Shown here in pieces: positions 1-64,000 of a DNA stretch of 64,000 nucleotides. How positions within the stretch are numbered: the first letter of the stretch is position 1; the number at the start of each line of letters is the position of its first letter. The notes under the pieces were generated by a model. It saw nothing but the letters and a program-made list of their open reading frames with translations. It made no database searches and had not been told where the DNA came from. The translations under genes were made by a program, and so were the position numbers. This DNA comes from Edaphobacter sp. (GTDB lineage Bacteria; Acidobacteriota; Terriglobia; Terriglobales; Acidobacteriaceae): NCBI GenBank assembly GCA_035492215.1, contig DATJJJ010000057.1:324-64323 (forward strand), read 5' to 3'.

Positions 1-81
1 GATGACGTGTTGGCCCTCTGATTCGGCTTCGAGAATTGCCTTAAGATAATCTTCTTTGGAGACGGTGATGGAGCTCTTCAT
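1..81 (-). CDS. DtxR/MntR-family metal-dependent transcriptional regulator, N-terminal fragment (runs off window)
   Basis: Manual translation from ATG at 81 gives MKSSITVSKEDYLKAILEAESEGQHVI. S-x-EDYLKAI is the typical DtxR/MntR N-terminal helix. Not in the ORF track. Confidence 0.75.
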   Translation of the reverse strand, partial: MKSSITVSKEDYLKAILEAESEGQHVI

Positions 82-164
82 TCCGGACCTTTCGGAAAAA
101 TACAGAACGTCTCTAGTTAACCATAGATAAATCCTGAAGATTAACGAAAGATCCGGAGAGAGAT

Positions 165-386
165 TTACTTCGATCGCGCGCCAAGAGCGACAAGTCCTAC
201 TCCGGCGACGAGAGAGATGGTGCTGAGCACCGGAGAGATGGGAACGGTCTCTTTTTTATCGTGGGAGATCTGAATGGGGCCTGCATCGACGTCCTTGTGT
301 TTATGAGTGAAGCTGAAGCCGCCTGTAGCAAAGCCGACGATACCTAAGAGGATCAGGACAATTCCGATAATGGTTGCTGGTTTCAT
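165..386 (-). CDS. Small two-TM membrane protein (DUF3185-like)
   Basis: 73 aa: IIGIVLILLGIV...DAGPIQIS...ETVPISP...GVGLV pattern with two hydrophobic segments. Confidence 0.7.
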   Translation of the reverse strand: MKPATIIGIVLILLGIVGFATGGFSFTHKHKDVDAGPIQISHDKKETVPISPVLSTISLVAGVGLVALGARSK

Positions 387-685
387 CTTCCCGGAGAACC
401 TTTCTTGCGGCAGATTGCCGAGAGTCTATGGAAGGTGCAGGCTCTCGGTCGTTACAGGTGCGATGCCAGCCCGGTGCGATGGAGATGTATTGAGAAAATC
501 TTGCGGGGCGTCAACTTGATTCGCGGCGAGCAGCAGGCGTAGGCTTGTCGTACACGGGAAAGGAGGATGATCCAGCCTATGAAATATGACAGTTCCAGTT
601 CGATCAATACACGTGAGGTGACTGAGGCTTAGAGCGTCCCTGCTCTTCGTCTGGCGATCTTCAGGAAGTCGACTGAATGTACTAC

Positions 686-780
686 GCCGAGGCAGGTCCG
701 GGCATGGACGCCTCAGGTCAATCTCCACAGTTCACCGGCCACGGCCCGCAACTCCCATGGAGCGCGGGCCGTCGCTTTTG
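686..780 (+). ncRNA. Candidate two-hairpin small RNA ending in a terminator-like stem
   Basis: Hairpin GAGGC-AG-GTCC/GGAC-GCCTC (689-714), C-rich linker, then 9-bp stem ACGGCCCGC/GCGGGCCGT (741-772) followed by TTTT. Confidence 0.3.
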
Positions 781-797
781 GTCTTAGAATGGGACAC

Positions 798-1568
798 ATG
801 ACACCTCTGGTAATAGCTGGAAGAGCTTTTCAGTCGCGGCTGATCGTAGGAACGGGAAAGTACAAAGACGGGCCGGAGACGCAGGCGGCGATCGAGGCGT
901 CGGGTGCGGAGATGGTCACCGTTGCAGTGCGGCGTGTGAATCTGGACCGGTCGAGCGAGTCACTGCTGGACTTTATCGATCCGCGACGTTACTTTCTGCT
1001 ACCGAATACTGCCGGCTGTTATACCGCCGAAGAGGCGATTCGCGCGGCACGGCTTGGGCGTGAGGTAGGACTTTCCGATTGGGTGAAGATTGAAGTGATC
1101 GGCGACCAGGCGACGCTGTATCCAGACGTTCAGGCGACGTTGGAGGCGACGCGGGTTTTGGCGAAGGAAGGGTTTACAGTTCTCCCCTATACCTCTGATG
1201 ACATTGTGTTTGCAAAGCGGCTGATTGATGCCGGGGCTGCCGCGGTGATGCCGTTGGGAGCGCCGATCGGCAGTGGGCTGGGCTTGCAGAACACGGCTAA
1301 CCTGCGGATTCTGCGTGAGCTGATTACCGAGGTTCCGTTGATTGTGGATGCGGGAGTCGGTACGGCTTCCGATGCGACGGTGGCTATGGAACTGGGCTTC
1401 GATGGCGTGCTGATGAATACAGCTATTGCGCAGGCCAGGGATCCATTACTGATGGCTGAGGCGATGCAGCATGCGGTACTTGCAGGCCGACAGGCGTACC
1501 TGGCGGGCAGAATGCCACGAAAGCTCTATGCCACGGCGAGTTCGCCGCTTGAAGGAATCTCGAAGTAA
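798..1568 (+). CDS. thiG: Thiazole synthase
   Basis: [41 protein letters not shown] motifs. Start placed at ATG 798 (7 nt after TAGAAT); 789 is the alternative. Confidence 0.97.
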
Positions 1569-1620
1569 AGACTCAATCTTGGTAGTCGGAAGCACCGTGG
1601 AAATGAAGTAAACTTCGCCC

Positions 1621-2130
1621 ATGCGGGTCTTCGGAATTGACTGCGGTACGGAGTTCACCGGCTACGGAGTGGTCGAGGTGGATTGCGATGCGCCCATGCC
1701 GCGACTGGTTCATGTTGCGGCGGGAACGATCCGGCTCCACAAGAAGGAAAAGACTCCGCAGCGGCTGGCACAGGTCTATGCGGAGTTGACGGCATCGATT
1801 GCCTTGCATGGACCCGATGTCGTAGCGATCGAAGAGGTCTTCTTTTCGGCTAATGCCAAGTCGGCGCTAAAACTTGGACAGGTTCGTGGTGTGGCTATGC
1901 TGGCAGCGGCCACTATGGGGTTGGCGGTTGTGGAGTATGCTCCGCTGAAGATTAAAAGTTCCGTGGTGGGCTACGGGTTGGCAGCCAAAGAGCAAGTGCA
2001 GTTTATGGTGACCCGTCTGCTGGAGTTGAGTGAAGCTCCGGAATCTGCCGATGCAGCAGATGCGCTCGCCATTGCGATCTGCCATATCCATACGGCACAG
2101 ACGATGACGGCGCAAGGTGCTGTGCGATGA
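1621..2130 (+). CDS. ruvC: Holliday junction resolvase RuvC
   Basis: GIDCG, AIEEVF, LGQVRG, DAADALAIAICH catalytic motifs. Confidence 0.97.
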   Translation: MRVFGIDCGTEFTGYGVVEVDCDAPMPRLVHVAAGTIRLHKKEKTPQRLAQVYAELTASIALHGPDVVAIEEVFFSANAKSALKLGQVRGVAMLAAATMGLAVVEYAPLKIKSSVVGYGLAAKEQVQFMVTRLLELSEAPESADAADALAIAICHIHTAQTMTAQGAVR

Positions 2131-2837
2131 AAAGCAGATTTGTCGTTGCCATCACTTTTGTGGCGAGCTGCTGTTGCGCTCAGACTGCAGCGGCTCCTGC
2201 CGAAGCTGCGACAAGCTCTCCGGGGGGAACCATTCCTAAGGTAAGTTTTCAGTTTGAGCGGGTAGGACTGCCGGTTCCGAAGTTCACGATTGTGGTTCAT
2301 GAGGATGGTACAGGCACCTATCAGGCAGAGATTGCTCCGGTAAGCAGTGGAGGGATGGGCCAGACTGCAGCAGCGTCTTCCGTGAACCAGCCGATTACGG
2401 TAAGTTCGCCGACAAAAGAGATGATCTTCAAGACGGCGCGTTCTCTGGACCACTTCAATATCGAGTGCGCCTCCAAAGCAAAGCATATTGCGGATACCGG
2501 CAAGAAGGTATTGAGCTATCAGGGGACAGACGGGCAGGGATCGTGTCTGTATAACTACTCCGAAAACAAGGGCATCATGCAGCTTACGGACATCTTTTAT
2601 GCGCTTGCGTTCACGATGGATGAGGGCCGGAAGCTCGCGTTTTTACACCGCTTCGACCGCTTGGGACTTTACTCGGAGATGGACGTGCTTCAGCATGAGG
2701 TCGAAGGCAAGCGAGCGATCGAGCTGGCTAATATCGCCCCGGCGCTCCATTCGATCATTGCCGACGAAGACCTGATGCAGCGCGTTCGCGAACGGGCTGC
2801 GCGGTTGCTGGCACAAGTCGACGACGGAACGAAATAA
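2127..2837 (+). CDS. Hypothetical exported protein
   Basis: N-terminal signal-like peptide; ATGA overlap with ruvC stop; 236 aa with protein-like composition. Confidence 0.75.
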   Translation: MKSRFVVAITFVASCCCAQTAAAPAEAATSSPGGTIPKVSFQFERVGLPVPKFTIVVHEDGTGTYQAEIAPVSSGGMGQTAAASSVNQPITVSSPTKEMIFKTARSLDHFNIECASKAKHIADTGKKVLSYQGTDGQGSCLYNYSENKGIMQLTDIFYALAFTMDEGRKLAFLHRFDRLGLYSEMDVLQHEVEGKRAIELANIAPALHSIIADEDLMQRVRERAARLLAQVDDGTK

Positions 2838-2842
2838 CGCAA

Positions 2843-3655
2843 TTAGAGTGATAAGGGAGTTTGCTTAGGATGAAGGGCGCGGTAAAGCTCTGCCATTGCC
2901 TCGAGCGGGAGAGATTCTGCGCGTGCCTGACGCGCGATCACGGTAGGCCAGGAGGCGCTCAACTGAGCTGCGGGATATCCAGCGGCACGCAGGTTGTTTT
3001 CCAGGGTCTTTCGTTTCTGCGCGAAGCTCTGCCTTAGAAAGGTATCGAAGCCTGCGGGATCGACGTCCAGTTCAATAAACCGTGGAGCGAAGTGAAGACG
3101 AAGCACCGTGGAGTAGACCTCGGGGGGCGGTGAAAAGGCTCCGGGAGGAAGGGTGAACAGATGCTCAACCTGCGCATTCATTTGCGCTGTAGCGGAGAGC
3201 AGGCCATAGTCGCGCACACCCGGCGAGGCGGCGACCCGATCGGCGACCTCGCGCTGCATCATTACGACCGCCCGTGAGAGCACGCCGATGGAACCTGCAG
3301 CGAAGAGCTTCAGCAGAATATCCGAGGTGATGTAGTAAGGGAGATTGCCGATGACGTCGGCGGTCTCCCCGTGGGCGAGCAGGGAGGCGAAGTCGACCTT
3401 CAGCACGTCGGACTCAACAATGGAGACGCGCGGATTGCTGGAAAAACGCTGGGCCAGCGCGGGAGCAAGTTCGCGATCCAGCTCCAAGGCGATAAGCCTG
3501 CCTGCTCGTGGCGCAAGAATTTCGGTAATCGCGCCTTTGCCGGGGCCGATTTCGATAATGGTGCGCTGGCTTATATTGCCTAAAGCATCGGCAATTGCGT
3601 GGCGAGCGCGGTCATCGACCAAAAAGTTCTGACCGAGTTTGGGTTTGCGTTTCAT
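2843..3655 (-). CDS. rsmA: 16S rRNA m6,2A dimethyltransferase
   Basis: LGQNFL, EIGPGKG, GNLPYYITS, MQREVA, F.QKRKTL motifs. Confidence 0.97.
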   Translation of the reverse strand: MKRKPKLGQNFLVDDRARHAIADALGNISQRTIIEIGPGKGAITEILAPRAGRLIALELDRELAPALAQRFSSNPRVSIVESDVLKVDFASLLAHGETADVIGNLPYYITSDILLKLFAAGSIGVLSRAVVMMQREVADRVAASPGVRDYGLLSATAQMNAQVEHLFTLPPGAFSPPPEVYSTVLRLHFAPRFIELDVDPAGFDTFLRQSFAQKRKTLENNLRAAGYPAAQLSASWPTVIARQARAESLPLEAMAELYRALHPKQTPLSL

Positions 3656-3738
3656 GGCTTCCGAAGCCTGGGAACTGTTTTCTGCATCTCTTTGTATAGA
3701 CTAACGTTCGAGACAGAACGAAGGAAGAAGGAGACGGC

Positions 3739-5187
3739 ATGCATATTGTGTTCGCGGCTTCGGAGTGCGCGCCATGGGCGAAGACCGGAGGTTTGGCAGA
3801 TGTGATCAGCGCTCTGCCCAAAACCCTGGTGAAGATGGGGCATAAGGTTCAGGTTTTTATTCCCTACTATCGTCAGGTTGCCAAAGCCGTCTCTAACCCG
3901 CCGGTGGTGTTGTCGAGCGTGACGATTCCATTTGCCTCGTATAACCGCTTTGTCCGGATCCTCGACGGAGGCATCGTGGATGGCGTGCAAATGTACTTTG
4001 TCGACTCCCCCGAGCTGTTTGATCGTGAAAGTTTTTATGCAACGCCATCCGGCGACTATCCCGATAACGCCGAGCGTTTTGGAACTTTCTGCCGTGCAGT
4101 CATTGAGAGCACTAAAGTGCTTGGGATTCCTGACATCTTTCATGTGCATGACTGGCAGGCTGCAATGGTTGCTGTCATGCTGCGTTCGGTCTACTACTTC
4201 GATCCTGTCTTCCGTCATGTTCCTGCCGTGCTTACGATCCATAACGCCGGATACCAGGGATGGTTCCCACCTCGCACGATGGAAACCTTGCTGCTTCCGT
4301 GGGACATGTTCACGATGGACAAGCTGGAGCACTACGACAAGGTGAACTTTCTGAAGGGTGGCGTGGTCTATGCCGATGCGATCACAACGGTAAGCGAGAC
4401 TTACGCGCAGGAGATTCAAACTCCGGAGTTCGGCAACGGAATCGAGGACGTGCTGAGGCGACGCTCAGGCGATCTCTTCGGAATCCTTAATGGCGCCGAT
4501 TACACCGAGTGGGACCCTGCGATTGATCCTCATATTGCTGCTCATTACACAAAGGACAAGCTGAGCGGCAAGAAAGAGTGCCGGCGTGACCTGCTGCATG
4601 CCTTTCGTTTGGAAGATGTCGACGACAACGCTGCAGTCATTGGCGTGGTTTCGCGCTTTGCAACGCAGAAGGGAATCGATTTTATCGTCGATGTTCTCGA
4701 CCGGCTGATGCAGGAAGATGTAGTCCTGGTGATGTTGGGAAATGGAGAAGAGTATTACGAGCGTCTGCTGACCGAGATGGCCGAACTCTATCCCCAGAAG
4801 ATGCGGGTTCAGGTGAAGTTCGACAACGTAATGGCGCACAAGATCGAGGCAGGCTCCGACATCTTTCTGATGCCTTCACGCTACGAACCGGGCGGGCTGA
4901 ATCAGATCTATGGCCTGAAGTATGGAACGATACCGGTCGTGCGCGCCACTGGCGGCCTTCAGGACACAATCCACGAGCGGCCGGATGGACAAGGCAACGG
5001 CTTCAAATTCTGGGGCTACGATTCGGACGCTTTTTGGGATGCGATTCGTCGCGCGCTTGCGACCTTCCAGGATAAGCCGACATGGACTGCCATGATGAAA
5101 AGGGCGATGGAAGAAGACTTTTCGTGGGAGAAACCGGCGTTGGAGTATGTGCGCGTTTATGAGCGCTCGATTCAAAACAGAATGTAA
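3739..5187 (+). CDS. glgA: Glycogen synthase
   Basis: KTGGLADV, HVHDWQ, TIHN, MPSRYEP, RATGGL motifs. Confidence 0.96.
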   Translation: MHIVFAASECAPWAKTGGLADVISALPKTLVKMGHKVQVFIPYYRQVAKAVSNPPVVLSSVTIPFASYNRFVRILDGGIVDGVQMYFVDSPELFDRESFYATPSGDYPDNAERFGTFCRAVIESTKVLGIPDIFHVHDWQAAMVAVMLRSVYYFDPVFRHVPAVLTIHNAGYQGWFPPRTMETLLLPWDMFTMDKLEHYDKVNFLKGGVVYADAITTVSETYAQEIQTPEFGNGIEDVLRRRSGDLFGILNGADYTEWDPAIDPHIAAHYTKDKLSGKKECRRDLLHAFRLEDVDDNAAVIGVVSRFATQKGIDFIVDVLDRLMQEDVVLVMLGNGEEYYERLLTEMAELYPQKMRVQVKFDNVMAHKIEAGSDIFLMPSRYEPGGLNQIYGLKYGTIPVVRATGGLQDTIHERPDGQGNGFKFWGYDSDAFWDAIRRALATFQDKPTWTAMMKRAMEEDFSWEKPALEYVRVYERSIQNRM

Positions 5188-5253
5188 GCAATCGTGCTTT
5201 GCATGGGTGTTGTTTGTTGAAAAGCCGAAAGGCGAATGCGGAGGGGAAGAAGT

Positions 5254-6207
5254 ATGGAAAAGAAGAAGCTTGGTAATTCGGATATGGAACTGAGTCCGAT
5301 TGGATTTGGTGCGTGGGCCATCGGAGGCGGAGACTGGCAGTTTGCGTGGGGACCACAAGATGATAATGATTCGATTGCGGCGATTCACAAGGCGCTCGAT
5401 CTTGGCATCAACTGGATCGACACTGCCGCAGTTTATGGTTTGGGACATTCGGAAGAGGTTGTTGCGCGTGCTCTGAAGACAAGTAGCCATAAGCCTTACG
5501 TCTTTACGAAGTGCGGCCTGGTCTGGAATGAAAAGCGCGAGGTGATCAACGACCTGAAGCAGGTTCGCCGCGAGGTGGAGGACAGCCTCCGACGATTGCA
5601 GGTCGAGACGATCGATCTTTACCAGATGCACTGGCCGAAGCCGGATGAGGATATCGAAGAGGCCTGGAGCGTAATGGCCGATCTGAAGAAAGAGGGCAAG
5701 GTCCGCTGGATCGGTGTCTCGAACTTCAGCGTGAGCCAGCTAGAGCGAGCGATGAAGATTGCTCCCGTTACTTCGAATCAGCCTCCTTACTCCATGCTTA
5801 ACCGTGCGGTAGAGGCCGAGGTCCTGCCGTTCTGTAAGAAGAACGATATTGGAACCATCAACTATGCTCCGATGCATTCTGGGTTGCTGACTGGCGCAAT
5901 GTCCAAAGAGCGTGTTGCAAACTTCCCGAAAGACGACTTCCGTCGCAATGCGAAGAACTATCAGGAGCCGTTGCTGTCACGAAATCTCGCCGTGGCCAAT
6001 TTTATTGGAGAGATCGGCAAGCGGCATGGCGTGAGTGCGGGTGTAATTGCAATTGCGTGGACGTTGCATAACCCCGCGATAACAGCAGCAATCGTCGGTG
6101 GTCGCAATGCCAAGCAGGTTGAGGGAGTTATTTCTGCAACGACTTTCCGGCTTTCAGCGGGCGAGTATCAGGAGATCCAGACTTACCTCGTAGAACACGT
6201 TGCCTAA
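5254..6207 (+). CDS. Aldo/keto reductase
   Basis: IGFGAWAIGG, DTAAVYG, IDLYQMHWP, IGVSNF, QPPYSML motifs; purine-rich SD before ATG 5254. Confidence 0.93.
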   Translation: MEKKKLGNSDMELSPIGFGAWAIGGGDWQFAWGPQDDNDSIAAIHKALDLGINWIDTAAVYGLGHSEEVVARALKTSSHKPYVFTKCGLVWNEKREVINDLKQVRREVEDSLRRLQVETIDLYQMHWPKPDEDIEEAWSVMADLKKEGKVRWIGVSNFSVSQLERAMKIAPVTSNQPPYSMLNRAVEAEVLPFCKKNDIGTINYAPMHSGLLTGAMSKERVANFPKDDFRRNAKNYQEPLLSRNLAVANFIGEIGKRHGVSAGVIAIAWTLHNPAITAAIVGGRNAKQVEGVISATTFRLSAGEYQEIQTYLVEHVA

Positions 6208-7586
6208 TGATCGGACGATAGCGCCTTCTTCTGGTTCTTCTGAAAGGCATAGTGCAACGGGATTCCAAGCAGGATAATGACGACTCCGATGGTGGAGTTC
6301 CGTGGCTGATCTGCAAAGGAGAAGACCAGAAGAACGCTTGCCGCTGCAATGAACAGCAGCGGCAGCAGCGGATATCCCCACATGCTGTAGGGGCGCGACG
6401 CCGCGGGGATGCGGCGGCGGAAGACAAAGATCGTGCTTGCGGTCAGGGCATAAAAGAACCACTCCGCAAAGATGGCGAGCGAGAAGAGTGCCTGAAAGCG
6501 TCCGATGAAGAGCAATAGCAGGGAGCTGAGGACTGCCTGAAGGATCAGCGCCGTCGAAGGCGTGCGGAAGCGCGGATGAACATGAGCGAGTTGGCGAAAA
6601 AAGAGGCCATCGTGCGCGGCGGCAAAAGGAACCCTCGCTCCTGAGAGCGACGAGCCTACGAACGTCGCGCAGATGCTGACTGCCATTCCGATGGAGACGA
6701 GTCCTTCTCCCCAGCCTCCAGTGATCAGACGGAGGGCGTCAGCAGCAGGGCGATCGGAAGCTGCAATTGTAGCCGCGGGCATGACGTACTGAATCGCTGC
6801 GTTGGTCAGCATGTAAAGTCCGCCGACAATGGCGACTCCTCCGATCAAGGCAAGAGGCATGCTTCGCTGCGGGTTTTGGATCTCACCTGCCATCTGCGTC
6901 ACGTCGCTCCAACCGTCGTAGGCCCAGAGCGCGGCGATCAGAGCGATCATGAATCCGGAGAAGCCTCCGCGAGCTCCGGTGAACTCGGTTGCGAAGTTAT
7001 GCCAGGAACCATGATTTCCTGCAGCCCAAAAGCAGACGCCCGCGATGACGGCAATGAGAAGAATCTTCAGCCAGGTGAGTGCAAGCTGTACGTTGCCTGA
7101 TTTGCGCGTGCCGAGGATGTTCAGTCCGGTGATGATCCAGGTCATGACAATAGCGAAGACCTGACTCCAATGCAACGGGCCGAAGGCGGGCTGCTCGAAG
7201 AAGTGAAAGATCGGAAAAGTGGCAAGGACGCGTGCCAACCCCGCGGCGATGGTGGCGATGGATGCAGGCTTGGCGACGGTAATCCAGGTCCACATATAGA
7301 GGAAGCCGACGAGGTCGCCGTAGGCTTCGCGCAGGAAAGCATATTCTCCGCCGTACTTGGGGCGAAGCGCAGCGATCTCGGCGTAGGTCATGGCTCCGAA
7401 GAGCGAGAGCAGGCCGCCGACGATCCACACGGCGTAGACCATGCTGGAGGAGCCAACTGCCGCCATCATCTCGCGGGGGACAAGAAAGATTCCACTGCCG
7501 ATGATGATTCCCACCACGATGGAGGTTGCGTGCGATGCGTTCAGGACACGCGGTAACTCTGTCTGTGGCTGCTCGGTTGTCTGCAT
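6204..7586 (-). CDS. APC-family amino acid permease
   Basis: GIIIGSGIF, GGEYAFL, WAYDGW, GEIQNPQR motifs with ~12 TM segments. Start trimmed to MQTTEQ to avoid overlap with the upstream gene. Confidence 0.92.
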   Translation of the reverse strand: MQTTEQPQTELPRVLNASHATSIVVGIIIGSGIFLVPREMMAAVGSSSMVYAVWIVGGLLSLFGAMTYAEIAALRPKYGGEYAFLREAYGDLVGFLYMWTWITVAKPASIATIAAGLARVLATFPIFHFFEQPAFGPLHWSQVFAIVMTWIITGLNILGTRKSGNVQLALTWLKILLIAVIAGVCFWAAGNHGSWHNFATEFTGARGGFSGFMIALIAALWAYDGWSDVTQMAGEIQNPQRSMPLALIGGVAIVGGLYMLTNAAIQYVMPAATIAASDRPAADALRLITGGWGEGLVSIGMAVSICATFVGSSLSGARVPFAAAHDGLFFRQLAHVHPRFRTPSTALILQAVLSSLLLLFIGRFQALFSLAIFAEWFFYALTASTIFVFRRRIPAASRPYSMWGYPLLPLLFIAAASVLLVFSFADQPRNSTIGVVIILLGIPLHYAFQKNQKKALSSDH

Positions 7587-7636
7587 GGGATGCTCGGAGA
7601 GTAGCACAGCTGAGGGTTCGGATTGTCGATGAATCT

Positions 7637-9244
7637 TTAGTAGTAGTGTTTGAACCTTGCCCAGCTGTTCATCGGAGCCTGGATTCGCTGGCAATCATGC
7701 AGAAGATAGATATGTTTGTGTTCGTATGGCATCGACAAAGGATGATTCATATCGCCAACCAACTCCACTTGTCGGCATTCCTTTTGAAAATGCGCAGGCG
7801 GGTCACCGGAAAGCACAATCAAGACATCGGACCCTACGCCATGGGGCCCCCAGATCCAATAGTTGTTATGGCCACTGATAATAGGCGGCAGGTCATGGCC
7901 AAGAAAATCCAATGCTCCGGCTTCTCCATAATTGTCGACAAGCACTCCGGCATGAGCACGTTCCTCTGGAGAAAGTTGTTGCACCGCTGCCGTGACCAGA
8001 TCCACCTCTTCCTGCCAGCCAAAACGGTCGGCGTAGAACTGGGGCAGGATCCCACTGGTCAAATTCTCCGTGTTGCCCGATTCGTCATACAGGTGGGTCG
8101 CTTTCGCGTAAGTCACCCAAGTGTAGGGTCTGAGGACAGGAATCGCCATCGGAAGGAGAATGAGTCCGGTGATGAGGAGGAGGGCCTGATAGATCGGGAA
8201 GGAGAAAGTGCGTCCTTGCTGAACGGCGCGACGATTCGAGAAGTGTGTTTCCCAGGCTAGTCCTCCTGCAGCGAAGAGGATGGGATAGATGGGAATGACA
8301 TAGTAGTCTTTCGCATGAAGTGCCATCATCCCTGTGAGAAAGATCAGATAGGTGTAGCCGAGGAATCGCCAGGTCTTTGCTGTTCGATTCAGTAGCAGCC
8401 AGAGAAGTCCGGGAATCCAGATGAGGATGGAGACGGGATTAAGGTTGAAGACTTGTTTGGCGAGGAAGGGCAGTGGGGCGAGCGCGATGTTCTTTCCGCC
8501 TACACGGTCATTGTGAAGGAACTCGAGCGTGGGCCACTGATGTGTAATCTGCCAGATCAGATTCGGCAGAGCGATGAGGATGAGGAGCGCTACTCCTGCA
8601 GCAGCCCAGCGAGAGAAGAGGATGCGCCGCTGCGGCGTGAAGAGAAGACCGACAAGCAACGCGATGAGGAAGAAGGTCATCGAGGGCTTGTTGAGCAGGC
8701 CGATGCCGGCGGAGACTCCGAAGAGAATCCAGAGCAGCTTGGGTTTGGAGCCGCACAGGATGAGGATGAGGGCGAGAACGCAGGTCATCCAGAAGAGGGA
8801 CTCGAAGGAGTTCATCGAGAGGAAGCTGTCGATCCCGAGATATTGCGGCGCCAGAAGCAGGCCGGTCATGGCGAGCGCCTGCGCGGGGCGGCGGCCGCCA
8901 AGCGACCAGGCAAGCAGCCCGGTGAGGAAGACGCGCGTTGCTCCGGCGAGTGCGGAGAGCATGCGAATTCCTGCCAGCGAATGACCGAAGAGAGTTTCGG
9001 CGAGCCGTGCCTGAACGGCGACGATGGGGCCGTGATCGACGTACCCCCAGGCGAGGTGCCGTCCGCAGATGAGGTAGTAGAACTCATCGCGGAAGTAGCC
9101 GTAACCGATGTGAGCCTGCCAGAGATTTGTGGCGATGTGAAGGACGAGCTTGATCGCCGCGAAGACCAGCGCGAGGCGAAGAGCGGAGCGCAGGGCGGGG
9201 TCGGCGGGGCGCACGATGGTGGTCGGGGCTGTTGCTGTGCTCAT
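7637..9244 (-). CDS. GT-C fold glycosyltransferase (family 39/ArnT-PMT-like)
   Basis: FRDEFYY, LAWGYVDHGP, GLLNK, PNLIWQ motifs; polytopic membrane protein. Confidence 0.88.
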   Translation of the reverse strand: MSTATAPTTIVRPADPALRSALRLALVFAAIKLVLHIATNLWQAHIGYGYFRDEFYYLICGRHLAWGYVDHGPIVAVQARLAETLFGHSLAGIRMLSALAGATRVFLTGLLAWSLGGRRPAQALAMTGLLLAPQYLGIDSFLSMNSFESLFWMTCVLALILILCGSKPKLLWILFGVSAGIGLLNKPSMTFFLIALLVGLLFTPQRRILFSRWAAAGVALLILIALPNLIWQITHQWPTLEFLHNDRVGGKNIALAPLPFLAKQVFNLNPVSILIWIPGLLWLLLNRTAKTWRFLGYTYLIFLTGMMALHAKDYYVIPIYPILFAAGGLAWETHFSNRRAVQQGRTFSFPIYQALLLITGLILLPMAIPVLRPYTWVTYAKATHLYDESGNTENLTSGILPQFYADRFGWQEEVDLVTAAVQQLSPEERAHAGVLVDNYGEAGALDFLGHDLPPIISGHNNYWIWGPHGVGSDVLIVLSGDPPAHFQKECRQVELVGDMNHPLSMPYEHKHIYLLHDCQRIQAPMNSWARFKHYY

Positions 9245-9392
9245 CCATTTCTCCAGAGGGAGAGTTCGGTACTATTCTTTTCAGAAGGTTACGACCGCTG
9301 TATGGTTTTTGTTCCGTGATCTGAGAGGATGTTGCTGGCGACATATTGGGGCCCGGGAAGAATTCTTTCAAACTATTTTTGTGGGGTGAGCG

Positions 9393-10259
9393 ATGGACTG
9401 GACTCCTGGCGGGCTTAGCAGGGATGTAGAGGATCGGCGAGGATCCTCAGGCGGCGGTTTTGGCGGCGGCGGAATCGGGATCATCGGTCTCCTTTTTCTT
9501 CTGGTGATCAGCCTTGTTACGGGGCGCAACTATATCGGCAGCTATCTGTCCGGCGGCGGTCATGTCGCTACGACGAACACTCGTCCCGCTACCTCTTCGG
9601 CGGCGGAGGATCGTTCCGCGCAGCTGGTTTCCTTCACGCTGGACGATGTGCAGCAGACGTGGGAGAAGCTGCTGCCGGAGCAGGCTCGTCAGGATTATCG
9701 TCACGCGAGGCTGGTTCTGTTTCGCGACTATACGAGGTCGGGCTGCGGTGCGGCGCAGTCGCAGACCGGTCCGTTCTACTGCCCGGCGGACGAGAAGGTG
9801 TATATGGACCTGAGCTTCTGGGATGAGCTGCGGCGCCTCGGTGGGGGCACGGCGGAGTTCGCGCAGGCTTATGTTGTAGCGCACGAGCTCGGCCATCATG
9901 TCCAGAACATCCTGGGGATCGACCAGCAGATGCGGCAGCTTCAGCAGCAGAACCCGAGGGCGCGAAATCAGCTGTCCGTGATGCTGGAGCTGCAGGCGGA
10001 TTGCCTGGCCGGAGTGTGGGGACACTCGGCGGCGCAGCGTGGAATCATCCATCAGGACGACGTTGACGCCGGCCTGCGTGCGGCAGCAGCGGTGGGCGAC
10101 GATCACATCCAGAAGATGTCGCGGGGCGCTGTGTCTCCGGAGAGCTTTACGCATGGAACTTCAGAGCAGCGTCAGAGCTGGTTCATGAAAGGACTCCAGT
10201 CCGGGGATATCCGTTCCTGCAATACTTTTCAGAGTCAGTCCAACGGCGGCAGCTTCTGA
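9393..10259 (+). CDS. Neutral zinc metallopeptidase (YpfJ-like)
   Basis: VEDRRG, GPFYCPAD, AHELGHHVQ (HExxH), ELQADCLAG, FTHGT motifs. Confidence 0.92.
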   Translation: MDWTPGGLSRDVEDRRGSSGGGFGGGGIGIIGLLFLLVISLVTGRNYIGSYLSGGGHVATTNTRPATSSAAEDRSAQLVSFTLDDVQQTWEKLLPEQARQDYRHARLVLFRDYTRSGCGAAQSQTGPFYCPADEKVYMDLSFWDELRRLGGGTAEFAQAYVVAHELGHHVQNILGIDQQMRQLQQQNPRARNQLSVMLELQADCLAGVWGHSAAQRGIIHQDDVDAGLRAAAAVGDDHIQKMSRGAVSPESFTHGTSEQRQSWFMKGLQSGDIRSCNTFQSQSNGGSF

Positions 10260-10265
10260 CGTAGA

Positions 10266-10516
10266 GGGATTACCCCCCTCCGTACTTATTGATGCAAAGT
10301 ATTCATCGGAAGAGACTTAGATTGGTACTTCGGTCGCGGATCCCGATGAAAGAGGAAGTCTGCGGAAGGGGCTTTGCTGCAAGGCATACTCCTGCGGCTT
10401 GAAGCTGTCTTTGTAAGTCCCTGTTTTTATTTTAATTGCGGAACTAAAACTGATCGGCAGTGTTAAGTGGCTGATAGGGAAGCCTTTGTGGCGGGAAGGA
10501 GCTTGACAGGAATTTG
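10266..10516. repeat. Dispersed intergenic element, copy 1
   Basis: Shares TACCCCC-N4-GTACTT, TGCAAA-N18-TTAG and CTGATCGGCA-N43-TTGACAGGA with 32135-32343. Central stem AGGGGCTT/AAGTCCCT followed by a T-rich tract. Confidence 0.75.
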
Positions 10517-10597
10517 CTCTCCTCATGTTGCTTCCCTCAAGGCCCTGAAGGAATTGCCTTTGGGAGCCAACTCGTGTCGGGTTAGGATGAACACTGC

Positions 10598-11608
10598 ATG
10601 CGACGGCCACTGGTTTTGCTTCTAGTCCTTTGCTTTTGCGGATTTGTAAAAGCGCAGAGTTCCATTGAGCGGGTTTACGTCTTCGGAGACAGCTACTCGG
10701 ATATCGGCCGGGGTTGGGTGGATACGAACGGACCCACGGCGGTCGCTTACATGGCGCAGGATATGGGGCTAGCCATGGTGCCTTCCAATACGCCGGATGC
10801 AGAGGAGAAGAGCCTGAACTTTGCGGTGAGCGGAGCGCCTACCGGCGAAAATCCAGGGCATCGCATTCTGAAAGCATGCTTTGGACTCGGCATGAAGAAC
10901 CAGGTGAAGAACTTTACTGCAAGTGTGCAAGACGGCACACTCTCGTTCGATCCTCAATCGACGGTCTTCTTTCTTGCGGGTGGATTGAATGACAGCAAGA
11001 TTCCGACGGAGGAGACGATTGCGAATCTTGAAGGAGAGATCCAGATGCTGTACGCGGCAGGTGCACGACGTTTCCGCGTGGCCGTACTTCCGGAGAAGAT
11101 TCCTGGATTCAGCGAGGTGGCCCAGAGGCTGAATCCAGCGATTCGGAATATTCCCGCGGCGATGGAGCCGAAACTGAACGGTGCGGGAGTCAAGCTGAGC
11201 CAGTGGGGCGCGTTCTTCGACGAGGTGATGACGAACCCCGGTAAGTATGGGATTACCGATACAACGCATGCATGTTCGGGACGCTCGATCTTTGGAGAGG
11301 ATGCAACGCCGTGCGATTCGCCTGCGACTCATTACTACTTCTATAAAGACCATCCTTCGACGGCGGTTCATAAGGCTGTGGGAGAGATGCTGTATGCGGA
11401 GCTGACGGGGAAGAAACCAGCGTCTGCCATGGCAACGGTCAAGCTAGCGGCTCCATCTGCCGCTGCGGCGAATAAGCCTGCGGCTTCAACGGGCGGAGTA
11501 ACCAAACCGAGTGTGTCTCCGACGAGTGCTGCGGTCAAGCCAACGGCTTCTTCCACGAGTGCTGTGCCAGCGACTGTTACAGATGGAAAAGTAAAGACCG
11601 TGCGCTAA
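10598..11608 (+). CDS. Secreted SGNH/GDSL hydrolase with Ala/Ser/Thr/Pro-rich C-terminal tail
   Basis: Signal peptide, FGDSYSD (block I), NFAVSGA, GGLND, DxHPS (KDHPS). Confidence 0.9.
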   Translation: MRRPLVLLLVLCFCGFVKAQSSIERVYVFGDSYSDIGRGWVDTNGPTAVAYMAQDMGLAMVPSNTPDAEEKSLNFAVSGAPTGENPGHRILKACFGLGMKNQVKNFTASVQDGTLSFDPQSTVFFLAGGLNDSKIPTEETIANLEGEIQMLYAAGARRFRVAVLPEKIPGFSEVAQRLNPAIRNIPAAMEPKLNGAGVKLSQWGAFFDEVMTNPGKYGITDTTHACSGRSIFGEDATPCDSPATHYYFYKDHPSTAVHKAVGEMLYAELTGKKPASAMATVKLAAPSAAAANKPAASTGGVTKPSVSPTSAAVKPTASSTSAVPATVTDGKVKTVR

Positions 11609-11819
11609 AAGACGAGCTCAGCTCCTTCGGACTCGATTGGGAATTCATGGTCCTCGCCATCAAGGACTATGATGATCGGCATGAATGAAGAGCAGTTCAG
11701 GATCGATGCAAGTGCTCCTGGCAATGAGGATAGGACGTATGCCTCATGTAATTGTCTGGTATTCGCGATATAAAGCTGCCTCATTCTGAAAACGACCCAG
11801 AATAGCCACAAGGAGCTTT

Positions 11820-13400
11820 ATGGAAAGTAAATTTCTAGTCCGCGCCTGTACCGGACTTTCTCTTGCAGCGTGCACGCTTGTGCCTCATCTGGTTGCGCAA
11901 AGCCCGCGTTCTGCCGCGGCTGCTCCTGCGACACCTTCAGCGAATGCCCCGATGGAGGAGAAGCCGTACGATCTGCTGTTGAAGGGCGGCCATGTTATCG
12001 ATACAAAGAACAACCTCGATGCGATACGAGATGTCGCCATCAAGGATGGCAAGATCGCCAAGGTTGCCGTGGGAATTCCTGCAAGCTCCGCGATCAAGAC
12101 GGTGAATGTTGCGGGCCTTTATGTGACGCCGGGCCTGATCGATATTCACGTTCATGTGTTCTGGGGCCTGACGAAGGATGACTATGCCGGCGGCGATTGG
12201 GCGATTATGCCGGACGGATTTACGCTCAGGGACGGCGTGACCACGGTGGTCGATGCAGGCTCTTCGGGGTGGCGCAACTTCGAGACCTTCAAAGAGCGTG
12301 TGATCGATCGTTCGCAGACGCGTGTTCTGGCTGAGTTGAACATCGTGGGCGCGGGCATGGGCAGCGGCCCGATTGAGCAGAACATGAAGGATATGGACGG
12401 CGAGAAGACCGGTGAGATGGCTCTGAAGTATCCGGGCATCATCGTCGGGGTGAAGAGTGCTCACTTCACCGGGCCAGAGTGGTTCCCATACGATCAGGCG
12501 ATCAAGGCGGGAACGATCGCGCATATTCCTGTGATGATCGACTACGGTTCGCGCCGGGTTGAACGTCCGTTGTATCAGCTGCTGGAGAACAAGCTTCGAC
12601 CGGGCGACATTTATACGCACATGTACGGCGGCAACCGCGGCGAGCAGGACGAGGCGACGGGCGGACCGGGCAAGGGGATGTGGGAAGGACGCAAGCGCGG
12701 CATCTACTTCGATGTGGGCCATGGGCAGAGCAGCTTCCTGTTCAGCGTGGCTGTACCGCTGATCAAGGCGGGTTTCATTCCCGACTCGATCTCGACGGAC
12801 ATTCATACGGATAACCTGAATGAAGGTCTGAAGGATCAGCTGACGACGGCGGACAAGTTTCTCGCGATGGGACTGCCGCTGAAGGAAGTGATCGCGGAGA
12901 TGACGTGGCACCCGGCGGTGGAGATGCAGCAGACCCAGCTGGGGCAGCTTACGGAGGGCGCGATTGCCGATGTGGCGGTGCTGAACGTTCATCATGGCGA
13001 CTATGGCTTTATCGATGGATCCGGAGCCGTGATGAAGGGCCACGAGAGGCTGGAGTGCGAGCTTACGATCAAAGACGGCAAGTTCGTCTACGATCTGAAT
13101 GGCCGCGCGGCCCCGGCTTGGGATGAGCCTTTGAGCGAGGCTACGAAGGAAGGGAAGAAGTGGACCTCGCTTCGGATCCCGGGACCTCCGAGACGTCCTG
13201 CGAATGCACAGCAGGCGGCGCGCATGTCGCGGTTCCCGCCGCGTTGGGTGCCGTATGAGGTCGACGCCGACGGCAAGGCAACGTTGAAGCCGAACGCAAA
13301 GCTGCCGCCCGCGGGGGCGAAGACGGCGAAGCCAGAGGCTCCGCCTGCCTCGACATGGAAGACGCCTCCGGCGGATTCGTGGCCTCCGGCACAGAAGTAG
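11820..13400 (+). CDS. Amidohydrolase/deacetylase-family metallohydrolase (dihydroorotase-like) with signal peptide
   Basis: PGLIDIHVH, GVTTVVDAGSSG, RPGDIYTH, FDVGHG, ISTDIH motifs. Confidence 0.9.
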   Translation: MESKFLVRACTGLSLAACTLVPHLVAQSPRSAAAAPATPSANAPMEEKPYDLLLKGGHVIDTKNNLDAIRDVAIKDGKIAKVAVGIPASSAIKTVNVAGLYVTPGLIDIHVHVFWGLTKDDYAGGDWAIMPDGFTLRDGVTTVVDAGSSGWRNFETFKERVIDRSQTRVLAELNIVGAGMGSGPIEQNMKDMDGEKTGEMALKYPGIIVGVKSAHFTGPEWFPYDQAIKAGTIAHIPVMIDYGSRRVERPLYQLLENKLRPGDIYTHMYGGNRGEQDEATGGPGKGMWEGRKRGIYFDVGHGQSSFLFSVAVPLIKAGFIPDSISTDIHTDNLNEGLKDQLTTADKFLAMGLPLKEVIAEMTWHPAVEMQQTQLGQLTEGAIADVAVLNVHHGDYGFIDGSGAVMKGHERLECELTIKDGKFVYDLNGRAAPAWDEPLSEATKEGKKWTSLRIPGPPRRPANAQQAARMSRFPPRWVPYEVDADGKATLKPNAKLPPAGAKTAKPEAPPASTWKTPPADSWPPAQK

Positions 13401-13418
13401 AAGGCTGAGATGAAAGAG

Positions 13419-13452
13419 AAAATCGCGCTCCGATACGGGGCGCGATTTTTTT
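13419..13452. terminator. Bidirectional intrinsic terminator
   Basis: AAAATCGCGCTCCG-ATA-CGGGGCGCGATTTT followed by further T's, between convergent amidohydrolase and uvrC. Confidence 0.85.
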
Positions 13453-13469
13453 GTGAATTCCGATAAGTG

Positions 13470-15467
13470 TCAGTTGAGGACGGACAGGTTTGTTTTTGCA
13501 GGTAGGGCTTCGGTAGCGAAGTGCTGGCGGATGCGGTCGGCGGTGGCCTTGTTGACGACGGCGGTGAGGGCGTCGGGATTCTTTTCGGCGGTTTGACGGA
13601 TGGCGCGGATGGAGCCGAAGTGTTCGAGCAGGCGTTGGCGGGTGCGGGGGCCTACGCCGGGAATCTCGAGGAGTTCGGAGCTGCGGTCGCGCATCTCGCG
13701 GCGCTTGCGATGGTAGGTAATGGCGAAGCGGTGAGATTCGTCGCGGATCTTCTGGACGAGATGAAGCACGGGTGAGCGGCGGTCGAGGACGATGGGGTCG
13801 TTCTCCTGCCCGTAGACGTAGATGATCTCTTCGCGTTTGGCGATGGATGCGAGCGGCTGCAGGGTGACGCCGATCTCGTTGAGGGCATCGGCGGCGGCGT
13901 GAAGCTGGCCGAGGCCGCCGTCGATGAGGATGAGGGAGGGGAACTCTTTCTTGTCGGCGAGAAGGCGGGAGTAGCGGCGCTGGACGATCTCGCGCATGGA
14001 GGCGAAGTCATCGACGCCGGTGACGGTCTTGACCTGGAACTTGCGGTAGTCGGATTTCTTCATGGCACCGTCTTCCCAGACGACCATGGAGGCGACAGTT
14101 TCAGCACCCTGGATGTGGGAGATGTCGAAGCACTCGATGCGGCGCGGAATCTCTTCGAGCATGAGGGCGTCCTGCAGGGCCTGGGCGATGGCTTTTTGAG
14201 AGGGGATGAGGACGCGGAAACGCTGGTCGTAGGACTGCTTAGCGTTCTGGCCGACGAGGTCGACGAGAGAGCGTTTTTCGCCGCGTTGGGGAACGAGGAT
14301 CTCGACGCGGTGGCCGGAGCGCTCGGAGAGAAGCTCGGCGAGCGGGGCGCGGTCGGGGAAGTCGATGGGGACGAGGATGGAGCGGGGAACGTATCCCTGG
14401 TCGAGATAGAGCTGGCTGAGCAGCGAGGAGAAGAAGGCTGCGGGGGAGAAGGCAGTCGCCGGTTGCTGGTTGCCGGTTGCCAGTTCGGGATCGGTGAGGG
14501 GGGAGTGCTCCTCGGCGGAAGGGGAGTCGTCGTGGATCTCGGGAGCGGAGTAGTTGGGGTTCGGTTCGAGCGTGGGGTCGTCTTCGCTTTCGAAGGCAGT
14601 AAGGTCGGGGAGGTCTTCCCAGAAGAAGTCGCGCCGATCGACGATCTTGCCGGAGCGCATGTGGAAGAGATTCACCGCGAGCATCTCGTTCTCGTAATGG
14701 AAGCCGAAGACGTCAGCGTCTTCGTTGTCGGTGGTCGCGATGCGCTGCTTGTCGAGCATCTGGTGGACGGTGGTGAGCTGGTCGCGGAGACGTGCGGCGA
14801 GCTCGTACCGCTCGGCCTCTGCGGCCTGCTGCATGCGCTCCGTGAGGCGCTCGACGAGTTCTCCGGGGCGGCCTTCGAGGAAGAGCTGTACGTCGCGGAC
14901 GGCCTGGCGGTAGTCCTCGGGTGTGGTGAAGCCTTCGACGCAGGGGCCGAGACAACGCTTGATGTAGTACTGCAGGCAGGCGCGCGGGTGATAGCGGGAG
15001 AGGTCGACCTTGCAGGACGGAATGAGGAAGCTGCGGTGGATGAGGTCAACGAGGCGGTGCGCCAGGTTGCCGGGAAAGTAGGGACCGAAGTAGGCTGAGC
15101 CGTCTTTGCGCAGGCGACGAGTGACGAAGACCTTGGGATAGCGGTCGCTCATAGTGAGCTTGATGTAGGGGTAGGTCTTGTCGTCGCGAAGGAGGATGTT
15201 GAAGCGCGGCTTGCGCTGCTTGATGAGGTTGTTTTCAAGTGCGAGGGCTTCGTGCTCGTTGGCGACGGTGATGTAGTCGACGTCGACGGCCTCGCGCATG
15301 AGGGTGCCGGTTTTGGCGTTGGCCTGCGAGGCGGCGAGGAAGTAGGAGCGGACTCGTGCGCGGAGATTCTTGGCCTTGCCGACGTAGATAACCTCGCCCT
15401 CGGCGTTTTTGTAGAGATAACAGCCGGGAGAGGTGGGAAGGGTCCGGATTTTGTCGTAGAGGTCCAT
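13470..15467 (-). CDS. uvrC: Excinuclease ABC subunit C, with an internal acidic insertion
   Basis: GIY-YIG N-terminus (PGCYLY..IYVGKAKNL), UVR domain, RIECFDISH, IDGGLGQ, RDESHRFA, HhH motifs. Confidence 0.98.
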   Translation of the reverse strand: MDLYDKIRTLPTSPGCYLYKNAEGEVIYVGKAKNLRARVRSYFLAASQANAKTGTLMREAVDVDYITVANEHEALALENNLIKQRKPRFNILLRDDKTYPYIKLTMSDRYPKVFVTRRLRKDGSAYFGPYFPGNLAHRLVDLIHRSFLIPSCKVDLSRYHPRACLQYYIKRCLGPCVEGFTTPEDYRQAVRDVQLFLEGRPGELVERLTERMQQAAEAERYELAARLRDQLTTVHQMLDKQRIATTDNEDADVFGFHYENEMLAVNLFHMRSGKIVDRRDFFWEDLPDLTAFESEDDPTLEPNPNYSAPEIHDDSPSAEEHSPLTDPELATGNQQPATAFSPAAFFSSLLSQLYLDQGYVPRSILVPIDFPDRAPLAELLSERSGHRVEILVPQRGEKRSLVDLVGQNAKQSYDQRFRVLIPSQKAIAQALQDALMLEEIPRRIECFDISHIQGAETVASMVVWEDGAMKKSDYRKFQVKTVTGVDDFASMREIVQRRYSRLLADKKEFPSLILIDGGLGQLHAAADALNEIGVTLQPLASIAKREEIIYVYGQENDPIVLDRRSPVLHLVQKIRDESHRFAITYHRKRREMRDRSSELLEIPGVGPRTRQRLLEHFGSIRAIRQTAEKNPDALTAVVNKATADRIRQHFATEALPAKTNLSVLN
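14453..14485. repeat. Heptanucleotide tandem repeat inside the uvrC insertion
   Basis: CAGTCGC CGGTTGC TGGTTGC CGGTTGC CAGTT (~4.7 units). Confidence 0.65.
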
Positions 15468-15672
15468 TGCGGATGGAACAGCGCCTGCAAGTGCTGATGG
15501 GTAGAGACTTAACTTCCTAGTGTAGACCTGATCGCAGGAAAAGGTTGCTTGAGTAGATTTGACGCAGATTCACAACAAAAGTTCCAGATGAGAAGAGGCT
15601 TGCAAATGTGAAGCGTTCTTCATGGCTTCGTGTAAGTGTATGAAAAATATTGGTTTATTTTTTGTTTTGTTT

Positions 15673-15688
15673 TGGCATGGCGATTGCA
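15673..15688 (+). promoter_or_regulatory. Sigma54 (-24/-12) promoter
   Basis: TGGCATG-GCGA-TTGCA with GG-N10-GC spacing exact; AT-rich, weakly IHF-like tract at 15633-15670 upstream; rpoN present in window. Confidence 0.75.
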
Positions 15689-15740
15689 TTTGCTATGAGT
15701 GAATTGATGCAGCATGTCTGCAACGAAGGAGATGACACTC

Positions 15741-16487
15741 ATGGGCTCCACGACACGTACCTTTCTTGGCAAAGAGATGAAAGTCGGTTCTGCCGGAACA
15801 CTTGTACTTACCAGTGCGCTGTTGCTTACGTTTACGGTGGGATGTTCGAGCAAGAACTATGTGCGGTCGCAGACGCAACCGCTGATTGACCAGACCAACA
15901 AGCTGGATGCAAAGACGGCCAGCGACCACCGCACCATTGTAGACACGGATGAGCGCGCTCAGGCGGGCATCAACAAGGCGCAGACCTCGGCGGATACAGC
16001 AGACCAGCATGCTCAGGCTGCAGGCCAGGCTGCGAATACGGCGGGACAGTCGGCTACGGAGGCTTATAACCGTGTGCAGACTCTCCAGGGTGTCGTGGCG
16101 AATCTGGATAACTACAAAGAAGTCTCGAACGTGAATGTCACCTTCAAGTTCGACAAGTCGGTTTTGACCGCCGACGATCGGAAGCAGCTGGATGACTTTG
16201 CTGCGTCTCTCGCGGACAAGCGGAGCTACATTCTGGCAGTGACGGGCGGTACGGATACGACCGGAGATGCGAACTACAACTACTCGCTCAGCCAGCGCAG
16301 AGCAGATGCGGTTGTGAATTATCTTTCGACGAAATACAACATTCCACCCCATAAGTTCTATCTGATAGGTATCGGTGAGGATCAGCAGGTAGCGTCGGAT
16401 AACACCGCTGCCGGCCGAGCCAAGAATCGCCGGGTTGAGGTGAAGCTGATGACGAACATGGATCAGCAGGCCTCAGCGAGCCGATAG
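15741..16487 (+). CDS. OmpA-family lipoprotein with Ala-rich coiled-coil
   Basis: SD AAGGAGA before ATG 15741; lipobox TVGC; FKFDKS, GGTD, LSQRRA, NRRVEV OmpA_C motifs. Confidence 0.92.
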   Translation: MGSTTRTFLGKEMKVGSAGTLVLTSALLLTFTVGCSSKNYVRSQTQPLIDQTNKLDAKTASDHRTIVDTDERAQAGINKAQTSADTADQHAQAAGQAANTAGQSATEAYNRVQTLQGVVANLDNYKEVSNVNVTFKFDKSVLTADDRKQLDDFAASLADKRSYILAVTGGTDTTGDANYNYSLSQRRADAVVNYLSTKYNIPPHKFYLIGIGEDQQVASDNTAAGRAKNRRVEVKLMTNMDQQASASR

Positions 16488-16526
16488 GGTTTCCCGCAAC
16501 ACCAATCTGCACGACCCACACACCGC

Positions 16527-16623
16527 AAGATGCCGGGGACGATATGCTGCGGACCCGGTATCTTCAATCCTCTCCCAGCGGCGGCAGGGCAGCATTAAGA
16601 AAGACCCTGCCAGCCACCCTCCT
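16527..16623 (+). ncRNA. Candidate structured RNA: two hairpins with a kissing-loop pseudoknot
   Basis: 11-bp stem 16527-37/16554-64 capped by tandem GA pairs; second stem 16580-89/16605-15; loop ATGCTG (16544-49) complementary to CAGCAT (16590-95). Confidence 0.55.
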
Positions 16624-16660
16624 ATCTTCTAAAAGTTCTTTTTGAGCATCCGGGTGAGAA

Positions 16661-16882
16661 TTACTGGCCTGGATCTTTAAGGGCGCGATAGACCACCCAG
16701 AGCAGGCCGGATGTAAGTACGACCCAGAGGAACTGATACCAGTAAAAGAAAGGGAAACCCAAGAGCGTCGGTGTTTCGCGCACGTAGATCTGCGGAAAGC
16801 AGAGCGCGAGGTACGGAGCGGCGAGAAGAATCCAGAGCGCAGGTTTTTTTCGCAGGGATGTCTTGCCGGTCTTGTCGCTCAT
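16661..16882 (-). CDS. Small membrane protein (DUF3311)
   Basis: P.LLGFPFFYWYQFLWV signature; two TM segments. Confidence 0.85.
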   Translation of the reverse strand: MSDKTGKTSLRKKPALWILLAAPYLALCFPQIYVRETPTLLGFPFFYWYQFLWVVLTSGLLWVVYRALKDPGQ

Positions 16883-16948
16883 GGTGTTCTGATGAGGATG
16901 CTACCACGCCAGATGCAGGCGCAGAGCCGCTTCGGGTAAAGTGGAGCT

Positions 16949-17776
16949 ATGGAAACATCGCAGAGTGAAGAGACTGCCCGGAGCCTTCTGGAGGCGGTGG
17001 AGATCATGGCTCGGCTTCGTGGGCCCGATGGATGTCCATGGGACCGGGAGCAGACCTTCGATACGATCAAGCGGTATACGCTCGAAGAGACCTATGAGGT
17101 CTTCGATGCGATTGAGCGGCGAGCCTGGCCAGACCTGAAGGATGAGCTTGGCGACCTGCTGCTGCAGGTTCTTTTCTACTCCCAGATGGCGGCTGAGGCC
17201 GGTTACTTCACCATCAATGATGTTGCGGCGAATCTGAATGCGAAGCTGATTCGGCGGCACCCGCATGTGTTTGGGGAGCGGGAAGCGGCGGATTCAGCAG
17301 CGGTGCTGCGCAACTGGGAAGAGATCAAGAGGGAAGAGAAGCAGGCTGCGGGTGTGAAGGCGGAGACTTCTCTGTTGAGTGAGGTTCCTCGCTCGATGCC
17401 GGCGCTGATGGAGGCGGGGAAGCTGGGCTCGCGCGCGGCGAAGGTGGGATTCGACTGGCCCGATGCAGAGGGGCTGTTTGCGAAGCTTGAGGAGGAGGCC
17501 GAAGAGATTCGTGCCGAGCTAAAGGATGAGAGGGATGCCGCCGCGGTCGAGGAAGAGGTTGGCGATCTGTTGTTTACAGTGGTGAATCTGGCGCGTCACC
17601 TGAAGGTAGACCCTGAGGCGGCGTTGCGGGGTGCGAATGCGAAGTTTCGCCGAAGGTTTGGCGCGATGGAAGAAGAGGCCGGCGGCCGTGAGGGACTTTC
17701 AGATTTAGGGCCCGAAGAATTGGACGCTTTGTGGCGACGAGCGAAGAGCAGCACGACTGAGATTGAAAAGACATAG
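16949..17776 (+). CDS. mazG: Nucleoside triphosphate pyrophosphohydrolase MazG
   Basis: GCPWDREQT, EETYEV, DELGDLLLQ, RRHPHVF, GFDW, EEEVGDLLF motifs. Confidence 0.96.
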   Translation: METSQSEETARSLLEAVEIMARLRGPDGCPWDREQTFDTIKRYTLEETYEVFDAIERRAWPDLKDELGDLLLQVLFYSQMAAEAGYFTINDVAANLNAKLIRRHPHVFGEREAADSAAVLRNWEEIKREEKQAAGVKAETSLLSEVPRSMPALMEAGKLGSRAAKVGFDWPDAEGLFAKLEEEAEEIRAELKDERDAAAVEEEVGDLLFTVVNLARHLKVDPEAALRGANAKFRRRFGAMEEEAGGREGLSDLGPEELDALWRRAKSSTTEIEKT

Positions 17777-17800
17777 TGAGGCAGAACGACAGGTTGAACA

Positions 17801-18577
17801 ATGAGTGAGAGAGATGAGGGCAGTATCGAAATCAGGCCTCTAACCACGCTGGAGCATTTTGACCGGTGCGTGGATCTGCAGGTGGAGGTGTGGGGGTACA
17901 GCGACGGCGACCTGATCCCCCGGCGCGTATTTCTGGTGGCGGAGAGAATTGGCGGGCAGGTGCTGGGAGCTTTCGATGGCGAGACCATGATCGGTTTTGC
18001 GATGGGGTTACCGGGATATCGCAAGGGGCACTCTTATCTGCACTCCCATATGCTGGCGGTGCTTCCGGGATATCGAAATGCAGGGCTGGGGCGCAGGCTG
18101 AAGCTGGCCCAACGCGAGGATGCGCTTGCCCGCGGATTCGATCTGATGGAATGGACGTTCGACCCGCTTGAGATCAAAAACGCCTATCTGAACATTGCCC
18201 GTCTGGGAGCTATCTCACGACGTTACAAAGCGGACTTTTATGGTCCGTCCTCTTCGCCCTTGCAGGGCGGATTGCCGACAGATAGGCTATACGCGGAATG
18301 GTGGTTGAGATCTCCCAGGGTTACGAAGATTCTGGGAGGAGAGGCCCCGGAAGTTAGGGTCGTAGAATATGTAACCGTACCGCACACCATTTATGAGTGG
18401 AAACAGGACCCCCAGAAACGATCGTTGGCGCAGCAGGTGCAGGCAGCGAATCGTGAAGCTCTGCAATCGGCTTTTGAACGCGGTTTGAGCGTTGTGGGTT
18501 ACGAACGTGATCCAGAGGGAAATGGAAGATTTCTGCTTGGTTCATGGAAGGATGAGGAGCAGGGAGCCTGGAGTTAA
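17801..18577 (+). CDS. GNAT acyltransferase (putative D-amino acid N-succinyltransferase)
   Basis: LHSHMLAV, GLGRRLKLAQR, WTFDPL..NA.LN, TDRL motifs; adjacent to OSBS/NSAR gene. Confidence 0.85.
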   Translation: MSERDEGSIEIRPLTTLEHFDRCVDLQVEVWGYSDGDLIPRRVFLVAERIGGQVLGAFDGETMIGFAMGLPGYRKGHSYLHSHMLAVLPGYRNAGLGRRLKLAQREDALARGFDLMEWTFDPLEIKNAYLNIARLGAISRRYKADFYGPSSSPLQGGLPTDRLYAEWWLRSPRVTKILGGEAPEVRVVEYVTVPHTIYEWKQDPQKRSLAQQVQAANREALQSAFERGLSVVGYERDPEGNGRFLLGSWKDEEQGAWS

Positions 18578-18635
18578 GAAAAAAATCAGGCCATACGCAT
18601 TCTCTAAAAGCAGACTGGAAGGACGGGACAGAACG

Positions 18636-19766
18636 ATGCTGAACATCAATGCAATTCATATGCGTGAGATCAATATGCCTTTGGCTCATCCTTTTGAGAC
18701 GAGCTTTGGGCTGACGACGGGACGGCGCATCCTTCTGATCGAGTTGGAAGCCGACGGGCTGACGGCATGGGGCGAGTGTGTCGCGGGAGAGCATCCTTAC
18801 TTTAGTGACGAGATGATCGATACAGCATGGATCATCACGGAGAATGAGCTTATTCCGAAGTTGCTGGACGCGGAACTGGAGCGCGGTGGAGATGTTCCGG
18901 ATGTCTTGAAGCAGGTTCGAGGCCACCGGATGGCCAAAGCGGCGCTTGAAAACGCTGTGTGGGATCTGGAGGCGCAGACGAGAGGAGTGTCTCTGGCCGA
19001 CTTGCTGGGTGGGACGCGGGAGATCATTCCGTGCGGCGTCTCCATCGGGATTCAGCCCACGCTGGAGAAGCTGCTGGAGAAGATTGAGACGGAGCTCGCA
19101 GCTGGATATCAACGCATCAAGCTGAAGTGCAAGCCGGGATGGGATCAGCATATCTTTGAGGCCGTTCGTAAGCGGTGGCCGGAGATTCTGTTGAGCTGCG
19201 ATGCCAACTCTGCTTATCGCATGAAAGATTTCGACCACATTGCGGAGTGGGATGAGTTCAACCTGCTGATGATTGAGCAGCCGCTTTGGTACGACGATTT
19301 TTATTTCCATTCCATGCTGCAGAAGAGGATTGAAACTCCGATCTGTCTGGATGAGTCGATTCGTAACCGTCGTGATGCGCTGGCGGCGATCGATATGGAG
19401 TCGTGCCAGATTATCAATATCAAGGTGGGAAGGGTCGGCGGTTTCAGCGAGGCGATCGCCGTGCACAACGCTGCCGAGGAGCGCGGAATTCCTGTGTGGT
19501 GCGGAGGCATGCTCGAGACGGGGATTGGCCGGGTACACAATATTGCGTTGTCGTCACTGCCGAACTTCTCGCTGCCGGGAGACGTCTCAGCGTCGGCGCG
19601 TTACTGGGCACAGGACATCATCGAGCCTGAGGTTACGGTAAGCCCGACGGGGGAGATTGTGGTTCCGACGGGTGTGGGGTCGGGATATGCCGTACTGCGC
19701 GACCGGATTGAGGATCTGACGGTTCGCAGGCAGACGCTGCGCGCAAAGGCCAGGGTTACAGCCTAA
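18636..19766 (+). CDS. menC: o-Succinylbenzoate synthase / N-succinylamino acid racemase (enolase superfamily)
   Basis: PFETSFG, RIKLK, DANSAY, IEQPL, LDES, NIKVGRVGG, WCGGMLE, PGDVSAS motifs of the NSAR/OSBS subfamily. Confidence 0.9.
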   Translation: MLNINAIHMREINMPLAHPFETSFGLTTGRRILLIELEADGLTAWGECVAGEHPYFSDEMIDTAWIITENELIPKLLDAELERGGDVPDVLKQVRGHRMAKAALENAVWDLEAQTRGVSLADLLGGTREIIPCGVSIGIQPTLEKLLEKIETELAAGYQRIKLKCKPGWDQHIFEAVRKRWPEILLSCDANSAYRMKDFDHIAEWDEFNLLMIEQPLWYDDFYFHSMLQKRIETPICLDESIRNRRDALAAIDMESCQIINIKVGRVGGFSEAIAVHNAAEERGIPVWCGGMLETGIGRVHNIALSSLPNFSLPGDVSASARYWAQDIIEPEVTVSPTGEIVVPTGVGSGYAVLRDRIEDLTVRRQTLRAKARVTA

Positions 19767-19780
19767 GCGCTTGACTGCTA

Positions 19781-20656
19781 TCAATGCGTGGGAAGCGGTG
19801 TGTTCAGGAGCATGCGAATTGCGTCCTGATAGCTCATCGAGGGAATGGGCCGAAAGTCCCATGCGTCGATATCGGCCTTGATATTGAGGGTCTTGACCAT
19901 GAGAGCGCGCACGGAGATGCGCTGCTCGAAGTGTGTGAAGATCCATCGGCCATTACCGGCGTCCTGCTGTTCGATGGATAGCGTGCCGCCGGGATAGATA
20001 TGGGCCAGCATACCCCAGCCGAAGTTTACGCTGCGAAAGATATTGCCTTCCATACGAATGATCTGCTTTGACCTGGAGTCAATCCAGGCGCGGCCACGAA
20101 GGCCGGTGAGAGCCTCGGCAGTCGTGGAGGGTGGATGGAATTTGGGGTTGGGCTCATAGTCGATGACGATCTCGGTCTGGCCGGGGTGTTTGCCTGTCTG
20201 AGGCTGCCCGGGCGTATAGGTGTAGATCATGGCGTCGGGCATAAGGCGAATCAGCTGATCGGCGATTTTTTTGCCCGACTGGGTGTCTTTGATGTGACGC
20301 GCGAATCCGTCGGGATTTTTGAGCATATCGTTGAGACGCTGCTGTTCATCCTTGTCCTGCTCTTCTGTCAGAGGCTTGCCGTCGCGCAGAACAAGGCGGG
20401 CGACTGTGCCGTCGCGGCTTTCAATCACATCGCGAACCTGGTCTCCCTTGGCGTTGACGATGCGCATGCGGTAGCGGAGAGGGGCGTTTCTGTTGTTCAG
20501 AACGGCGAGTTCGTGGGAGACGGTTTGAACGACCCATTCTCGGGGAGGAATGGAGAGCAGAGGGTCCGGACCGGAAGAGGTTTGAGCATGGGTAAACGGC
20601 AGAAGAAAGAAGAAGCATAGCAAGAAGCAGCCTGCCGCCCGAAGAGATCTTTCCAT
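19781..20656 (-). CDS. Hypothetical exported beta-rich protein
   Basis: Signal peptide ...FTHAQ; GRAWID..QIIRMEG pattern like LolA/MucB-type beta folds; start uncertain (20656 or 20716). Confidence 0.7.
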   Translation of the reverse strand: MERSLRAAGCFLLCFFFLLPFTHAQTSSGPDPLLSIPPREWVVQTVSHELAVLNNRNAPLRYRMRIVNAKGDQVRDVIESRDGTVARLVLRDGKPLTEEQDKDEQQRLNDMLKNPDGFARHIKDTQSGKKIADQLIRLMPDAMIYTYTPGQPQTGKHPGQTEIVIDYEPNPKFHPPSTTAEALTGLRGRAWIDSRSKQIIRMEGNIFRSVNFGWGMLAHIYPGGTLSIEQQDAGNGRWIFTHFEQRISVRALMVKTLNIKADIDAWDFRPIPSMSYQDAIRMLLNTPLPTH

Positions 20657-20894
20657 GCGGCCGAGCGGCGAGCTTCGTGAAATGGACTGTCTGTATTGTC
20701 GGTTGCGTTCTCTCACTCGTTTCGCTCGACCTGATCGTATGCTTTGCTTCGACGAAGCACCTGTGTTGACTATCTTACGTATGACGTAGGCGGATACGGC
20801 AAAGTTTTCCCTGGGTTTGCCTCATAAGGAAGCGTTGGGTATAGTTCGGGCAAGGCAAAGAAAAGCTGAGAACCTTGAGGAGAATCAAAAGGGA

Positions 20895-21299
20895 ATGAAG
20901 CCAGCAGAAGGATCCACCGTTATCGGCAAGTCCGTGACTATTCACGGAGAGCTTTCGGGCAATGAAGACCTCTACCTCGATGGCGATATGGAAGGAACGA
21001 TTACCCTGCGCGATCATGGGCTGACTATTGGTCCGAATGCAAGGATTATGGCCGAGATTCACGCGAAGGATGTGACTGTGTTCGGCAATGTCACCGGAAA
21101 CCTGCACGCAAGCGGCAAGGTAGACCTTCGTCATTCCGCGGTTGTCCTAGGAGATATCTTCAGCAGCCGGCTCTCAGTGGAAGAGAATGCCACGATCAAG
21201 GGCAAGGTTCATCTGGGCAGTGCAGAGGCGACACAAGGTTCTCCGGCTGAGGCGGGAAAGACCGAGCAGACAACTCTGGTTCTTGAGCCGAAAGTTTAA
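20895..21299 (+). CDS. Bactofilin (polymer-forming cytoskeletal protein)
   Basis: TVIGKSVTIHGEL..EDLYLDG..EGTI, VFGNVTGN, VEENATIKG beta-helix repeats. Confidence 0.93.
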   Translation: MKPAEGSTVIGKSVTIHGELSGNEDLYLDGDMEGTITLRDHGLTIGPNARIMAEIHAKDVTVFGNVTGNLHASGKVDLRHSAVVLGDIFSSRLSVEENATIKGKVHLGSAEATQGSPAEAGKTEQTTLVLEPKV

Positions 21300-21319
21300 G
21301 AGGAAGGGAATCGGAGCGA

Positions 21320-21961
21320 ATGCGCAATCTCTTCGGTGGCGGCAGCGAGGGGTCGAGTGCGTCGCGTGGATCGGACGCGACCCGGATTCCGCGGCACTCG
21401 AGCGGATGGAAGGAGCTGCAGAAGCATCTGAAAGGCCAGGATTCGTTGCGGGTGCTGGATATCGGCCCGACCTCCTCGATGAACATCAATTACATTACAA
21501 GCCTCGGCCATAGCATCTATATGGCGAACCTGGTCGAAGAGGCGTCGAAGCCGGAGTGGGTTCTTCCTGGAGAAGGGGATGAAGGACCGAAGTATGATCT
21601 TGCACGTTTCTTCGAAACGAATCTTAACTTCTCAGGCCGTAACTTCGATGTCGTGATTTTGTGGGATACGGTCGACTTTCTACCGGAGCCTTTGGTGGAG
21701 CCGGTACTGGCGCGATTGCATGAGGTGATGAGTTCCGGTGGTCTAATGCTGGCGTTCTTTCATACGTCTCACGATCCGAGCACGGCGTTCTGCCGTTATC
21801 ACCTGACCGATACGGAAGTGGTAGAGATGCAGAGAGCTGGGAGTTATCCGATGTTGAATAGCTACAGCAACCGAAAGATTGAAAACCTACTTCGCGAGTT
21901 TGGTAACTATCGTTTCTTTTTGGCGAAGGATAGTCTTCGCGAAGTGATCGCCACGAAATAA
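21320..21961 (+). CDS. Class I SAM-dependent methyltransferase-like protein
   Basis: RVLDIGP (motif I), FDVVILWD, GGLMLAF. Confidence 0.75.
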   Translation: MRNLFGGGSEGSSASRGSDATRIPRHSSGWKELQKHLKGQDSLRVLDIGPTSSMNINYITSLGHSIYMANLVEEASKPEWVLPGEGDEGPKYDLARFFETNLNFSGRNFDVVILWDTVDFLPEPLVEPVLARLHEVMSSGGLMLAFFHTSHDPSTAFCRYHLTDTEVVEMQRAGSYPMLNSYSNRKIENLLREFGNYRFFLAKDSLREVIATK

Positions 21962-21973
21962 CCAGAAAGAACA

Positions 21974-22000
21974 ATGGCGCAATCGATAAGATTGCGCCAT
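21974..22000. terminator. Hairpin between convergent genes (probable terminator)
   Basis: Perfect 11-bp stem ATGGCGCAATC-GATAA-GATTGCGCCAT. Confidence 0.65.
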
Positions 22001-22023
22001 CGCTTTGTCTCGTAAAGATCGGC

Positions 22024-22293
22024 TTATTTTGCCTGTTTGCTGGCCGCCTTGCTTCCAACCTGCTTGCGCCGATCGGCCCAGCGCTTCTTCATCGCCTCAG
22101 CAATTCGCTTCCGACCTTCGGGTGTGAGCTTGCGCTTGCGCTTTCCTGCGGACGCGGTGACACCATTGGTGCTCCCCTTCGGGCGTCCACGACCACTACG
22201 CGCCGGCTGTGCGGCATCGGCGAGCAGCGCGCGCGCTTGTTGCAGCTTTTGAATTTGTGCGTCGATCTCGGCGATGATTTGAGTAACTTCCAC
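22024..22293 (-). CDS. Small basic DNA-binding protein (coiled-coil + AT-hook + basic helix)
   Basis: SD AGGAGA before GTG; IIAEIDAQIQKLQQARALL, GRGRPKG, LTPEGRKRIAEAMKKRWA. Confidence 0.85.
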   Translation of the reverse strand: MEVTQIIAEIDAQIQKLQQARALLADAAQPARSGRGRPKGSTNGVTASAGKRKRKLTPEGRKRIAEAMKKRWADRRKQVGSKAASKQAK

Positions 22294-22328
22294 GAATATC
22301 TCCTGAAAAAGTCGGAGTTAATGATCAC

Positions 22329-22403
22329 TAAGTTCTATTGACTTACCCATTAATAGATTCAGGATCACAAAACTTATAAGTTACGATACAGAACTTATAA
22401 GTC
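22329..22403. promoter_or_regulatory. Tandem palindromic operator-like array
   Basis: ACTTATAAGT at 22372-81 and 22393-402 (21-bp period), plus TAAGT-N7-ACTTA at 22329-45. Confidence 0.55.
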
Positions 22404-22434
22404 TGCCGCAAACAAAGTTTGGTCAATCTTCGTC

Positions 22435-24801
22435 TTATTTTCGAGTAGTTTCTGCTTCCTGTTTCTCGGAAGTGCCCTCGGAATGCGGCCGTATGGCGTA
22501 GCCTGGACCCGATGAATCTTCAAGATAACGATTGCCAAGTCCGTGGCGTTTATTGGTTCGTTTTATATATTGCTGAAGGCCATGCAAGGTCGCTTCGCGG
22601 TCGCGTGCAAACTCCGAAGCCATATGAGTTAGTGCATAAGTCACGATGTCGCTGTGATGAAGCTCGCGCATGCCGGGATTTCTTCGCAGGTTGAGCCACA
22701 GGCGATGGACTAGTTGAACATCCTCAGGAGCAATGGTTGGAGCGTGCGGACCAATGTGGAAGTCAAGTGCTTCGCCATTGGGCTTGACGACATAAAAAGT
22801 AAATTGCCGCTTGGGCTCAGCGAGTGCCTCCCACGCCTGGCCAACGTGATACGCCTGTTCTTCCGCGGTAAGTTTGCTGGAGAGACCGGAGATGACGGCT
22901 GCAGCATCGAGAGAGTTTGCGGTCTGCACCAGTGCGGCAAAGATGTCTCCTGCGGGAACGACGAGCAATGAGATGTGCTTGCCAAAGCTTTCAGCGACGG
23001 ACACAGCCTTGGTAAAGAGCATCTGCTCGTGCTCACTGAAGAGTTGTTCGGAGGCCTCCACATATTCGGGGCCTCCGACCCCCATCATGCGAGCGGCGAG
23101 GACCACGATGTCCTGCTCTTCGGTGTTGGTATGGGTGAGAGCCCACTTGAGCGCGAAGGGCGCGGCGGCATCGCGCATGGTGACGATGACGGCGCCGGGG
23201 CGGATATCGAGTGCAGTGCAACCTACCGTGTCCTGATGCTCCAGCTGGAAGTGTTCACGCATCTGCCGAGTGGCGAGATCATGGCGGCGTTTGTTGTCGC
23301 GTTCGGAGAGAGAAAAGATGACAAAGAAGGCCGCAGCGAAGATGACTCCGCTGACGGTTGCGACGGATTTGGTGAACAGATTGACGATCGCAGTCGTGAA
23401 GAGTACCAGAAAGACGGAGATCAGTCCGATAGGAATCTCTGTCTTGCCGATGCGGAGGTTGAGAGGAACCTTCCAGCCACGTTCGCCATGGTACTTCCAG
23501 CGCAGAACCAGCATGGCGAGGGCGTTGAAGGTGAAGCTCCAGATCACTCCAAAGGCGTATGCTTCGCCGATCACGACGACGTTGCCGTGAGTAATTGCGA
23601 TGACAAAGAGCTGAAGCGCGGCGACGAGATTAACGATGCGATAGCTGGTGCCGTACTTCTTCTGCGGCTTGCGGAACCAGTCGGTGAGTACGCCGTCTTC
23701 AGCGATGCGCATGAGCACACCGGTTGAACCGACGATCGCGGTATTGACGGCTCCGCCCAGAATGAAGAAGCCGACCACGACTACGAAGCAACGGAAGATT
23801 ATGCGCAGGATCTCCGGGCCGACCATGTACATGGCCATACCGGCGATGAGGTTGTCGCGGTAAACATGCACGCGAACGCTGTCGGGAATGATCATGACAG
23901 CCAGCAGGGAGCAGAGGCCGGTAAAGAAGAAGCTGTAGGTCGCGATGACGAGCGCGGCGCGCTTAAGGTTCTTGAGCTTGGGATGCTCGATTTCTCGATT
24001 GACCTGGGCCAGCGATTCTTCTCCGCTCATCGCGAGCACGGAGTGGCCGAAGGCCATGAGCACACCAAACAAGCCAAGCGTTGTGGCGAACTTTGTCCCT
24101 TTGAGGAAGCCCAACGCATCCGAACTGAAATGAAGATTGGAGGGGATGGGGAGTGGAGGAAGCTGGGCTCCGCGATGAACGACAGTGTAGGTGCCCCAAA
24201 GCAAAAGAATCACCACCATGACGGTGGTGATCTTCATAATATCGAGTGCTCTCTGGCTGGATTCTTCGATTCCTTTGATGTTCTGCCACCAGAAATAAAA
24301 GGTGATCAGAGCAGCGATGACAGCAGAGGCAATGTCGGGTCTGAGGTGTGGCGTTGCGGACCAGTGAAACCGTAGCGCGGCGAAGTGGGCCAGATCGTTG
24401 AATAAACCGACGATGTACTGGCCGGCGGAGACACCGGAGATGGGGCCGGTCAGCACATAGTCGAACATGAGGGCGGAGACGCTGACCTTGGCAAAGGTAC
24501 TGCCGAGGGCTTCCTTGACGATGCGATAGACCCCACCGCGGGTAAACATCGAGCAGCTCTCGACATAGACCGAGCGCACGGCATAGGCAAAAAAGACGAC
24601 CGACAGGATGAGCCAGGGGGCCGATTTTCCGACCGCTTCTTCCGCGAGTCCGCCTGCGTAGAAGGCGGACGATCCTAAATCGTTGAGAACAATGGCTGCC
24701 GCTCGCCAAAAAGAAATAAAGGTGAGCATGACCGAAGACGCCACGACGAGGCGTACTCGGTTGGATTGCGGCAGAACGACAGTATTTTTTGCTGAAGCCA
24801 T
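22435..24801 (-). CDS. APC-family permease with cytoplasmic C-terminal domain (KimA/YdaO-like)
   Basis: DLGSSAFY, GGVYRIVKE, MFDYVLTGPIS, AMSGEES motifs; ~12 TM segments then a soluble domain. Start 24801 or 24831. Confidence 0.88.
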   Translation of the reverse strand: MASAKNTVVLPQSNRVRLVVASSVMLTFISFWRAAAIVLNDLGSSAFYAGGLAEEAVGKSAPWLILSVVFFAYAVRSVYVESCSMFTRGGVYRIVKEALGSTFAKVSVSALMFDYVLTGPISGVSAGQYIVGLFNDLAHFAALRFHWSATPHLRPDIASAVIAALITFYFWWQNIKGIEESSQRALDIMKITTVMVVILLLWGTYTVVHRGAQLPPLPIPSNLHFSSDALGFLKGTKFATTLGLFGVLMAFGHSVLAMSGEESLAQVNREIEHPKLKNLKRAALVIATYSFFFTGLCSLLAVMIIPDSVRVHVYRDNLIAGMAMYMVGPEILRIIFRCFVVVVGFFILGGAVNTAIVGSTGVLMRIAEDGVLTDWFRKPQKKYGTSYRIVNLVAALQLFVIAITHGNVVVIGEAYAFGVIWSFTFNALAMLVLRWKYHGERGWKVPLNLRIGKTEIPIGLISVFLVLFTTAIVNLFTKSVATVSGVIFAAAFFVIFSLSERDNKRRHDLATRQMREHFQLEHQDTVGCTALDIRPGAVIVTMRDAAAPFALKWALTHTNTEEQDIVVLAARMMGVGGPEYVEASEQLFSEHEQMLFTKAVSVAESFGKHISLLVVPAGDIFAALVQTANSLDAAAVISGLSSKLTAEEQAYHVGQAWEALAEPKRQFTFYVVKPNGEALDFHIGPHAPTIAPEDVQLVHRLWLNLRRNPGMRELHHSDIVTYALTHMASEFARDREATLHGLQQYIKRTNKRHGLGNRYLEDSSGPGYAIRPHSEGTSEKQEAETTRK

Positions 24802-24915
24802 TGATTGTGAGAACGCGTCGTAACCTGTCACTGCGTCCAGAAAACTATCGTCCGTAGGGTAGTTTAAGGTGCGCTCCGGTCAGCGTCAATGGTAAGACCA
24901 GGAATCTGACAAAAA

Positions 24916-25077
24916 CTAAAGCTCGCCGTCGCGCGTTTCATCACTGGTAAAGATTTCCCCGAGATCGCGCAAAACCGTGATCAGGACGACCAGCATCGAA
25001 CCTGCCACTCCTATAAAGAAGAGCGGGACCAGGATGGAGCTGACTGTGCTCATGAACGCGTCCATGTTCAGTTTCAT
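24916..25077 (-). CDS. Small single-TM protein (53 aa), not in ORF track
   Basis: Manual translation MKLNMDAFMSTVSSILVPLFFIGVAGSMLVVLITVLRDLGEIFTSDETRDGEL; TM helix plus acidic tail; alternative starts 25065 and 25053. Confidence 0.65.
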   Translation of the reverse strand: MKLNMDAFMSTVSSILVPLFFIGVAGSMLVVLITVLRDLGEIFTSDETRDGEL

Positions 25078-25100
25078 TGTAAATGGTAGACTCAAGCGCG

Positions 25101-26741
25101 ATGCGAGTTATCCCGGGACGGCTTTGGGCCATGGCAGCGCTCTCCGGCGCACTGCAGATTCTGCCGTTTCCAATCGCAGGACCCGTTCCGCAGTGGCGTA
25201 CCCTGTTCAGTTGGTTTGCCCTAACACCTCTGTTGTGGGCACTTTCGCAGAGGGACCGGAGGGGCGAGGGATTGACCGTTCTTCACAGCGCCTTACTCGG
25301 ATACCTCTGCGGGTTTCTCTGGTACCTCGGAAACTGCTATTGGATCTATCAGACGATGTACCTGTACGGCGGGCTGGATAAGCCGATCGCCGCAGGAATT
25401 CTGATCCTGTTTTGCCTGTATCTCGGGCTTTACCACGCGCTCTTTGCCGGACTCTTTGGGGCTGTCCGTTCCTGCTTCGGTATCCAGGCCGCTTTGCTGT
25501 TGAGTCCTTTTGTGTGGGTCGCCGTGGAACTGGCACGTGCGCGCATCACAGGACTTCCCTGGGATCTGCTGGGGATTACGCAGGTGGATAATACAGCGCT
25601 GACACGGCTGGCTCCCATTGCCGGGGCCTATGGCATCTCGTTCGTGGTCGCGCTGGTAAATGCGCTTTGGCTGGTGCGGATTCAGATTCGCGAGCGGCGG
25701 CATACGAGGCTGATTCTGACGTTCGCAGGAGTGATGCTGATTGTTGGGTATGTGGTGGCGGTGCGGAGGTTGGGCGCACCGCGCAGGGAGCATCCTGCTG
25801 CTACAGCAACACTGGTGCAGGAGAATCTTGAGGTAGGCGCGGCTGCCAAGGGCCCGGAACCTTCCACCGAGGAGCTGTTGCAGTCATTCTCTACCTTGAG
25901 TCGCTCTCCGGGGACGAAGATGTACCTGGGGATCCCGGAGAAGAAGGGAACGCCTGTAGTTACATTTGTATCGCCGCCCGGACCGCGCGACTCGGACCTT
26001 ATCGTGTGGCCGGAGTCGCCTGCTCCGTTCGAGGAGGCTGATCCGCAGTTTCACGCAGCGATCTCTGCGTTGGCTCAGAAGGCCAAGGCTCCGGTGATCG
26101 TGGGCAATATCTATGTTCAGCAGACGAGAGAGAATGCCCGTGGATATTCTCTGTTCAACTCGGCGGCGTTTGTCACTCCCAATGGAGAGTTTGTCGGACG
26201 CTATAACAAGATGCACCTCGTGCCTTTCGGCGAGTACGTGCCGTTCAAAGGCCTGTTTTTCTTCGCGCAGAATCTTCTGCATGAGGCAGGAACCTTCGAC
26301 GCGGGAACGATGCGCACGCTCTTCACGGTCAATGGCCATCGATATGGGACGTTTATCTGTTACGAGTCCATCTTTGCCGATGAGGTCCGCCAGTTCGTCC
26401 GCAATGGAGCGGATGTGCTGATCAATATCTCCAATGACGGATGGTATGGCGATACCAGCGCGCCGTGGCAGCACCTGAACATGGTGCGGATGCGTGCGAT
26501 CGAGAATCACCGATGGGTTTTGCGTGCGACCAACACGGGGGTTACAGCCGCAATCGACCCGCAGGGGCGAGTGCTGGAAGCGGCGCCACGGCACGTGCGG
26601 ACGAGTATCCGTGTGGGCTTTGGCTACGAGCACGACCTTACCTTCTATACGGCCCATGGCGACTGGTTCGCATGGATGTGCGCCGTGGTAACTGCAGCGG
26701 GGCTGGGTTTGAGCCTTCGCAGGCGAATTGCCGTAGACTAG
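25101..26741 (+). CDS. lnt: Apolipoprotein N-acyltransferase
   Basis: VWPESP, YNKMHLVPFGEYVP, FICYESIF, ISNDGWYG, RATNTG motifs. Confidence 0.96.
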   Translation: MRVIPGRLWAMAALSGALQILPFPIAGPVPQWRTLFSWFALTPLLWALSQRDRRGEGLTVLHSALLGYLCGFLWYLGNCYWIYQTMYLYGGLDKPIAAGILILFCLYLGLYHALFAGLFGAVRSCFGIQAALLLSPFVWVAVELARARITGLPWDLLGITQVDNTALTRLAPIAGAYGISFVVALVNALWLVRIQIRERRHTRLILTFAGVMLIVGYVVAVRRLGAPRREHPAATATLVQENLEVGAAAKGPEPSTEELLQSFSTLSRSPGTKMYLGIPEKKGTPVVTFVSPPGPRDSDLIVWPESPAPFEEADPQFHAAISALAQKAKAPVIVGNIYVQQTRENARGYSLFNSAAFVTPNGEFVGRYNKMHLVPFGEYVPFKGLFFFAQNLLHEAGTFDAGTMRTLFTVNGHRYGTFICYESIFADEVRQFVRNGADVLINISNDGWYGDTSAPWQHLNMVRMRAIENHRWVLRATNTGVTAAIDPQGRVLEAAPRHVRTSIRVGFGYEHDLTFYTAHGDWFAWMCAVVTAAGLGLSLRRRIAVD

Positions 26742-26745
26742 AAAG

Positions 26746-27877
26746 ATGCTGAGTGATCTGGAATACACGTACTCCCCGGTGCGCGAAAAAGTTCGCGATC
26801 TGCGGGAGTATCTTTGACTCGCCTCGCCTGCGTCGTGAATTAGCTGACATTGAAGAGAAGACCGCCGATCCCGCTGTCTGGGCTGATCCTGCGCGTTCGC
26901 AGCCGCTGATGCGAGAGCGCAAGCGCATCGAGACCCTGCTGGCCGATGACACTGAGCTGGCGCGCCGCTCCGATGACATTGAAGCCTACTTCGAGCTTGC
27001 TCGTGAGGGAGAGGATACGGAGCCTGATCTCTCTCGCGAGATTCCAGCGTTGGTTGAATTCATCGACAACCTGGAGTCGAAGACGATGCTTTCCGAAGAG
27101 AGCGATCCGCTCAATGCGATTGTGGTTGTGCATCCGGGCGCTGGTGGAACCGAATCGCAGGACTGGGCCGAGATGCTGATGCGCATGTACATCCGCTGGG
27201 GCGAACGGCAGAACTTCAAGGTCGAGATCAACGAAGTGCAGGACGGTGACGAGGCGGGAATCAAGTCGGCGACATTTACGATCTCCGGCGAGTTTGCTTA
27301 TGGCCTGCTTTCGGGAGAGACAGGAGTGCATCGTCTGGTACGTATCTCACCGTTCGATTCGGCAAAGCGCAGGCATACCAGCTTTGCTTCGGTCTTTGTA
27401 TCGCCGGAGATCGACGACACGATTGTGATCGATATCAAGCCCGACGACCTGCGTATCGATACGTACCGCTCCGGTGGTAAGGGCGGTCAGCACGTCAATA
27501 CGACGGACTCTGCAGTGCGCATCACCCACCTTCCTACGGGTCTGGTCGCCGGTTGTCAGAATGAGCGTTCGCAGCACAAGAACAAAGAAAAGGCGATGAA
27601 GCTTCTACGCTCGCGGCTCTACGAGTACGAACTGGAGAAGAAGAAGGCCGTCAGCAAGAAGCTGGAAGACTCCAAGCTCGACATCAAGTTCGGATCGCAG
27701 ATTCGAAACTATGTCATGCAGCCCTATCGCATGGTTAAGGATCTTCGCACCCGCGTTGAGGTTGGGGACGTCGATCGTGTGCTGGATGGCGATCTGGATC
27801 TGTTTATTCGTGGGTATTTGAAGATGCGTCGCGAGGGTGGGGTTCCAGCCGCTGTTGCTGTAGATGATGACCTGTGA
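26746..27877 (+). CDS. prfB: Peptide chain release factor 2 (programmed +1 frameshift)
   Basis: ORF0 MLSDLEYTYSPVREKVRDLREYL ends at CTT-TGA-C (26812-18) with GGGAG 3 nt upstream; the +1 frame carries SPF and GGQ motifs. Confidence 0.97.
26804..26818 (+). promoter_or_regulatory. prfB +1 frameshift cassette
   Basis: GGGAG-TAT-CTT-TGA-C: internal SD, slippery Leu codon and UGA stop. Confidence 0.95.
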
Positions 27878-27991
27878 GAGCAGGAACGGAGCGACGATTT
27901 CTTCGTGGGGATTTTGCACCGCAACCTCTGTGACCAGCTGTAGAAGATCGGCATCCAAACTTGCAGGCGATGACCTTTAGGAGGTTTACGG

Positions 27992-28495
27992 ATGGCGAAG
28001 GCGGCAGAGACAACTGGAGTCGATGAGCTTCGCAAGCAATTGCTTGTCCTGTTGAAAGGTGGGCAGGCGCACGCGACCTTCGATGAAGCGGTGAAGGATT
28101 TTCCTGCGGAGCATCGCGGGACGGTTCCCGAGGGGCTGCCTTATTCTGCATGGCAGCTGTTGGAGCATATCCGGATTACGCAGCGCGATATTCTTGAATT
28201 CAGTGCGCCTCCGACGGGAGGATATCAACCGATCGCATGGCCGGAGGGCTACTGGCCGCAATCGCCGAAGCCATCCTCGGATCATGCGTGGGAGACTTCG
28301 ATTGCCGCAGTACATAAAGATCTGGAGTCGTTCGAGAAGCTGATCTCGAAGCCGGATGCGGATCTCTACAAGCCTTTTCGCTGGGGCGAAGGGCAGAACC
28401 TTTTGCGTGAGGCTTTGCTGATTGCGGATCATACGGCGTACCACGTAGGCGAGTTGATTTTGCTACGCCGGCTGTTGGGGATTTGGAATCACTAG
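27992..28495 (+). CDS. DinB-family protein
   Basis: SAWQLLEHIR, HTAYHVGE His motifs; SD AGGAGG. Confidence 0.88.
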   Translation: MAKAAETTGVDELRKQLLVLLKGGQAHATFDEAVKDFPAEHRGTVPEGLPYSAWQLLEHIRITQRDILEFSAPPTGGYQPIAWPEGYWPQSPKPSSDHAWETSIAAVHKDLESFEKLISKPDADLYKPFRWGEGQNLLREALLIADHTAYHVGELILLRRLLGIWNH

Positions 28496-28509
28496 TGGAG
28501 GCGAGGACG

Positions 28510-28938
28510 ATGAATGAGCCGGAGGTGATTCGGGCGATGCTGGGCAATCCTCCGGCGGAGCCACGCACGATCGCTGTGATAGGGCTCTCGAGTAATCCCG
28601 ATAAGCCGAGCCACTATGTGCCTGCTTATATGCAGCATCATGGCTATCGTATTCTCCCGGTCAATCCGTTGGTGGAATCAGTTCTGGGTGAACGGTCGTA
28701 CGCCTCGCTGGCCGACCTTCCGGCCAAACCGGATGTTGTAAATGTCTTTCGATTGCCTAAATTTATTCCAGAGATTGTCACGCAGATGATTGATCTGGGC
28801 TTCAAAAACCTCTGGGTGCAGCAGGGAATCATTCATCTGGAAGCGGCTTCTATGGCGGAAGCGGCTGGAATCTGGGTGGTGATGGACCGCTGCATTATGG
28901 TGGAGCATCGGTTTGCGGGGCTCTCAGGCCGCGCCTGA
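28510..28938 (+). CDS. CoA-binding protein (YccU-like)
   Basis: TIAVIGLS..KPS, GYRILPVNP, DVVNVFR, LWVQQG, VMDRC motifs. Confidence 0.92.
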   Translation: MNEPEVIRAMLGNPPAEPRTIAVIGLSSNPDKPSHYVPAYMQHHGYRILPVNPLVESVLGERSYASLADLPAKPDVVNVFRLPKFIPEIVTQMIDLGFKNLWVQQGIIHLEAASMAEAAGIWVVMDRCIMVEHRFAGLSGRA

Positions 28939-28980
28939 CCGTTGCGCTGTTGTCGAAGAGACCGCCTACAATGGAAAGTG

Positions 28981-31074
28981 ATGAATATTCGCCGCCATCT
29001 TGGCCTGCTTCTGCTGGCCTGCTCCCTCTTTCTCATTCATTCTGCCTCTGCGCAGATTGCGGTTGTAGGCGATGGCGGGCCAGGACCGGTAAAGGCGCAG
29101 CACCTGACCGCTGAGCTGGTATCGCTTGCTCCTTCGATCGCTCCGGGTGGAACGCTCGAGGTCGGGCTGGTGATCACGCTGGAAGAGAAGTGGCACGTCT
29201 ACTGGATCAATGCGGGCGACTCCGGTGAGCCGCCAAAGATCACCTGGACGCTCCCTCGCGGCGTCACGGCGGGGCCGATGCAGTTTCCCATCCCCAGTCG
29301 TCTACCGCTTGGGCCGCTGATGGACTTCGGTTATGAGGACGAGGTTGCCTTTCCCGTCAAGCTGACGGCTACCAAAGATCTGAAGCCCGGCCCGATTCAT
29401 CTGGACGCAAAGGTTAACTGGCTGGTGTGTCGCGAGGTTTGCATCCCGGGCAGGGCGCATCTTGGATTGAACCTGACGGTCGATCCGAAGGCGACAGCCC
29501 CGGCCCAGCCGGTGGGCGCTCTGGGCGAGGCACTGGGACTGATCCCGAAGCCGCTTCCGTCGGATATGAAGCTGACCATCACAGGCGGGAAGAACGAGTT
29601 TGTGATGGATCTGATCACGGGGGAGCGTACATCGGATGCTGAGTTTTATCCCTTCGATCAGGAACAGATTGCCAATGCTGGCGACCAGGATGTGGAGCCG
29701 CTTCCGAACGGTGTAAGGCTTCGCGTGCCGCGTGCTCCGGAGCTGACGAAGCTTCCGGAACAACTGCATGGTGTTCTCAAGCTGGACGATGAGACAGCCT
29801 ACGATGTGACGGCTCCTGTGGTTGCAGGAGAGGTTCCGCGGAGAGCGGGAGGCGGTCCGGTTCCTGCCGGGGCGAAGGAGCTTACGTCGTTAGCAGCGAT
29901 CAGTCTGGCGTTTGTGGGAGGCATCATTCTGAACCTGATGCCGTGCGTCTTTCCTGTGCTTTTTCTCAAGGGATTGTCGCTGGTGCAGTCGTCGAATGAG
30001 GATCGTGGCCGGATTCGGCGGCATGGCCTGGTCTATACGCTGGGGATTCTGGTTTCGTTTTGGGTGATCGTCGCGGCTCTATTGTTGCTGCGCGCGGGAG
30101 GAAGCGAGGCGGGATGGGGATTCCAGTTGCAGTCGCCGACCTTCCTGGCGATTCTGGCTTCAGGCATCTTCTTCTTTGCGCTCTCGTTATCGGGCCTGTT
30201 CGACCTTGGCCTATCGCTGACCAGTGTGGGCGGTGAGCTGGCACAGAAGCAAGGTTATGCGGGCAGCTTCTTTACCGGTGTGCTGGCGACGGTGGTTGCG
30301 ACGCCGTGCACGGCTCCTTTCATGGGAGCGGCGATCGGTTTTGCGCTGGCGCAGTCCGGATGGATTACGTTTTCGGTCTTTACCGCACTGGCGCTGGGGC
30401 TTGCCGCGCCTTATCTGCTGCTGAGCTTCCAGCCTGCGTGGACGAGGCTGCTGCCGCGCCCGGGCGCGTGGATGGAGGTCTTCAAGCAGGTTACGGCGAT
30501 CATTTTCTTCGCGACGGTGATCTGGCTGACCTACGTCTATGGCAATCTCTTCAGCACGCAGGCTGTGTACCACGTTGCGTTATTACTGGCATGCTTCCTG
30601 CTGCTGGCCGTCGCGGGATGGGTGCTGGGCCGATGGCCCGCGCGGTGGCCGAGTGCGATTGCGGCAGTGCTGATCGGGCTGTTCGCTCTGTCGGTTCCGA
30701 TCTATCAGCCGAAGCAGACGACACTGAACTGGGAGCCTTATTCCGAGCAGACGCTGAGCCAAGCGCGTGCGCAGGGTAAACCTGTTTTCATCGACTTTAC
30801 GGCGGCGTGGTGCCTGAGCTGCCAGGTGAACGAGCGGCTCGTGCTCCGGTCGTCTGACGTGCAGAAGGAGTTCGCACGGAACAAGGTGACGCTGATCAAG
30901 GCGGACTGGACGAAGTATGACGCCGAGATCACCAAGCAACTTGCTTCGGTGGGCCGGAGCGGAGTTCCGACTTATGTGATCTATCCGGCGGGCAAGGGCG
31001 CGCCGGATGTACTGCCTGAGCTGCTGACCAAGGATATTGTGCTGACGGCGCTGAAGAAGGACACAGGACGATGA
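28981..31074 (+). CDS. Thiol:disulfide interchange protein DsbD/ScsB-like
   Basis: WHVYW.N.GDSG and CREVC N-domain; LNLMPCVFPV / ATPCTAP TM domain; FTAAWCLSC thioredoxin domain. Confidence 0.93.
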   Translation: MNIRRHLGLLLLACSLFLIHSASAQIAVVGDGGPGPVKAQHLTAELVSLAPSIAPGGTLEVGLVITLEEKWHVYWINAGDSGEPPKITWTLPRGVTAGPMQFPIPSRLPLGPLMDFGYEDEVAFPVKLTATKDLKPGPIHLDAKVNWLVCREVCIPGRAHLGLNLTVDPKATAPAQPVGALGEALGLIPKPLPSDMKLTITGGKNEFVMDLITGERTSDAEFYPFDQEQIANAGDQDVEPLPNGVRLRVPRAPELTKLPEQLHGVLKLDDETAYDVTAPVVAGEVPRRAGGGPVPAGAKELTSLAAISLAFVGGIILNLMPCVFPVLFLKGLSLVQSSNEDRGRIRRHGLVYTLGILVSFWVIVAALLLLRAGGSEAGWGFQLQSPTFLAILASGIFFFALSLSGLFDLGLSLTSVGGELAQKQGYAGSFFTGVLATVVATPCTAPFMGAAIGFALAQSGWITFSVFTALALGLAAPYLLLSFQPAWTRLLPRPGAWMEVFKQVTAIIFFATVIWLTYVYGNLFSTQAVYHVALLLACFLLLAVAGWVLGRWPARWPSAIAAVLIGLFALSVPIYQPKQTTLNWEPYSEQTLSQARAQGKPVFIDFTAAWCLSCQVNERLVLRSSDVQKEFARNKVTLIKADWTKYDAEITKQLASVGRSGVPTYVIYPAGKGAPDVLPELLTKDIVLTALKKDTGR

Positions 31075-31469
31075 GCGCAAACGACGAACAACAGATTCGG
31101 AATGTGATCGACACGTGGATGCAGGCCTCGCGTGAGGACGATCTTGATACCGTACTTGGCTTGATGACGGAAGATGTCGTCTTTTTGACGCCGGGCAATC
31201 CTCCGATGCGAAGGAAGGATTTTGCCGCGGCGTCGAAGAGAATGATCGGGAAGGTCCGGATCGACGGCGTTTCCGAGATCCAGGAGATCACGGTGACGGG
31301 TGACCTGGCCTTCTGCTGGAACCGGCTGGAGATTACAGCGACTTCTTCGGAGAACAGCGCCAAAATGCATCACTCCGGCAACACCCTTTCGGTCTTTCGA
31401 CGCTGCGAGGATGGGCAGTGGCGCCTCTGGCGCGATGCCAATCTGTTAGGGCCAGCTACCCAGGCCTAG
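31071..31469 (+). CDS. NTF2/SnoaL-like protein (SgcJ/EcaC-like)
   Basis: MTEDVVFL, GDLAFCW, WRLWRDANL; ATGA coupling to the upstream gene. Confidence 0.85.
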   Translation: MSANDEQQIRNVIDTWMQASREDDLDTVLGLMTEDVVFLTPGNPPMRRKDFAAASKRMIGKVRIDGVSEIQEITVTGDLAFCWNRLEITATSSENSAKMHHSGNTLSVFRRCEDGQWRLWRDANLLGPATQA

Positions 31470-31522
31470 TTGCGTCCGGCTCGATTTCAGCCGCACAATA
31501 AGGGCAATTCCGGCGTGCGGAG

Positions 31523-32134
31523 GTGATCAGGATGCTTTCTCGTCGAGTTCTCTCCCTTACCCTTGGCCTGGCCTCGCTTCCTCTGTTTGGTCTGACTCCC
31601 GGGACGCAGGCTCCGGACTTCAAGGGGACCGATTCCAACGGTGCCACTCATTCTCTGTCGCAGTATCGCGGCAAGTATGTCGTGCTGGAGTGGGCCAACA
31701 AAGGATGTCCTTACGACCAGAAGCACTACCTTAGCGGCAACATGGAGTCGCTGCAGAAGGAGTGGACGGGTAAGGGCGTCGTATGGCTCTCTGTGCTTTC
31801 TTCGGCTCCAGGTGAGCAGGGAAACGTGACACCTGCGGAGGAGAACGCTTACCTGAAGAAGATGAAGGCAGCTCCGACGGCGGCACTGCTGGACCCGGAG
31901 GGTAAGATCGGACGGCTCTATGAGGCGAAGACGACACCGCATATGTTCGTGATCGATCCACAGGGCAAGCTGATCTATCAGGGGGCGATCGACGACAAGC
32001 CGACGACCGATTTTGCCGATGTGAAGACGGCCCGCAATTACCTGAATGAGGCGCTGAACTCGGCGATGGCGGGCAAGCCTGTTCCGGTGACGACGACCCG
32101 GCCTTATGGGTGTTCGGTGAAGTACAAGGATTAG
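31523..32134 (+). CDS. Exported thioredoxin-fold redoxin (AhpC/TSA, PrxL-like)
   Basis: APDF, VVLEW.N.GCPY, AKTTPHMFVID, YQGAIDD, YGCSVKY motifs; signal peptide. Confidence 0.9.
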   Translation: MIRMLSRRVLSLTLGLASLPLFGLTPGTQAPDFKGTDSNGATHSLSQYRGKYVVLEWANKGCPYDQKHYLSGNMESLQKEWTGKGVVWLSVLSSAPGEQGNVTPAEENAYLKKMKAAPTAALLDPEGKIGRLYEAKTTPHMFVIDPQGKLIYQGAIDDKPTTDFADVKTARNYLNEALNSAMAGKPVPVTTTRPYGCSVKYKD

Positions 32135-32343
32135 GGATACCCCCACCCGTACTTGTTTGTTGCAAAATCTTGATTCTATTTTAGTTAGCTTCGGACCACC
32201 GGTTGAGGCTGAAGAAGAAAGCCCGGGATTGGATTCCCAGGCTTTCTTCTTCTTTAACGATAGCAAACGGATGGGATCTGATCGGCACAAAGATGTCGTT
32301 TGATTTGTTTGGGATAGGTATGAGAATAGGTTGACAGGATTTG
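32135..32343. repeat. Dispersed intergenic element, copy 2
   Basis: Same motif set and spacing as 10266-10516; exact IHF-consensus match CAAAATCTTGATT (32163-75); 13-bp stem GAAGAAGAAAGCC/GGCTTTCTTCTTC. Confidence 0.75.
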
Positions 32344-32418
32344 GTCGTGTTTCCGTTTGAAGTTTGATTCCCAAGCCGCTAGATTGGGCAGTGTGTCATC
32401 TGACCTGAGGCCGATGGA

Positions 32419-32880
32419 ATGCCGAAGTTTCATATGGGCGCAGAGGTATTGATCGACCGACCCGTCGACGATGTCCGCGCCTTCTTCGCTGATGCAAACA
32501 GCCCGGTGCTTTGGGATCGATCGGTTAGCAAGGTCGTTTGCGCCTCGCCCGACTTGTTCGTGGTTGGTGCGAAGTTCGCGACCATCGGTCCCTTTCGCGG
32601 CGGCCGGGAGGGCAAGCGCTCGGAGTATCAGGTGGTTGCTGTCGGCGAGGATGAGAGCAAGGTTGAGCTTGTAAATTCAACGATCTTCAAATCGGCCGTT
32701 TGGACTATGCGCCTCGCCACGAAGGGCAACAGCACAAATGTGGAGTGCGAGATGGACTTGTCGACGGACTTGCTCCGCGCACCCATCGGCCTTCTGCTCA
32801 AGCTGAATGAGAAGGCTATTGCTACCGATTTGCAGTTCCTCAAGCGCGCCATCGAAGATGGCGAGGTGGCCAAGCGTTAG
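32419..32880 (+). CDS. SRPBCC/polyketide cyclase-family protein
   Basis: VLIDRPVDDVRAFFAD..SPVLW, VGAKF, DLQFLKRAIE pattern. Confidence 0.75.
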   Translation: MPKFHMGAEVLIDRPVDDVRAFFADANSPVLWDRSVSKVVCASPDLFVVGAKFATIGPFRGGREGKRSEYQVVAVGEDESKVELVNSTIFKSAVWTMRLATKGNSTNVECEMDLSTDLLRAPIGLLLKLNEKAIATDLQFLKRAIEDGEVAKR

Positions 32881-32897
32881 TGTGCGTGATGACTGAG

Positions 32898-32934
32898 GCG
32901 AAATACGAGGATTCTTCGGTTTGCTAAGAATGAC
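32898..32934. repeat. Single arm of a REP-like palindromic repeat
   Basis: GCGAAATACGAGGATTCTTCGGTTTGCTAAGAATGAC resembles the GATTCTTCGCTTCGCTCAGAATGAC-type repeat (from recall); only one copy in window. Confidence 0.5.
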
Positions 32935-32965
32935 GTTGTAGCGAGGCGGTGGGCTCAAGCGTAAG

Positions 32966-34324
32966 CTATTTCCGCTTTTCCGCTTTGATGCGTGCGATCT
33001 CGTCTATGCGTTGTGCGAGGAGCTTTTCACGGCCTTCTTGGGTGGGCTGGTAGTAGCGGCGGCCGGCGAGTGAAGGTGGGAGGCATTCCATGTCGGCGAC
33101 GCGGCCTTCGACGTCGTGGGCGTATTGGTAGTCCTTCCCGTAATTAAGATCCTTCATCAGCTTGGTGGGCGCGTTGCGCAGGTGCAGCGGAACAGGCTCG
33201 GCGGCGGTGGCCTGAATGTCGCCGCGCACGGTGTTGTAGGCCATATAGACGGCGTTCGATTTAGGGGCGAGGGCGAGGTAGACGACGGCCTGGGCGAGAG
33301 CGAGCTCGCCCTCGGGGTGGCCGAGGAAGTGCATGGCGTCTTTCGCGGAGAGGCAGAGGTTGAGAGCTTCGGGGGAGGCGAGACCGATGTCTTCGACGGC
33401 CATGCGGACGACGCGGCGGGCGACGTACATGGGATCTTCGCCGGCCTCGAGCATGCGGCCGAGCCAGTAGAGGGCGGCGTCGGGGTCGGAGTTGCGTACG
33501 CTTTTGTGGAGCGCGGAGATGATGTCGTAGTGTTGCTCGCCCTGCTTGTCGTAGAGGAGGACGCGGCGCTGCATGGCTTCGGCCGCGATGTCTTTGGTGA
33601 GGGTGTGCTCGTTGCGGCCCTGCACGAGGCGGGCGGCGACTTCGAGGGCGTTGAGGGCGTTGCGCGCGTCTCCGCTGGAGTAGGAGGCGATGGTGGCGAG
33701 CGCTTCGTCGTCGGCGGTGATGGGCTTCGCGTTGACCTGCAAGGAGCCGAGGCCGCGGTCGGGATCGGTGAGGGCGCGGCGGAGGAGGGAGACGACCTGA
33801 TCTTCGGTGAGCGATTGCAGTGTGTAGACCCGGCAACGAGAGAGGAGCGCGGCGATGATCTCGAAGGACGGATTCTCGGTCGTGGCTCCGATGAGTCGAA
33901 TGGTTCCGCGCTCGACGTAGGGAAGAAAGGCGTCCTGCTGGGCCTTGTTGAAGCGGTGAATCTCGTCGACGAAGAGGATGGTGCGTGAGCCCATGTGCGA
34001 GGCCTTTTCGGCGTCGGCCATGACCTGCTTGATCTCCTTGATTCCGCTGAGGACGGCGGAGAACTCGATGAAGGTGGACTGGGTGCGCTGGGCGATGATC
34101 TTGGCCAGTGTGGTTTTGCCGGTGCCGGGAGGCCCCCAGAAGATCATTGAGGTGGCGTCGTCGTTTTCGATAGCGACGCGGAGGGGTTTGCCGGGGCCGA
34201 GGAGGTGTTCCTGGCCGACGTACTCCTCAAGGGTGCGGGGGCGCATGCGCTCAGCGAGGGGAGCCTGACGCGAGGTTCTAGTAGCCGACGCGGATGCGAT
34301 CGGCGTGGAGTCGAAGAGGCTCAT
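32966..34324 (-). CDS. rarA: Replication-associated recombination protein A (MgsA)
   Basis: PLAERMRP, WGPPGTGKT, DEIHRFNKAQQD, ATTENP, HKSVRNSD, EDIGLA motifs. Confidence 0.96.
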   Translation of the reverse strand: MSLFDSTPIASASATRTSRQAPLAERMRPRTLEEYVGQEHLLGPGKPLRVAIENDDATSMIFWGPPGTGKTTLAKIIAQRTQSTFIEFSAVLSGIKEIKQVMADAEKASHMGSRTILFVDEIHRFNKAQQDAFLPYVERGTIRLIGATTENPSFEIIAALLSRCRVYTLQSLTEDQVVSLLRRALTDPDRGLGSLQVNAKPITADDEALATIASYSSGDARNALNALEVAARLVQGRNEHTLTKDIAAEAMQRRVLLYDKQGEQHYDIISALHKSVRNSDPDAALYWLGRMLEAGEDPMYVARRVVRMAVEDIGLASPEALNLCLSAKDAMHFLGHPEGELALAQAVVYLALAPKSNAVYMAYNTVRGDIQATAAEPVPLHLRNAPTKLMKDLNYGKDYQYAHDVEGRVADMECLPPSLAGRRYYQPTQEGREKLLAQRIDEIARIKAEKRK

Positions 34325-35193
34325 CGGGTGGCTCCGGTGGGACGGCGGCGGAGGGGACCGGGGATGGGGGCGTTGGCTTCAACGGTTTGAGGAGTGGAGG
34401 AAGAGCGCTGACGCGAGGCTTCGTAGAGAAGGAGAGAGGCAGCGATGGCGGCGTTGAGGCTTTCGACGGGGCCGGGACAGGGGATGGTGATGCGTGACGA
34501 GGCGAGCGTAAGCCACTCGGGCGCGAGGCCGGAGCCTTCGTTGCCGATGAGGATGCCGGTGGGCTGGCGGAGATTGGCGTCGTGCGCTGCGACGACATCT
34601 CCATGCGCGGCTCCGACGGCGGCGAAGAGATGAATATTTCGAGCGGACTGCAGCTGGGCGATCTCCTCTTTGGAAGTAGCGATGACGGGAGTGCGGAAGG
34701 TGCTGCCCACGCTGGCGCGGAGAGCCTTCTGGTTCCACGGATTGACGGTTCCGGGAGTGATGAGGACACCGCTTGCGCCGAAGGCTTCGGCGGAGCGGAT
34801 GATGGTTCCGAGATTACCGGGGTCCTGCAGGCCGACGGCGATGAGGAGCAGAGGAGAGGTCTCGCGGGCGAGGAGGGGGGCGAGGAGGTGGACTGGCGGC
34901 TCGATGAGGGCGGCAATACCTTGGGGGGAGCGGGTTTCGGCGACGGAGGCGAAGAGGCTGGCGGTGAGACGAACGATTTCGGTCTTGCGAGGGAGATTTT
35001 GAGGAGGCAGGCGGTCGCCGGCGAGAAAGAGGGTGCGCGGAACGATGGCGCTGCGGAGTGCTTCTTCAACGAGATGCTCGCCTTCGATGGCGACGAGTCC
35101 GGCGGAGAGACGATGATTTTCTGCGAAGGCGGCGCGGAGCTGTTTGACGCGTGCGTTGGTTCGGCTTGAGACGGCTTCTGAAGCGACTTCCAT
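34321..35193 (-). CDS. TrmH/SpoU RNA 2'-O-methyltransferase
   Basis: LQDPGNLGTIIRSA, IGNEGSG, ESLNAA SPOUT motifs. Confidence 0.93.
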   Translation of the reverse strand: MEVASEAVSSRTNARVKQLRAAFAENHRLSAGLVAIEGEHLVEEALRSAIVPRTLFLAGDRLPPQNLPRKTEIVRLTASLFASVAETRSPQGIAALIEPPVHLLAPLLARETSPLLLIAVGLQDPGNLGTIIRSAEAFGASGVLITPGTVNPWNQKALRASVGSTFRTPVIATSKEEIAQLQSARNIHLFAAVGAAHGDVVAAHDANLRQPTGILIGNEGSGLAPEWLTLASSRITIPCPGPVESLNAAIAASLLLYEASRQRSSSTPQTVEANAPIPGPLRRRPTGATR

Positions 35194-35397
35194 TCTGAAA
35201 AGTTTACGCCGTCTTTCGAGCTTGGTTGAGGGGCTGGATTTGGCGATGAAGCGGGCAGGTTGCGGCGGAGAAAAATGTAGGGAGTTCTTTGGACGGCGCG
35301 TTAGAGGGAGGATTGGAGTATGGTGGATGTTTGAGTCGGCTGGGGCGGTGTGCTATGTTCCGAGATGGCCGCTCGCGGCTCAGGAGCTCCTAAGATT

Positions 35398-36042
35398 TTG
35401 ACGGCCGATACTCTTCGCATACACCCTGATGAGCCTGAACCGGAGCTCGTTTCTCAGGTCGCGGATCGTCTGCACTCGGGCCAGGTGGTGGCTTTACCGA
35501 CGGATACGTTCTATGGACTGGCGGTAGACCCGGTGAATCTGCGAGCGGTAGACCGGATCTACGAGCTGAAGTCTCGTGCAAGGCATAAGCCGCTTTCGTT
35601 GCTGGTTCACGATGTAGCGCAGGCGTATGAGCTGGCGCGGGGACTGGATTCTGCGTTTGACCGGCTGGCGGAACGGTTTTGGCCGGGGCCGCTGACGCTG
35701 GTGGTGAGAGCAGGATCGAAGCTGCCGCTGCGGGTGACGGCGAACACGGGGAATGTGGCGTTGCGCGTGCCGGAGGCGGCGATTCCGAGAGCGATTGTTG
35801 AGAAGATGGGATTGCCGATTACGGCGACTTCGGCGAATCTTTCGGGAATGCCGGAGTGCACGTATGCAAATGGTGTTCGTGAGCAACTGGGCGATAAGAT
35901 TCCTTTGATCGTCGACGGCGGACCTACGGCGCGTTCGGTGGCGACGACGATTGTGGATCTTTCGGGTGGCGGCCGCTCATGGATGATTCTGCGTGAGGGA
36001 GCGATTCCAACCCACGAGATTGCACTGACTCTGCAGCACTGA
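35398..36042 (+). CDS. tsaC: L-threonylcarbamoyladenylate synthase (Sua5/TsaC)
   Basis: VALPTDTFYGL, K.R..KPL, FWPGPLT, TATSANLSG motifs. TTG start after AGGAG chosen; 35365 and 35350 are alternatives. Confidence 0.9.
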   Translation: MTADTLRIHPDEPEPELVSQVADRLHSGQVVALPTDTFYGLAVDPVNLRAVDRIYELKSRARHKPLSLLVHDVAQAYELARGLDSAFDRLAERFWPGPLTLVVRAGSKLPLRVTANTGNVALRVPEAAIPRAIVEKMGLPITATSANLSGMPECTYANGVREQLGDKIPLIVDGGPTARSVATTIVDLSGGGRSWMILREGAIPTHEIALTLQH

Positions 36043-36074
36043 TTTTTTGCCAGATTGCAAGGCGTTCACTGGTT

Positions 36075-36746
36075 ATGACTGTCCCGGGCTCTAATCGTCG
36101 CAAACGTTCTTCCTCCTTGTGGGTGGATCTTGTTCGCAGCCTAGTACTCGCTGCGGCGATCCTCGCGGTGGCGTGGAGCGCGTATGTGGTGACGCAGGTC
36201 TCGGAGGTGGCGGACGAGGACCAGGCGCAGAAGGCCGATGCGATTGCGGTATTTGGCGCAGCGGAGTATGGGGGGCGACCCTCGCCGACCTTGCACTACA
36301 GACTGGATCATGCGGTGGATCTATATCGTCTGCAGATTGCGCCGATGGTGATTACGCTGGGCGGGGGGAGCGATCGGGATTCGGGCAACACGGAAGGCGG
36401 AGTGGGACGAGATTATCTGCTGGCGCATGGGATTCCGTTCGGCCATATCATCGCGGAGACGAGATCGACCGATACGGAGCAGCAGGTCCGCAGGCTGGCT
36501 GCGATCGCGAGGGAGTTCAACCTGCACCATATTGTGGTGGTGTCGGACGGGACGCATCTATTTCGCATTCGCGAACTGTGCCAGGAGGCTGGGCTGGATG
36601 TGTACACCTCGCCCCGCGCGACGATAGGCCACATCGGCTGGTGGGACCTGATGATGCGATATGCGCATGAGGTGATCAGCTATACGGCGTGGAAGCTGCA
36701 CCTGGATATCGGGTGGGTGCGGCGGGGTTTCTCGGACGATTTTTAG
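36075..36746 (+). CDS. YdcF/DUF218 (ElyC/SanA-like) protein
   Basis: N-terminal TM; ADAIAVFGA, RLDHA, ITLGG, ETRSTDT, VVSDGTHLFR motifs. Confidence 0.88.
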   Translation: MTVPGSNRRKRSSSLWVDLVRSLVLAAAILAVAWSAYVVTQVSEVADEDQAQKADAIAVFGAAEYGGRPSPTLHYRLDHAVDLYRLQIAPMVITLGGGSDRDSGNTEGGVGRDYLLAHGIPFGHIIAETRSTDTEQQVRRLAAIAREFNLHHIVVVSDGTHLFRIRELCQEAGLDVYTSPRATIGHIGWWDLMMRYAHEVISYTAWKLHLDIGWVRRGFSDDF

Positions 36747-37612
36747 CGCAGCGAGCTGGCAATAAGAGCAGCGACGAGCGTGGAGGTGAGGTTAACGAGA
36801 TCGTTGCCGAACCATCCGCGGCGCTCGACGGTGGCTCCCAGAAGGCTGTCAAAGAAGAGGCCGGCAGTTGCGGCCCCGAGGAGTACGGCCTGGGTGGGCC
36901 AGAAGGGGTGGCGCATGGCTCCGATGGCAATGACGATGGCTGCGGCTGCGATTCCGGTGAGGGTTCCGACGGTGGTGATGGCTCCATCGGTGCCGGGAGG
37001 GACGAGGCGCCCCGTGGTGAGGAGGCGAGGAGAGTGTCCTATGGCCTGGCCGACCTCGGAGGAGACGGTGTCGGCGGTGACTTCGGCAAGGGCGGCGACG
37101 CAGCCGTCGTAGCGTCCGGCGGCGGCGAAGAGGGCGGCGATGCCCAAATTGGCAACGATCTGGGAGGCCTGCCGGCCGTGGCGGGGTTCGGAGAGACCGT
37201 GAGCCTCTTTACGGGCACGGCCGAACTTTGTAGCCGCGTAAGTGAGGGCGAAGAGGACGATGAGAGCGACGAAGAGTGGATGCGGTGAGGTATCGGGAAG
37301 GTAACGGGACCAGGCCGCGGGCGATTGCGCGAGGATAAAGCAGACGAGGAAGCCGAGGATGGAGGCTCCGAGAGTGGCGGCGCGCAACAGATAGACAAGA
37401 GCGGCGAAGGCGGCGCTGAGCAGTAGAGGCCGGGCCAATGGCCAGAGAGGAAGCGAGAGCCGGACAGCGGCCAAAGGCAACGCAATGGCGGCAATGGACA
37501 AGAGAATGCTGAAGGTCCAGACGAGGGCGGTCGATTGGACCTTGTCGCGGGCGACGGGGATCGATTTGAAGGGGAGTGTCATTTCGGGACCGCGATCGGG
37601 TTTTGGATTCAT
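36743..37612 (-). CDS. DUF92 membrane protein
   Basis: R.ASQIVAN, ADTVSSEVG, VPPGTDGAIT, DSLLGATVE, NDLVN motifs. Confidence 0.9.
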   Translation of the reverse strand: MNPKPDRGPEMTLPFKSIPVARDKVQSTALVWTFSILLSIAAIALPLAAVRLSLPLWPLARPLLLSAAFAALVYLLRAATLGASILGFLVCFILAQSPAAWSRYLPDTSPHPLFVALIVLFALTYAATKFGRARKEAHGLSEPRHGRQASQIVANLGIAALFAAAGRYDGCVAALAEVTADTVSSEVGQAIGHSPRLLTTGRLVPPGTDGAITTVGTLTGIAAAAIVIAIGAMRHPFWPTQAVLLGAATAGLFFDSLLGATVERRGWFGNDLVNLTSTLVAALIASSLR

Positions 37613-37670
37613 GGTGATTTACAATCTGATCTAGAGCATAGCCAACATCAGCAGCATCGCGGGAGCAGTT

Positions 37671-39044
37671 TTGTATTTGGGAAGATTTGAAGCAGAAGGA
37701 ACCCCTCAGCGGTCTACCAGATCTCGAGTGCAGTCTTGTATCCGGACTCTCTCCATTGTCGCCCTTTCGGCGGTCTCCCTGGGATCGATCGCAGGTTGCG
37801 GAAATACCTATCGCCCTGTGGTGAGCAGCATCAATCCTGTGGGGCCTGCAGAGCAACCCCGCAAGTTTGCCATTGTGATCTCAGACCCTGCGTATGGGGA
37901 TTCGACCTCAACGCTCCCGGGACTGGTGACGATCGTCGACTTTTCGGGCGACTCGGTTCTGGTGACGGCGAATCTGGGGGTTCACCCCTATTACCTGATG
38001 CTGAATGCGGCGGGAACGACCGGGTATACCCTGAACGGCGATCTGACGATGACGAGCTTCGATATCTCGGAGCAACTGCAGACCCGCGATGTGGTGCAGA
38101 CGACCCTGCTGAGCGGAGCGGATCCGACGACGATCTTCTCGGATGCGACAGCGTTGTTCGTAACGGCTCCCGGACACAATGCTGTGGCGCAGTTCAATGT
38201 GACGAATCCTCCGCCATCGTTGATTCAGGAACTTTCGATTCAGGATCCGACTTACACTCCGGTGTACATTGCAGGATTTTCGGGTGCTCCACGTGCTTAT
38301 GTGATGAGCCAGAACAATGGTGGCGGACCGGGCGAGGTGCGATCGATTGAAATGTCGAGCAGCACGCTGACCTCGCGAATTCCCGTAGGCGTGAACCCGG
38401 TCTATGGCGTGATGACTTCGGACGGCAGACGGGCCTTCATCATGAACAAGGGCGATGCAACCGTTTCGGTGATCAATGCGCAGATGAATCAACCGGATGC
38501 AGTGCCTTCGCCAGCGGTGAATCCGATTCCGGTGGGAACCCAGCCGATCTGGGCCGATCTGGCTCCTACGCGGAACGAGCTGGTGGTTGCGAATGAGGGT
38601 AACGGAACTTCGCCGGGTTCGGTGAGCATTATCAACATTCCGTTGTGCTCGGCTGCGGCGCTTCCAGGAAATCCGAACTGCGATCCCAACAATCCAATCG
38701 ATGCGAATGGATTCGGCCAGGTCCTGGCCACGGTTCCGGTCGGTGTCGATCCCCAGATGGTTGCGGTGTTGCAGGATGGCACGCGCGCGTATGTGGCGAA
38801 TCGAGCGGACAGCACGGTTTCGGTGGTGAACCTGACCACCAATACTGTGACGGCCACGATTCCGGTTCCGGCGACTGTTCACCCGAACTTCATTGCAGCG
38901 ATCAGCGGAACCCCAACCGGCAAGATTTATGTGACCTCGCCGGAGTCGGATCACATGACGATTATTCGTACGGATTCCGATACGGTGGAGACGACGATCC
39001 AGCTACAGGGCAAGGGTGTGATGGTCCGGACGCAGCAACCCTAA
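37671..39044 (+). CDS. YncE/YVTN beta-propeller lipoprotein
   Basis: Lipobox IAGC; repeated IPVG..P and AYVANRADSTVSVVNL blades; start uncertain. Confidence 0.85.
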   Translation: MYLGRFEAEGTPQRSTRSRVQSCIRTLSIVALSAVSLGSIAGCGNTYRPVVSSINPVGPAEQPRKFAIVISDPAYGDSTSTLPGLVTIVDFSGDSVLVTANLGVHPYYLMLNAAGTTGYTLNGDLTMTSFDISEQLQTRDVVQTTLLSGADPTTIFSDATALFVTAPGHNAVAQFNVTNPPPSLIQELSIQDPTYTPVYIAGFSGAPRAYVMSQNNGGGPGEVRSIEMSSSTLTSRIPVGVNPVYGVMTSDGRRAFIMNKGDATVSVINAQMNQPDAVPSPAVNPIPVGTQPIWADLAPTRNELVVANEGNGTSPGSVSIINIPLCSAAALPGNPNCDPNNPIDANGFGQVLATVPVGVDPQMVAVLQDGTRAYVANRADSTVSVVNLTTNTVTATIPVPATVHPNFIAAISGTPTGKIYVTSPESDHMTIIRTDSDTVETTIQLQGKGVMVRTQQP

Positions 39045-39074
39045 CTCTAAGGCCAAGCTAGCTGCCAGAGACGA

Positions 39075-40040
39075 TCAGTTTCCAGCAAGAACAATGGGAA
39101 GAGTGGGGGATTGCGATCCCCCTTCGTCCTCTATGGTGACTCCAAAGGCCTTGGCCTCTGTTGCCCTTGGCAGCGGAGGAAGGATGATGCTGGCGGCTTC
39201 CTGCGGATCAGGTCGGAAGGTTCCGGCTGGAATGGGATCACGACCATCGGCAGGGATCAGCCACAGCTCATAGATTCGAGAAGAGTCGAGCGGTTCCAGG
39301 TGATCGGCAAAAAAGATCAGAGAGCCGGTCGCTGCGCTGTAGATAATTCTTCCCTCCGGAGCGGGGTCTGGGGTGGCGCTGGAGGCCGGGGGAGAGAGAA
39401 GAACGTGCCGGGCGGATGTGGAGGTCATGGTGTCCAGAAGCCGCCTGGAGCCTGCAGCATCGTTCCTGAGACGATCGAGCTCCTTCGCCTGAAGCGAGAT
39501 GCTGGTGCGGTTGGCCTGGAGCTGCTGGTAGAGCTGCATTCCAGCAAAGGCGAGAGCGGCGGAGGCGATCCAGCCGAGACCCAGAACGATTTTGCCGAAG
39601 ATGCTGCCAGAGGAGCGTGGTTCCGCCACCTCTTCAAATTGAGGCCGGTTGCCGTTGTGCCTGCGGGTCGCCAAGTGGATTTCAGGTTCTTCAACGGCTG
39701 GAATGGGGTGCTGTGGCTCGATCTGTTCGGTGTGGGGCGATGGAGCTTTTCTGATCTCGCGCGCACTTGAAACCACAGTCTCAAGCGGAATGCTGACGGG
39801 GGCCTTCTTCTCCCGCGCGATGCGGTGAAGGACACGGTCGCGGACGACGGGGGCCGGAGCATGCATTTCGACGGTATGAATGTAAGCAGCGAGATCGCCC
39901 TGGAGGCGCGCCAGCTCCTGCCGGCAAAAGGCACAGGCGGCGACGTGGCCGGCAATCAGCCGGTATTCTTCCTCCGAAAGCAGCTGCATGGCGAAGAGAG
40001 CGAGGTCTCCTGCTTCGTAATGAAGGCTGGTGGCTGTCAT
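39075..40040 (-). CDS. Anti-sigma factor (RskA-like, zinc-binding ZAS motif)
   Basis: HVAACAFC (HxxxCxxC), single TM, YELWLI, AFGVTIEDEGGS..PT C-terminus. Confidence 0.9.
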   Translation of the reverse strand: MTATSLHYEAGDLALFAMQLLSEEEYRLIAGHVAACAFCRQELARLQGDLAAYIHTVEMHAPAPVVRDRVLHRIAREKKAPVSIPLETVVSSAREIRKAPSPHTEQIEPQHPIPAVEEPEIHLATRRHNGNRPQFEEVAEPRSSGSIFGKIVLGLGWIASAALAFAGMQLYQQLQANRTSISLQAKELDRLRNDAAGSRRLLDTMTSTSARHVLLSPPASSATPDPAPEGRIIYSAATGSLIFFADHLEPLDSSRIYELWLIPADGRDPIPAGTFRPDPQEAASIILPPLPRATEAKAFGVTIEDEGGSQSPTLPIVLAGN

Positions 40041-40585
40041 GCGAAGGCAGCCTTTCTGAGATCGAGCAGAGCATTTCGAATCTTCATGCGAACAAGCGAG
40101 GCTGTGTCCCCTGTGATCTCGGCGATCTCTGTGTGAGAAAGACCATCGAAGCAGGCCATCTCAAGGGCCTTTCGCTGATCGCGCGGGAGGCGGAATACTG
40201 CAGTGGATGTTCTATCGGCGAGGATGGAACGCTCCTCCTCGTTGGAGAGGTCGTAGATCGCGGCAAGAGAGATGTCGTTGACCGCGGGGGAAGACGGCCT
40301 GCGCAGAAGAGCGTCGATGGCCCGATTGCGCGCGATGAGGGCGAGATACGCTCCCGGGGTGCCGGTGGTCAGGAGGCTCTCCGGGGTGCGCCATACGTCG
40401 AGGAAGATCTCCTCGGCGATCTCTTCGGCAGCGGCGGCGTGATGCAGGACGCGAAGGGCGACCGAATAGACGATGGTAGCGTAGCGGTCGAAGAACGTGG
40501 CCATCGCGTTTTCGTCACCGCGCCGTATCCGCGTCAACAGCGCGGTATCGTCACAGACTTCGGGGAGAGCTTGGGCCAGTGCCAT
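40037..40585 (-). CDS. ECF sigma factor (SigK-like, divergent)
   Basis: DRY..VYSVALRVL, ARNRAID, LP.DQRKALE..FDGLSHTEIA; coupled to the anti-sigma gene. Confidence 0.85.
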   Translation of the reverse strand: MALAQALPEVCDDTALLTRIRRGDENAMATFFDRYATIVYSVALRVLHHAAAAEEIAEEIFLDVWRTPESLLTTGTPGAYLALIARNRAIDALLRRPSSPAVNDISLAAIYDLSNEEERSILADRTSTAVFRLPRDQRKALEMACFDGLSHTEIAEITGDTASLVRMKIRNALLDLRKAAFA

Positions 40586-40683
40586 GGTGTTCAGGGTTCC
40601 TGTGTGTAGTCACTCTAACGGATGATCAAGACGATGTACCTTAAACAAAAGTGGTGTTGTGCCGTTTTGGGAATTCCTTGGAT

Positions 40684-41448
40684 ATGAAGAATCGTCTGGA
40701 CAAACTGCTAGTGGATCAGGGCCATGCCGCTTCGCGGGAGCGGGCACAAGCACTCATTCTTGCGGGACGGGTGTTGGTGAATGAACAGAAGGTGGACAAG
40801 CCGGGAGCTGCAGTCGCTGAAGATGCTGTGATCCGGATGCTGGGATCGGATCTGAAGTATGTGAGCCGAGGTGGTCTGAAGCTGGAACATGCGTTGACGC
40901 ATTGGGGAATCTTGCTTGAGGGCGTGCATGCTGTCGACGTAGGCGCCTCGACCGGAGGATTTACCGATTGCATGTTGCAGGCGGGGGCTGCAACGGTGCT
41001 GGCGGTGGATACGGGATATGGGCAAATTGCGCAGAAGCTGCGGGATGATGCGCGTGTGACTCTTCTGGAGAGAACGAATGCGCGGAAGCTATCGCAGGGT
41101 GAGTTGTTGATGGCAGGAGGGCATGCGCCGGGGTTTCTGGCGATGGATGTCTCTTTTATTTCGGCGACGTTGGTATTGCCTGCCGTGATCGATGCGTTGA
41201 GCGCAGAGGGCGAGCGGTGGAAGGGAACGGCGGTAGTGCTGATCAAGCCTCAGTTTGAGGCTGGGCGTCAGAATGTGGGCAAAGGAGGGATTGTGCGCGA
41301 TCCTGAGGCTCGCAAGATGGCCATCGAACGGGTTGAGGACTGTGTGCTGGAGCTTGGGGGATCGCATCTGGAAGTGATTGATTCTCCGATTCAGGGTATG
41401 GAAGGGAATCACGAATATCTGCTTCGCGCGGTGTTCGGCGATGCCTGA
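40684..41448 (+). CDS. tlyA: TlyA-family rRNA methyltransferase
   Basis: S4 domain RLDKLL, YVSRGGLKL, DVGASTGGFTD, DVSFIS, IKPQFE motifs. Confidence 0.95.
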   Translation: MKNRLDKLLVDQGHAASRERAQALILAGRVLVNEQKVDKPGAAVAEDAVIRMLGSDLKYVSRGGLKLEHALTHWGILLEGVHAVDVGASTGGFTDCMLQAGAATVLAVDTGYGQIAQKLRDDARVTLLERTNARKLSQGELLMAGGHAPGFLAMDVSFISATLVLPAVIDALSAEGERWKGTAVVLIKPQFEAGRQNVGKGGIVRDPEARKMAIERVEDCVLELGGSHLEVIDSPIQGMEGNHEYLLRAVFGDA

Positions 41449-41481
41449 TGGGCGGGGAAGAGCCGTACACTAGATAGACCC

Positions 41482-42342
41482 ATGTTCAAAGCAGCAATTA
41501 TCTCGAAGCCACAGAAGCCGGAGCTTACAACGATTTTGCCGGAGCTGATCTCCTGGCTGAAGGCGCGCGATTACACGCCCCTGCTCGATCCTCACAGCTC
41601 GGCGTATCTGGGAGAGTTAACCTCATCGATTCCGCGTGAAGAGCTGCCGGAGCATAAGCCGAACCTGGTGATTGTGTTGGGCGGCGATGGAACGTTGCTG
41701 GCAGCGGCACGAGCCTTTGCGCACTCGCCGACGCCGATTTTAGGAGTGAATCTTGGGTCGCTGGGATTTCTGACGGAGATTCCGCTATCGGAGCTTTATA
41801 GCTCACTTGAGGCGTGGTGCGATAACTGCTCCAGCATCGAGATTCGCGACATGATGCATACGGAGGTGCTTCGCGACGGCAAAGTCGTAAGGCACTGGGA
41901 TGCGCTGAACGACATTGTTGTCTCGAAGGGCGCGATTGCGCGCATGTCGGAGTTTTCCGTAGAGATTGATCAGCAGTTGGTGGCTACGATGCGAGCGGAT
42001 GGAATTATCGTCGCAACGCCAACAGGCTCAACCGCCTACAATCTGGCAGCGAACGGACCGATTGTGATGCCTTCGGTGAGTGCGCTGGTGGTGACTCCGA
42101 TCTGTCCGCACCTGCTGACGATCCGGCCGATCGTGGTGCCTGGGGATGCATCGGTGACGATTCACGTAGAGGGCGTGCCGAATCTGACCTACCTGACGGT
42201 GGATGGTCAGGAGGCCTTTGAGCTACAGATGAACGATGAGGTGAGGTGCTGCAGATCCGATCACAGTGTGCGTCTGTTGCGGCCGAGGAAGAACGGGTTG
42301 TTCAGCGTGCTTCGCAGCAAGCTGAGCTGGGGTGAGCGATAG
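41482..42342 (+). CDS. nadK: NAD kinase
   Basis: GGDGT, GSLGFL, LND, DGIIVATPTGSTAY, PICPH motifs. Confidence 0.96.
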   Translation: MFKAAIISKPQKPELTTILPELISWLKARDYTPLLDPHSSAYLGELTSSIPREELPEHKPNLVIVLGGDGTLLAAARAFAHSPTPILGVNLGSLGFLTEIPLSELYSSLEAWCDNCSSIEIRDMMHTEVLRDGKVVRHWDALNDIVVSKGAIARMSEFSVEIDQQLVATMRADGIIVATPTGSTAYNLAANGPIVMPSVSALVVTPICPHLLTIRPIVVPGDASVTIHVEGVPNLTYLTVDGQEAFELQMNDEVRCCRSDHSVRLLRPRKNGLFSVLRSKLSWGER

Positions 42343-42343
42343 C

Positions 42344-43264
42344 TTAGCGGCGTAGCGAGATGGATTCGATCTGGTGATCGGAGCTTTTGTGCAGGATGAG
42401 GTCGGCGCGCTGGCGCGTGGGCTGAATATTTTCGATCAGGTTGGGGAGATTGATCTCGCGCCAGATGTTCTGTGCGGTTTCAACGGCTTCGCCCGGCGCT
42501 AATGTGCGGTAACGGTAAAAGTAAGAAGATGGGTTCTGGAAGGCGGTCTGCTGCAGGGCGAGGAAGCGCTCGACATACCAGTTTTCGAGGTCGCTTTTGT
42601 CGGCTTCGAGAAAGATGGAGAAGTCGAAGTAGTCCGAGGCGATGACCGTGGCTTTTGGTGGTGTTTGAAGGACGTTGAGGCCTTCGAAGATGAGGATATC
42701 GGGCTGATTGATGGCCTGTTGCTTGTCGGGAATGATGTCGTAGCTAAGGTGCGAGTAGACGGGCGCCTGGATGATGTCTTCGCCTGACTTGACCGCATGC
42801 AGAAAGCTGAGCAAACGGGGGAGATCGTAGCTTTCAGGGAAGCCTTTTCTGCGCATCAGGTTTTTCTGCTCGAGCACGGCATTGGGGTAGAGAAAGCCGT
42901 CGGTGGTGATGAGCGCGGTGTTGGGCTGACCGGGCCATCGCGAGAGAAGCGCCTGCAGGGTACGGGCGAAGGTGCTCTTGCCGACAGCGACGCTGCCTCC
43001 GATAGCGATGACGAAGGGGGAGCGCTCGTTTTCGCGATTGAGGAAGGCGTTCTGGGCAAGGAGAAACTCTCGTGAGGCTTCGAAACGAAGCTCAAGGAGG
43101 CGGGAGAGCGGGAGATACATCTTCGCGACTTCAGCGAGAGAGAGACGGTCGCATAAGCCTCGCAGGGACGCGATGTCCTGATCGGTGAGGGGAAGAGGCG
43201 TGTCGGGGTGAAGTGCGGCCCACTCTTCGCGGGTGAAATGTCGGAACGGGCTGGAGAGGGTCAT
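42344..43264 (-). CDS. coaA: Type I pantothenate kinase
   Basis: [45 protein letters not shown] motifs. Confidence 0.96.
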
Positions 43265-43284
43265 GTCGAAGAGTGGCCGTGATT

Positions 43285-44040
43285 TTATTTTCGCAGAGAG
43301 ATAACCGGGCCACCGCCGACGGGATGACAAAAGACCTTGCCGTGGCTGAGCGCGATCTTACGCTGGGCGAGTGCGGCCATCTCAGGATCGTGAGTGACCA
43401 TGACGATGGTGTGGCCCTGAGAGTGGAGTCCCTGAAGGAGCTCGACAACGATCTTCTGATTGGCGGCATCGAGGTTTCCGGTGGGCTCGTCGGCGAGGAG
43501 GATGGGCGGATTGTTGATGAGTGCGCGCGCGATGCAGACGCGCTGCTGCTCGCCGCCGGAGAGCTCGCTGGGAAGATGCTCGGCGCGATGACCGAGACCG
43601 ACGCGCTCAAGGGCAAGACGAGCCTCTTTCTCATCGGTCATGGAATGAAAGTATTGCGCGAGCATTACGTTCTCAAGCGCTGAAAGATAAGGGATTAGAT
43701 GGAACTGCTGAAAGATAAAACCAATCTTGTCGGCGCGGAAGCGGTCGAGCTCAGTAGGTGACATCGTACAGACGTCGACGCCGTCGATATGGAGCTGGCC
43801 GTCGGTGGGATGGTCGAGGCAGCCGATGAGATTGACTAAGGTGCTTTTGCCGGAGCCAGAGGGGCCGGTGATGGCGACCCATTCGCCTGCGACGATAGCG
43901 AAGGAGGCGTGGTCGAGGGCGCGCACGACACCGGCGTGACCAACATATTCGCGTGTGACGCCGTTGAGAGCGATGACCGCGCAATCGGGGCGCGTCTCCA
44001 GATCGACCAGGTTATCCATTGCCAGACTCTTTTTTATCAC
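43285..44040 (-). CDS. ABC transporter ATP-binding protein (LolD/MacB-type)
   Basis: [32 protein letters not shown] motifs. Confidence 0.93.
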
Positions 44041-44045
44041 TTTCG

Positions 44046-45155
44046 CTACTCTCCCTTGAGGAGTGCGGCGGGCTCGAGAGTGCGGAGCACGCGCACGGGG
44101 AAGAGAGCGGCGAGAGCTGCGATGAGGATGTTCAGCAGAAGGACGATCGGCAGAACCCCGAGATGCGGCAGGGTTGCCGTGTGGAAGTTGAGCTGACTGA
44201 TGGCCCAGGCCGCGGCGGAGCCAAGAAGATACCCTGCGGCTACTCCGCCGAGCGCGAGGATGAGCGCCTCAAGAAGGAACATGGCCATGAGGCTGGATTG
44301 GGAGCCGCCGAGGGCTTTCATGAGGGCGAAGTCGCGGCGGCGCTCGAGCACGCTGGCTGAGAGCGTCGCTAATACGCTGACAGCGACGGTGAGGGCGATG
44401 AGCAGAACGGCTCCGTACATGAGGGCGTGGGTCTTATCGACGATGCGGCTTTCGCCTTCGACGAGCTGACGGACGGGTTGTACTTTGACGGTGGGAAGCG
44501 CCTGCTGAAGCCGGGCGATAGCAGCCTCTATTTGCGCGGAGCTGCCGGGGATCTGGACTTCGATGACGCTGGGCTGCGCGCCGGTCCAGGCGGTGAGGGC
44601 GGCAAGGGGTAGGTAGATGCGGCTGTCTTCGTCGCCGCCGGTGCGGAGACGTCCTGCGCCATGAAGGGTGATGGGATGTCCGTCGAAGGTGAGCTGGACG
44701 TTGTGCTCGTCGGCGACGAACTGTGCGGCGCGCTGGCCGAGGAGAGCGGCATTGGTGTCGGTGGGAGAGGGCCAGGCGTCGACCTGCCACCAGGAGTCGA
44801 GTTTGCGTACGGCGGCGAAGTCGGTTCCGGAGACGACGACGGGGGTTCCGCGATCGGTGGTGGCGACGGCGTAGGCGAACTCAGCGGTCTGGGCGTCGGA
44901 ACCTGCAGCTTCGCGAACACGAGAGAGGACATCGGCTGGAAGCGGCTTGCCGTTTTCAGGAGCAGTGATGACGATGTTGGCGCCGAAGGCGCGGAACTCG
45001 TGGTGCAGCTTGGCGTCGAGGTCGGCGTAGAGGGTGAGGAGCGCTGTTGCGACCGCGGCGGAGACGGTAAGGGCGATGAGGGCAGAGAGGCTTCGCGCTC
45101 GCCGGTGGACGAGAGAGCGGCGAAGGATAGCGCTCATGCTGAGAGTACGGCTCAT
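44046..45155 (-). CDS. ABC transporter permease (FtsX/MacB-type)
   Basis: FGANIVI, VLERRRDFALMKALG, EPAALLKGE; ATGA coupling at 45152-55. Confidence 0.9.
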   Translation of the reverse strand: MSRTLSMSAILRRSLVHRRARSLSALIALTVSAAVATALLTLYADLDAKLHHEFRAFGANIVITAPENGKPLPADVLSRVREAAGSDAQTAEFAYAVATTDRGTPVVVSGTDFAAVRKLDSWWQVDAWPSPTDTNAALLGQRAAQFVADEHNVQLTFDGHPITLHGAGRLRTGGDEDSRIYLPLAALTAWTGAQPSVIEVQIPGSSAQIEAAIARLQQALPTVKVQPVRQLVEGESRIVDKTHALMYGAVLLIALTVAVSVLATLSASVLERRRDFALMKALGGSQSSLMAMFLLEALILALGGVAAGYLLGSAAAWAISQLNFHTATLPHLGVLPIVLLLNILIAALAALFPVRVLRTLEPAALLKGE

Positions 45156-46450
45156 ACGCTGGCTCGCAGAATGGTGGAGGGATCGGTGGTCAGAGCGCGC
45201 CGAATCGATGGCGTGCTGCCTGCGAGTGCGACGAGCAGAGCAAGCGTGACCACGACGGGGAAGAGCACGGGGATGAGTACTGAGCCTGAGGCGGCTCCGT
45301 CGGAGAAGATGCGGGAGCCAAGCCACGCAGCGAGGCCTGAACCGGCGAAGTATCCGAGGCCACCGGCGAAGATGGCGAGCAGGCCAGTCTCGGTGTAGAA
45401 GAGCAGGGCGACGGAGGTCTTGCTGGCTCCGAGGGAGCGCATGAGACCGATCTCGGCCTGGCGCTCGAGGATGGCGGTGGCCATGGCGGCGCTAACGGCG
45501 AAGCCTGCGGCGAGCAGGGCTGCGGCGCTGATGAGCCACATGAGTCCGCTGATGCGCTTGAGCACGGTGCCTTCACTCTGCTCGACGCGGCGGACTTGTT
45601 CGGCGCGGGAGCCGGGGATAGCTTCGCGGATCTGGTAGGCGATGGAGTTGGCGTAAGGCCGGCAGTACCAGATCTCACGCATCTTGGGCGAGAGGGTGTC
45701 GGGGTCTTTGCGGGCGAAGGCGTCCTCGGGCTTGGTGCGGGCGGAGACTTCGACGCGACGGACAGCGCCGGGAGTTCCGGCGATCTGCTGGGCAGCGTTC
45801 AGAGGGAGGAAGATCTGCTGGTCGGAGGCATCGCCGGTGGAGACGATGCCGGTGATGTGCAGAGTACTGGAACCGGTCTGGAGGGTGTCTCCTGCCTTGA
45901 GGCTGAGGCGGGAAGCAAGCGCGGAGCCGAGAGCGGCTTCGGCGTTTTGGGGCGTGGTCGCCTGTTCGCGAGGCCAGGCTCCGTTGATTTTCCACCAGGG
46001 ATGGAGCAAGACTGCGCCGGTCTTGAGGGGCGTGCCTCCACCGCTGCTGAGTGGGTGATCGAACCAGAGGCCGGTTGCTGTTGCATCGATGTCTGCTCCG
46101 GAGGCAGTTTTACCGGTGATGTGGAGGGGGAGCTCAGGGCTGACCCCTGTGATGTTGTTCGCCCAGAAGATGCCGCGAAGTTTCGCGAGGTCGCTTTCGT
46201 GCAGGTAGGCTCCGCCGGAGACCGGCTTTACATCGATGCCGCCTACTTTGACTTCAAGCTGATCGGCTGCAGGGTGGACGACAATATTGGCGCCGTAGGC
46301 AGAGAGCTCGTTATGGATGCGGTCGCCGATGGTGGTGGCGAGAGCAAGCATAGCCGTGACAGCGGTGGTGCCGAGCAGGATGGCAAGGCCAGCCAGTAGC
46401 TTGCGGCGGCGCTGGCGGCGAAAGCTCTCCATCAAAAGGCGGAAGAACAT
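45152..46450 (-). CDS. ABC transporter permease (FtsX/MacB-type, Fet-system-like)
   Basis: YGANIVV, WYCRPYANSIAYQI, LERQAEIGLMRSLGA. Confidence 0.9.
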   Translation of the reverse strand: MFFRLLMESFRRQRRRKLLAGLAILLGTTAVTAMLALATTIGDRIHNELSAYGANIVVHPAADQLEVKVGGIDVKPVSGGAYLHESDLAKLRGIFWANNITGVSPELPLHITGKTASGADIDATATGLWFDHPLSSGGGTPLKTGAVLLHPWWKINGAWPREQATTPQNAEAALGSALASRLSLKAGDTLQTGSSTLHITGIVSTGDASDQQIFLPLNAAQQIAGTPGAVRRVEVSARTKPEDAFARKDPDTLSPKMREIWYCRPYANSIAYQIREAIPGSRAEQVRRVEQSEGTVLKRISGLMWLISAAALLAAGFAVSAAMATAILERQAEIGLMRSLGASKTSVALLFYTETGLLAIFAGGLGYFAGSGLAAWLGSRIFSDGAASGSVLIPVLFPVVVTLALLVALAGSTPSIRRALTTDPSTILRASV

Positions 46451-46460
46451 GGCTCGACTC

Positions 46461-47735
46461 CTAACGATCGAAGACGGAGACCAGCGTCTTGAGGTCGGCG
46501 GCCTGAATGATGACCTGCCCGCCGGAGATGCTGCTCTTGAGAGGGATGGGGTTGCAGCCGCCGGGCTGCCCCATGGAGGCAGGGTTCAGCGGGGAGCCGC
46601 ACATCTTGCAGGTGATTCCCTGGTCGCCGATGAAGAAACCGACCGGACCGCAGATGCGACAGGCATCACCGACGGAGATGATGTTGCCGTCGGGCTTTCG
46701 GTAAAGGAGAAAGCGCACCTCGACGTTGCCGCCTTTGCCGTTGTCCATGTTGACGCCGTAGCGGTGAAGCTGGTCGTCGGTGATCTGTGAGGTTGGGACG
46801 GTGACCTGACTGCCGACGAGGGTGACGGCAGAGGTAGGGGAGAGAGCGGTGGAGCTCTTGGCGTAGATGAACTCGGCGGTGGAGAGGAAGATGAAGAGGA
46901 AGCTGGTGGCGACGACGGCGTTCATCCACATCTTTTCGCGGCGCTGGCTCCACTCGGCGCGACGCTTGTCGGCGGGCGTAGCGTTGGCGGCGAGCGTGAC
47001 GGGGGCGCGGCGACGGTACTCCATGAGGATCATGAGGCCGGCGAGAGCCAGCATGGTGACGAAGAAGAAGAGGTCGTTGCGGACGATGGGGCCGATGAGG
47101 CGCATCTCGGTCTGGCTGGAGGGCAGGACGCCGTTTTCGCTGAGTTCGTGAAGTCCGCTGATGACGAGCTGAAAGGCGACGAAGTAGAGGATGACCGTGG
47201 TGACACGGAAGAAGCGTTGCAGATTGATTTTGACGCTACCGCGAATGAAGAGCACCCCGAAGACGACTGCGACCGCGATACCGAGCAGGGTTCCGGTGAA
47301 GCTGAGCAGTTCGGTGGAGTTGAGAGTGACGGCAGAGAGGATGAGGACGGTCTCTACGCCTTCGCGAAGGACGAGGAGGAAGACGAAGAAGAAGAGGCCG
47401 ATTTTAGAGACGCCGGAGTCGGAGGTGTATTGGGCGACCTTCTGTTCGATGTCACCGCGCATGGATCGCGCGGCGCGATGCATGAACCAGATCATGGTGA
47501 TGACGAAGAAGGCAGCGGCTAGCATGACCCAGCCTTCGAAGATGTCGCTGTTGATCTGCATCCGGGCGACGATGACAGCTCCGGCGACACTGGCGGCGAT
47601 GGCGGCTCCGAGCGCCCAGAAGACGGTGCGCTTTAGCTCGGAACGGCCGATCTTGGTGAGATAGGCGAAGACGATTCCGACAATCAGCGAAGCCTCAACG
47701 CCTTCGCGGAGAGTAATGATAAAAGCCTGCAACAT
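46461..47735 (-). CDS. FTR1 iron permease fused to a DUF2318 Cys-rich (Fe-S) domain
   Basis: Two REGVE (RExxE) motifs in the TM domain; C-terminal DACRICG, CKMCG, GGCNPIP. Confidence 0.88.
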   Translation of the reverse strand: MLQAFIITLREGVEASLIVGIVFAYLTKIGRSELKRTVFWALGAAIAASVAGAVIVARMQINSDIFEGWVMLAAAFFVITMIWFMHRAARSMRGDIEQKVAQYTSDSGVSKIGLFFFVFLLVLREGVETVLILSAVTLNSTELLSFTGTLLGIAVAVVFGVLFIRGSVKINLQRFFRVTTVILYFVAFQLVISGLHELSENGVLPSSQTEMRLIGPIVRNDLFFFVTMLALAGLMILMEYRRRAPVTLAANATPADKRRAEWSQRREKMWMNAVVATSFLFIFLSTAEFIYAKSSTALSPTSAVTLVGSQVTVPTSQITDDQLHRYGVNMDNGKGGNVEVRFLLYRKPDGNIISVGDACRICGPVGFFIGDQGITCKMCGSPLNPASMGQPGGCNPIPLKSSISGGQVIIQAADLKTLVSVFDR

Positions 47736-47836
47736 AAGGTGGTTCTCTCTCCATCCAATGGGCTCACCGCGAAGCTCTGATGCGAACCCTGCCCGATTCC
47801 GCAAGCGACTGGAACGACTCGCTCAACTCAACTTCC

Positions 47837-47865
47837 AGTCTAAAGAGGACCAAATTGGTCGTCAA
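47837..47865 (-). promoter_or_regulatory. Sigma70 promoter of the FTR1-ABC operon with a palindrome in its spacer
   Basis: TTGACG-17nt-TAGACT on the minus strand; GACCAA-N-TTGGTC at 47848-60. Confidence 0.65.
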
Positions 47866-48008
47866 TTCGTTTGGGCTGATTTTCGCACCGAAATTTGGAG
47901 AAAGAGGTTCGAGGGGCGCAGATCGTCGGGAAGTCTGCAGGGATCATGGTTATGGAGCATTTAGAATCAAGAGATTCAACGACAAAGGATCGACGAAAAG
48001 AGCTGGCC

Positions 48009-48971
48009 ATGGGGAAAGATGCGAAGAAGGCGCTGACATTTCAGGAACTTCTGTTTCGTTTGCAGAGGTTCTGGGGTGACCAGGGTTGCGTGCTGCAGCA
48101 GCCCTACGATGTGGAGGTGGGCGCCGGTACGATGTCTCCCGATACGTTTTTACGGGTGCTGGGACCGAAGCCGGTTCGAATTGCGTATGCGCAGCCGTCG
48201 CGGCGGCCTGCGGACGGACGATATGGCGAGAATCCGAATCGGTTGTTCCGGCATACGCAGTTGCAGGTGATTCTGAAGCCGCCACCGGAGCGGATTCAGG
48301 AGCTGTATCTCGAGTCGCTGGAGGCGATCGGCATCGACCTTCGCGAGCACGCTATCAAGTTTGAAGAGGACAACTGGGAGTGGCCGGTGGGCGGAGCGTG
48401 GGGCGTGGGCTGGCAGGTGATGCTGGACGGCCTGGAGATTACGCAGTTCACTTACTTCCAACAGTGCGGCGGCATGGATCTGGACCCGATCTGCGGCGAG
48501 ATTACGTATGGTCTTGAGCGCATCGCGGGCTTTCTGCAGGATGTGGATTCGATCTACGACATTGTGTGGGCCGAGGAGCCGGATACGGGCCGCAAGGTGA
48601 CCTATGGGGAGATGCGGTTGGCCGAGGAGGAACAGTTTTCGGCTTACAGCTTCGATTATGCCGAGGTTCCGAAGCTGTGGGAGCACCTGAAACTGTATGA
48701 GACCGAGTGCCTGGACCTGCTGGAGAAGGCGAAGGGTATGGACAAGATGGACGCTCTGACGCTGAAGCGGTTTCCAGTGCTGGGCGCCTATGAACTGGCG
48801 TTGAAGTGCTCGCATGTCTTCAATCTGCTGGATGCTCGCGGAGCGATCTCGGTGACGGAGCGCGTGGGTGTGATGGCGCGGATTCGGGCTCTGGTGATTG
48901 GCGTTGCGAAGGCATATGCGCAGCAAGGTGAATTGCTTGCCGCGGAGCCTGTGGGCGCGCTGGCGAGTTAG
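48009..48971 (+). CDS. glyQ: Glycyl-tRNA synthetase alpha subunit
   Basis: [45 protein letters not shown] motifs. Confidence 0.97.
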
Positions 48972-49060
48972 GCGATTTTGCAAAATCCGTCCCCGCATTG
49001 AAGTGAGGATGGAGTGGCCGGGTGTTGTGTTGGCCCGGAGAAGAGACGAGTTAGAGAGCG

Positions 49061-51169
49061 ATGGCGGATTTTCTTTTTGAAATTGGGCTGGAAGAGGTTC
49101 CGGCACGGATGATTGCAGGGGCGCAGGCGGAGTTGGAGCGGCGCGTGCGAGGGCTGCTGGAGCGCGAGAGGTTGTTAGCCCCTGAGGCAGCTGCGAAGAG
49201 TTTTTCGACACCACGCCGCATTGCCGTGTTGGTGAACGGCGTGGCGGAACGGCAGGACGACGCGTCGGAGGAGCTGACGGGGCCTTCGGTGAAGGTTGCG
49301 TTCAAGGATGGCGTTGCGACTCCGGCGGCGGCGGCGTTTGCGAAGAAGGCGAGTGTGGCGGTCGAGGATTTGAAGACGGTCACGACGCCGAAGGGGGAGT
49401 ACCTTGCCGCGACGGTGGTGAAACCAGGGCGTGCGGCGGCTGAGGTGCTTGCTGAGGAGTTGCCGAAGGAGATTGCGGCGATCTACTGGGCGAAGAACAT
49501 GTACTGGCGTGCAGGCAAGCCGGAACGGTTTGTGCGGCCGGTGCGTTGGATGATTGCGCTGCTGGGCGAGCAGGTGGTACCGGTGGAGTTCGGTGGCAAA
49601 GTGGCTGGCGCGGTGACCTATGGACATCGTGTGTTGTTTGGCGATGCGGCGATCAAGCTCGAGGCTCCGGCGAAGTATGAAGAGGCTTTGCTGCAGGCGT
49701 ATGTGATTGCCGATGTGGAGACGCGACGGCAGAAGATTCGCAAGGCACTGGATCGAGTGACGCGAACGGTGGATGGTGCGCGATGGCGCGAGGATCATGG
49801 CCTGATCGACACGCTGACGCACCTGACGGAATGGGCTTCGGACCGCTCGGTGATTCTGGGAAATTTCGAGCCGGAGTATCTCGCGTTGCCGGAGGAGGTT
49901 CTGGTGACGGTGATGCGCGATCACCAGAAATATCTTGCGGTTGAAGATAGCAGTGGCAAGCTTGCACCGCATTTTCTGGCTGTTCTCAATACGGAGTCTA
50001 ACGACGCGGGGCTTGGCGTGATTCGTCATGGCAATGAGCGCGTGTTGCGGGCTCGCTTCAACGACGCACGGTTCTTCTGGGAGTTCGATCAGCGTGTGCC
50101 GCTGAAGGAACGGGTGAAGCTGCTCGAGAACGTGACCTTCCAAAAGGAACTGGGCAGTTACGCGGCGAAGACGACGCGGGTGCGTGAGCTGGCGTTGGAC
50201 TTTGCCGAGCTGGTGACGGAGCGTAGCAGTGCCGTGAACGCAGTTGCGCTGGACGAGGCGGTTACGCTGGCAAAGACCGACCTGACGACAGAGCTGGTGA
50301 AGGAGTTCACGGAGCTGCAGGGTATCGTTGGCGGATTGTATGCGAAAGCGCAGGGCTTCTCGGAGGCTGCTGCGACGGCGATCTACGACCAGTATCTGCC
50401 GGAGTCGATGGAGGACTCGGTGCCGCGCACGATGGAAGGCTCGCTGCTTTCGATTGCGGATAAGGCGGATACGATCGCGGGCATGTTCGGGCTTGGACTG
50501 GAGCCGACGGGGTCGAAGGATCCCTTTGCACTGCGGCGCGCAGCGAACGGCATCGTGAAGATTCTTGCCGAGAGTGTGCCTGCGTTGTCGCTGACACTGA
50601 GCGAGGTTGCAGGACGCGCGACGGAGAACGAAGCGGTTGAGGCCAGCGTGCGTGGGTTTCTTGTGGAGCGGCTGGAGTTCTACCTGCGTGAGGCAAAGGG
50701 ACAGGCCTACGATGTGGTGAAGGCGGTTTTAGTGGCTGGCAGCGACGATGTTCGTGACGCTGTGGCTCGCGCCGAGGCGGTTACAGCGGTTCGCGGCTCC
50801 GCGGACTTTGAGGCGGTGAGTGCCGCCTTCAAGCGCATGAAGAATATTCTGGCGCAGGCGAAGGAGAAGGGTGAGATTATTCCCGCGTGCGCGACTGAGC
50901 TGAAGGAGGCTCATCCTGCACAGAGTGGTCTGTCGACGGCAGCTGCTCAAGTCGGTGAGAGAGTGGAGGCACTGCGCGAGAGGCGGGAGTATGTTCCTGC
51001 GCTCGAGGCCGTGGCGACGCTGCGTCCGCAGGTCGATGCATTCTTCGATCAGGTGATGGTGATGGATCCGAATGCCGAGGTTCGTCAGAGCAGGCTGGCG
51101 TTGCTTTCAGAGATTGTGAAGAGCTTCTCGGGAATTGCAGAGTTTTCGGAGATTGTGACCGCGGGATAA
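49061..51169 (+). CDS. glyS: Glycyl-tRNA synthetase beta subunit
   Basis: LFEIGLEEVP, TPRR, FVRPVRW, GNERVLRAR, EFTELQG, GSKDPFALRR motifs. Confidence 0.97.
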   Translation: MADFLFEIGLEEVPARMIAGAQAELERRVRGLLERERLLAPEAAAKSFSTPRRIAVLVNGVAERQDDASEELTGPSVKVAFKDGVATPAAAAFAKKASVAVEDLKTVTTPKGEYLAATVVKPGRAAAEVLAEELPKEIAAIYWAKNMYWRAGKPERFVRPVRWMIALLGEQVVPVEFGGKVAGAVTYGHRVLFGDAAIKLEAPAKYEEALLQAYVIADVETRRQKIRKALDRVTRTVDGARWREDHGLIDTLTHLTEWASDRSVILGNFEPEYLALPEEVLVTVMRDHQKYLAVEDSSGKLAPHFLAVLNTESNDAGLGVIRHGNERVLRARFNDARFFWEFDQRVPLKERVKLLENVTFQKELGSYAAKTTRVRELALDFAELVTERSSAVNAVALDEAVTLAKTDLTTELVKEFTELQGIVGGLYAKAQGFSEAAATAIYDQYLPESMEDSVPRTMEGSLLSIADKADTIAGMFGLGLEPTGSKDPFALRRAANGIVKILAESVPALSLTLSEVAGRATENEAVEASVRGFLVERLEFYLREAKGQAYDVVKAVLVAGSDDVRDAVARAEAVTAVRGSADFEAVSAAFKRMKNILAQAKEKGEIIPACATELKEAHPAQSGLSTAAAQVGERVEALRERREYVPALEAVATLRPQVDAFFDQVMVMDPNAEVRQSRLALLSEIVKSFSGIAEFSEIVTAG

Positions 51170-51339
51170 GTGGTTAGGAGTAGGACTTCAAAACGCAGAG
51201 AGTATGGCGTTCCGCGAATTTTCATGAAGACGTGTAATTCTTTGGACGGGCCTACTCAATCGGTGCGGCTGGGATTTCTGTCGCCAGATATCTTCAGCCA
51301 TACATCCATTGCAAAACTTTACTTCAGAGAGAGGGAACC

Positions 51340-52287
51340 ATGCCGTTACCGAATGACGAGAAGCTGATTCAGCTGAGCAACGATCTGATCGCTCAGTTCG
51401 ATGCGATCTTTGGACAGAACCCCGGTTTCCGGCCAGCGCATGCCAAGGGCGTGATGCTGAAGGGAACCTTCGTGCCGGCGGCCGAGGCTGCATTGTTGTC
51501 GCGGGCTCCGCACTTTGCCAGGCCGGTGCCGGTGGTGGTGCGCTTTTCGAACTCCACGGGGCTGCCATTGATTCCGGATAACGATCCGAACGCGAATCCG
51601 CGGGGAATGGCTGTTCGATTTTCTATGGCTGAACACGCCCATACCGATATCGTGAGTCACTCGACCGATGGATTTCCGACGCGCACCGGCGCCGAATTTC
51701 TGGAGTTCCTGAAGGCTCTGGCGGCGAGCGATCCGAAGAATCTCGCGGGCTCGCCTTTGGAAGCCTTCCTTGGTCAGCATCCCGAGGCGCTGGCCTTTGT
51801 GCAGACGCCGAAGCCTGCGCCTTCGAGCTTTGCGCGGGAGACGTACTTCGGCGTGACCGCGATGAAGTTCATCAATAAAGACGGAGCCGGCCGGTTTGGC
51901 CGCTATCGCATTCTGCCGGAGGCGGGAAACGACCATCTGGACGCCGATGCGGTTGCCGTCAAGCCGGAGAACTACCTGATGGAGGAGATCGTTGAGCGGA
52001 TTGGTCAGGCTCCGGTGAAGTTCACGATTGCGGTACAGCTGGCTGAAGACGGTGATGTGGTGGATAACGCCACGGTGCACTGGCCGGAGTCGCGCACGGT
52101 GATGACGTTGGGGACGCTGGAGCTGACTGAGCCGATCGCCGATAGTCTTGCCGAGCAGCAACACATCATCTTCGATCCGATACCGCGTGTCGATGGTCTC
52201 GAGCCATCCGATGATCCTCTGTTGGAGCTGCGAGCTGCGGTCTACCTGATCAGTGGGCGTCGGCGCAGGGCGGCAGAGAAGAAGTAG
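51340..52287 (+). CDS. Catalase-related peroxidase (SrpA-like)
   Basis: RPAHAKG, VRFS, PRGMAVRF, FDP, DPLL..R..VY..S motifs. Confidence 0.92.
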   Translation: MPLPNDEKLIQLSNDLIAQFDAIFGQNPGFRPAHAKGVMLKGTFVPAAEAALLSRAPHFARPVPVVVRFSNSTGLPLIPDNDPNANPRGMAVRFSMAEHAHTDIVSHSTDGFPTRTGAEFLEFLKALAASDPKNLAGSPLEAFLGQHPEALAFVQTPKPAPSSFARETYFGVTAMKFINKDGAGRFGRYRILPEAGNDHLDADAVAVKPENYLMEEIVERIGQAPVKFTIAVQLAEDGDVVDNATVHWPESRTVMTLGTLELTEPIADSLAEQQHIIFDPIPRVDGLEPSDDPLLELRAAVYLISGRRRRAAEKK

Positions 52288-52359
52288 TCCTGTGTTCGCA
52301 ACTCGACTGAGCAGCCGCTTCATAAGCACGCGAGTGACGATATGGAGCGGCTACAGGGC
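52287..52359 (+). ncRNA. Candidate structured RNA (three-way junction, GNRA-capped arm)
   Basis: P1 52287-93/52353-59, P2 52294-98/52308-12, P3 12 bp 52313-24/52341-52 capped by CAC-GCGA-GTG. Confidence 0.3.
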
Positions 52360-52398
52360 GACCGTTGCGTATGTGTTCCCAGGTACGAACGCAGACAG

Positions 52399-53046
52399 CT
52401 AATTGAGCCGTTGCAGGCGGGCGATCAGCTTTTCGGCAAGAGGCTCACCGGATTCGGTCCAGAGAAGGCGGCTGGAGATGCCGGAGTTCTTTTCGACCGA
52501 GAGGGTGAAGGCGAGCAGCATCTCGATGTTCTGCTGGATGTGCTTTTGCGCCTCTTCATCGAGCTCATCGTCGTCTTCATCCATGACCCATGGAGTATCG
52601 AGTCCGAAGTCGACGCGGATATGACCGTTCTGCTCATAGCTAGCCTGATCGAAGAGCGGACCAAAGCCGATGATCTTGACGGTGGAAGGCTGGGGACGCC
52701 ATAGGGTATCGAGTGCAGCTTCAGAGGGAGCGTCACTGGCCTCGGGCCTCCAGAGGTTCCACTTCATCTCAAACTCGTAGGCCATGTCGTCGTGGAGTTG
52801 TTCTGTAGCTTCGGCGACCGCGTTCTCGATGATGGAGTCCTCTGTGGATTGGGCGCGATCGTCGTTGACGTAGATGCGCTGATAGACGGGGGACTCGGTA
52901 AAGCTGATGGGATAGACCGACGCGGCTGCGACCCGTTTTTCTCCGCTGACCAGAGCGAACTGACGAAGCACGGAGACAAGAGCCGCGGGCAGCGCCTCGA
53001 AGCGGAAGTTGGGAAACCAGAGGCTGAGATAGAGCTGATCGGCCAT
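52399..53046 (-). CDS. Hypothetical acidic protein
   Basis: Start MADQLYLSLW lies 6 nt after TACACT; protein-like composition; divergent from the lpt operon. Confidence 0.8.
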   Translation of the reverse strand: MADQLYLSLWFPNFRFEALPAALVSVLRQFALVSGEKRVAAASVYPISFTESPVYQRIYVNDDRAQSTEDSIIENAVAEATEQLHDDMAYEFEMKWNLWRPEASDAPSEAALDTLWRPQPSTVKIIGFGPLFDQASYEQNGHIRVDFGLDTPWVMDEDDDELDEEAQKHIQQNIEMLLAFTLSVEKNSGISSRLLWTESGEPLAEKLIARLQRLN

Positions 53047-53127
53047 GGGGATAGTGTACAGGCCGTGGATGACGAAGAGGGAGGCCTTACAGGACAGAGG
53101 ATGAGAGAATAAACAGACGGTTTTACG

Positions 53128-55563
53128 ATGCTGGTTTCTATAGAAAGACTGCGAAGATGGCTGCTGGTGGGCGGAGGTCTGCTCATGCTGGTCGTTGCCA
53201 GCTTTCTTGGGTATGCCCACTACCGTTCCCATCGCTTTCTGACAGAACTGCCGAAGAAACTAGGCGCCGACATCCAGCAGGAGGCGAATGCCTTCACCTG
53301 GTCGCAGAGTGTGAAAGGAAGAACCGTTTTTACGGTCCATGCCGCCAAGGAAACCCAGCACAAGAACGGAACGTATACGCTTCACGATGTGGAGATCACG
53401 GTCTACGGGCAAGGCGAGGAGGAGTCGAAGCGGGTCGACCACATCTCAGGAAAAGAGTTTGAGCTGGATCAGTCGGCGGGTATCGTGCGCGCTATGGGTG
53501 AGGTGCACCTGGATCTTCAGGCCCCAGAGAAGCAGGAAGCCGCAAACGAGGGCAAGGAACAGGCGAGCGAGAATGCACGGCTGATTCATGTAAAGACCAG
53601 CGGACTGATCTATCAGCAGAAGCTTGGGACGGCCGAGACGGATCAGCCAATCGAGTTTGAATATAACGGACTCACCGGGCATGCCACCGGAGCGAACTAC
53701 AACGCGGACGACGGCATTCTGGTGCTGCATTCGGATGTAAAGGTGAGCGGACTGGATCAGGGCAGACCGATTCTGCTGACAGCCACGCATGGAGAACTGG
53801 ACCGCACGAACCGGCAGGTTGTTCTTACGCAGGCCAAGTATGTCACTGTGAACGCCGAGGAAAAAGGGCAGGGAGCCCGGCAGACAGTCGAAGCGCGGAA
53901 AGCTACGGTGATGTTGCGTAAGGATGGATCCGCGGAACGATTGATAGGGGAAGGCGGTGTGTTCGTAACCGCCGGGGATGGTTCCACGATGACGGCACAG
54001 CGTGGGGAGGTCACGCTCAACGAGGCCAACAAGCCGCAGGTGCTGACCTTGCAAGGAGGAATCAAGTACGCGGCAGACGATGAATCGCGGACCGCCTCTG
54101 GGGAGGCCGGCGACGCACGGATCGTGTTTGACGGCCAGGGACATGCGCAGAACGCGATTTTGAGGAACGCGGTTCACTTGAACGAGAGGCTTCTTCCGCA
54201 GGGAACAGCGAAGTCGGGAAGCGAACGGGATTTGACTGCGGATACGGTGCAGATGTCCCTGGCTACAGCGGAGGGTGAAAAGCTGTGGATGCGGAATGCG
54301 AAGGCCAGCGGAGGAGCTCGACTGAAGGTCACAGATGCGGCGCGAGAGGGGACTCGAGTGAGTTCCATGCGTGGAGATGTGCTGACAGCCAATTTCGCTT
54401 CTGTGGGAGGAAGGTCGCGGCTGACTCAGGTGAATGGTGATGGACGCACTGCGCTCGAACAGAGCCATGACGATGGTGTGGTTCAGGCAAGCTCCGGTGA
54501 CACGCTCAAAGTGAGTTTTCAAGGGGCGGCTTCGGGAACCGGGAAAGACGAGATTGCATCCGCCGTGCAGCAGGGACATATCGTGCTGACGCGCAGGATC
54601 CCTGTAAAGCCGGCGCAGGACGGACGATATGAGCTCGACAAGGCAACGGCGAAGACGGCCACGTACGACGGCGCGACGCAATGGGTAACGCTGAATGGTG
54701 CCGTGGAGATGCAGAGTCCGGAGGGGGCGTTATGGGCTGATCAGGTCATGATCGAACAGAAGACGGGCGATGCGAAGGCGGAAGGATCCGTGAAGGCGAG
54801 CTATCAACAGGGAGCGAAGGGGCAGACTCTGCACGTGTTGTCGCAGAGGGCCGATCTGAAGAAAGCCAACGATATGGCGATCTTTTATGGCGCTACAGAT
54901 AAGCCTGCCCGTCTGTGGCAGGGGGCATCGCAGATTGAGGCTCCGGTATTGCAGTTCGAACGCAAAGCGGGAAGGCTGACCGCTCGCGGAGACGATGCAA
55001 AACAGGGGATGCCGGTGCACACGGTACTGGTAAGCGCCGGCGCGGACGAAAGACAGAAAGCGTCTGTAGCTGAAGGGGCTAGTCTTCGTAGGCCGGCGGT
55101 GGTCCGCATTGGGAGCGGAGAGATGGTGTACTCCGATGCGGAGCGTGCAGCGGAGTTTACCGGCGGAGTCAACGTACAGAGCGCAGACGGAGTGATGCGA
55201 GGAAGAAAAGCAATAGCTTACTTACAGCCTGCCAAAGAGAGCAAAGGTGCGGGGTCTCGTGGAGAACAGGATCTTTTAGGCGGTGCGGTAGAGCGGGTGG
55301 TGGTGAACGGATCGATTGAGATCGAGCAGAGCGGAAGGCGCGCAACCGGGGATCGCTTGATCTACACAGCGGCAGACGGCATCTTTGTGCTGACCGGAAC
55401 GGACACACAGCCTCCCAAGGTTGTGGATGCTGCCCGAGGCACGGTTACAGGCCGTGAGCTTCGATTCCGTCAGCAGGATGCCAGCGTAGTGATTTCTAAT
55501 GGAGATGCAAGCGGTGCAGGCCAGAGAGTTCGAACGGAGACGCGGGTGAAGAGAGAACGATGA
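53128..55563 (+). CDS. Large LptC/LptA (OstA repeat) LPS-export protein
   Basis: N-terminal TM then 800 aa of beta-jellyroll-like repeats; C-terminal LptA-like [17 protein letters not shown]; directly upstream of lptB. Confidence 0.8.
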
Positions 55564-56288
55564 GGACGCTATCGACGGAAGAGATTGGCAAGTCGTATGG
55601 GGGCCGCCAGGTGGTAAGAGGAGTCAGCCTGAAGATTGAGCAGGGTGAGGTAGTCGGTCTACTGGGCCCCAATGGTGCCGGTAAGACGACCAGCTTTTAT
55701 ATGATCGTTGGCCTGGTAAGGCCCGATGCAGGGCGGGTGTTGGCCGACGGAACCGAGATTACGCGGCTCCCGATGTATCTGCGGGCCCGAGAGTACGGCA
55801 TCAGCTATCTACCTCAGGAGCCATCGGTCTTTCGCAAACTGACTGTAGAGGACAACATTCTGGCCGTGCTGGAGACGCAGCCTTTGAGCTGGGAGGCGCG
55901 AAGAACGCGGACCGAGAAACTGATAGAGCAGCTGAACCTGGCTCATGTTCGTAAGACGCGTGGCTATGCGCTGAGCGGTGGAGAGCGGCGGCGTGTGGAA
56001 ATTGCGCGTTGCCTGGCAATCAATCCTGCGTTTATTTTGCTGGATGAGCCGTTTTCAGGGATCGACCCCATTGCCGTGATTGACCTGCAGGAGATTATTT
56101 TTGGATTGAAGCGCTCGGGGATCGGGGTTCTTATTACGGATCATAATGTTCGGGAGACGCTCTCCGTAACCGACCGAGCCTATATCATTAACGAGGGAAA
56201 GATCTTTCGGGCCGGTACGCCTGGTGATCTTGGCCGGGATCCCGAAGTTCGAAGGGTCTATCTTGGAGAGAAGTTTTCGATGGAGTAG
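55560..56288 (+). CDS. lptB: LPS export ABC transporter ATP-binding protein
   Basis: [47 protein letters not shown] motifs. Confidence 0.97.
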
Positions 56289-56499
56289 ATACGATACAAC
56301 TTCTGTTGTAAAGCGCACTTATCCGGCGAGAGGTTGGGACTGGATTGGTCGCGTTAGACTTATGACATAGTCCATTTTTCAAATGGAGAAATTGTGGCTT
56401 GGAGACGTTCGTCCCAGCCGAAGCGATAGTCCGCAAGCGTGGAATCGTACTATCGTCTTCTCGATATAGAGTGCAATAAGCGGATGAGGATTAGCTGAC

Positions 56500-58164
56500 G
56501 TGCTCCTGCAACCTAAGCTCAACCTGAAGGTATCGCAGCGCCAAGTTCTGACCCCTGGATTGGTGCAGATGGTCAGTGTGCTTGCGCTGAACAAGCTTGA
56601 GCTGAAGGAGATGATCAACTCCGAAATCATTGAAAATCCAGTACTTGAAGAGATCGAAGACAGCGGAATTTCTCTGGAAGAGCGCTCCGGGCTGGAAGGG
56701 GATCGGGAACGATCGGCAGAAGATATGGCTGCCGACAGTGAGCGTCCGGAGAAGGACCCCTTCGACGAGATCGATTTTGGAAACTACTTTCAGGAGTATC
56801 TGGACCCGGGTTTTCGGACCGCTTCCAACTTTGAAGAGTATGACAAGCCGTCGTTTGAGAATTTTCTTTCACAGCCCAGCACGCTGAGCGACCACCTGAT
56901 GTGGCAGCTGGGATCCTTGACCCTCAGCTCCAGAATTCGCGCAGCGGCTGAACTGGTGATCGGAAATCTAAACGAGAACGGCTATCTGACGGCTACGGAT
57001 GAAGAACTTGCCGAGGCGCTGCTGCAGCTGGAGCATTCTGCCCAGCCGGATACGATTCTCATTGATTCCGGACGACGGCATCACGAGACCAATTCGGTAT
57101 CCGAGAGCACAAATTCTGAAGGGATTGAGATTGCGGCTGCAGAAGACGAACTTGAGCCAGTGCTGGCAGCGATTCGCGAGGCACGTGGGGTTGTCAGCAA
57201 TCTCGATCCGGTGGGAGTCGGGGCACGGGATCTTCGTGAGTGCCTTCTGATTCAGATTGAGGCTCAGCGTAATGAGGCTGCTCTTGCCTTGCGGCGCCGT
57301 CATGACGCAGTGGAAGAAAACGTCAGTGCGGGAGAAGCTGGTTCCCTGGCGGATCGCCAGGACGTCTTTACGACGGCCAGGCATATCGTCGAGAACTGCC
57401 TGATCCTTCTACAGAAGAAAGATATGCGGGAGCTGACACGGATCTGCGGCCGTTCAGCGGAGGAAGTTCATGCGGCTGTCGATTTTATCCGTTCTCTGGA
57501 TCCGCGTCCTGGACAGCGTTATAACCACACCGAGACACGGTTGATTGAGCCGGATGTTGCCTTTGTCAAGCGTGACGACAACTATGTTGTCCTGGTAAAC
57601 GAAGAGGATATGCCGGCGCTGCGGTTGAACCATAGCTATCGCAGAATGTTGCAGGAGAAGCAGACGGAGAAAGAGGTCAAGGAATACGTCAAGGAACGCT
57701 ACAAGTCGGCGATACAGCTGCTTCGCAATATCGAGCAGCGTAAGAATACGATTGTGCGCACCTGCGAGGTGATCGTACGACGTCAGACGGAGTTTCTGGA
57801 GCGTGGTGTCGACGCGTTGAAGCCGATGATGATCAAGGAAGTGGCCGAGGAGATCGGCGTACATCCTTCGACGGTGAGCCGTGCTGTGGCAAACAAATAT
57901 GTGCATACACCGCAGGGAGTATACGAGCTGCGGTTCTTCTTCTCCGAGGGTGTGAATGGGCCGGAGGGCGGCGATCTTCCCTTGGTGCTGCTCAAGCGCA
58001 AGGTGAAGAAGCTGATTGAAGAGGAAGACGCGCGCAAGCCGCTGACCGACGATCAGCTTGCGGCAGAGTTGCAGCGGCAAGGAATTCAGGTGACGCGCCG
58101 TACGGTGGCAAAATATCGCGAAGATATGCAGATTCCGAGTACCCATCAGCGCCGTGTTCGTTGA
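56500..58164 (+). CDS. rpoN: RNA polymerase sigma-54 factor
   Basis: Region I LTP.L, NPVLE, PVGVGARDLRECL, HPSTVSR, RpoN box RRTVAKYRE. Confidence 0.97.
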   Translation: MLLQPKLNLKVSQRQVLTPGLVQMVSVLALNKLELKEMINSEIIENPVLEEIEDSGISLEERSGLEGDRERSAEDMAADSERPEKDPFDEIDFGNYFQEYLDPGFRTASNFEEYDKPSFENFLSQPSTLSDHLMWQLGSLTLSSRIRAAAELVIGNLNENGYLTATDEELAEALLQLEHSAQPDTILIDSGRRHHETNSVSESTNSEGIEIAAAEDELEPVLAAIREARGVVSNLDPVGVGARDLRECLLIQIEAQRNEAALALRRRHDAVEENVSAGEAGSLADRQDVFTTARHIVENCLILLQKKDMRELTRICGRSAEEVHAAVDFIRSLDPRPGQRYNHTETRLIEPDVAFVKRDDNYVVLVNEEDMPALRLNHSYRRMLQEKQTEKEVKEYVKERYKSAIQLLRNIEQRKNTIVRTCEVIVRRQTEFLERGVDALKPMMIKEVAEEIGVHPSTVSRAVANKYVHTPQGVYELRFFFSEGVNGPEGGDLPLVLLKRKVKKLIEEEDARKPLTDDQLAAELQRQGIQVTRRTVAKYREDMQIPSTHQRRVR

Positions 58165-58197
58165 ACGGGCGTAATATGTCCACACGAGGTATCCCTG

Positions 58198-58839
58198 ATG
58201 AATGTGGATTACACCGGTAGACAGACAACAATCACCAAAAAACTGAAGTTGCAAACTGAAGCAGGGTTGGATCGGATCGTCAAAGTTATTGGAGATCCTG
58301 TCAGCGTGCATGTCATTCTGACGACGGAAAAGTACCGACATACGGCAGAGCTAACTGTACAAACCAAAAGTCTGAAGCTGGTGGCGCAGTGTGAAGCCAC
58401 AGATATGGAGATGGCCCTGCGCGACGCGTTGGCCGCGATCGAGAAACAGGCCATACGGCATAAAAAGAAAAAGACGACCATCAAACGGAATGCAACGGAG
58501 AGCGTGCGCAAAGTGGAGCTTGCTTCCTTGCCGAATGGGGAGGCCCTTGTTCCTGTGAAGGTGAAACGAGCGGAGAAGCCGGCGTCGTCTCGGAACGGAG
58601 TCGCGAGAAAGGCTGTGCCGATGCTGGTTCATTCGTTTCCCTCGGAGACGCCTTTAGCGGAGCCACACCTGGTTCGTTCCAATGATGGAGTTGCCCTGCG
58701 TCCGATGTCCCTGGAAGAAGCGGTCAAGGAGGCTGCCTTTCGCGATCGAGAGGTCTTCGTCTTTCGCGACCATGGAGGACAGGCGATGGTGCTTCACCGA
58801 AAACGTGACGGCAAGATGGAACTGATTGAGGTTCCGTAA
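58198..58839 (+). CDS. hpf: Ribosome hibernation promoting factor (long HPF/RaiA)
   Basis: N-terminal HPF domain and C-terminal PMSLEEAV...VFRD..VLHRKRDG; follows rpoN. Confidence 0.92.
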   Translation: MNVDYTGRQTTITKKLKLQTEAGLDRIVKVIGDPVSVHVILTTEKYRHTAELTVQTKSLKLVAQCEATDMEMALRDALAAIEKQAIRHKKKKTTIKRNATESVRKVELASLPNGEALVPVKVKRAEKPASSRNGVARKAVPMLVHSFPSETPLAEPHLVRSNDGVALRPMSLEEAVKEAAFRDREVFVFRDHGGQAMVLHRKRDGKMELIEVP

Positions 58840-58897
58840 GTGCGGGATGTTTCAACCGTGATCTTCTGTGGGCGTGACTGGTGCTAGGATTCCAGTC

Positions 58898-59788
58898 ATG
58901 CCACAGAAGCAGACGAAGAAGGCGGCAAGGCAGAAGAGCAAGGAGCTAGTTATTTTGACCGGGCTCTCCGGCTCTGGAAAACTTTCCGCACTGAAGACTT
59001 TTGAAGACCTTGGTTTTTATTCCGTCGATAACCTGCCGTTAGAATTGGTCCCACGATTTGCCGACCTGGTGCGGCAATCGGCGGAGATTGAGCGAGCCGC
59101 CCTGGTGGTAGATGTTCGCGAGGGGATGCGGCTGGATGAGTTTCCTAACATTCTCAAAAAAGTCCGCCGGGTTCTGCCGACGCGCGTGCTCTACCTCGAG
59201 GCGAACGACGAAGCTTTAATTCGGCGGTTTTCGGAGACGCGCCGCCCTCACCCGATGGGACGCACCGATACGGTGGTGCAGTCGATCCGCGCCGAGCGAA
59301 GACGGCTGGATCCGATCCGCAACGTTGCCGATATCGTGCTCGATACGACGAAGTTCACGGTTCATGATCTGCGTGCTCATATCGGTGCGCAGTTTGAGCG
59401 TGAGGCAAGCGATCGCAACCTCACTATCTCGAGCAACAGCTTCGGATTCAAGAACGGCGTGCCTGCAGAGGCGGATCTGGTCTTCGACGTACGTTTTCTT
59501 CCCAATCCCCACTTTATTCCGGAGTTTCGTAAACTGACCGGCAAGCATCCGAAGGTCGCGAAGTACATTCGCGATTTCCCGCAGACCGCTGAGTTTCTTG
59601 ACCGTGTGACGGAGATGATGAAGTTTCTTTTGCCGCACTACATCAAGGAAGGTAAGAGCTATCTGACGGTTGCTTTCGGGTGCACCGGGGGCCAGCATCG
59701 CTCGGTGTTTATCGCCGAAGAGATGAAAAAGAGGTTTGCTGGCGCCGGATATCGCGTCAAAACACAGCATCGCGATATGCCGCGCTGA
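58898..59788 (+). CDS. rapZ: RNase adapter RapZ
   Basis: TGLSGSGK, VDNLP, ETRRPHP, DVRFLPNP, GCTGGQHRSV motifs. Confidence 0.96.
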   Translation: MPQKQTKKAARQKSKELVILTGLSGSGKLSALKTFEDLGFYSVDNLPLELVPRFADLVRQSAEIERAALVVDVREGMRLDEFPNILKKVRRVLPTRVLYLEANDEALIRRFSETRRPHPMGRTDTVVQSIRAERRRLDPIRNVADIVLDTTKFTVHDLRAHIGAQFEREASDRNLTISSNSFGFKNGVPAEADLVFDVRFLPNPHFIPEFRKLTGKHPKVAKYIRDFPQTAEFLDRVTEMMKFLLPHYIKEGKSYLTVAFGCTGGQHRSVFIAEEMKKRFAGAGYRVKTQHRDMPR

Positions 59789-59856
59789 GACGATATGCAG
59801 CAGGCTCGATAGAATAAAGGGATGCCTGGGATGGTAAGAAGCAGGAGAGTGGCGGC

Positions 59857-61752
59857 TTGAAGCGAATCTTGCGATTGCTGCTGTATGTGCGGCCTTATGT
59901 CCTGCACCTGATATCCTCTGTGATTCTGATGGCGACGGTTGGCGCGATGGCTGCGTTCCGGCTTCTGCTGGTAAGGCCGATCTTCGATAACGTGCTGAGC
60001 CCCGATGCTTCGCCTCGCGACGTGCTGAAGTTTCCTCTGCCGCAGAACGTTCATCTGCCCTACATCGGGAGCGAGCTGAATTTGCAGTTTCTGATCCCAA
60101 GCCACTTTCATAATGCATGGACCGTTGTGGCCTACGCACTGGTGGTTTCGGCGATTGTGAAGTCTATCTGCGATTATCTGGGAACCTACCTAGTGAACTA
60201 TGCCGGATTCGGCATGATCACCGACCTTCGCAACGATCTGTACGATGCCATTTTGCGCCGCTCCGTCGCGTTCTTTCAAAAGCACACCACCGGCTCCTTG
60301 CTTTCGACACTGATTAACGATGTCGAGCGAGTGCAGTATGCAATGTCGAGCGTGCTTGGCGATTTTCTTCAGCAGCTTTTCACTCTACTGTTCACGATTG
60401 CTGTGGTGTTTGTTGTCGGCGGCAAACTGGCGTGGGTTCTGCTGTTATTTGTGCCTGTCGTGATCTCTTCAGCTCGGCGGATCGGCCGCAGAGTTCGTCA
60501 GACGACGAGGAAAGGGCAGGACAAACTCGCCGAGATTCAGAACATCCTGCACGAGACCATCACCGGAAACCGCATTGTGAAGGCTTTTGGTATGGAGTTG
60601 TGGGAGATGAACCGCTTCCGTAGAGCGGCCCGCAGACTGTTTCGTGCCAATTTGAAGTCGGTGAGAGTGCAGGCGATCAGTTCGCCGCTGATGGATGCCC
60701 TGGGCTCGGTGGGAATCGCCTTATTGCTGCAGCTGGGACGGGGAAGAATTACTCACCATGAGATGACGGCGGGGTCGTTTATCACGTTTCTGGTGGCGGT
60801 CTTCACCCTCTACGATCCGGTGCGTAAATTTGCTTTGTACTACAACAGCTTTCAGCAGGCGCTGGGTGCAAGCGAAGAGATCTTCAAATTTATGGACGCG
60901 CAGGACGATGTTCGCGAGAAGCGTCGTGCTTTTGTACTAAAGGGCTTTAGCGAAGGAGTTCGATTTGAAAACGTTGGCTTTGGATATGTCAACGATCAGG
61001 GAGAGACGACCCAGATCCTTCATGACATCGACCTCGATGTAAAGCCGGGCGAGGTGATCGCTCTGGTTGGTCCGAGCGGAGCAGGGAAGTCGTCGCTGGT
61101 AAATTTGATTCCGCGGTTTTTCGATGTGAACAGCGGTCGGATCACGATTGACGGGCATGACCTGCGAGACGTCACGATTGCATCGTTGCGAGAGCAGATC
61201 GGGAAGGTAACTCAAGAGACGGTGCTCTTCAACGATACCGTGCGAAACAATATCGCCTACGGGCAACCAGACGTTCCTTTGAACGAAGTCGAGGAAGCTG
61301 CAAAGATGGCGCTGGCGCACGACTTCATTCTGAAGATGCCGGAGGGATATAACACCCGGATCGGTGAGAAGGGTGTGCGGTTGAGTGGAGGAGAGAGGCA
61401 GCGCTTGGCGATTGCGCGTGCGATTCTGAAAAATGCCCCGATTCTGATTCTCGACGAAGCGACGAGTGCGCTGGATACTGAAAGTGAGCAGTTCGTGCAG
61501 GCAGCGCTTGCGAATCTGATGCAGGGGCGTACTGTATTTGTGATCGCGCATCGTCTTTCAACGGTGCGGAGAGCGACGAAGATCGTGGTCCTTGAGCGTG
61601 GAAGGATTACAGAGACTGGAACGCACGAAGAGTTGATGCGTAACTCTGGGACCTATCGACGACTTTATGACATGCAGTTTGGAGATGAGAGTTTGATGGT
61701 GGCTGCAGAGAATGCTCCCCTGCAGCCTGCAGAATTGGAGGGATTTGCTTGA
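59857..61752 (+). CDS. msbA: MsbA-like ABC exporter (TMD + NBD)
   Basis: 6-TM domain, GPSGAGKS, LSGGERQR, DEATSALD, IAHRLST; lpt neighbourhood supports a lipid A flippase call. Confidence 0.8.
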   Translation: MKRILRLLLYVRPYVLHLISSVILMATVGAMAAFRLLLVRPIFDNVLSPDASPRDVLKFPLPQNVHLPYIGSELNLQFLIPSHFHNAWTVVAYALVVSAIVKSICDYLGTYLVNYAGFGMITDLRNDLYDAILRRSVAFFQKHTTGSLLSTLINDVERVQYAMSSVLGDFLQQLFTLLFTIAVVFVVGGKLAWVLLLFVPVVISSARRIGRRVRQTTRKGQDKLAEIQNILHETITGNRIVKAFGMELWEMNRFRRAARRLFRANLKSVRVQAISSPLMDALGSVGIALLLQLGRGRITHHEMTAGSFITFLVAVFTLYDPVRKFALYYNSFQQALGASEEIFKFMDAQDDVREKRRAFVLKGFSEGVRFENVGFGYVNDQGETTQILHDIDLDVKPGEVIALVGPSGAGKSSLVNLIPRFFDVNSGRITIDGHDLRDVTIASLREQIGKVTQETVLFNDTVRNNIAYGQPDVPLNEVEEAAKMALAHDFILKMPEGYNTRIGEKGVRLSGGERQRLAIARAILKNAPILILDEATSALDTESEQFVQAALANLMQGRTVFVIAHRLSTVRRATKIVVLERGRITETGTHEELMRNSGTYRRLYDMQFGDESLMVAAENAPLQPAELEGFA

Positions 61753-62654
61753 GCCAAATTTACTCAATGACAGGATTTGCGAGCGCTCGAAGTTCGGCCG
61801 ACGACAGCGTCGGTTTCTCGATTGCGATCAAAAGCGTCAATCACAGGTTTCTCGATCTGCATCTGAGGCTGCCCTCGTATTGCGATGCATTGGAGATCCA
61901 GATACGCCGTTTCCTTAAAGAAAACCTGAGGCGTGGCCATGTTGAGGTCACTCTGCAAGTGGAGCGTAAGGCAAGTGCTCAGATTCAGCTGAACACAGAG
62001 ATGCTGGGCGCTTATGTGGGAGCTTTCAAGCAGGCTGCTGATCAGTATGATCTGCCAAGTCAACCGGACCTGAATGCTTTTTTGAGGATTCCGGGGGTGA
62101 TGACAGCGGAAAACCACGTAGGCGTAGAAGGAATTCCGGAGTTGGACCAGTCTGTGATGGCCGCGATGCCGGGATTGATCGAGAGGCTGAACGAGGTCAG
62201 GGAGCAGGAAGGGGCAGCGCTTGCAGCAGAGCTTCGCTCTTCGATGAAGCGTCTTGAGGGGCTCGCGGCTGAGATGGCCGGTCTGCGCAATGGAGTGCGC
62301 GAAGCACAGTTCGAACGGCTGCGGTCTCGTCTGTTGGAGCTGACCGAAGGTGTCTCTGTGAATGAAGAGCGAATTCTTTCCGAGGCGGCTGTGCTGGCGG
62401 AGAAGAGCGATATCGAGGAAGAGATCGTTCGTTTGCGAACGCATATTGACCGATTTGTTGCGATGGTGGACGAGGGCGGTGAACTGGGAAAGCGAATGGA
62501 TTTTCTGCTGCAGGAGCTGAATCGCGAGGCGAATACGATGCTCTCCAAGACCAGTGCTGCTTCAGGCGAGAACAGTCTTCGCATTACCGAATTGGGCCTT
62601 GAGATCAAAGCCGAGATTGAGAAGGCACGCGAACAGGTACAGAACCTGGAATAG
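61749..62654 (+). CDS. yicC: YicC/YloC endoribonuclease
   Basis: SMTGF, KSVNHRFLD, DIEEEIVRL, QELNREANT, REQVQNLE motifs. Confidence 0.95.
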   Translation: MSQIYSMTGFASARSSADDSVGFSIAIKSVNHRFLDLHLRLPSYCDALEIQIRRFLKENLRRGHVEVTLQVERKASAQIQLNTEMLGAYVGAFKQAADQYDLPSQPDLNAFLRIPGVMTAENHVGVEGIPELDQSVMAAMPGLIERLNEVREQEGAALAAELRSSMKRLEGLAAEMAGLRNGVREAQFERLRSRLLELTEGVSVNEERILSEAAVLAEKSDIEEEIVRLRTHIDRFVAMVDEGGELGKRMDFLLQELNREANTMLSKTSAASGENSLRITELGLEIKAEIEKAREQVQNLE

Positions 62655-62709
62655 CTGCGGGTTACACTGACAGAATCCAAACAATACTGGGGCAATCAGA
62701 AAAGAACAG

Positions 62710-63366
62710 ATGGCGGGAATTCTTTTTATCATCTCGGCACCCTCCGGATCGGGCAAATCAACACTGGTGAGTCAGCTTCGAACCCTGGTGGAGGGGTTGG
62801 ACTTTTCGATCTCGTACACGACGCGGGCTCCTCGAGGTTCGGAGGAGAATGGGCGCGAGTACTTTTTTACGACGCGCGATGAGTTCGAGCGCATGGTGGC
62901 TGCTGACGATTTTCTGGAATGGGCAGAGGTCTTTGGAAACTACTATGGAACCGCCAGCTCTGCGCTTCAGCGTGCGAAGGACCTGGAGAGGGATCTTCTG
63001 CTGGACATCGATGTGCAGGGAGCGGTGCAGGTGATGCGCAAGATGCCGCAGGCTGTCTCAATTTTTATCCTTCCTCCGAGTCCTGAGATTTTGGAGAAGC
63101 GGCTTAAGAACCGTAGTGCTGCCGAGAAAGTTACCGATGACGGAGTGATCCAAAAGCGGCTGGCAGGCGCAAAGGATGAGCTTAAGCAGGTGTGGGATTA
63201 CAAATACGCTCTGGTGAACGATGTTCTTGAAAATGCGGTCGCTGAGATGCGAGCCATTGTTCTCTTCGAGCGCGGTGCGGAGGAGTGCGAGACGGTAGCG
63301 CGCAGTTGCCGGACGGATGCGGCTTCTCCGAAGCTGAGGTCAGTGCTGAAGGCCTTTGGAGAATAA
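62710..63366 (+). CDS. gmk: Guanylate kinase
   Basis: [29 protein letters not shown] motifs. Confidence 0.97.
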   Translation: MAGILFIISAPSGSGKSTLVSQLRTLVEGLDFSISYTTRAPRGSEENGREYFFTTRDEFERMVAADDFLEWAEVFGNYYGTASSALQRAKDLERDLLLDIDVQGAVQVMRKMPQAVSIFILPPSPEILEKRLKNRSAAEKVTDDGVIQKRLAGAKDELKQVWDYKYALVNDVLENAVAEMRAIVLFERGAEECETVARSCRTDAASPKLRSVLKAFGE

Positions 63367-63449
63367 GGCATTGATTTCCACCATGAATTTTTGATGTACA
63401 TTTCCTCGGGCTGCGATACATTCAAAGACCACAGAGGAGGTCACCACTC

Positions 63450-63656
63450 ATGATGGATGAAAGCGCATTCCATAATAAGTACAGCCTTGTAAAGGGCGCA
63501 GCACGACGTGCGCGGCAGTTGCAATCCGGAGCGCCGCCTTTGATTGCAGCCAAATCGACCAAGGCATGCCGGGTCGCTCAGGATGAAATCAAACAGGGTT
63601 TTGTAAAGTTTGTTCTGCCTCAGAAGCGGGAAAATTCAGAACCACAGGTTCACTAA
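63450..63656 (+). CDS. rpoZ: RNA polymerase omega subunit
   Basis: NKYSLV..AARRARQL..G, VA.DEI; SD GAGGAGG; follows gmk. Confidence 0.93.
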   Translation: MMDESAFHNKYSLVKGAARRARQLQSGAPPLIAAKSTKACRVAQDEIKQGFVKFVLPQKRENSEPQVH

Positions 63657-63680
63657 CTCGCGCCGCGATAGCATAGAGCT

Positions 63681-64000
63681 ATGGCAGCGGATGTTGAGCA
63701 GCAGCAACTACGCGCCTATGTCGAGTATCTTCGCGACCTGGGTGTGTACGATCTTTATCGCCGGGGCGAGCCGGTGTTCGAGGTAGAGACGGCTTCCGTC
63801 TCCCCGGCTGCCTTGCCTGTCGAGTCGGTCCGTGTGCCGACCGCACAGCCAGTCACGGCAGCGCCCGTGTTGCCGAAGCAGCCGGTCACGACAGTCGCGC
63901 AGCCTGTGCGGCGAGAGTTTTCGGAGCCTGAGATTCCAAAGCTGGTAAGTTTTGACAACCTTGCGCCTCTTCCTGAGGTGCGTGTGGCTGCTGCGGATCG
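63681..64000 (+). CDS. N-terminal fragment of a CDS, possibly family-4 uracil-DNA glycosylase (runs off window)
   Basis: Open frame MAADVEQQQLRAYVEYLRDLGVYDLYRRGEP then a Pro/Ala linker; catalytic domain not visible, so the product is inferred. Confidence 0.55.
   Translation, partial: MAADVEQQQLRAYVEYLRDLGVYDLYRRGEPVFEVETASVSPAALPVESVRVPTAQPVTAAPVLPKQPVTTVAQPVRREFSEPEIPKLVSFDNLAPLPEVRVAAAD

Follow-up and report, generated by a model that had tools for sequence, protein, structure and literature searches.

The window, that is, the whole 64,000-nucleotide stretch of DNA analysed here, lies on contig C57 of the source genome (G000, a 2.36-Mb assembly that is 56% complete) and carries two copies of an intergenic repeat. 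The names of homologues suggest an Edaphobacter-like member of the Acidobacteriaceae. Both sites (10260-13469 and 32135-32965) are convergent gaps, the first between a peptidase gene and uvrC and the second between a redoxin gene and rarA; these gaps are short in many relatives, but they repeatedly gather different genes and repeats. From left to right, the element consists of a C-run, a T-rich spacer, a quasi-palindromic core that is sometimes repeated, a variable centre, a pyrimidine tract, a -10-like hexamer, a CGGC motif and TTGAC. The parts of both copies, and the domains of G over C that follow them, are placed in the window as follows.

10271..10281, + strand: copy 1, left boundary, TA and C-run (motif positions and alignment)
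10293..10328, + strand: copy 1, left core, quasi-palindromic and IHF-consensus-like, GCAAAGTATTC-N11-TTAG-N4-GTAC (left-end profile)
10329..10417, + strand: copy 1, variable centre with weak hairpins
10418..10509, + strand: copy 1, right part, pyrimidine tract and internal IHF-like unit (right-end profile)
10429-10434, - strand: copy 1, -10-like hexamer TAAAAT
10450-10459, + strand: copy 1, CTGATCGGCA
10503-10508, + strand: copy 1, terminal TTGACA
32138..32148, + strand: copy 2, left boundary, TA and C-run, 3 nt past the redoxin stop codon
32161..32196, + strand: copy 2, left core, exact IHF-consensus match at 32163-32175
32211..32250, + strand: copy 2, central terminator-like hairpin (-29.3 kcal/mol as RNA for 32205-32256)
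32246..32337, + strand: copy 2, right part (right-end profile)
32257-32262, - strand: copy 2, -10-like hexamer TATCGT
32278-32287, + strand: copy 2, CTGATCGGCA
32331-32336, + strand: copy 2, TTGACA
9393..31469, + strand: G-over-C domain after copy 1 (fourfold skew per gene)
31523..64000, + strand: G-over-C domain after copy 2 (fourfold skew per gene)

A preliminary description of this DNA had given 12 motif positions, all of them exact, and an exact match to the IHF consensus at 32163, which is indeed present. It had also seen a bipartite element in two copies. The element is real and bipartite, but its copies are far more numerous: an iterated DNA profile of the left end matched 65 left ends at E<1e-4 in the 2.36 Mb of G000, and a right-end profile gave 55 matches. 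Fifty-two of the latter are paired with a same-strand left end at a distance of 151-406 nt, and three further ones, 925-1039 nt from a left end, belong to three long copies. The reversed genome, used as a control, gave no match with either profile, and the conserved spacing is therefore not due to chance. The exact 10-mer and 9-mer reported from both copies are present, but they are just a shared version of degenerate family motifs. The repeat is a dispersed, oriented DNA family of 200-300 bases with conserved spacing. Median identity between copies in G000 is 0.60 at the left end and 0.52 at the right end (maximum 0.86 and 0.69), and by this measure they are old and diverged. Unrelated cargo genes lie inside the three long copies; judged by sequence features, they encode a YdeI-like protein in one, a PEP-CTERM-like protein in another, and a PadR-like protein and a membrane protein in the last. 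Just beyond the window end, a third copy is found on the same contig (C57:64895).

The hexamer reads TAnnnT on the opposite strand and is located exactly 20 nt from the CGGC motif in 44/52 copies. TTGAC occurs in 51/52 and lies 47-49 nt further on in 41 of the 43 measured, and TA is found at one end in 16/48 copies. The variable central hairpin of the preliminary description exists in some copies, but a perfect one of at least 7 bp was found in only 18/52. Elsewhere, the centre contains extra left-core units, other repeats or whole cargo genes. Exact matches to the IHF consensus YAANNNNTTGATW, in the form given by that description, number 20 in 52 elements compared with 0.4 in shuffles, and the left core itself is exact to it in 8/65 copies only; each genome checked has two to three genes of the HU/IHF family. 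The proposed DNA architecture with conserved spacing was borne out, with protein binding itself as a prediction, and the left core of copy 1 is likely an oriented protein-binding signal.

With respect to distribution, a strict left-core pattern was positive in 7/301 genomes of the phylum, all from the family of the window's organism, and a looser one in 57/71 genomes of the genus, with 0-115 matches per genome and at most one in reversed controls. (The tallies of pattern matches in the genus, and those of the portal gene in the family and of the zinc-finger gene given below, take in genomes G009, G330 and G350, which are marked as unpublished; no conclusion depends solely on these three.) A check of orthologous loci, which the preliminary description had recommended, did reveal empty sites: the profile matched at 0/29 peptidase loci of relatives (window site 1) and at 2/47 redoxin loci (window site 2), one of these matches being inverted and the other weak. 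The relative G446 has 44 pattern matches elsewhere, yet its peptidase-SGNH pair is separated by an 80-nt gap without element. Gain and loss of the element are therefore independent of the accessory gene, and the position ahead of such a gene, which had been considered a shared trait, is incidental. Copies are concentrated in convergent gaps (27/62 versus 60/664). The closeness to a stop codon noted for both window copies recurs in the family, with the C-run directly after a stop codon in 32/65 copies. Around 36% of the G000 assembly is within -2 to +20 kb of a copy.

Spread of the unit without a gene of its own is supported by presence and absence at orthologous sites, by the range of 0-115 pattern matches per genus genome and by the cargo inside three copies. 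To that extent the earlier idea of a non-autonomous mobile unit finds support. A MITE of the Correia/ERIC/RUP type shares the multicopy state with filled and empty sites. It was rejected because terminal inverted repeats are missing (a C-run forms the left end, and TTGACA followed by unconserved sequence the right) and no target-site duplication was found, the longest word shared by the flanks being no longer than in mismatched pairs (4.48 versus 4.56, n=48), although old copies could have lost a duplication. A transposase-driven element (IS200/IS605, IS91 or other) was discarded as well, since the linked gene has no HUH or DDE domain and the cargo of the three long copies is unrelated; an unlinked transposase acting in trans is possible. 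The structured RNA family listed among the earlier options did not survive either: the window has no Rfam gathering-level match, one match of E=0.29 was seen in four loci, and the RNAalifold consensus is empty for both ends on both strands. An outward sigma-70 promoter from TTGACA would have its -10 at 16-18 nt in 1/51 copies only. As for expression, the three RNA runs consulted contain almost nothing of the window. Finally, an origin from a phage cos site was rejected, the two pattern matches in viral contigs both being without the flanking anatomy and judged to be chance.

Several described repeats resemble the element in part. Correia/NEMIS MITEs with IHF sites and Caulobacter CIR repeats are also intergenic, multicopy, non-coding, of 100-300 bp, provided with an IHF-like motif and comparable in the TA at one end (PMC2229807, in part), whereas the element has asymmetric ends, a cognate non-transposase gene, long oriented skew domains and no consensus RNA fold. 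Neisseria REP2 and Borrelia IR-A/IR-B are repeats carrying a promoter, a hairpin, a ribosome-binding site and a start codon upstream of a gene (PMC3184786, in part); in contrast, the G-run of most element copies leads to no gene, these copies lie against stop codons, a single gene family is linked to the element, and the strand effect is long-range.

This linked gene was detected in other genomes, where identical core matches in G012 and G287 are parts of 1-kb units with ragged ends, 95-99% identical between loci. Each unit is composed of the element and an open reading frame that starts just past the C-run on the opposite strand, and near-identical gene-bearing units are found at two loci in G287 and also in G012. 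It had been stated that no cognate enzyme is encoded in the window; the cognate zinc-finger gene, which lies outside it, had been missed. Its product has an N-terminal Cys-x9-Cys-x10-Cys-x2-His motif (Cys3-His), a helical hairpin (predicted pLDDT >90) and a variable tail that can extend into neighbouring genes. There are more than 1000 close homologues, with 3554 representatives at E<=0.001, and no match in Pfam, PHROG, NCBIfam, PDB or BFVD was obtained by profile, sequence or fold searches. The best results of the fold searches (Z 5.5 to a generic helical hairpin; BFVD E=1.4e-3 to an unnamed protein) exclude no family. Among the viral contigs, phages and plasmids searched there are no relatives of the gene. 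A fused catalytic domain was seen in 0 of 45 longer homologues, the longer forms having unrelated host-enzyme domains or none.

Both G000 copies of the zinc-finger gene adjoin an element, and an element is located beside the gene in 26/30 fetched loci of the genus, which makes the element its leader. The repeat is the leader of a multicopy, unannotated zinc-finger/helical-hairpin gene in soil Acidobacteria. The gene occurs in 28/29 genomes with at least 10 element matches, with rho 0.43 over 71 genus genomes that are related and hence non-independent. In G000, 63/65 copies are gene-less. In gene-bearing copies, the zinc-finger start codon comes directly after the G-run of the - strand, which is placed like a ribosome-binding site; no zinc-finger gene lies behind the G-run of copy 1 (10271..10281). 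Family-wide, and as judged by eye, the gene is preceded by two to three tandem left-core units with a period of about 30 nt and IHF-like halves, and diverged subfamilies in the genus and family have variant leaders of the same plan. The gene is C-rich at fourfold sites in 29/30 family loci, in other genera, even where the flanks are unskewed. The sole G-rich gene of the 30 (L257, G374:C210) has an inverted left-type repeat array pointing into it and represents a single natural inversion test, one case assessed by eye.

The main result concerns the base composition of the DNA around the element. The left-to-right strand is the G-rich strand around 59/65 copies, and gene-by-gene maps of fourfold skew show domains that start at elements and fade in the element direction. 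In the window, skew is 0.17-0.23 in four genes before copy 1 (3739-9244) and 0.36 in the last gene before it; after the copy, gene skews are 0.53, 0.41 and 0.70 and then mostly 0.3-0.56. After copy 2 they are mostly 0.5-0.77 over 33-52 kb and go down to 0.2-0.49 by 53-63 kb, with the exception of the SRPBCC-like gene at 32419 (-0.16). At the beginning of the window (789-3655), the skew of the first four genes drops from 0.60 to 0.26, which would fit a further copy situated just left of the contig start. Over all G000 copies, orientation-corrected fourfold skew is 0.08-0.16 beyond -3 kb, 0.19-0.49 across the last 3 kb before the element and 0.39-0.56 to +15 kb, followed by 0.33 and 0.24 (20-30 kb), 0.13 to +40 kb and 0.03 at 40-60 kb. 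The rise begins 1-3 kb ahead of the element and the plateau is about 0.5. For the 46 scorable copies, downstream skew minus upstream skew amounts to 0.375. A null in which intergenic sites were drawn 2000 times and given the orientation of their local skew yields 0.026+-0.040 (maximum 0.19; 0/2000 draws). Of 45 upward skew jumps, 41 are accompanied by an element no more than 8 kb away, compared with a background of 43% (p=2e-11), and of 25 downward jumps, 2 are; at the four element-less upward jumps no diverged element was seen by eye. Ordinary transcription bias was rejected as the source, since skew is independent of gene strand and equal for genes on both strands. Scrambling by inversions was also rejected, because it would give opposite skew downstream of some copies and no decay, and 59/65 copies are in the G-rich orientation.

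Raw skew computed without gene calls has been found higher downstream than upstream in 27/29 copies of G000, 17/20 of G012, 13/13 of G277 and 4/7 of G287. The 13 copies of G277, which belongs to another genus, pass from -0.18 to +0.5 across the element. In G012, raw skew changes sign many times despite one dnaA, and the orientation relative to the replichore, another check proposed at the outset, gave 53/79 copies (67%) pointing along oriC forks. Twenty G012 copies picked to oppose the replichore set by dnaA still have skews of 0.01-0.04 upstream and 0.21-0.45 downstream, with three clear exceptions (L180, L183 and L184); skew therefore follows the element and not oriC. Nine scorable copies, including the three with cargo, have no right end close by, and their skew (0.53) is similar to that of 43 copies with one (0.48), which points to the left part as the signal. 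In the element-poor genome G152, the standard deviation of skew is 0.29 versus 0.51, the latter from element-centred windows, and its large contig is mostly of one skew sign. In other genera, the flanks of the zinc-finger gene are weakly skewed in six genomes and not skewed in G105. Copy density and skew at orthologous loci show no significant relation (rho 0.21, p=0.18). Between converging copies (C46), the skew sign changes gradually. In the dnaA region of the source genome (G000:C49:1-33000), skew is G-rich on both sides of dnaA and does not switch polarity there. The start of an oriented, strand-specific process at the elements is well supported and very probable, while still correlational. 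A loading site was the closest of the options offered by the preliminary description, which had missed the oriented skew domains of 20-40 kb.

The bias itself is an exchange of G for C. At top-strand fourfold sites within 10 kb, the frequencies are G 0.55, C 0.19, A 0.14 and T 0.13, so that A and T are nearly equal. Fourfold GC content decreases with distance from the element, from 0.748 to 0.662 (p=7e-30, G000). In G012, GC is higher downstream of the element (p=1e-7); the gradients in G277 (p=0.12) and G287 (p=0.09) have the same direction and are not significant. Gene orientation is unrelated to that of the domains (49-55% co-oriented within 40 kb). Simple cytosine deamination was rejected because fourfold A and T are equal and GC rises; at twofold sites, however, C-to-T changes are seen on the top strand. 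The G-for-C exchange with rising GC agrees better with biased fixation in heteroduplex DNA. C/C mismatches escape repair, and G/G mismatches are corrected; this difference, together with a donor strand of fixed polarity, would yield the observed bias pattern. Transformation efficiency depends on mismatch type, and the boundaries of integrated tracts decay exponentially, according to part of a pneumococcal study (PMC3375284). A small conversion bias in large populations could override mutational skew.

The reading preferred here, with a probability of roughly 0.4, is that the element acts as an oriented, pac-like signal at which the transfer of single chromosomal strands starts, with mismatch repair as a filter. 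Pieces of chromosome would be captured in a fixed direction from the element and integrated in other cells as one fixed strand. The zinc-finger protein would bind the left-core repeats as a specificity factor like a small terminase, and gene-less copies would be served in trans. Capture would begin on the gene side, not at a fixed point but anywhere from 0 to 3 kb away, pass through the element and extend up to about 40 kb; the vehicle would be a phage-like particle, possibly from the head-tail cluster conserved in the host, and one strand would enter via ComEC/DprA. Unequal mismatch repair of the heteroduplex would then fix G over C on one strand and raise GC. A start upstream of the element would carry both its flanks and thus allow self-spread into empty alleles; arrival at new loci is outside this model. 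Capture and transfer account for a start that is spread over the DNA upstream, for domains of about 40 kb, for the GC gradient, for the absent gene bias and for the selfish distribution.

In function, the element would come closest to a pac site paired with its small terminase, or to a run-off origin. Phage pac sites with small terminase, P22 pac-like host sites and lateral transduction would have in common with it that an oriented site sets the one-way capture of downstream host DNA (PMC11260489, in part). According to the same source, packaging of ES18 starts over a 1-kb region, and both this diffuse start and the small DNA-binding/oligomerising gene beside the pac site would have counterparts here. 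Small terminases are poorly conserved and have a modular plan (PMC6854486, in part) to which that of the zinc-finger protein is similar, with its N-terminal motif, helical hairpin and variable tail. Unlike pac systems, the element is present as tens to more than 100 chromosomal modules, with gene-less copies, no relatives in phage collections and no small-terminase match, and packaging is a proposal from sequence. In the literature searched, no report was found of strand-composition domains at pac-like sites.

A candidate vehicle exists in the form of a syntenic, single-copy head-tail (GTA-like) cluster beside purE/purK in 5/5 genus genomes, each with one portal gene.

Head-tail cluster loci: G000:C49:49233-54879; L229 (G012:C1:1398000-1417999); L231; L233-L238

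By profile, it contains a head-tail adaptor, a large terminase and a portal. A putative capsid is 86-88% identical, and putative tail genes are assigned by position; no recognisable small terminase is found next to the large terminase in the five genomes. The GTAs RcGTA, CcGTA, DsGTA and that of Bartonella are likewise encoded by a conserved single-copy head-tail cluster in a host family, CcGTA also has no known small terminase, and GTA uptake is DprA-dependent (PMC11841831 and PMC6854486, in part). Known GTAs, by contrast, need no sequence signal for packaging, and a single origin with run-off replication causes the Bartonella bias (same sources, in part), whereas many dispersed oriented signals are proposed here, also in genomes without the cluster. 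Among uptake and repair genes, ComEC occurs in 5/5 genomes, and DprA and MutS in 4/5, being absent only from the 56%-complete G000. Conjugation was rejected as a vehicle, with only weak VirB4 matches, most of them in element-poor G152 and none in G008. In the cluster, a HipA-like kinase gene and a second conserved gene are inserted between the large terminase and the portal.

Several observations speak against the transfer reading. Portal was detected in 70/100 genera of the family, some of these being prophage portals, and the zinc-finger gene does not co-occur with it (41/70 portal-positive versus 15/30 portal-negative genomes, p=0.51, with at most 24 candidates scored per genome). Of five portal-negative genomes that bear the gene, none has the large terminase of the cluster, and three still have downstream skews of 0.17-0.29, on 3-12 genes each; G105 has none. 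The zinc-finger protein has no small-terminase match and no phage relatives. A post-portal gene that encodes 715-782 aa in relatives is reduced in G000 (C49:49435-50805) to a 72-residue remnant overlapping the portal end, and the cluster in this genome may be defective. The non-significant GC gradients of G277 and G287, the 4/7 of raw skew in G287 and the non-significant dose-response also count against transfer, as do pneumococcal tracts, which at an average of 2.3 kb are far shorter than the downstream domain (PMC3375284, in part).

An alternative that we consider unlikely, though serious, is that the element is a one-way secondary replication origin, with a plasmid-like initiator gene and iteron-like repeats, domesticated in many copies, from which forks would go left-to-right for 20-40 kb, every cell cycle or as run-off replication. 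For a rightward fork, the leading strand is the G-rich one, so the sign fits. Iteron-type unidirectional plasmid origins have phased direct repeats, IHF-like sites and an adjacent gene, and the tandem left-core units with IHF-like halves before the zinc-finger gene resemble them; here, however, no Rep-like (winged-helix) match came from fold or profile searches, and skew of the same sign sets in 1-3 kb ahead of the element, contrary to the expectation for a fixed origin. The near-identical gene-bearing units of G287 and G012, the gradual sign change between converging copies and the frequent skew flips of G012 with one dnaA and 53/79 copies along oriC forks also agree with an origin. On the other hand, gene co-orientation is lacking, fork direction alone does not give the GC gradient, and the origins would have to fire in the majority of cell cycles to override the replichore bias. 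There is no clear enrichment of DnaA boxes (8 in 38.6 kb versus 24 in 283 kb with a relaxed pattern; 3 versus 55 with one mismatch). Multi-origin skew patterns in bacteria share the many polarity changes per chromosome; in the available part of that report (PMC3269012), skew flips are tied to no defined repeat and Acidobacteria are not mentioned.

It is quite improbable that the element is a Chi-like or nick-directed repair site, which would halt resection from the right or direct a strand-specific nick, an error-prone polymerase then rewriting a short tract on one side and a long one on the other. Such a site does predict the short upstream ramp with the long same-sign downstream tail, as well as co-orientation with replication (67% in G012). 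DnaE2 favours G:C to C:G changes, and a second DnaE copy is present in 4/5 genomes, but two are likewise found in element-poor genomes. A Chi site is a short motif read on a single strand, unlike a 200-300-bp module that has its cognate gene; that gene carries no fused nuclease domain, and patchy gain and loss fit a selfish element better than a core repair signal. Least probable is a passive MITE-like or REP2-like promoter cassette, inserting at the edges of pre-existing skewed segments and oriented by the local strand state: the -10-like TAnnnT, the preference for convergent gaps and stop codons, the 4/45 element-less jumps and the skewed stretches of element-poor G152 agree with it, but it gives no reason for an element-anchored ramp and decay in several genomes. 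Also against it are the scarcity of elements at downward jumps, the zinc-finger gene that is C-rich even within unskewed flanks, with its one G-rich exception at an inverted array, and the missing inverted repeats and target duplications, and G105 suggests that young insertions have unskewed flanks and old ones skewed flanks.

Taking transfer and replication together, it seems more probable than not that selfish zinc-finger modules and their gene-less derivatives parcel Acidobacteriaceae chromosomes into dozens of one-way zones, each with strand-specific exchange over 20-40 kb of core chromosome, as a sequence-directed gene drive that overwrites oriC skew and raises GC over about one-third of the genome. 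The repeat and its skew domains are real and apparently undescribed: the literature searched, from which subscription journals were largely absent, gave no description of the repeat, the zinc-finger gene family, an Acidobacteria GTA or the skew domains, and the available text of a study of prophages in Acidobacteria (PMC5900883) has 'gene transfer agent' once, generically, and no 'GC skew'. A defined repeat that predicts skew resets opens two questions to direct tests: the possible use of many one-way origins by bacteria, and the possible aiming of GTA-like transfer by sequence, with its exploitation by selfish DNA. Since related genomes carry 0-115 pattern matches, they form a natural experiment that connects skew, GC content and recombination, and the hosts belong to one of the most abundant soil lineages. 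Skew-based prediction of origins would mislead in element-rich genomes.

Other repeats and variants accompany the element. A short palindromic REP-like repeat follows the SRPBCC-like gene of the window (32908-32940), and REP-like repeats and a second, GGTGCCCC-type repeat are often located in or beside elements and at the same gaps in relatives. There is also a short right-end subtype, in which GTCAAG comes about 8 nt after the -10-like hexamer, so that TTGAC lies close before TAnnnT on the gene strand.

Short right-end subtype copies in G000: C12:58279 (+), C13:6600 (+), C48:1519 (-), C48:4370 (-), C9:80511 (+)

This short GTCAAG form is common in other genera.
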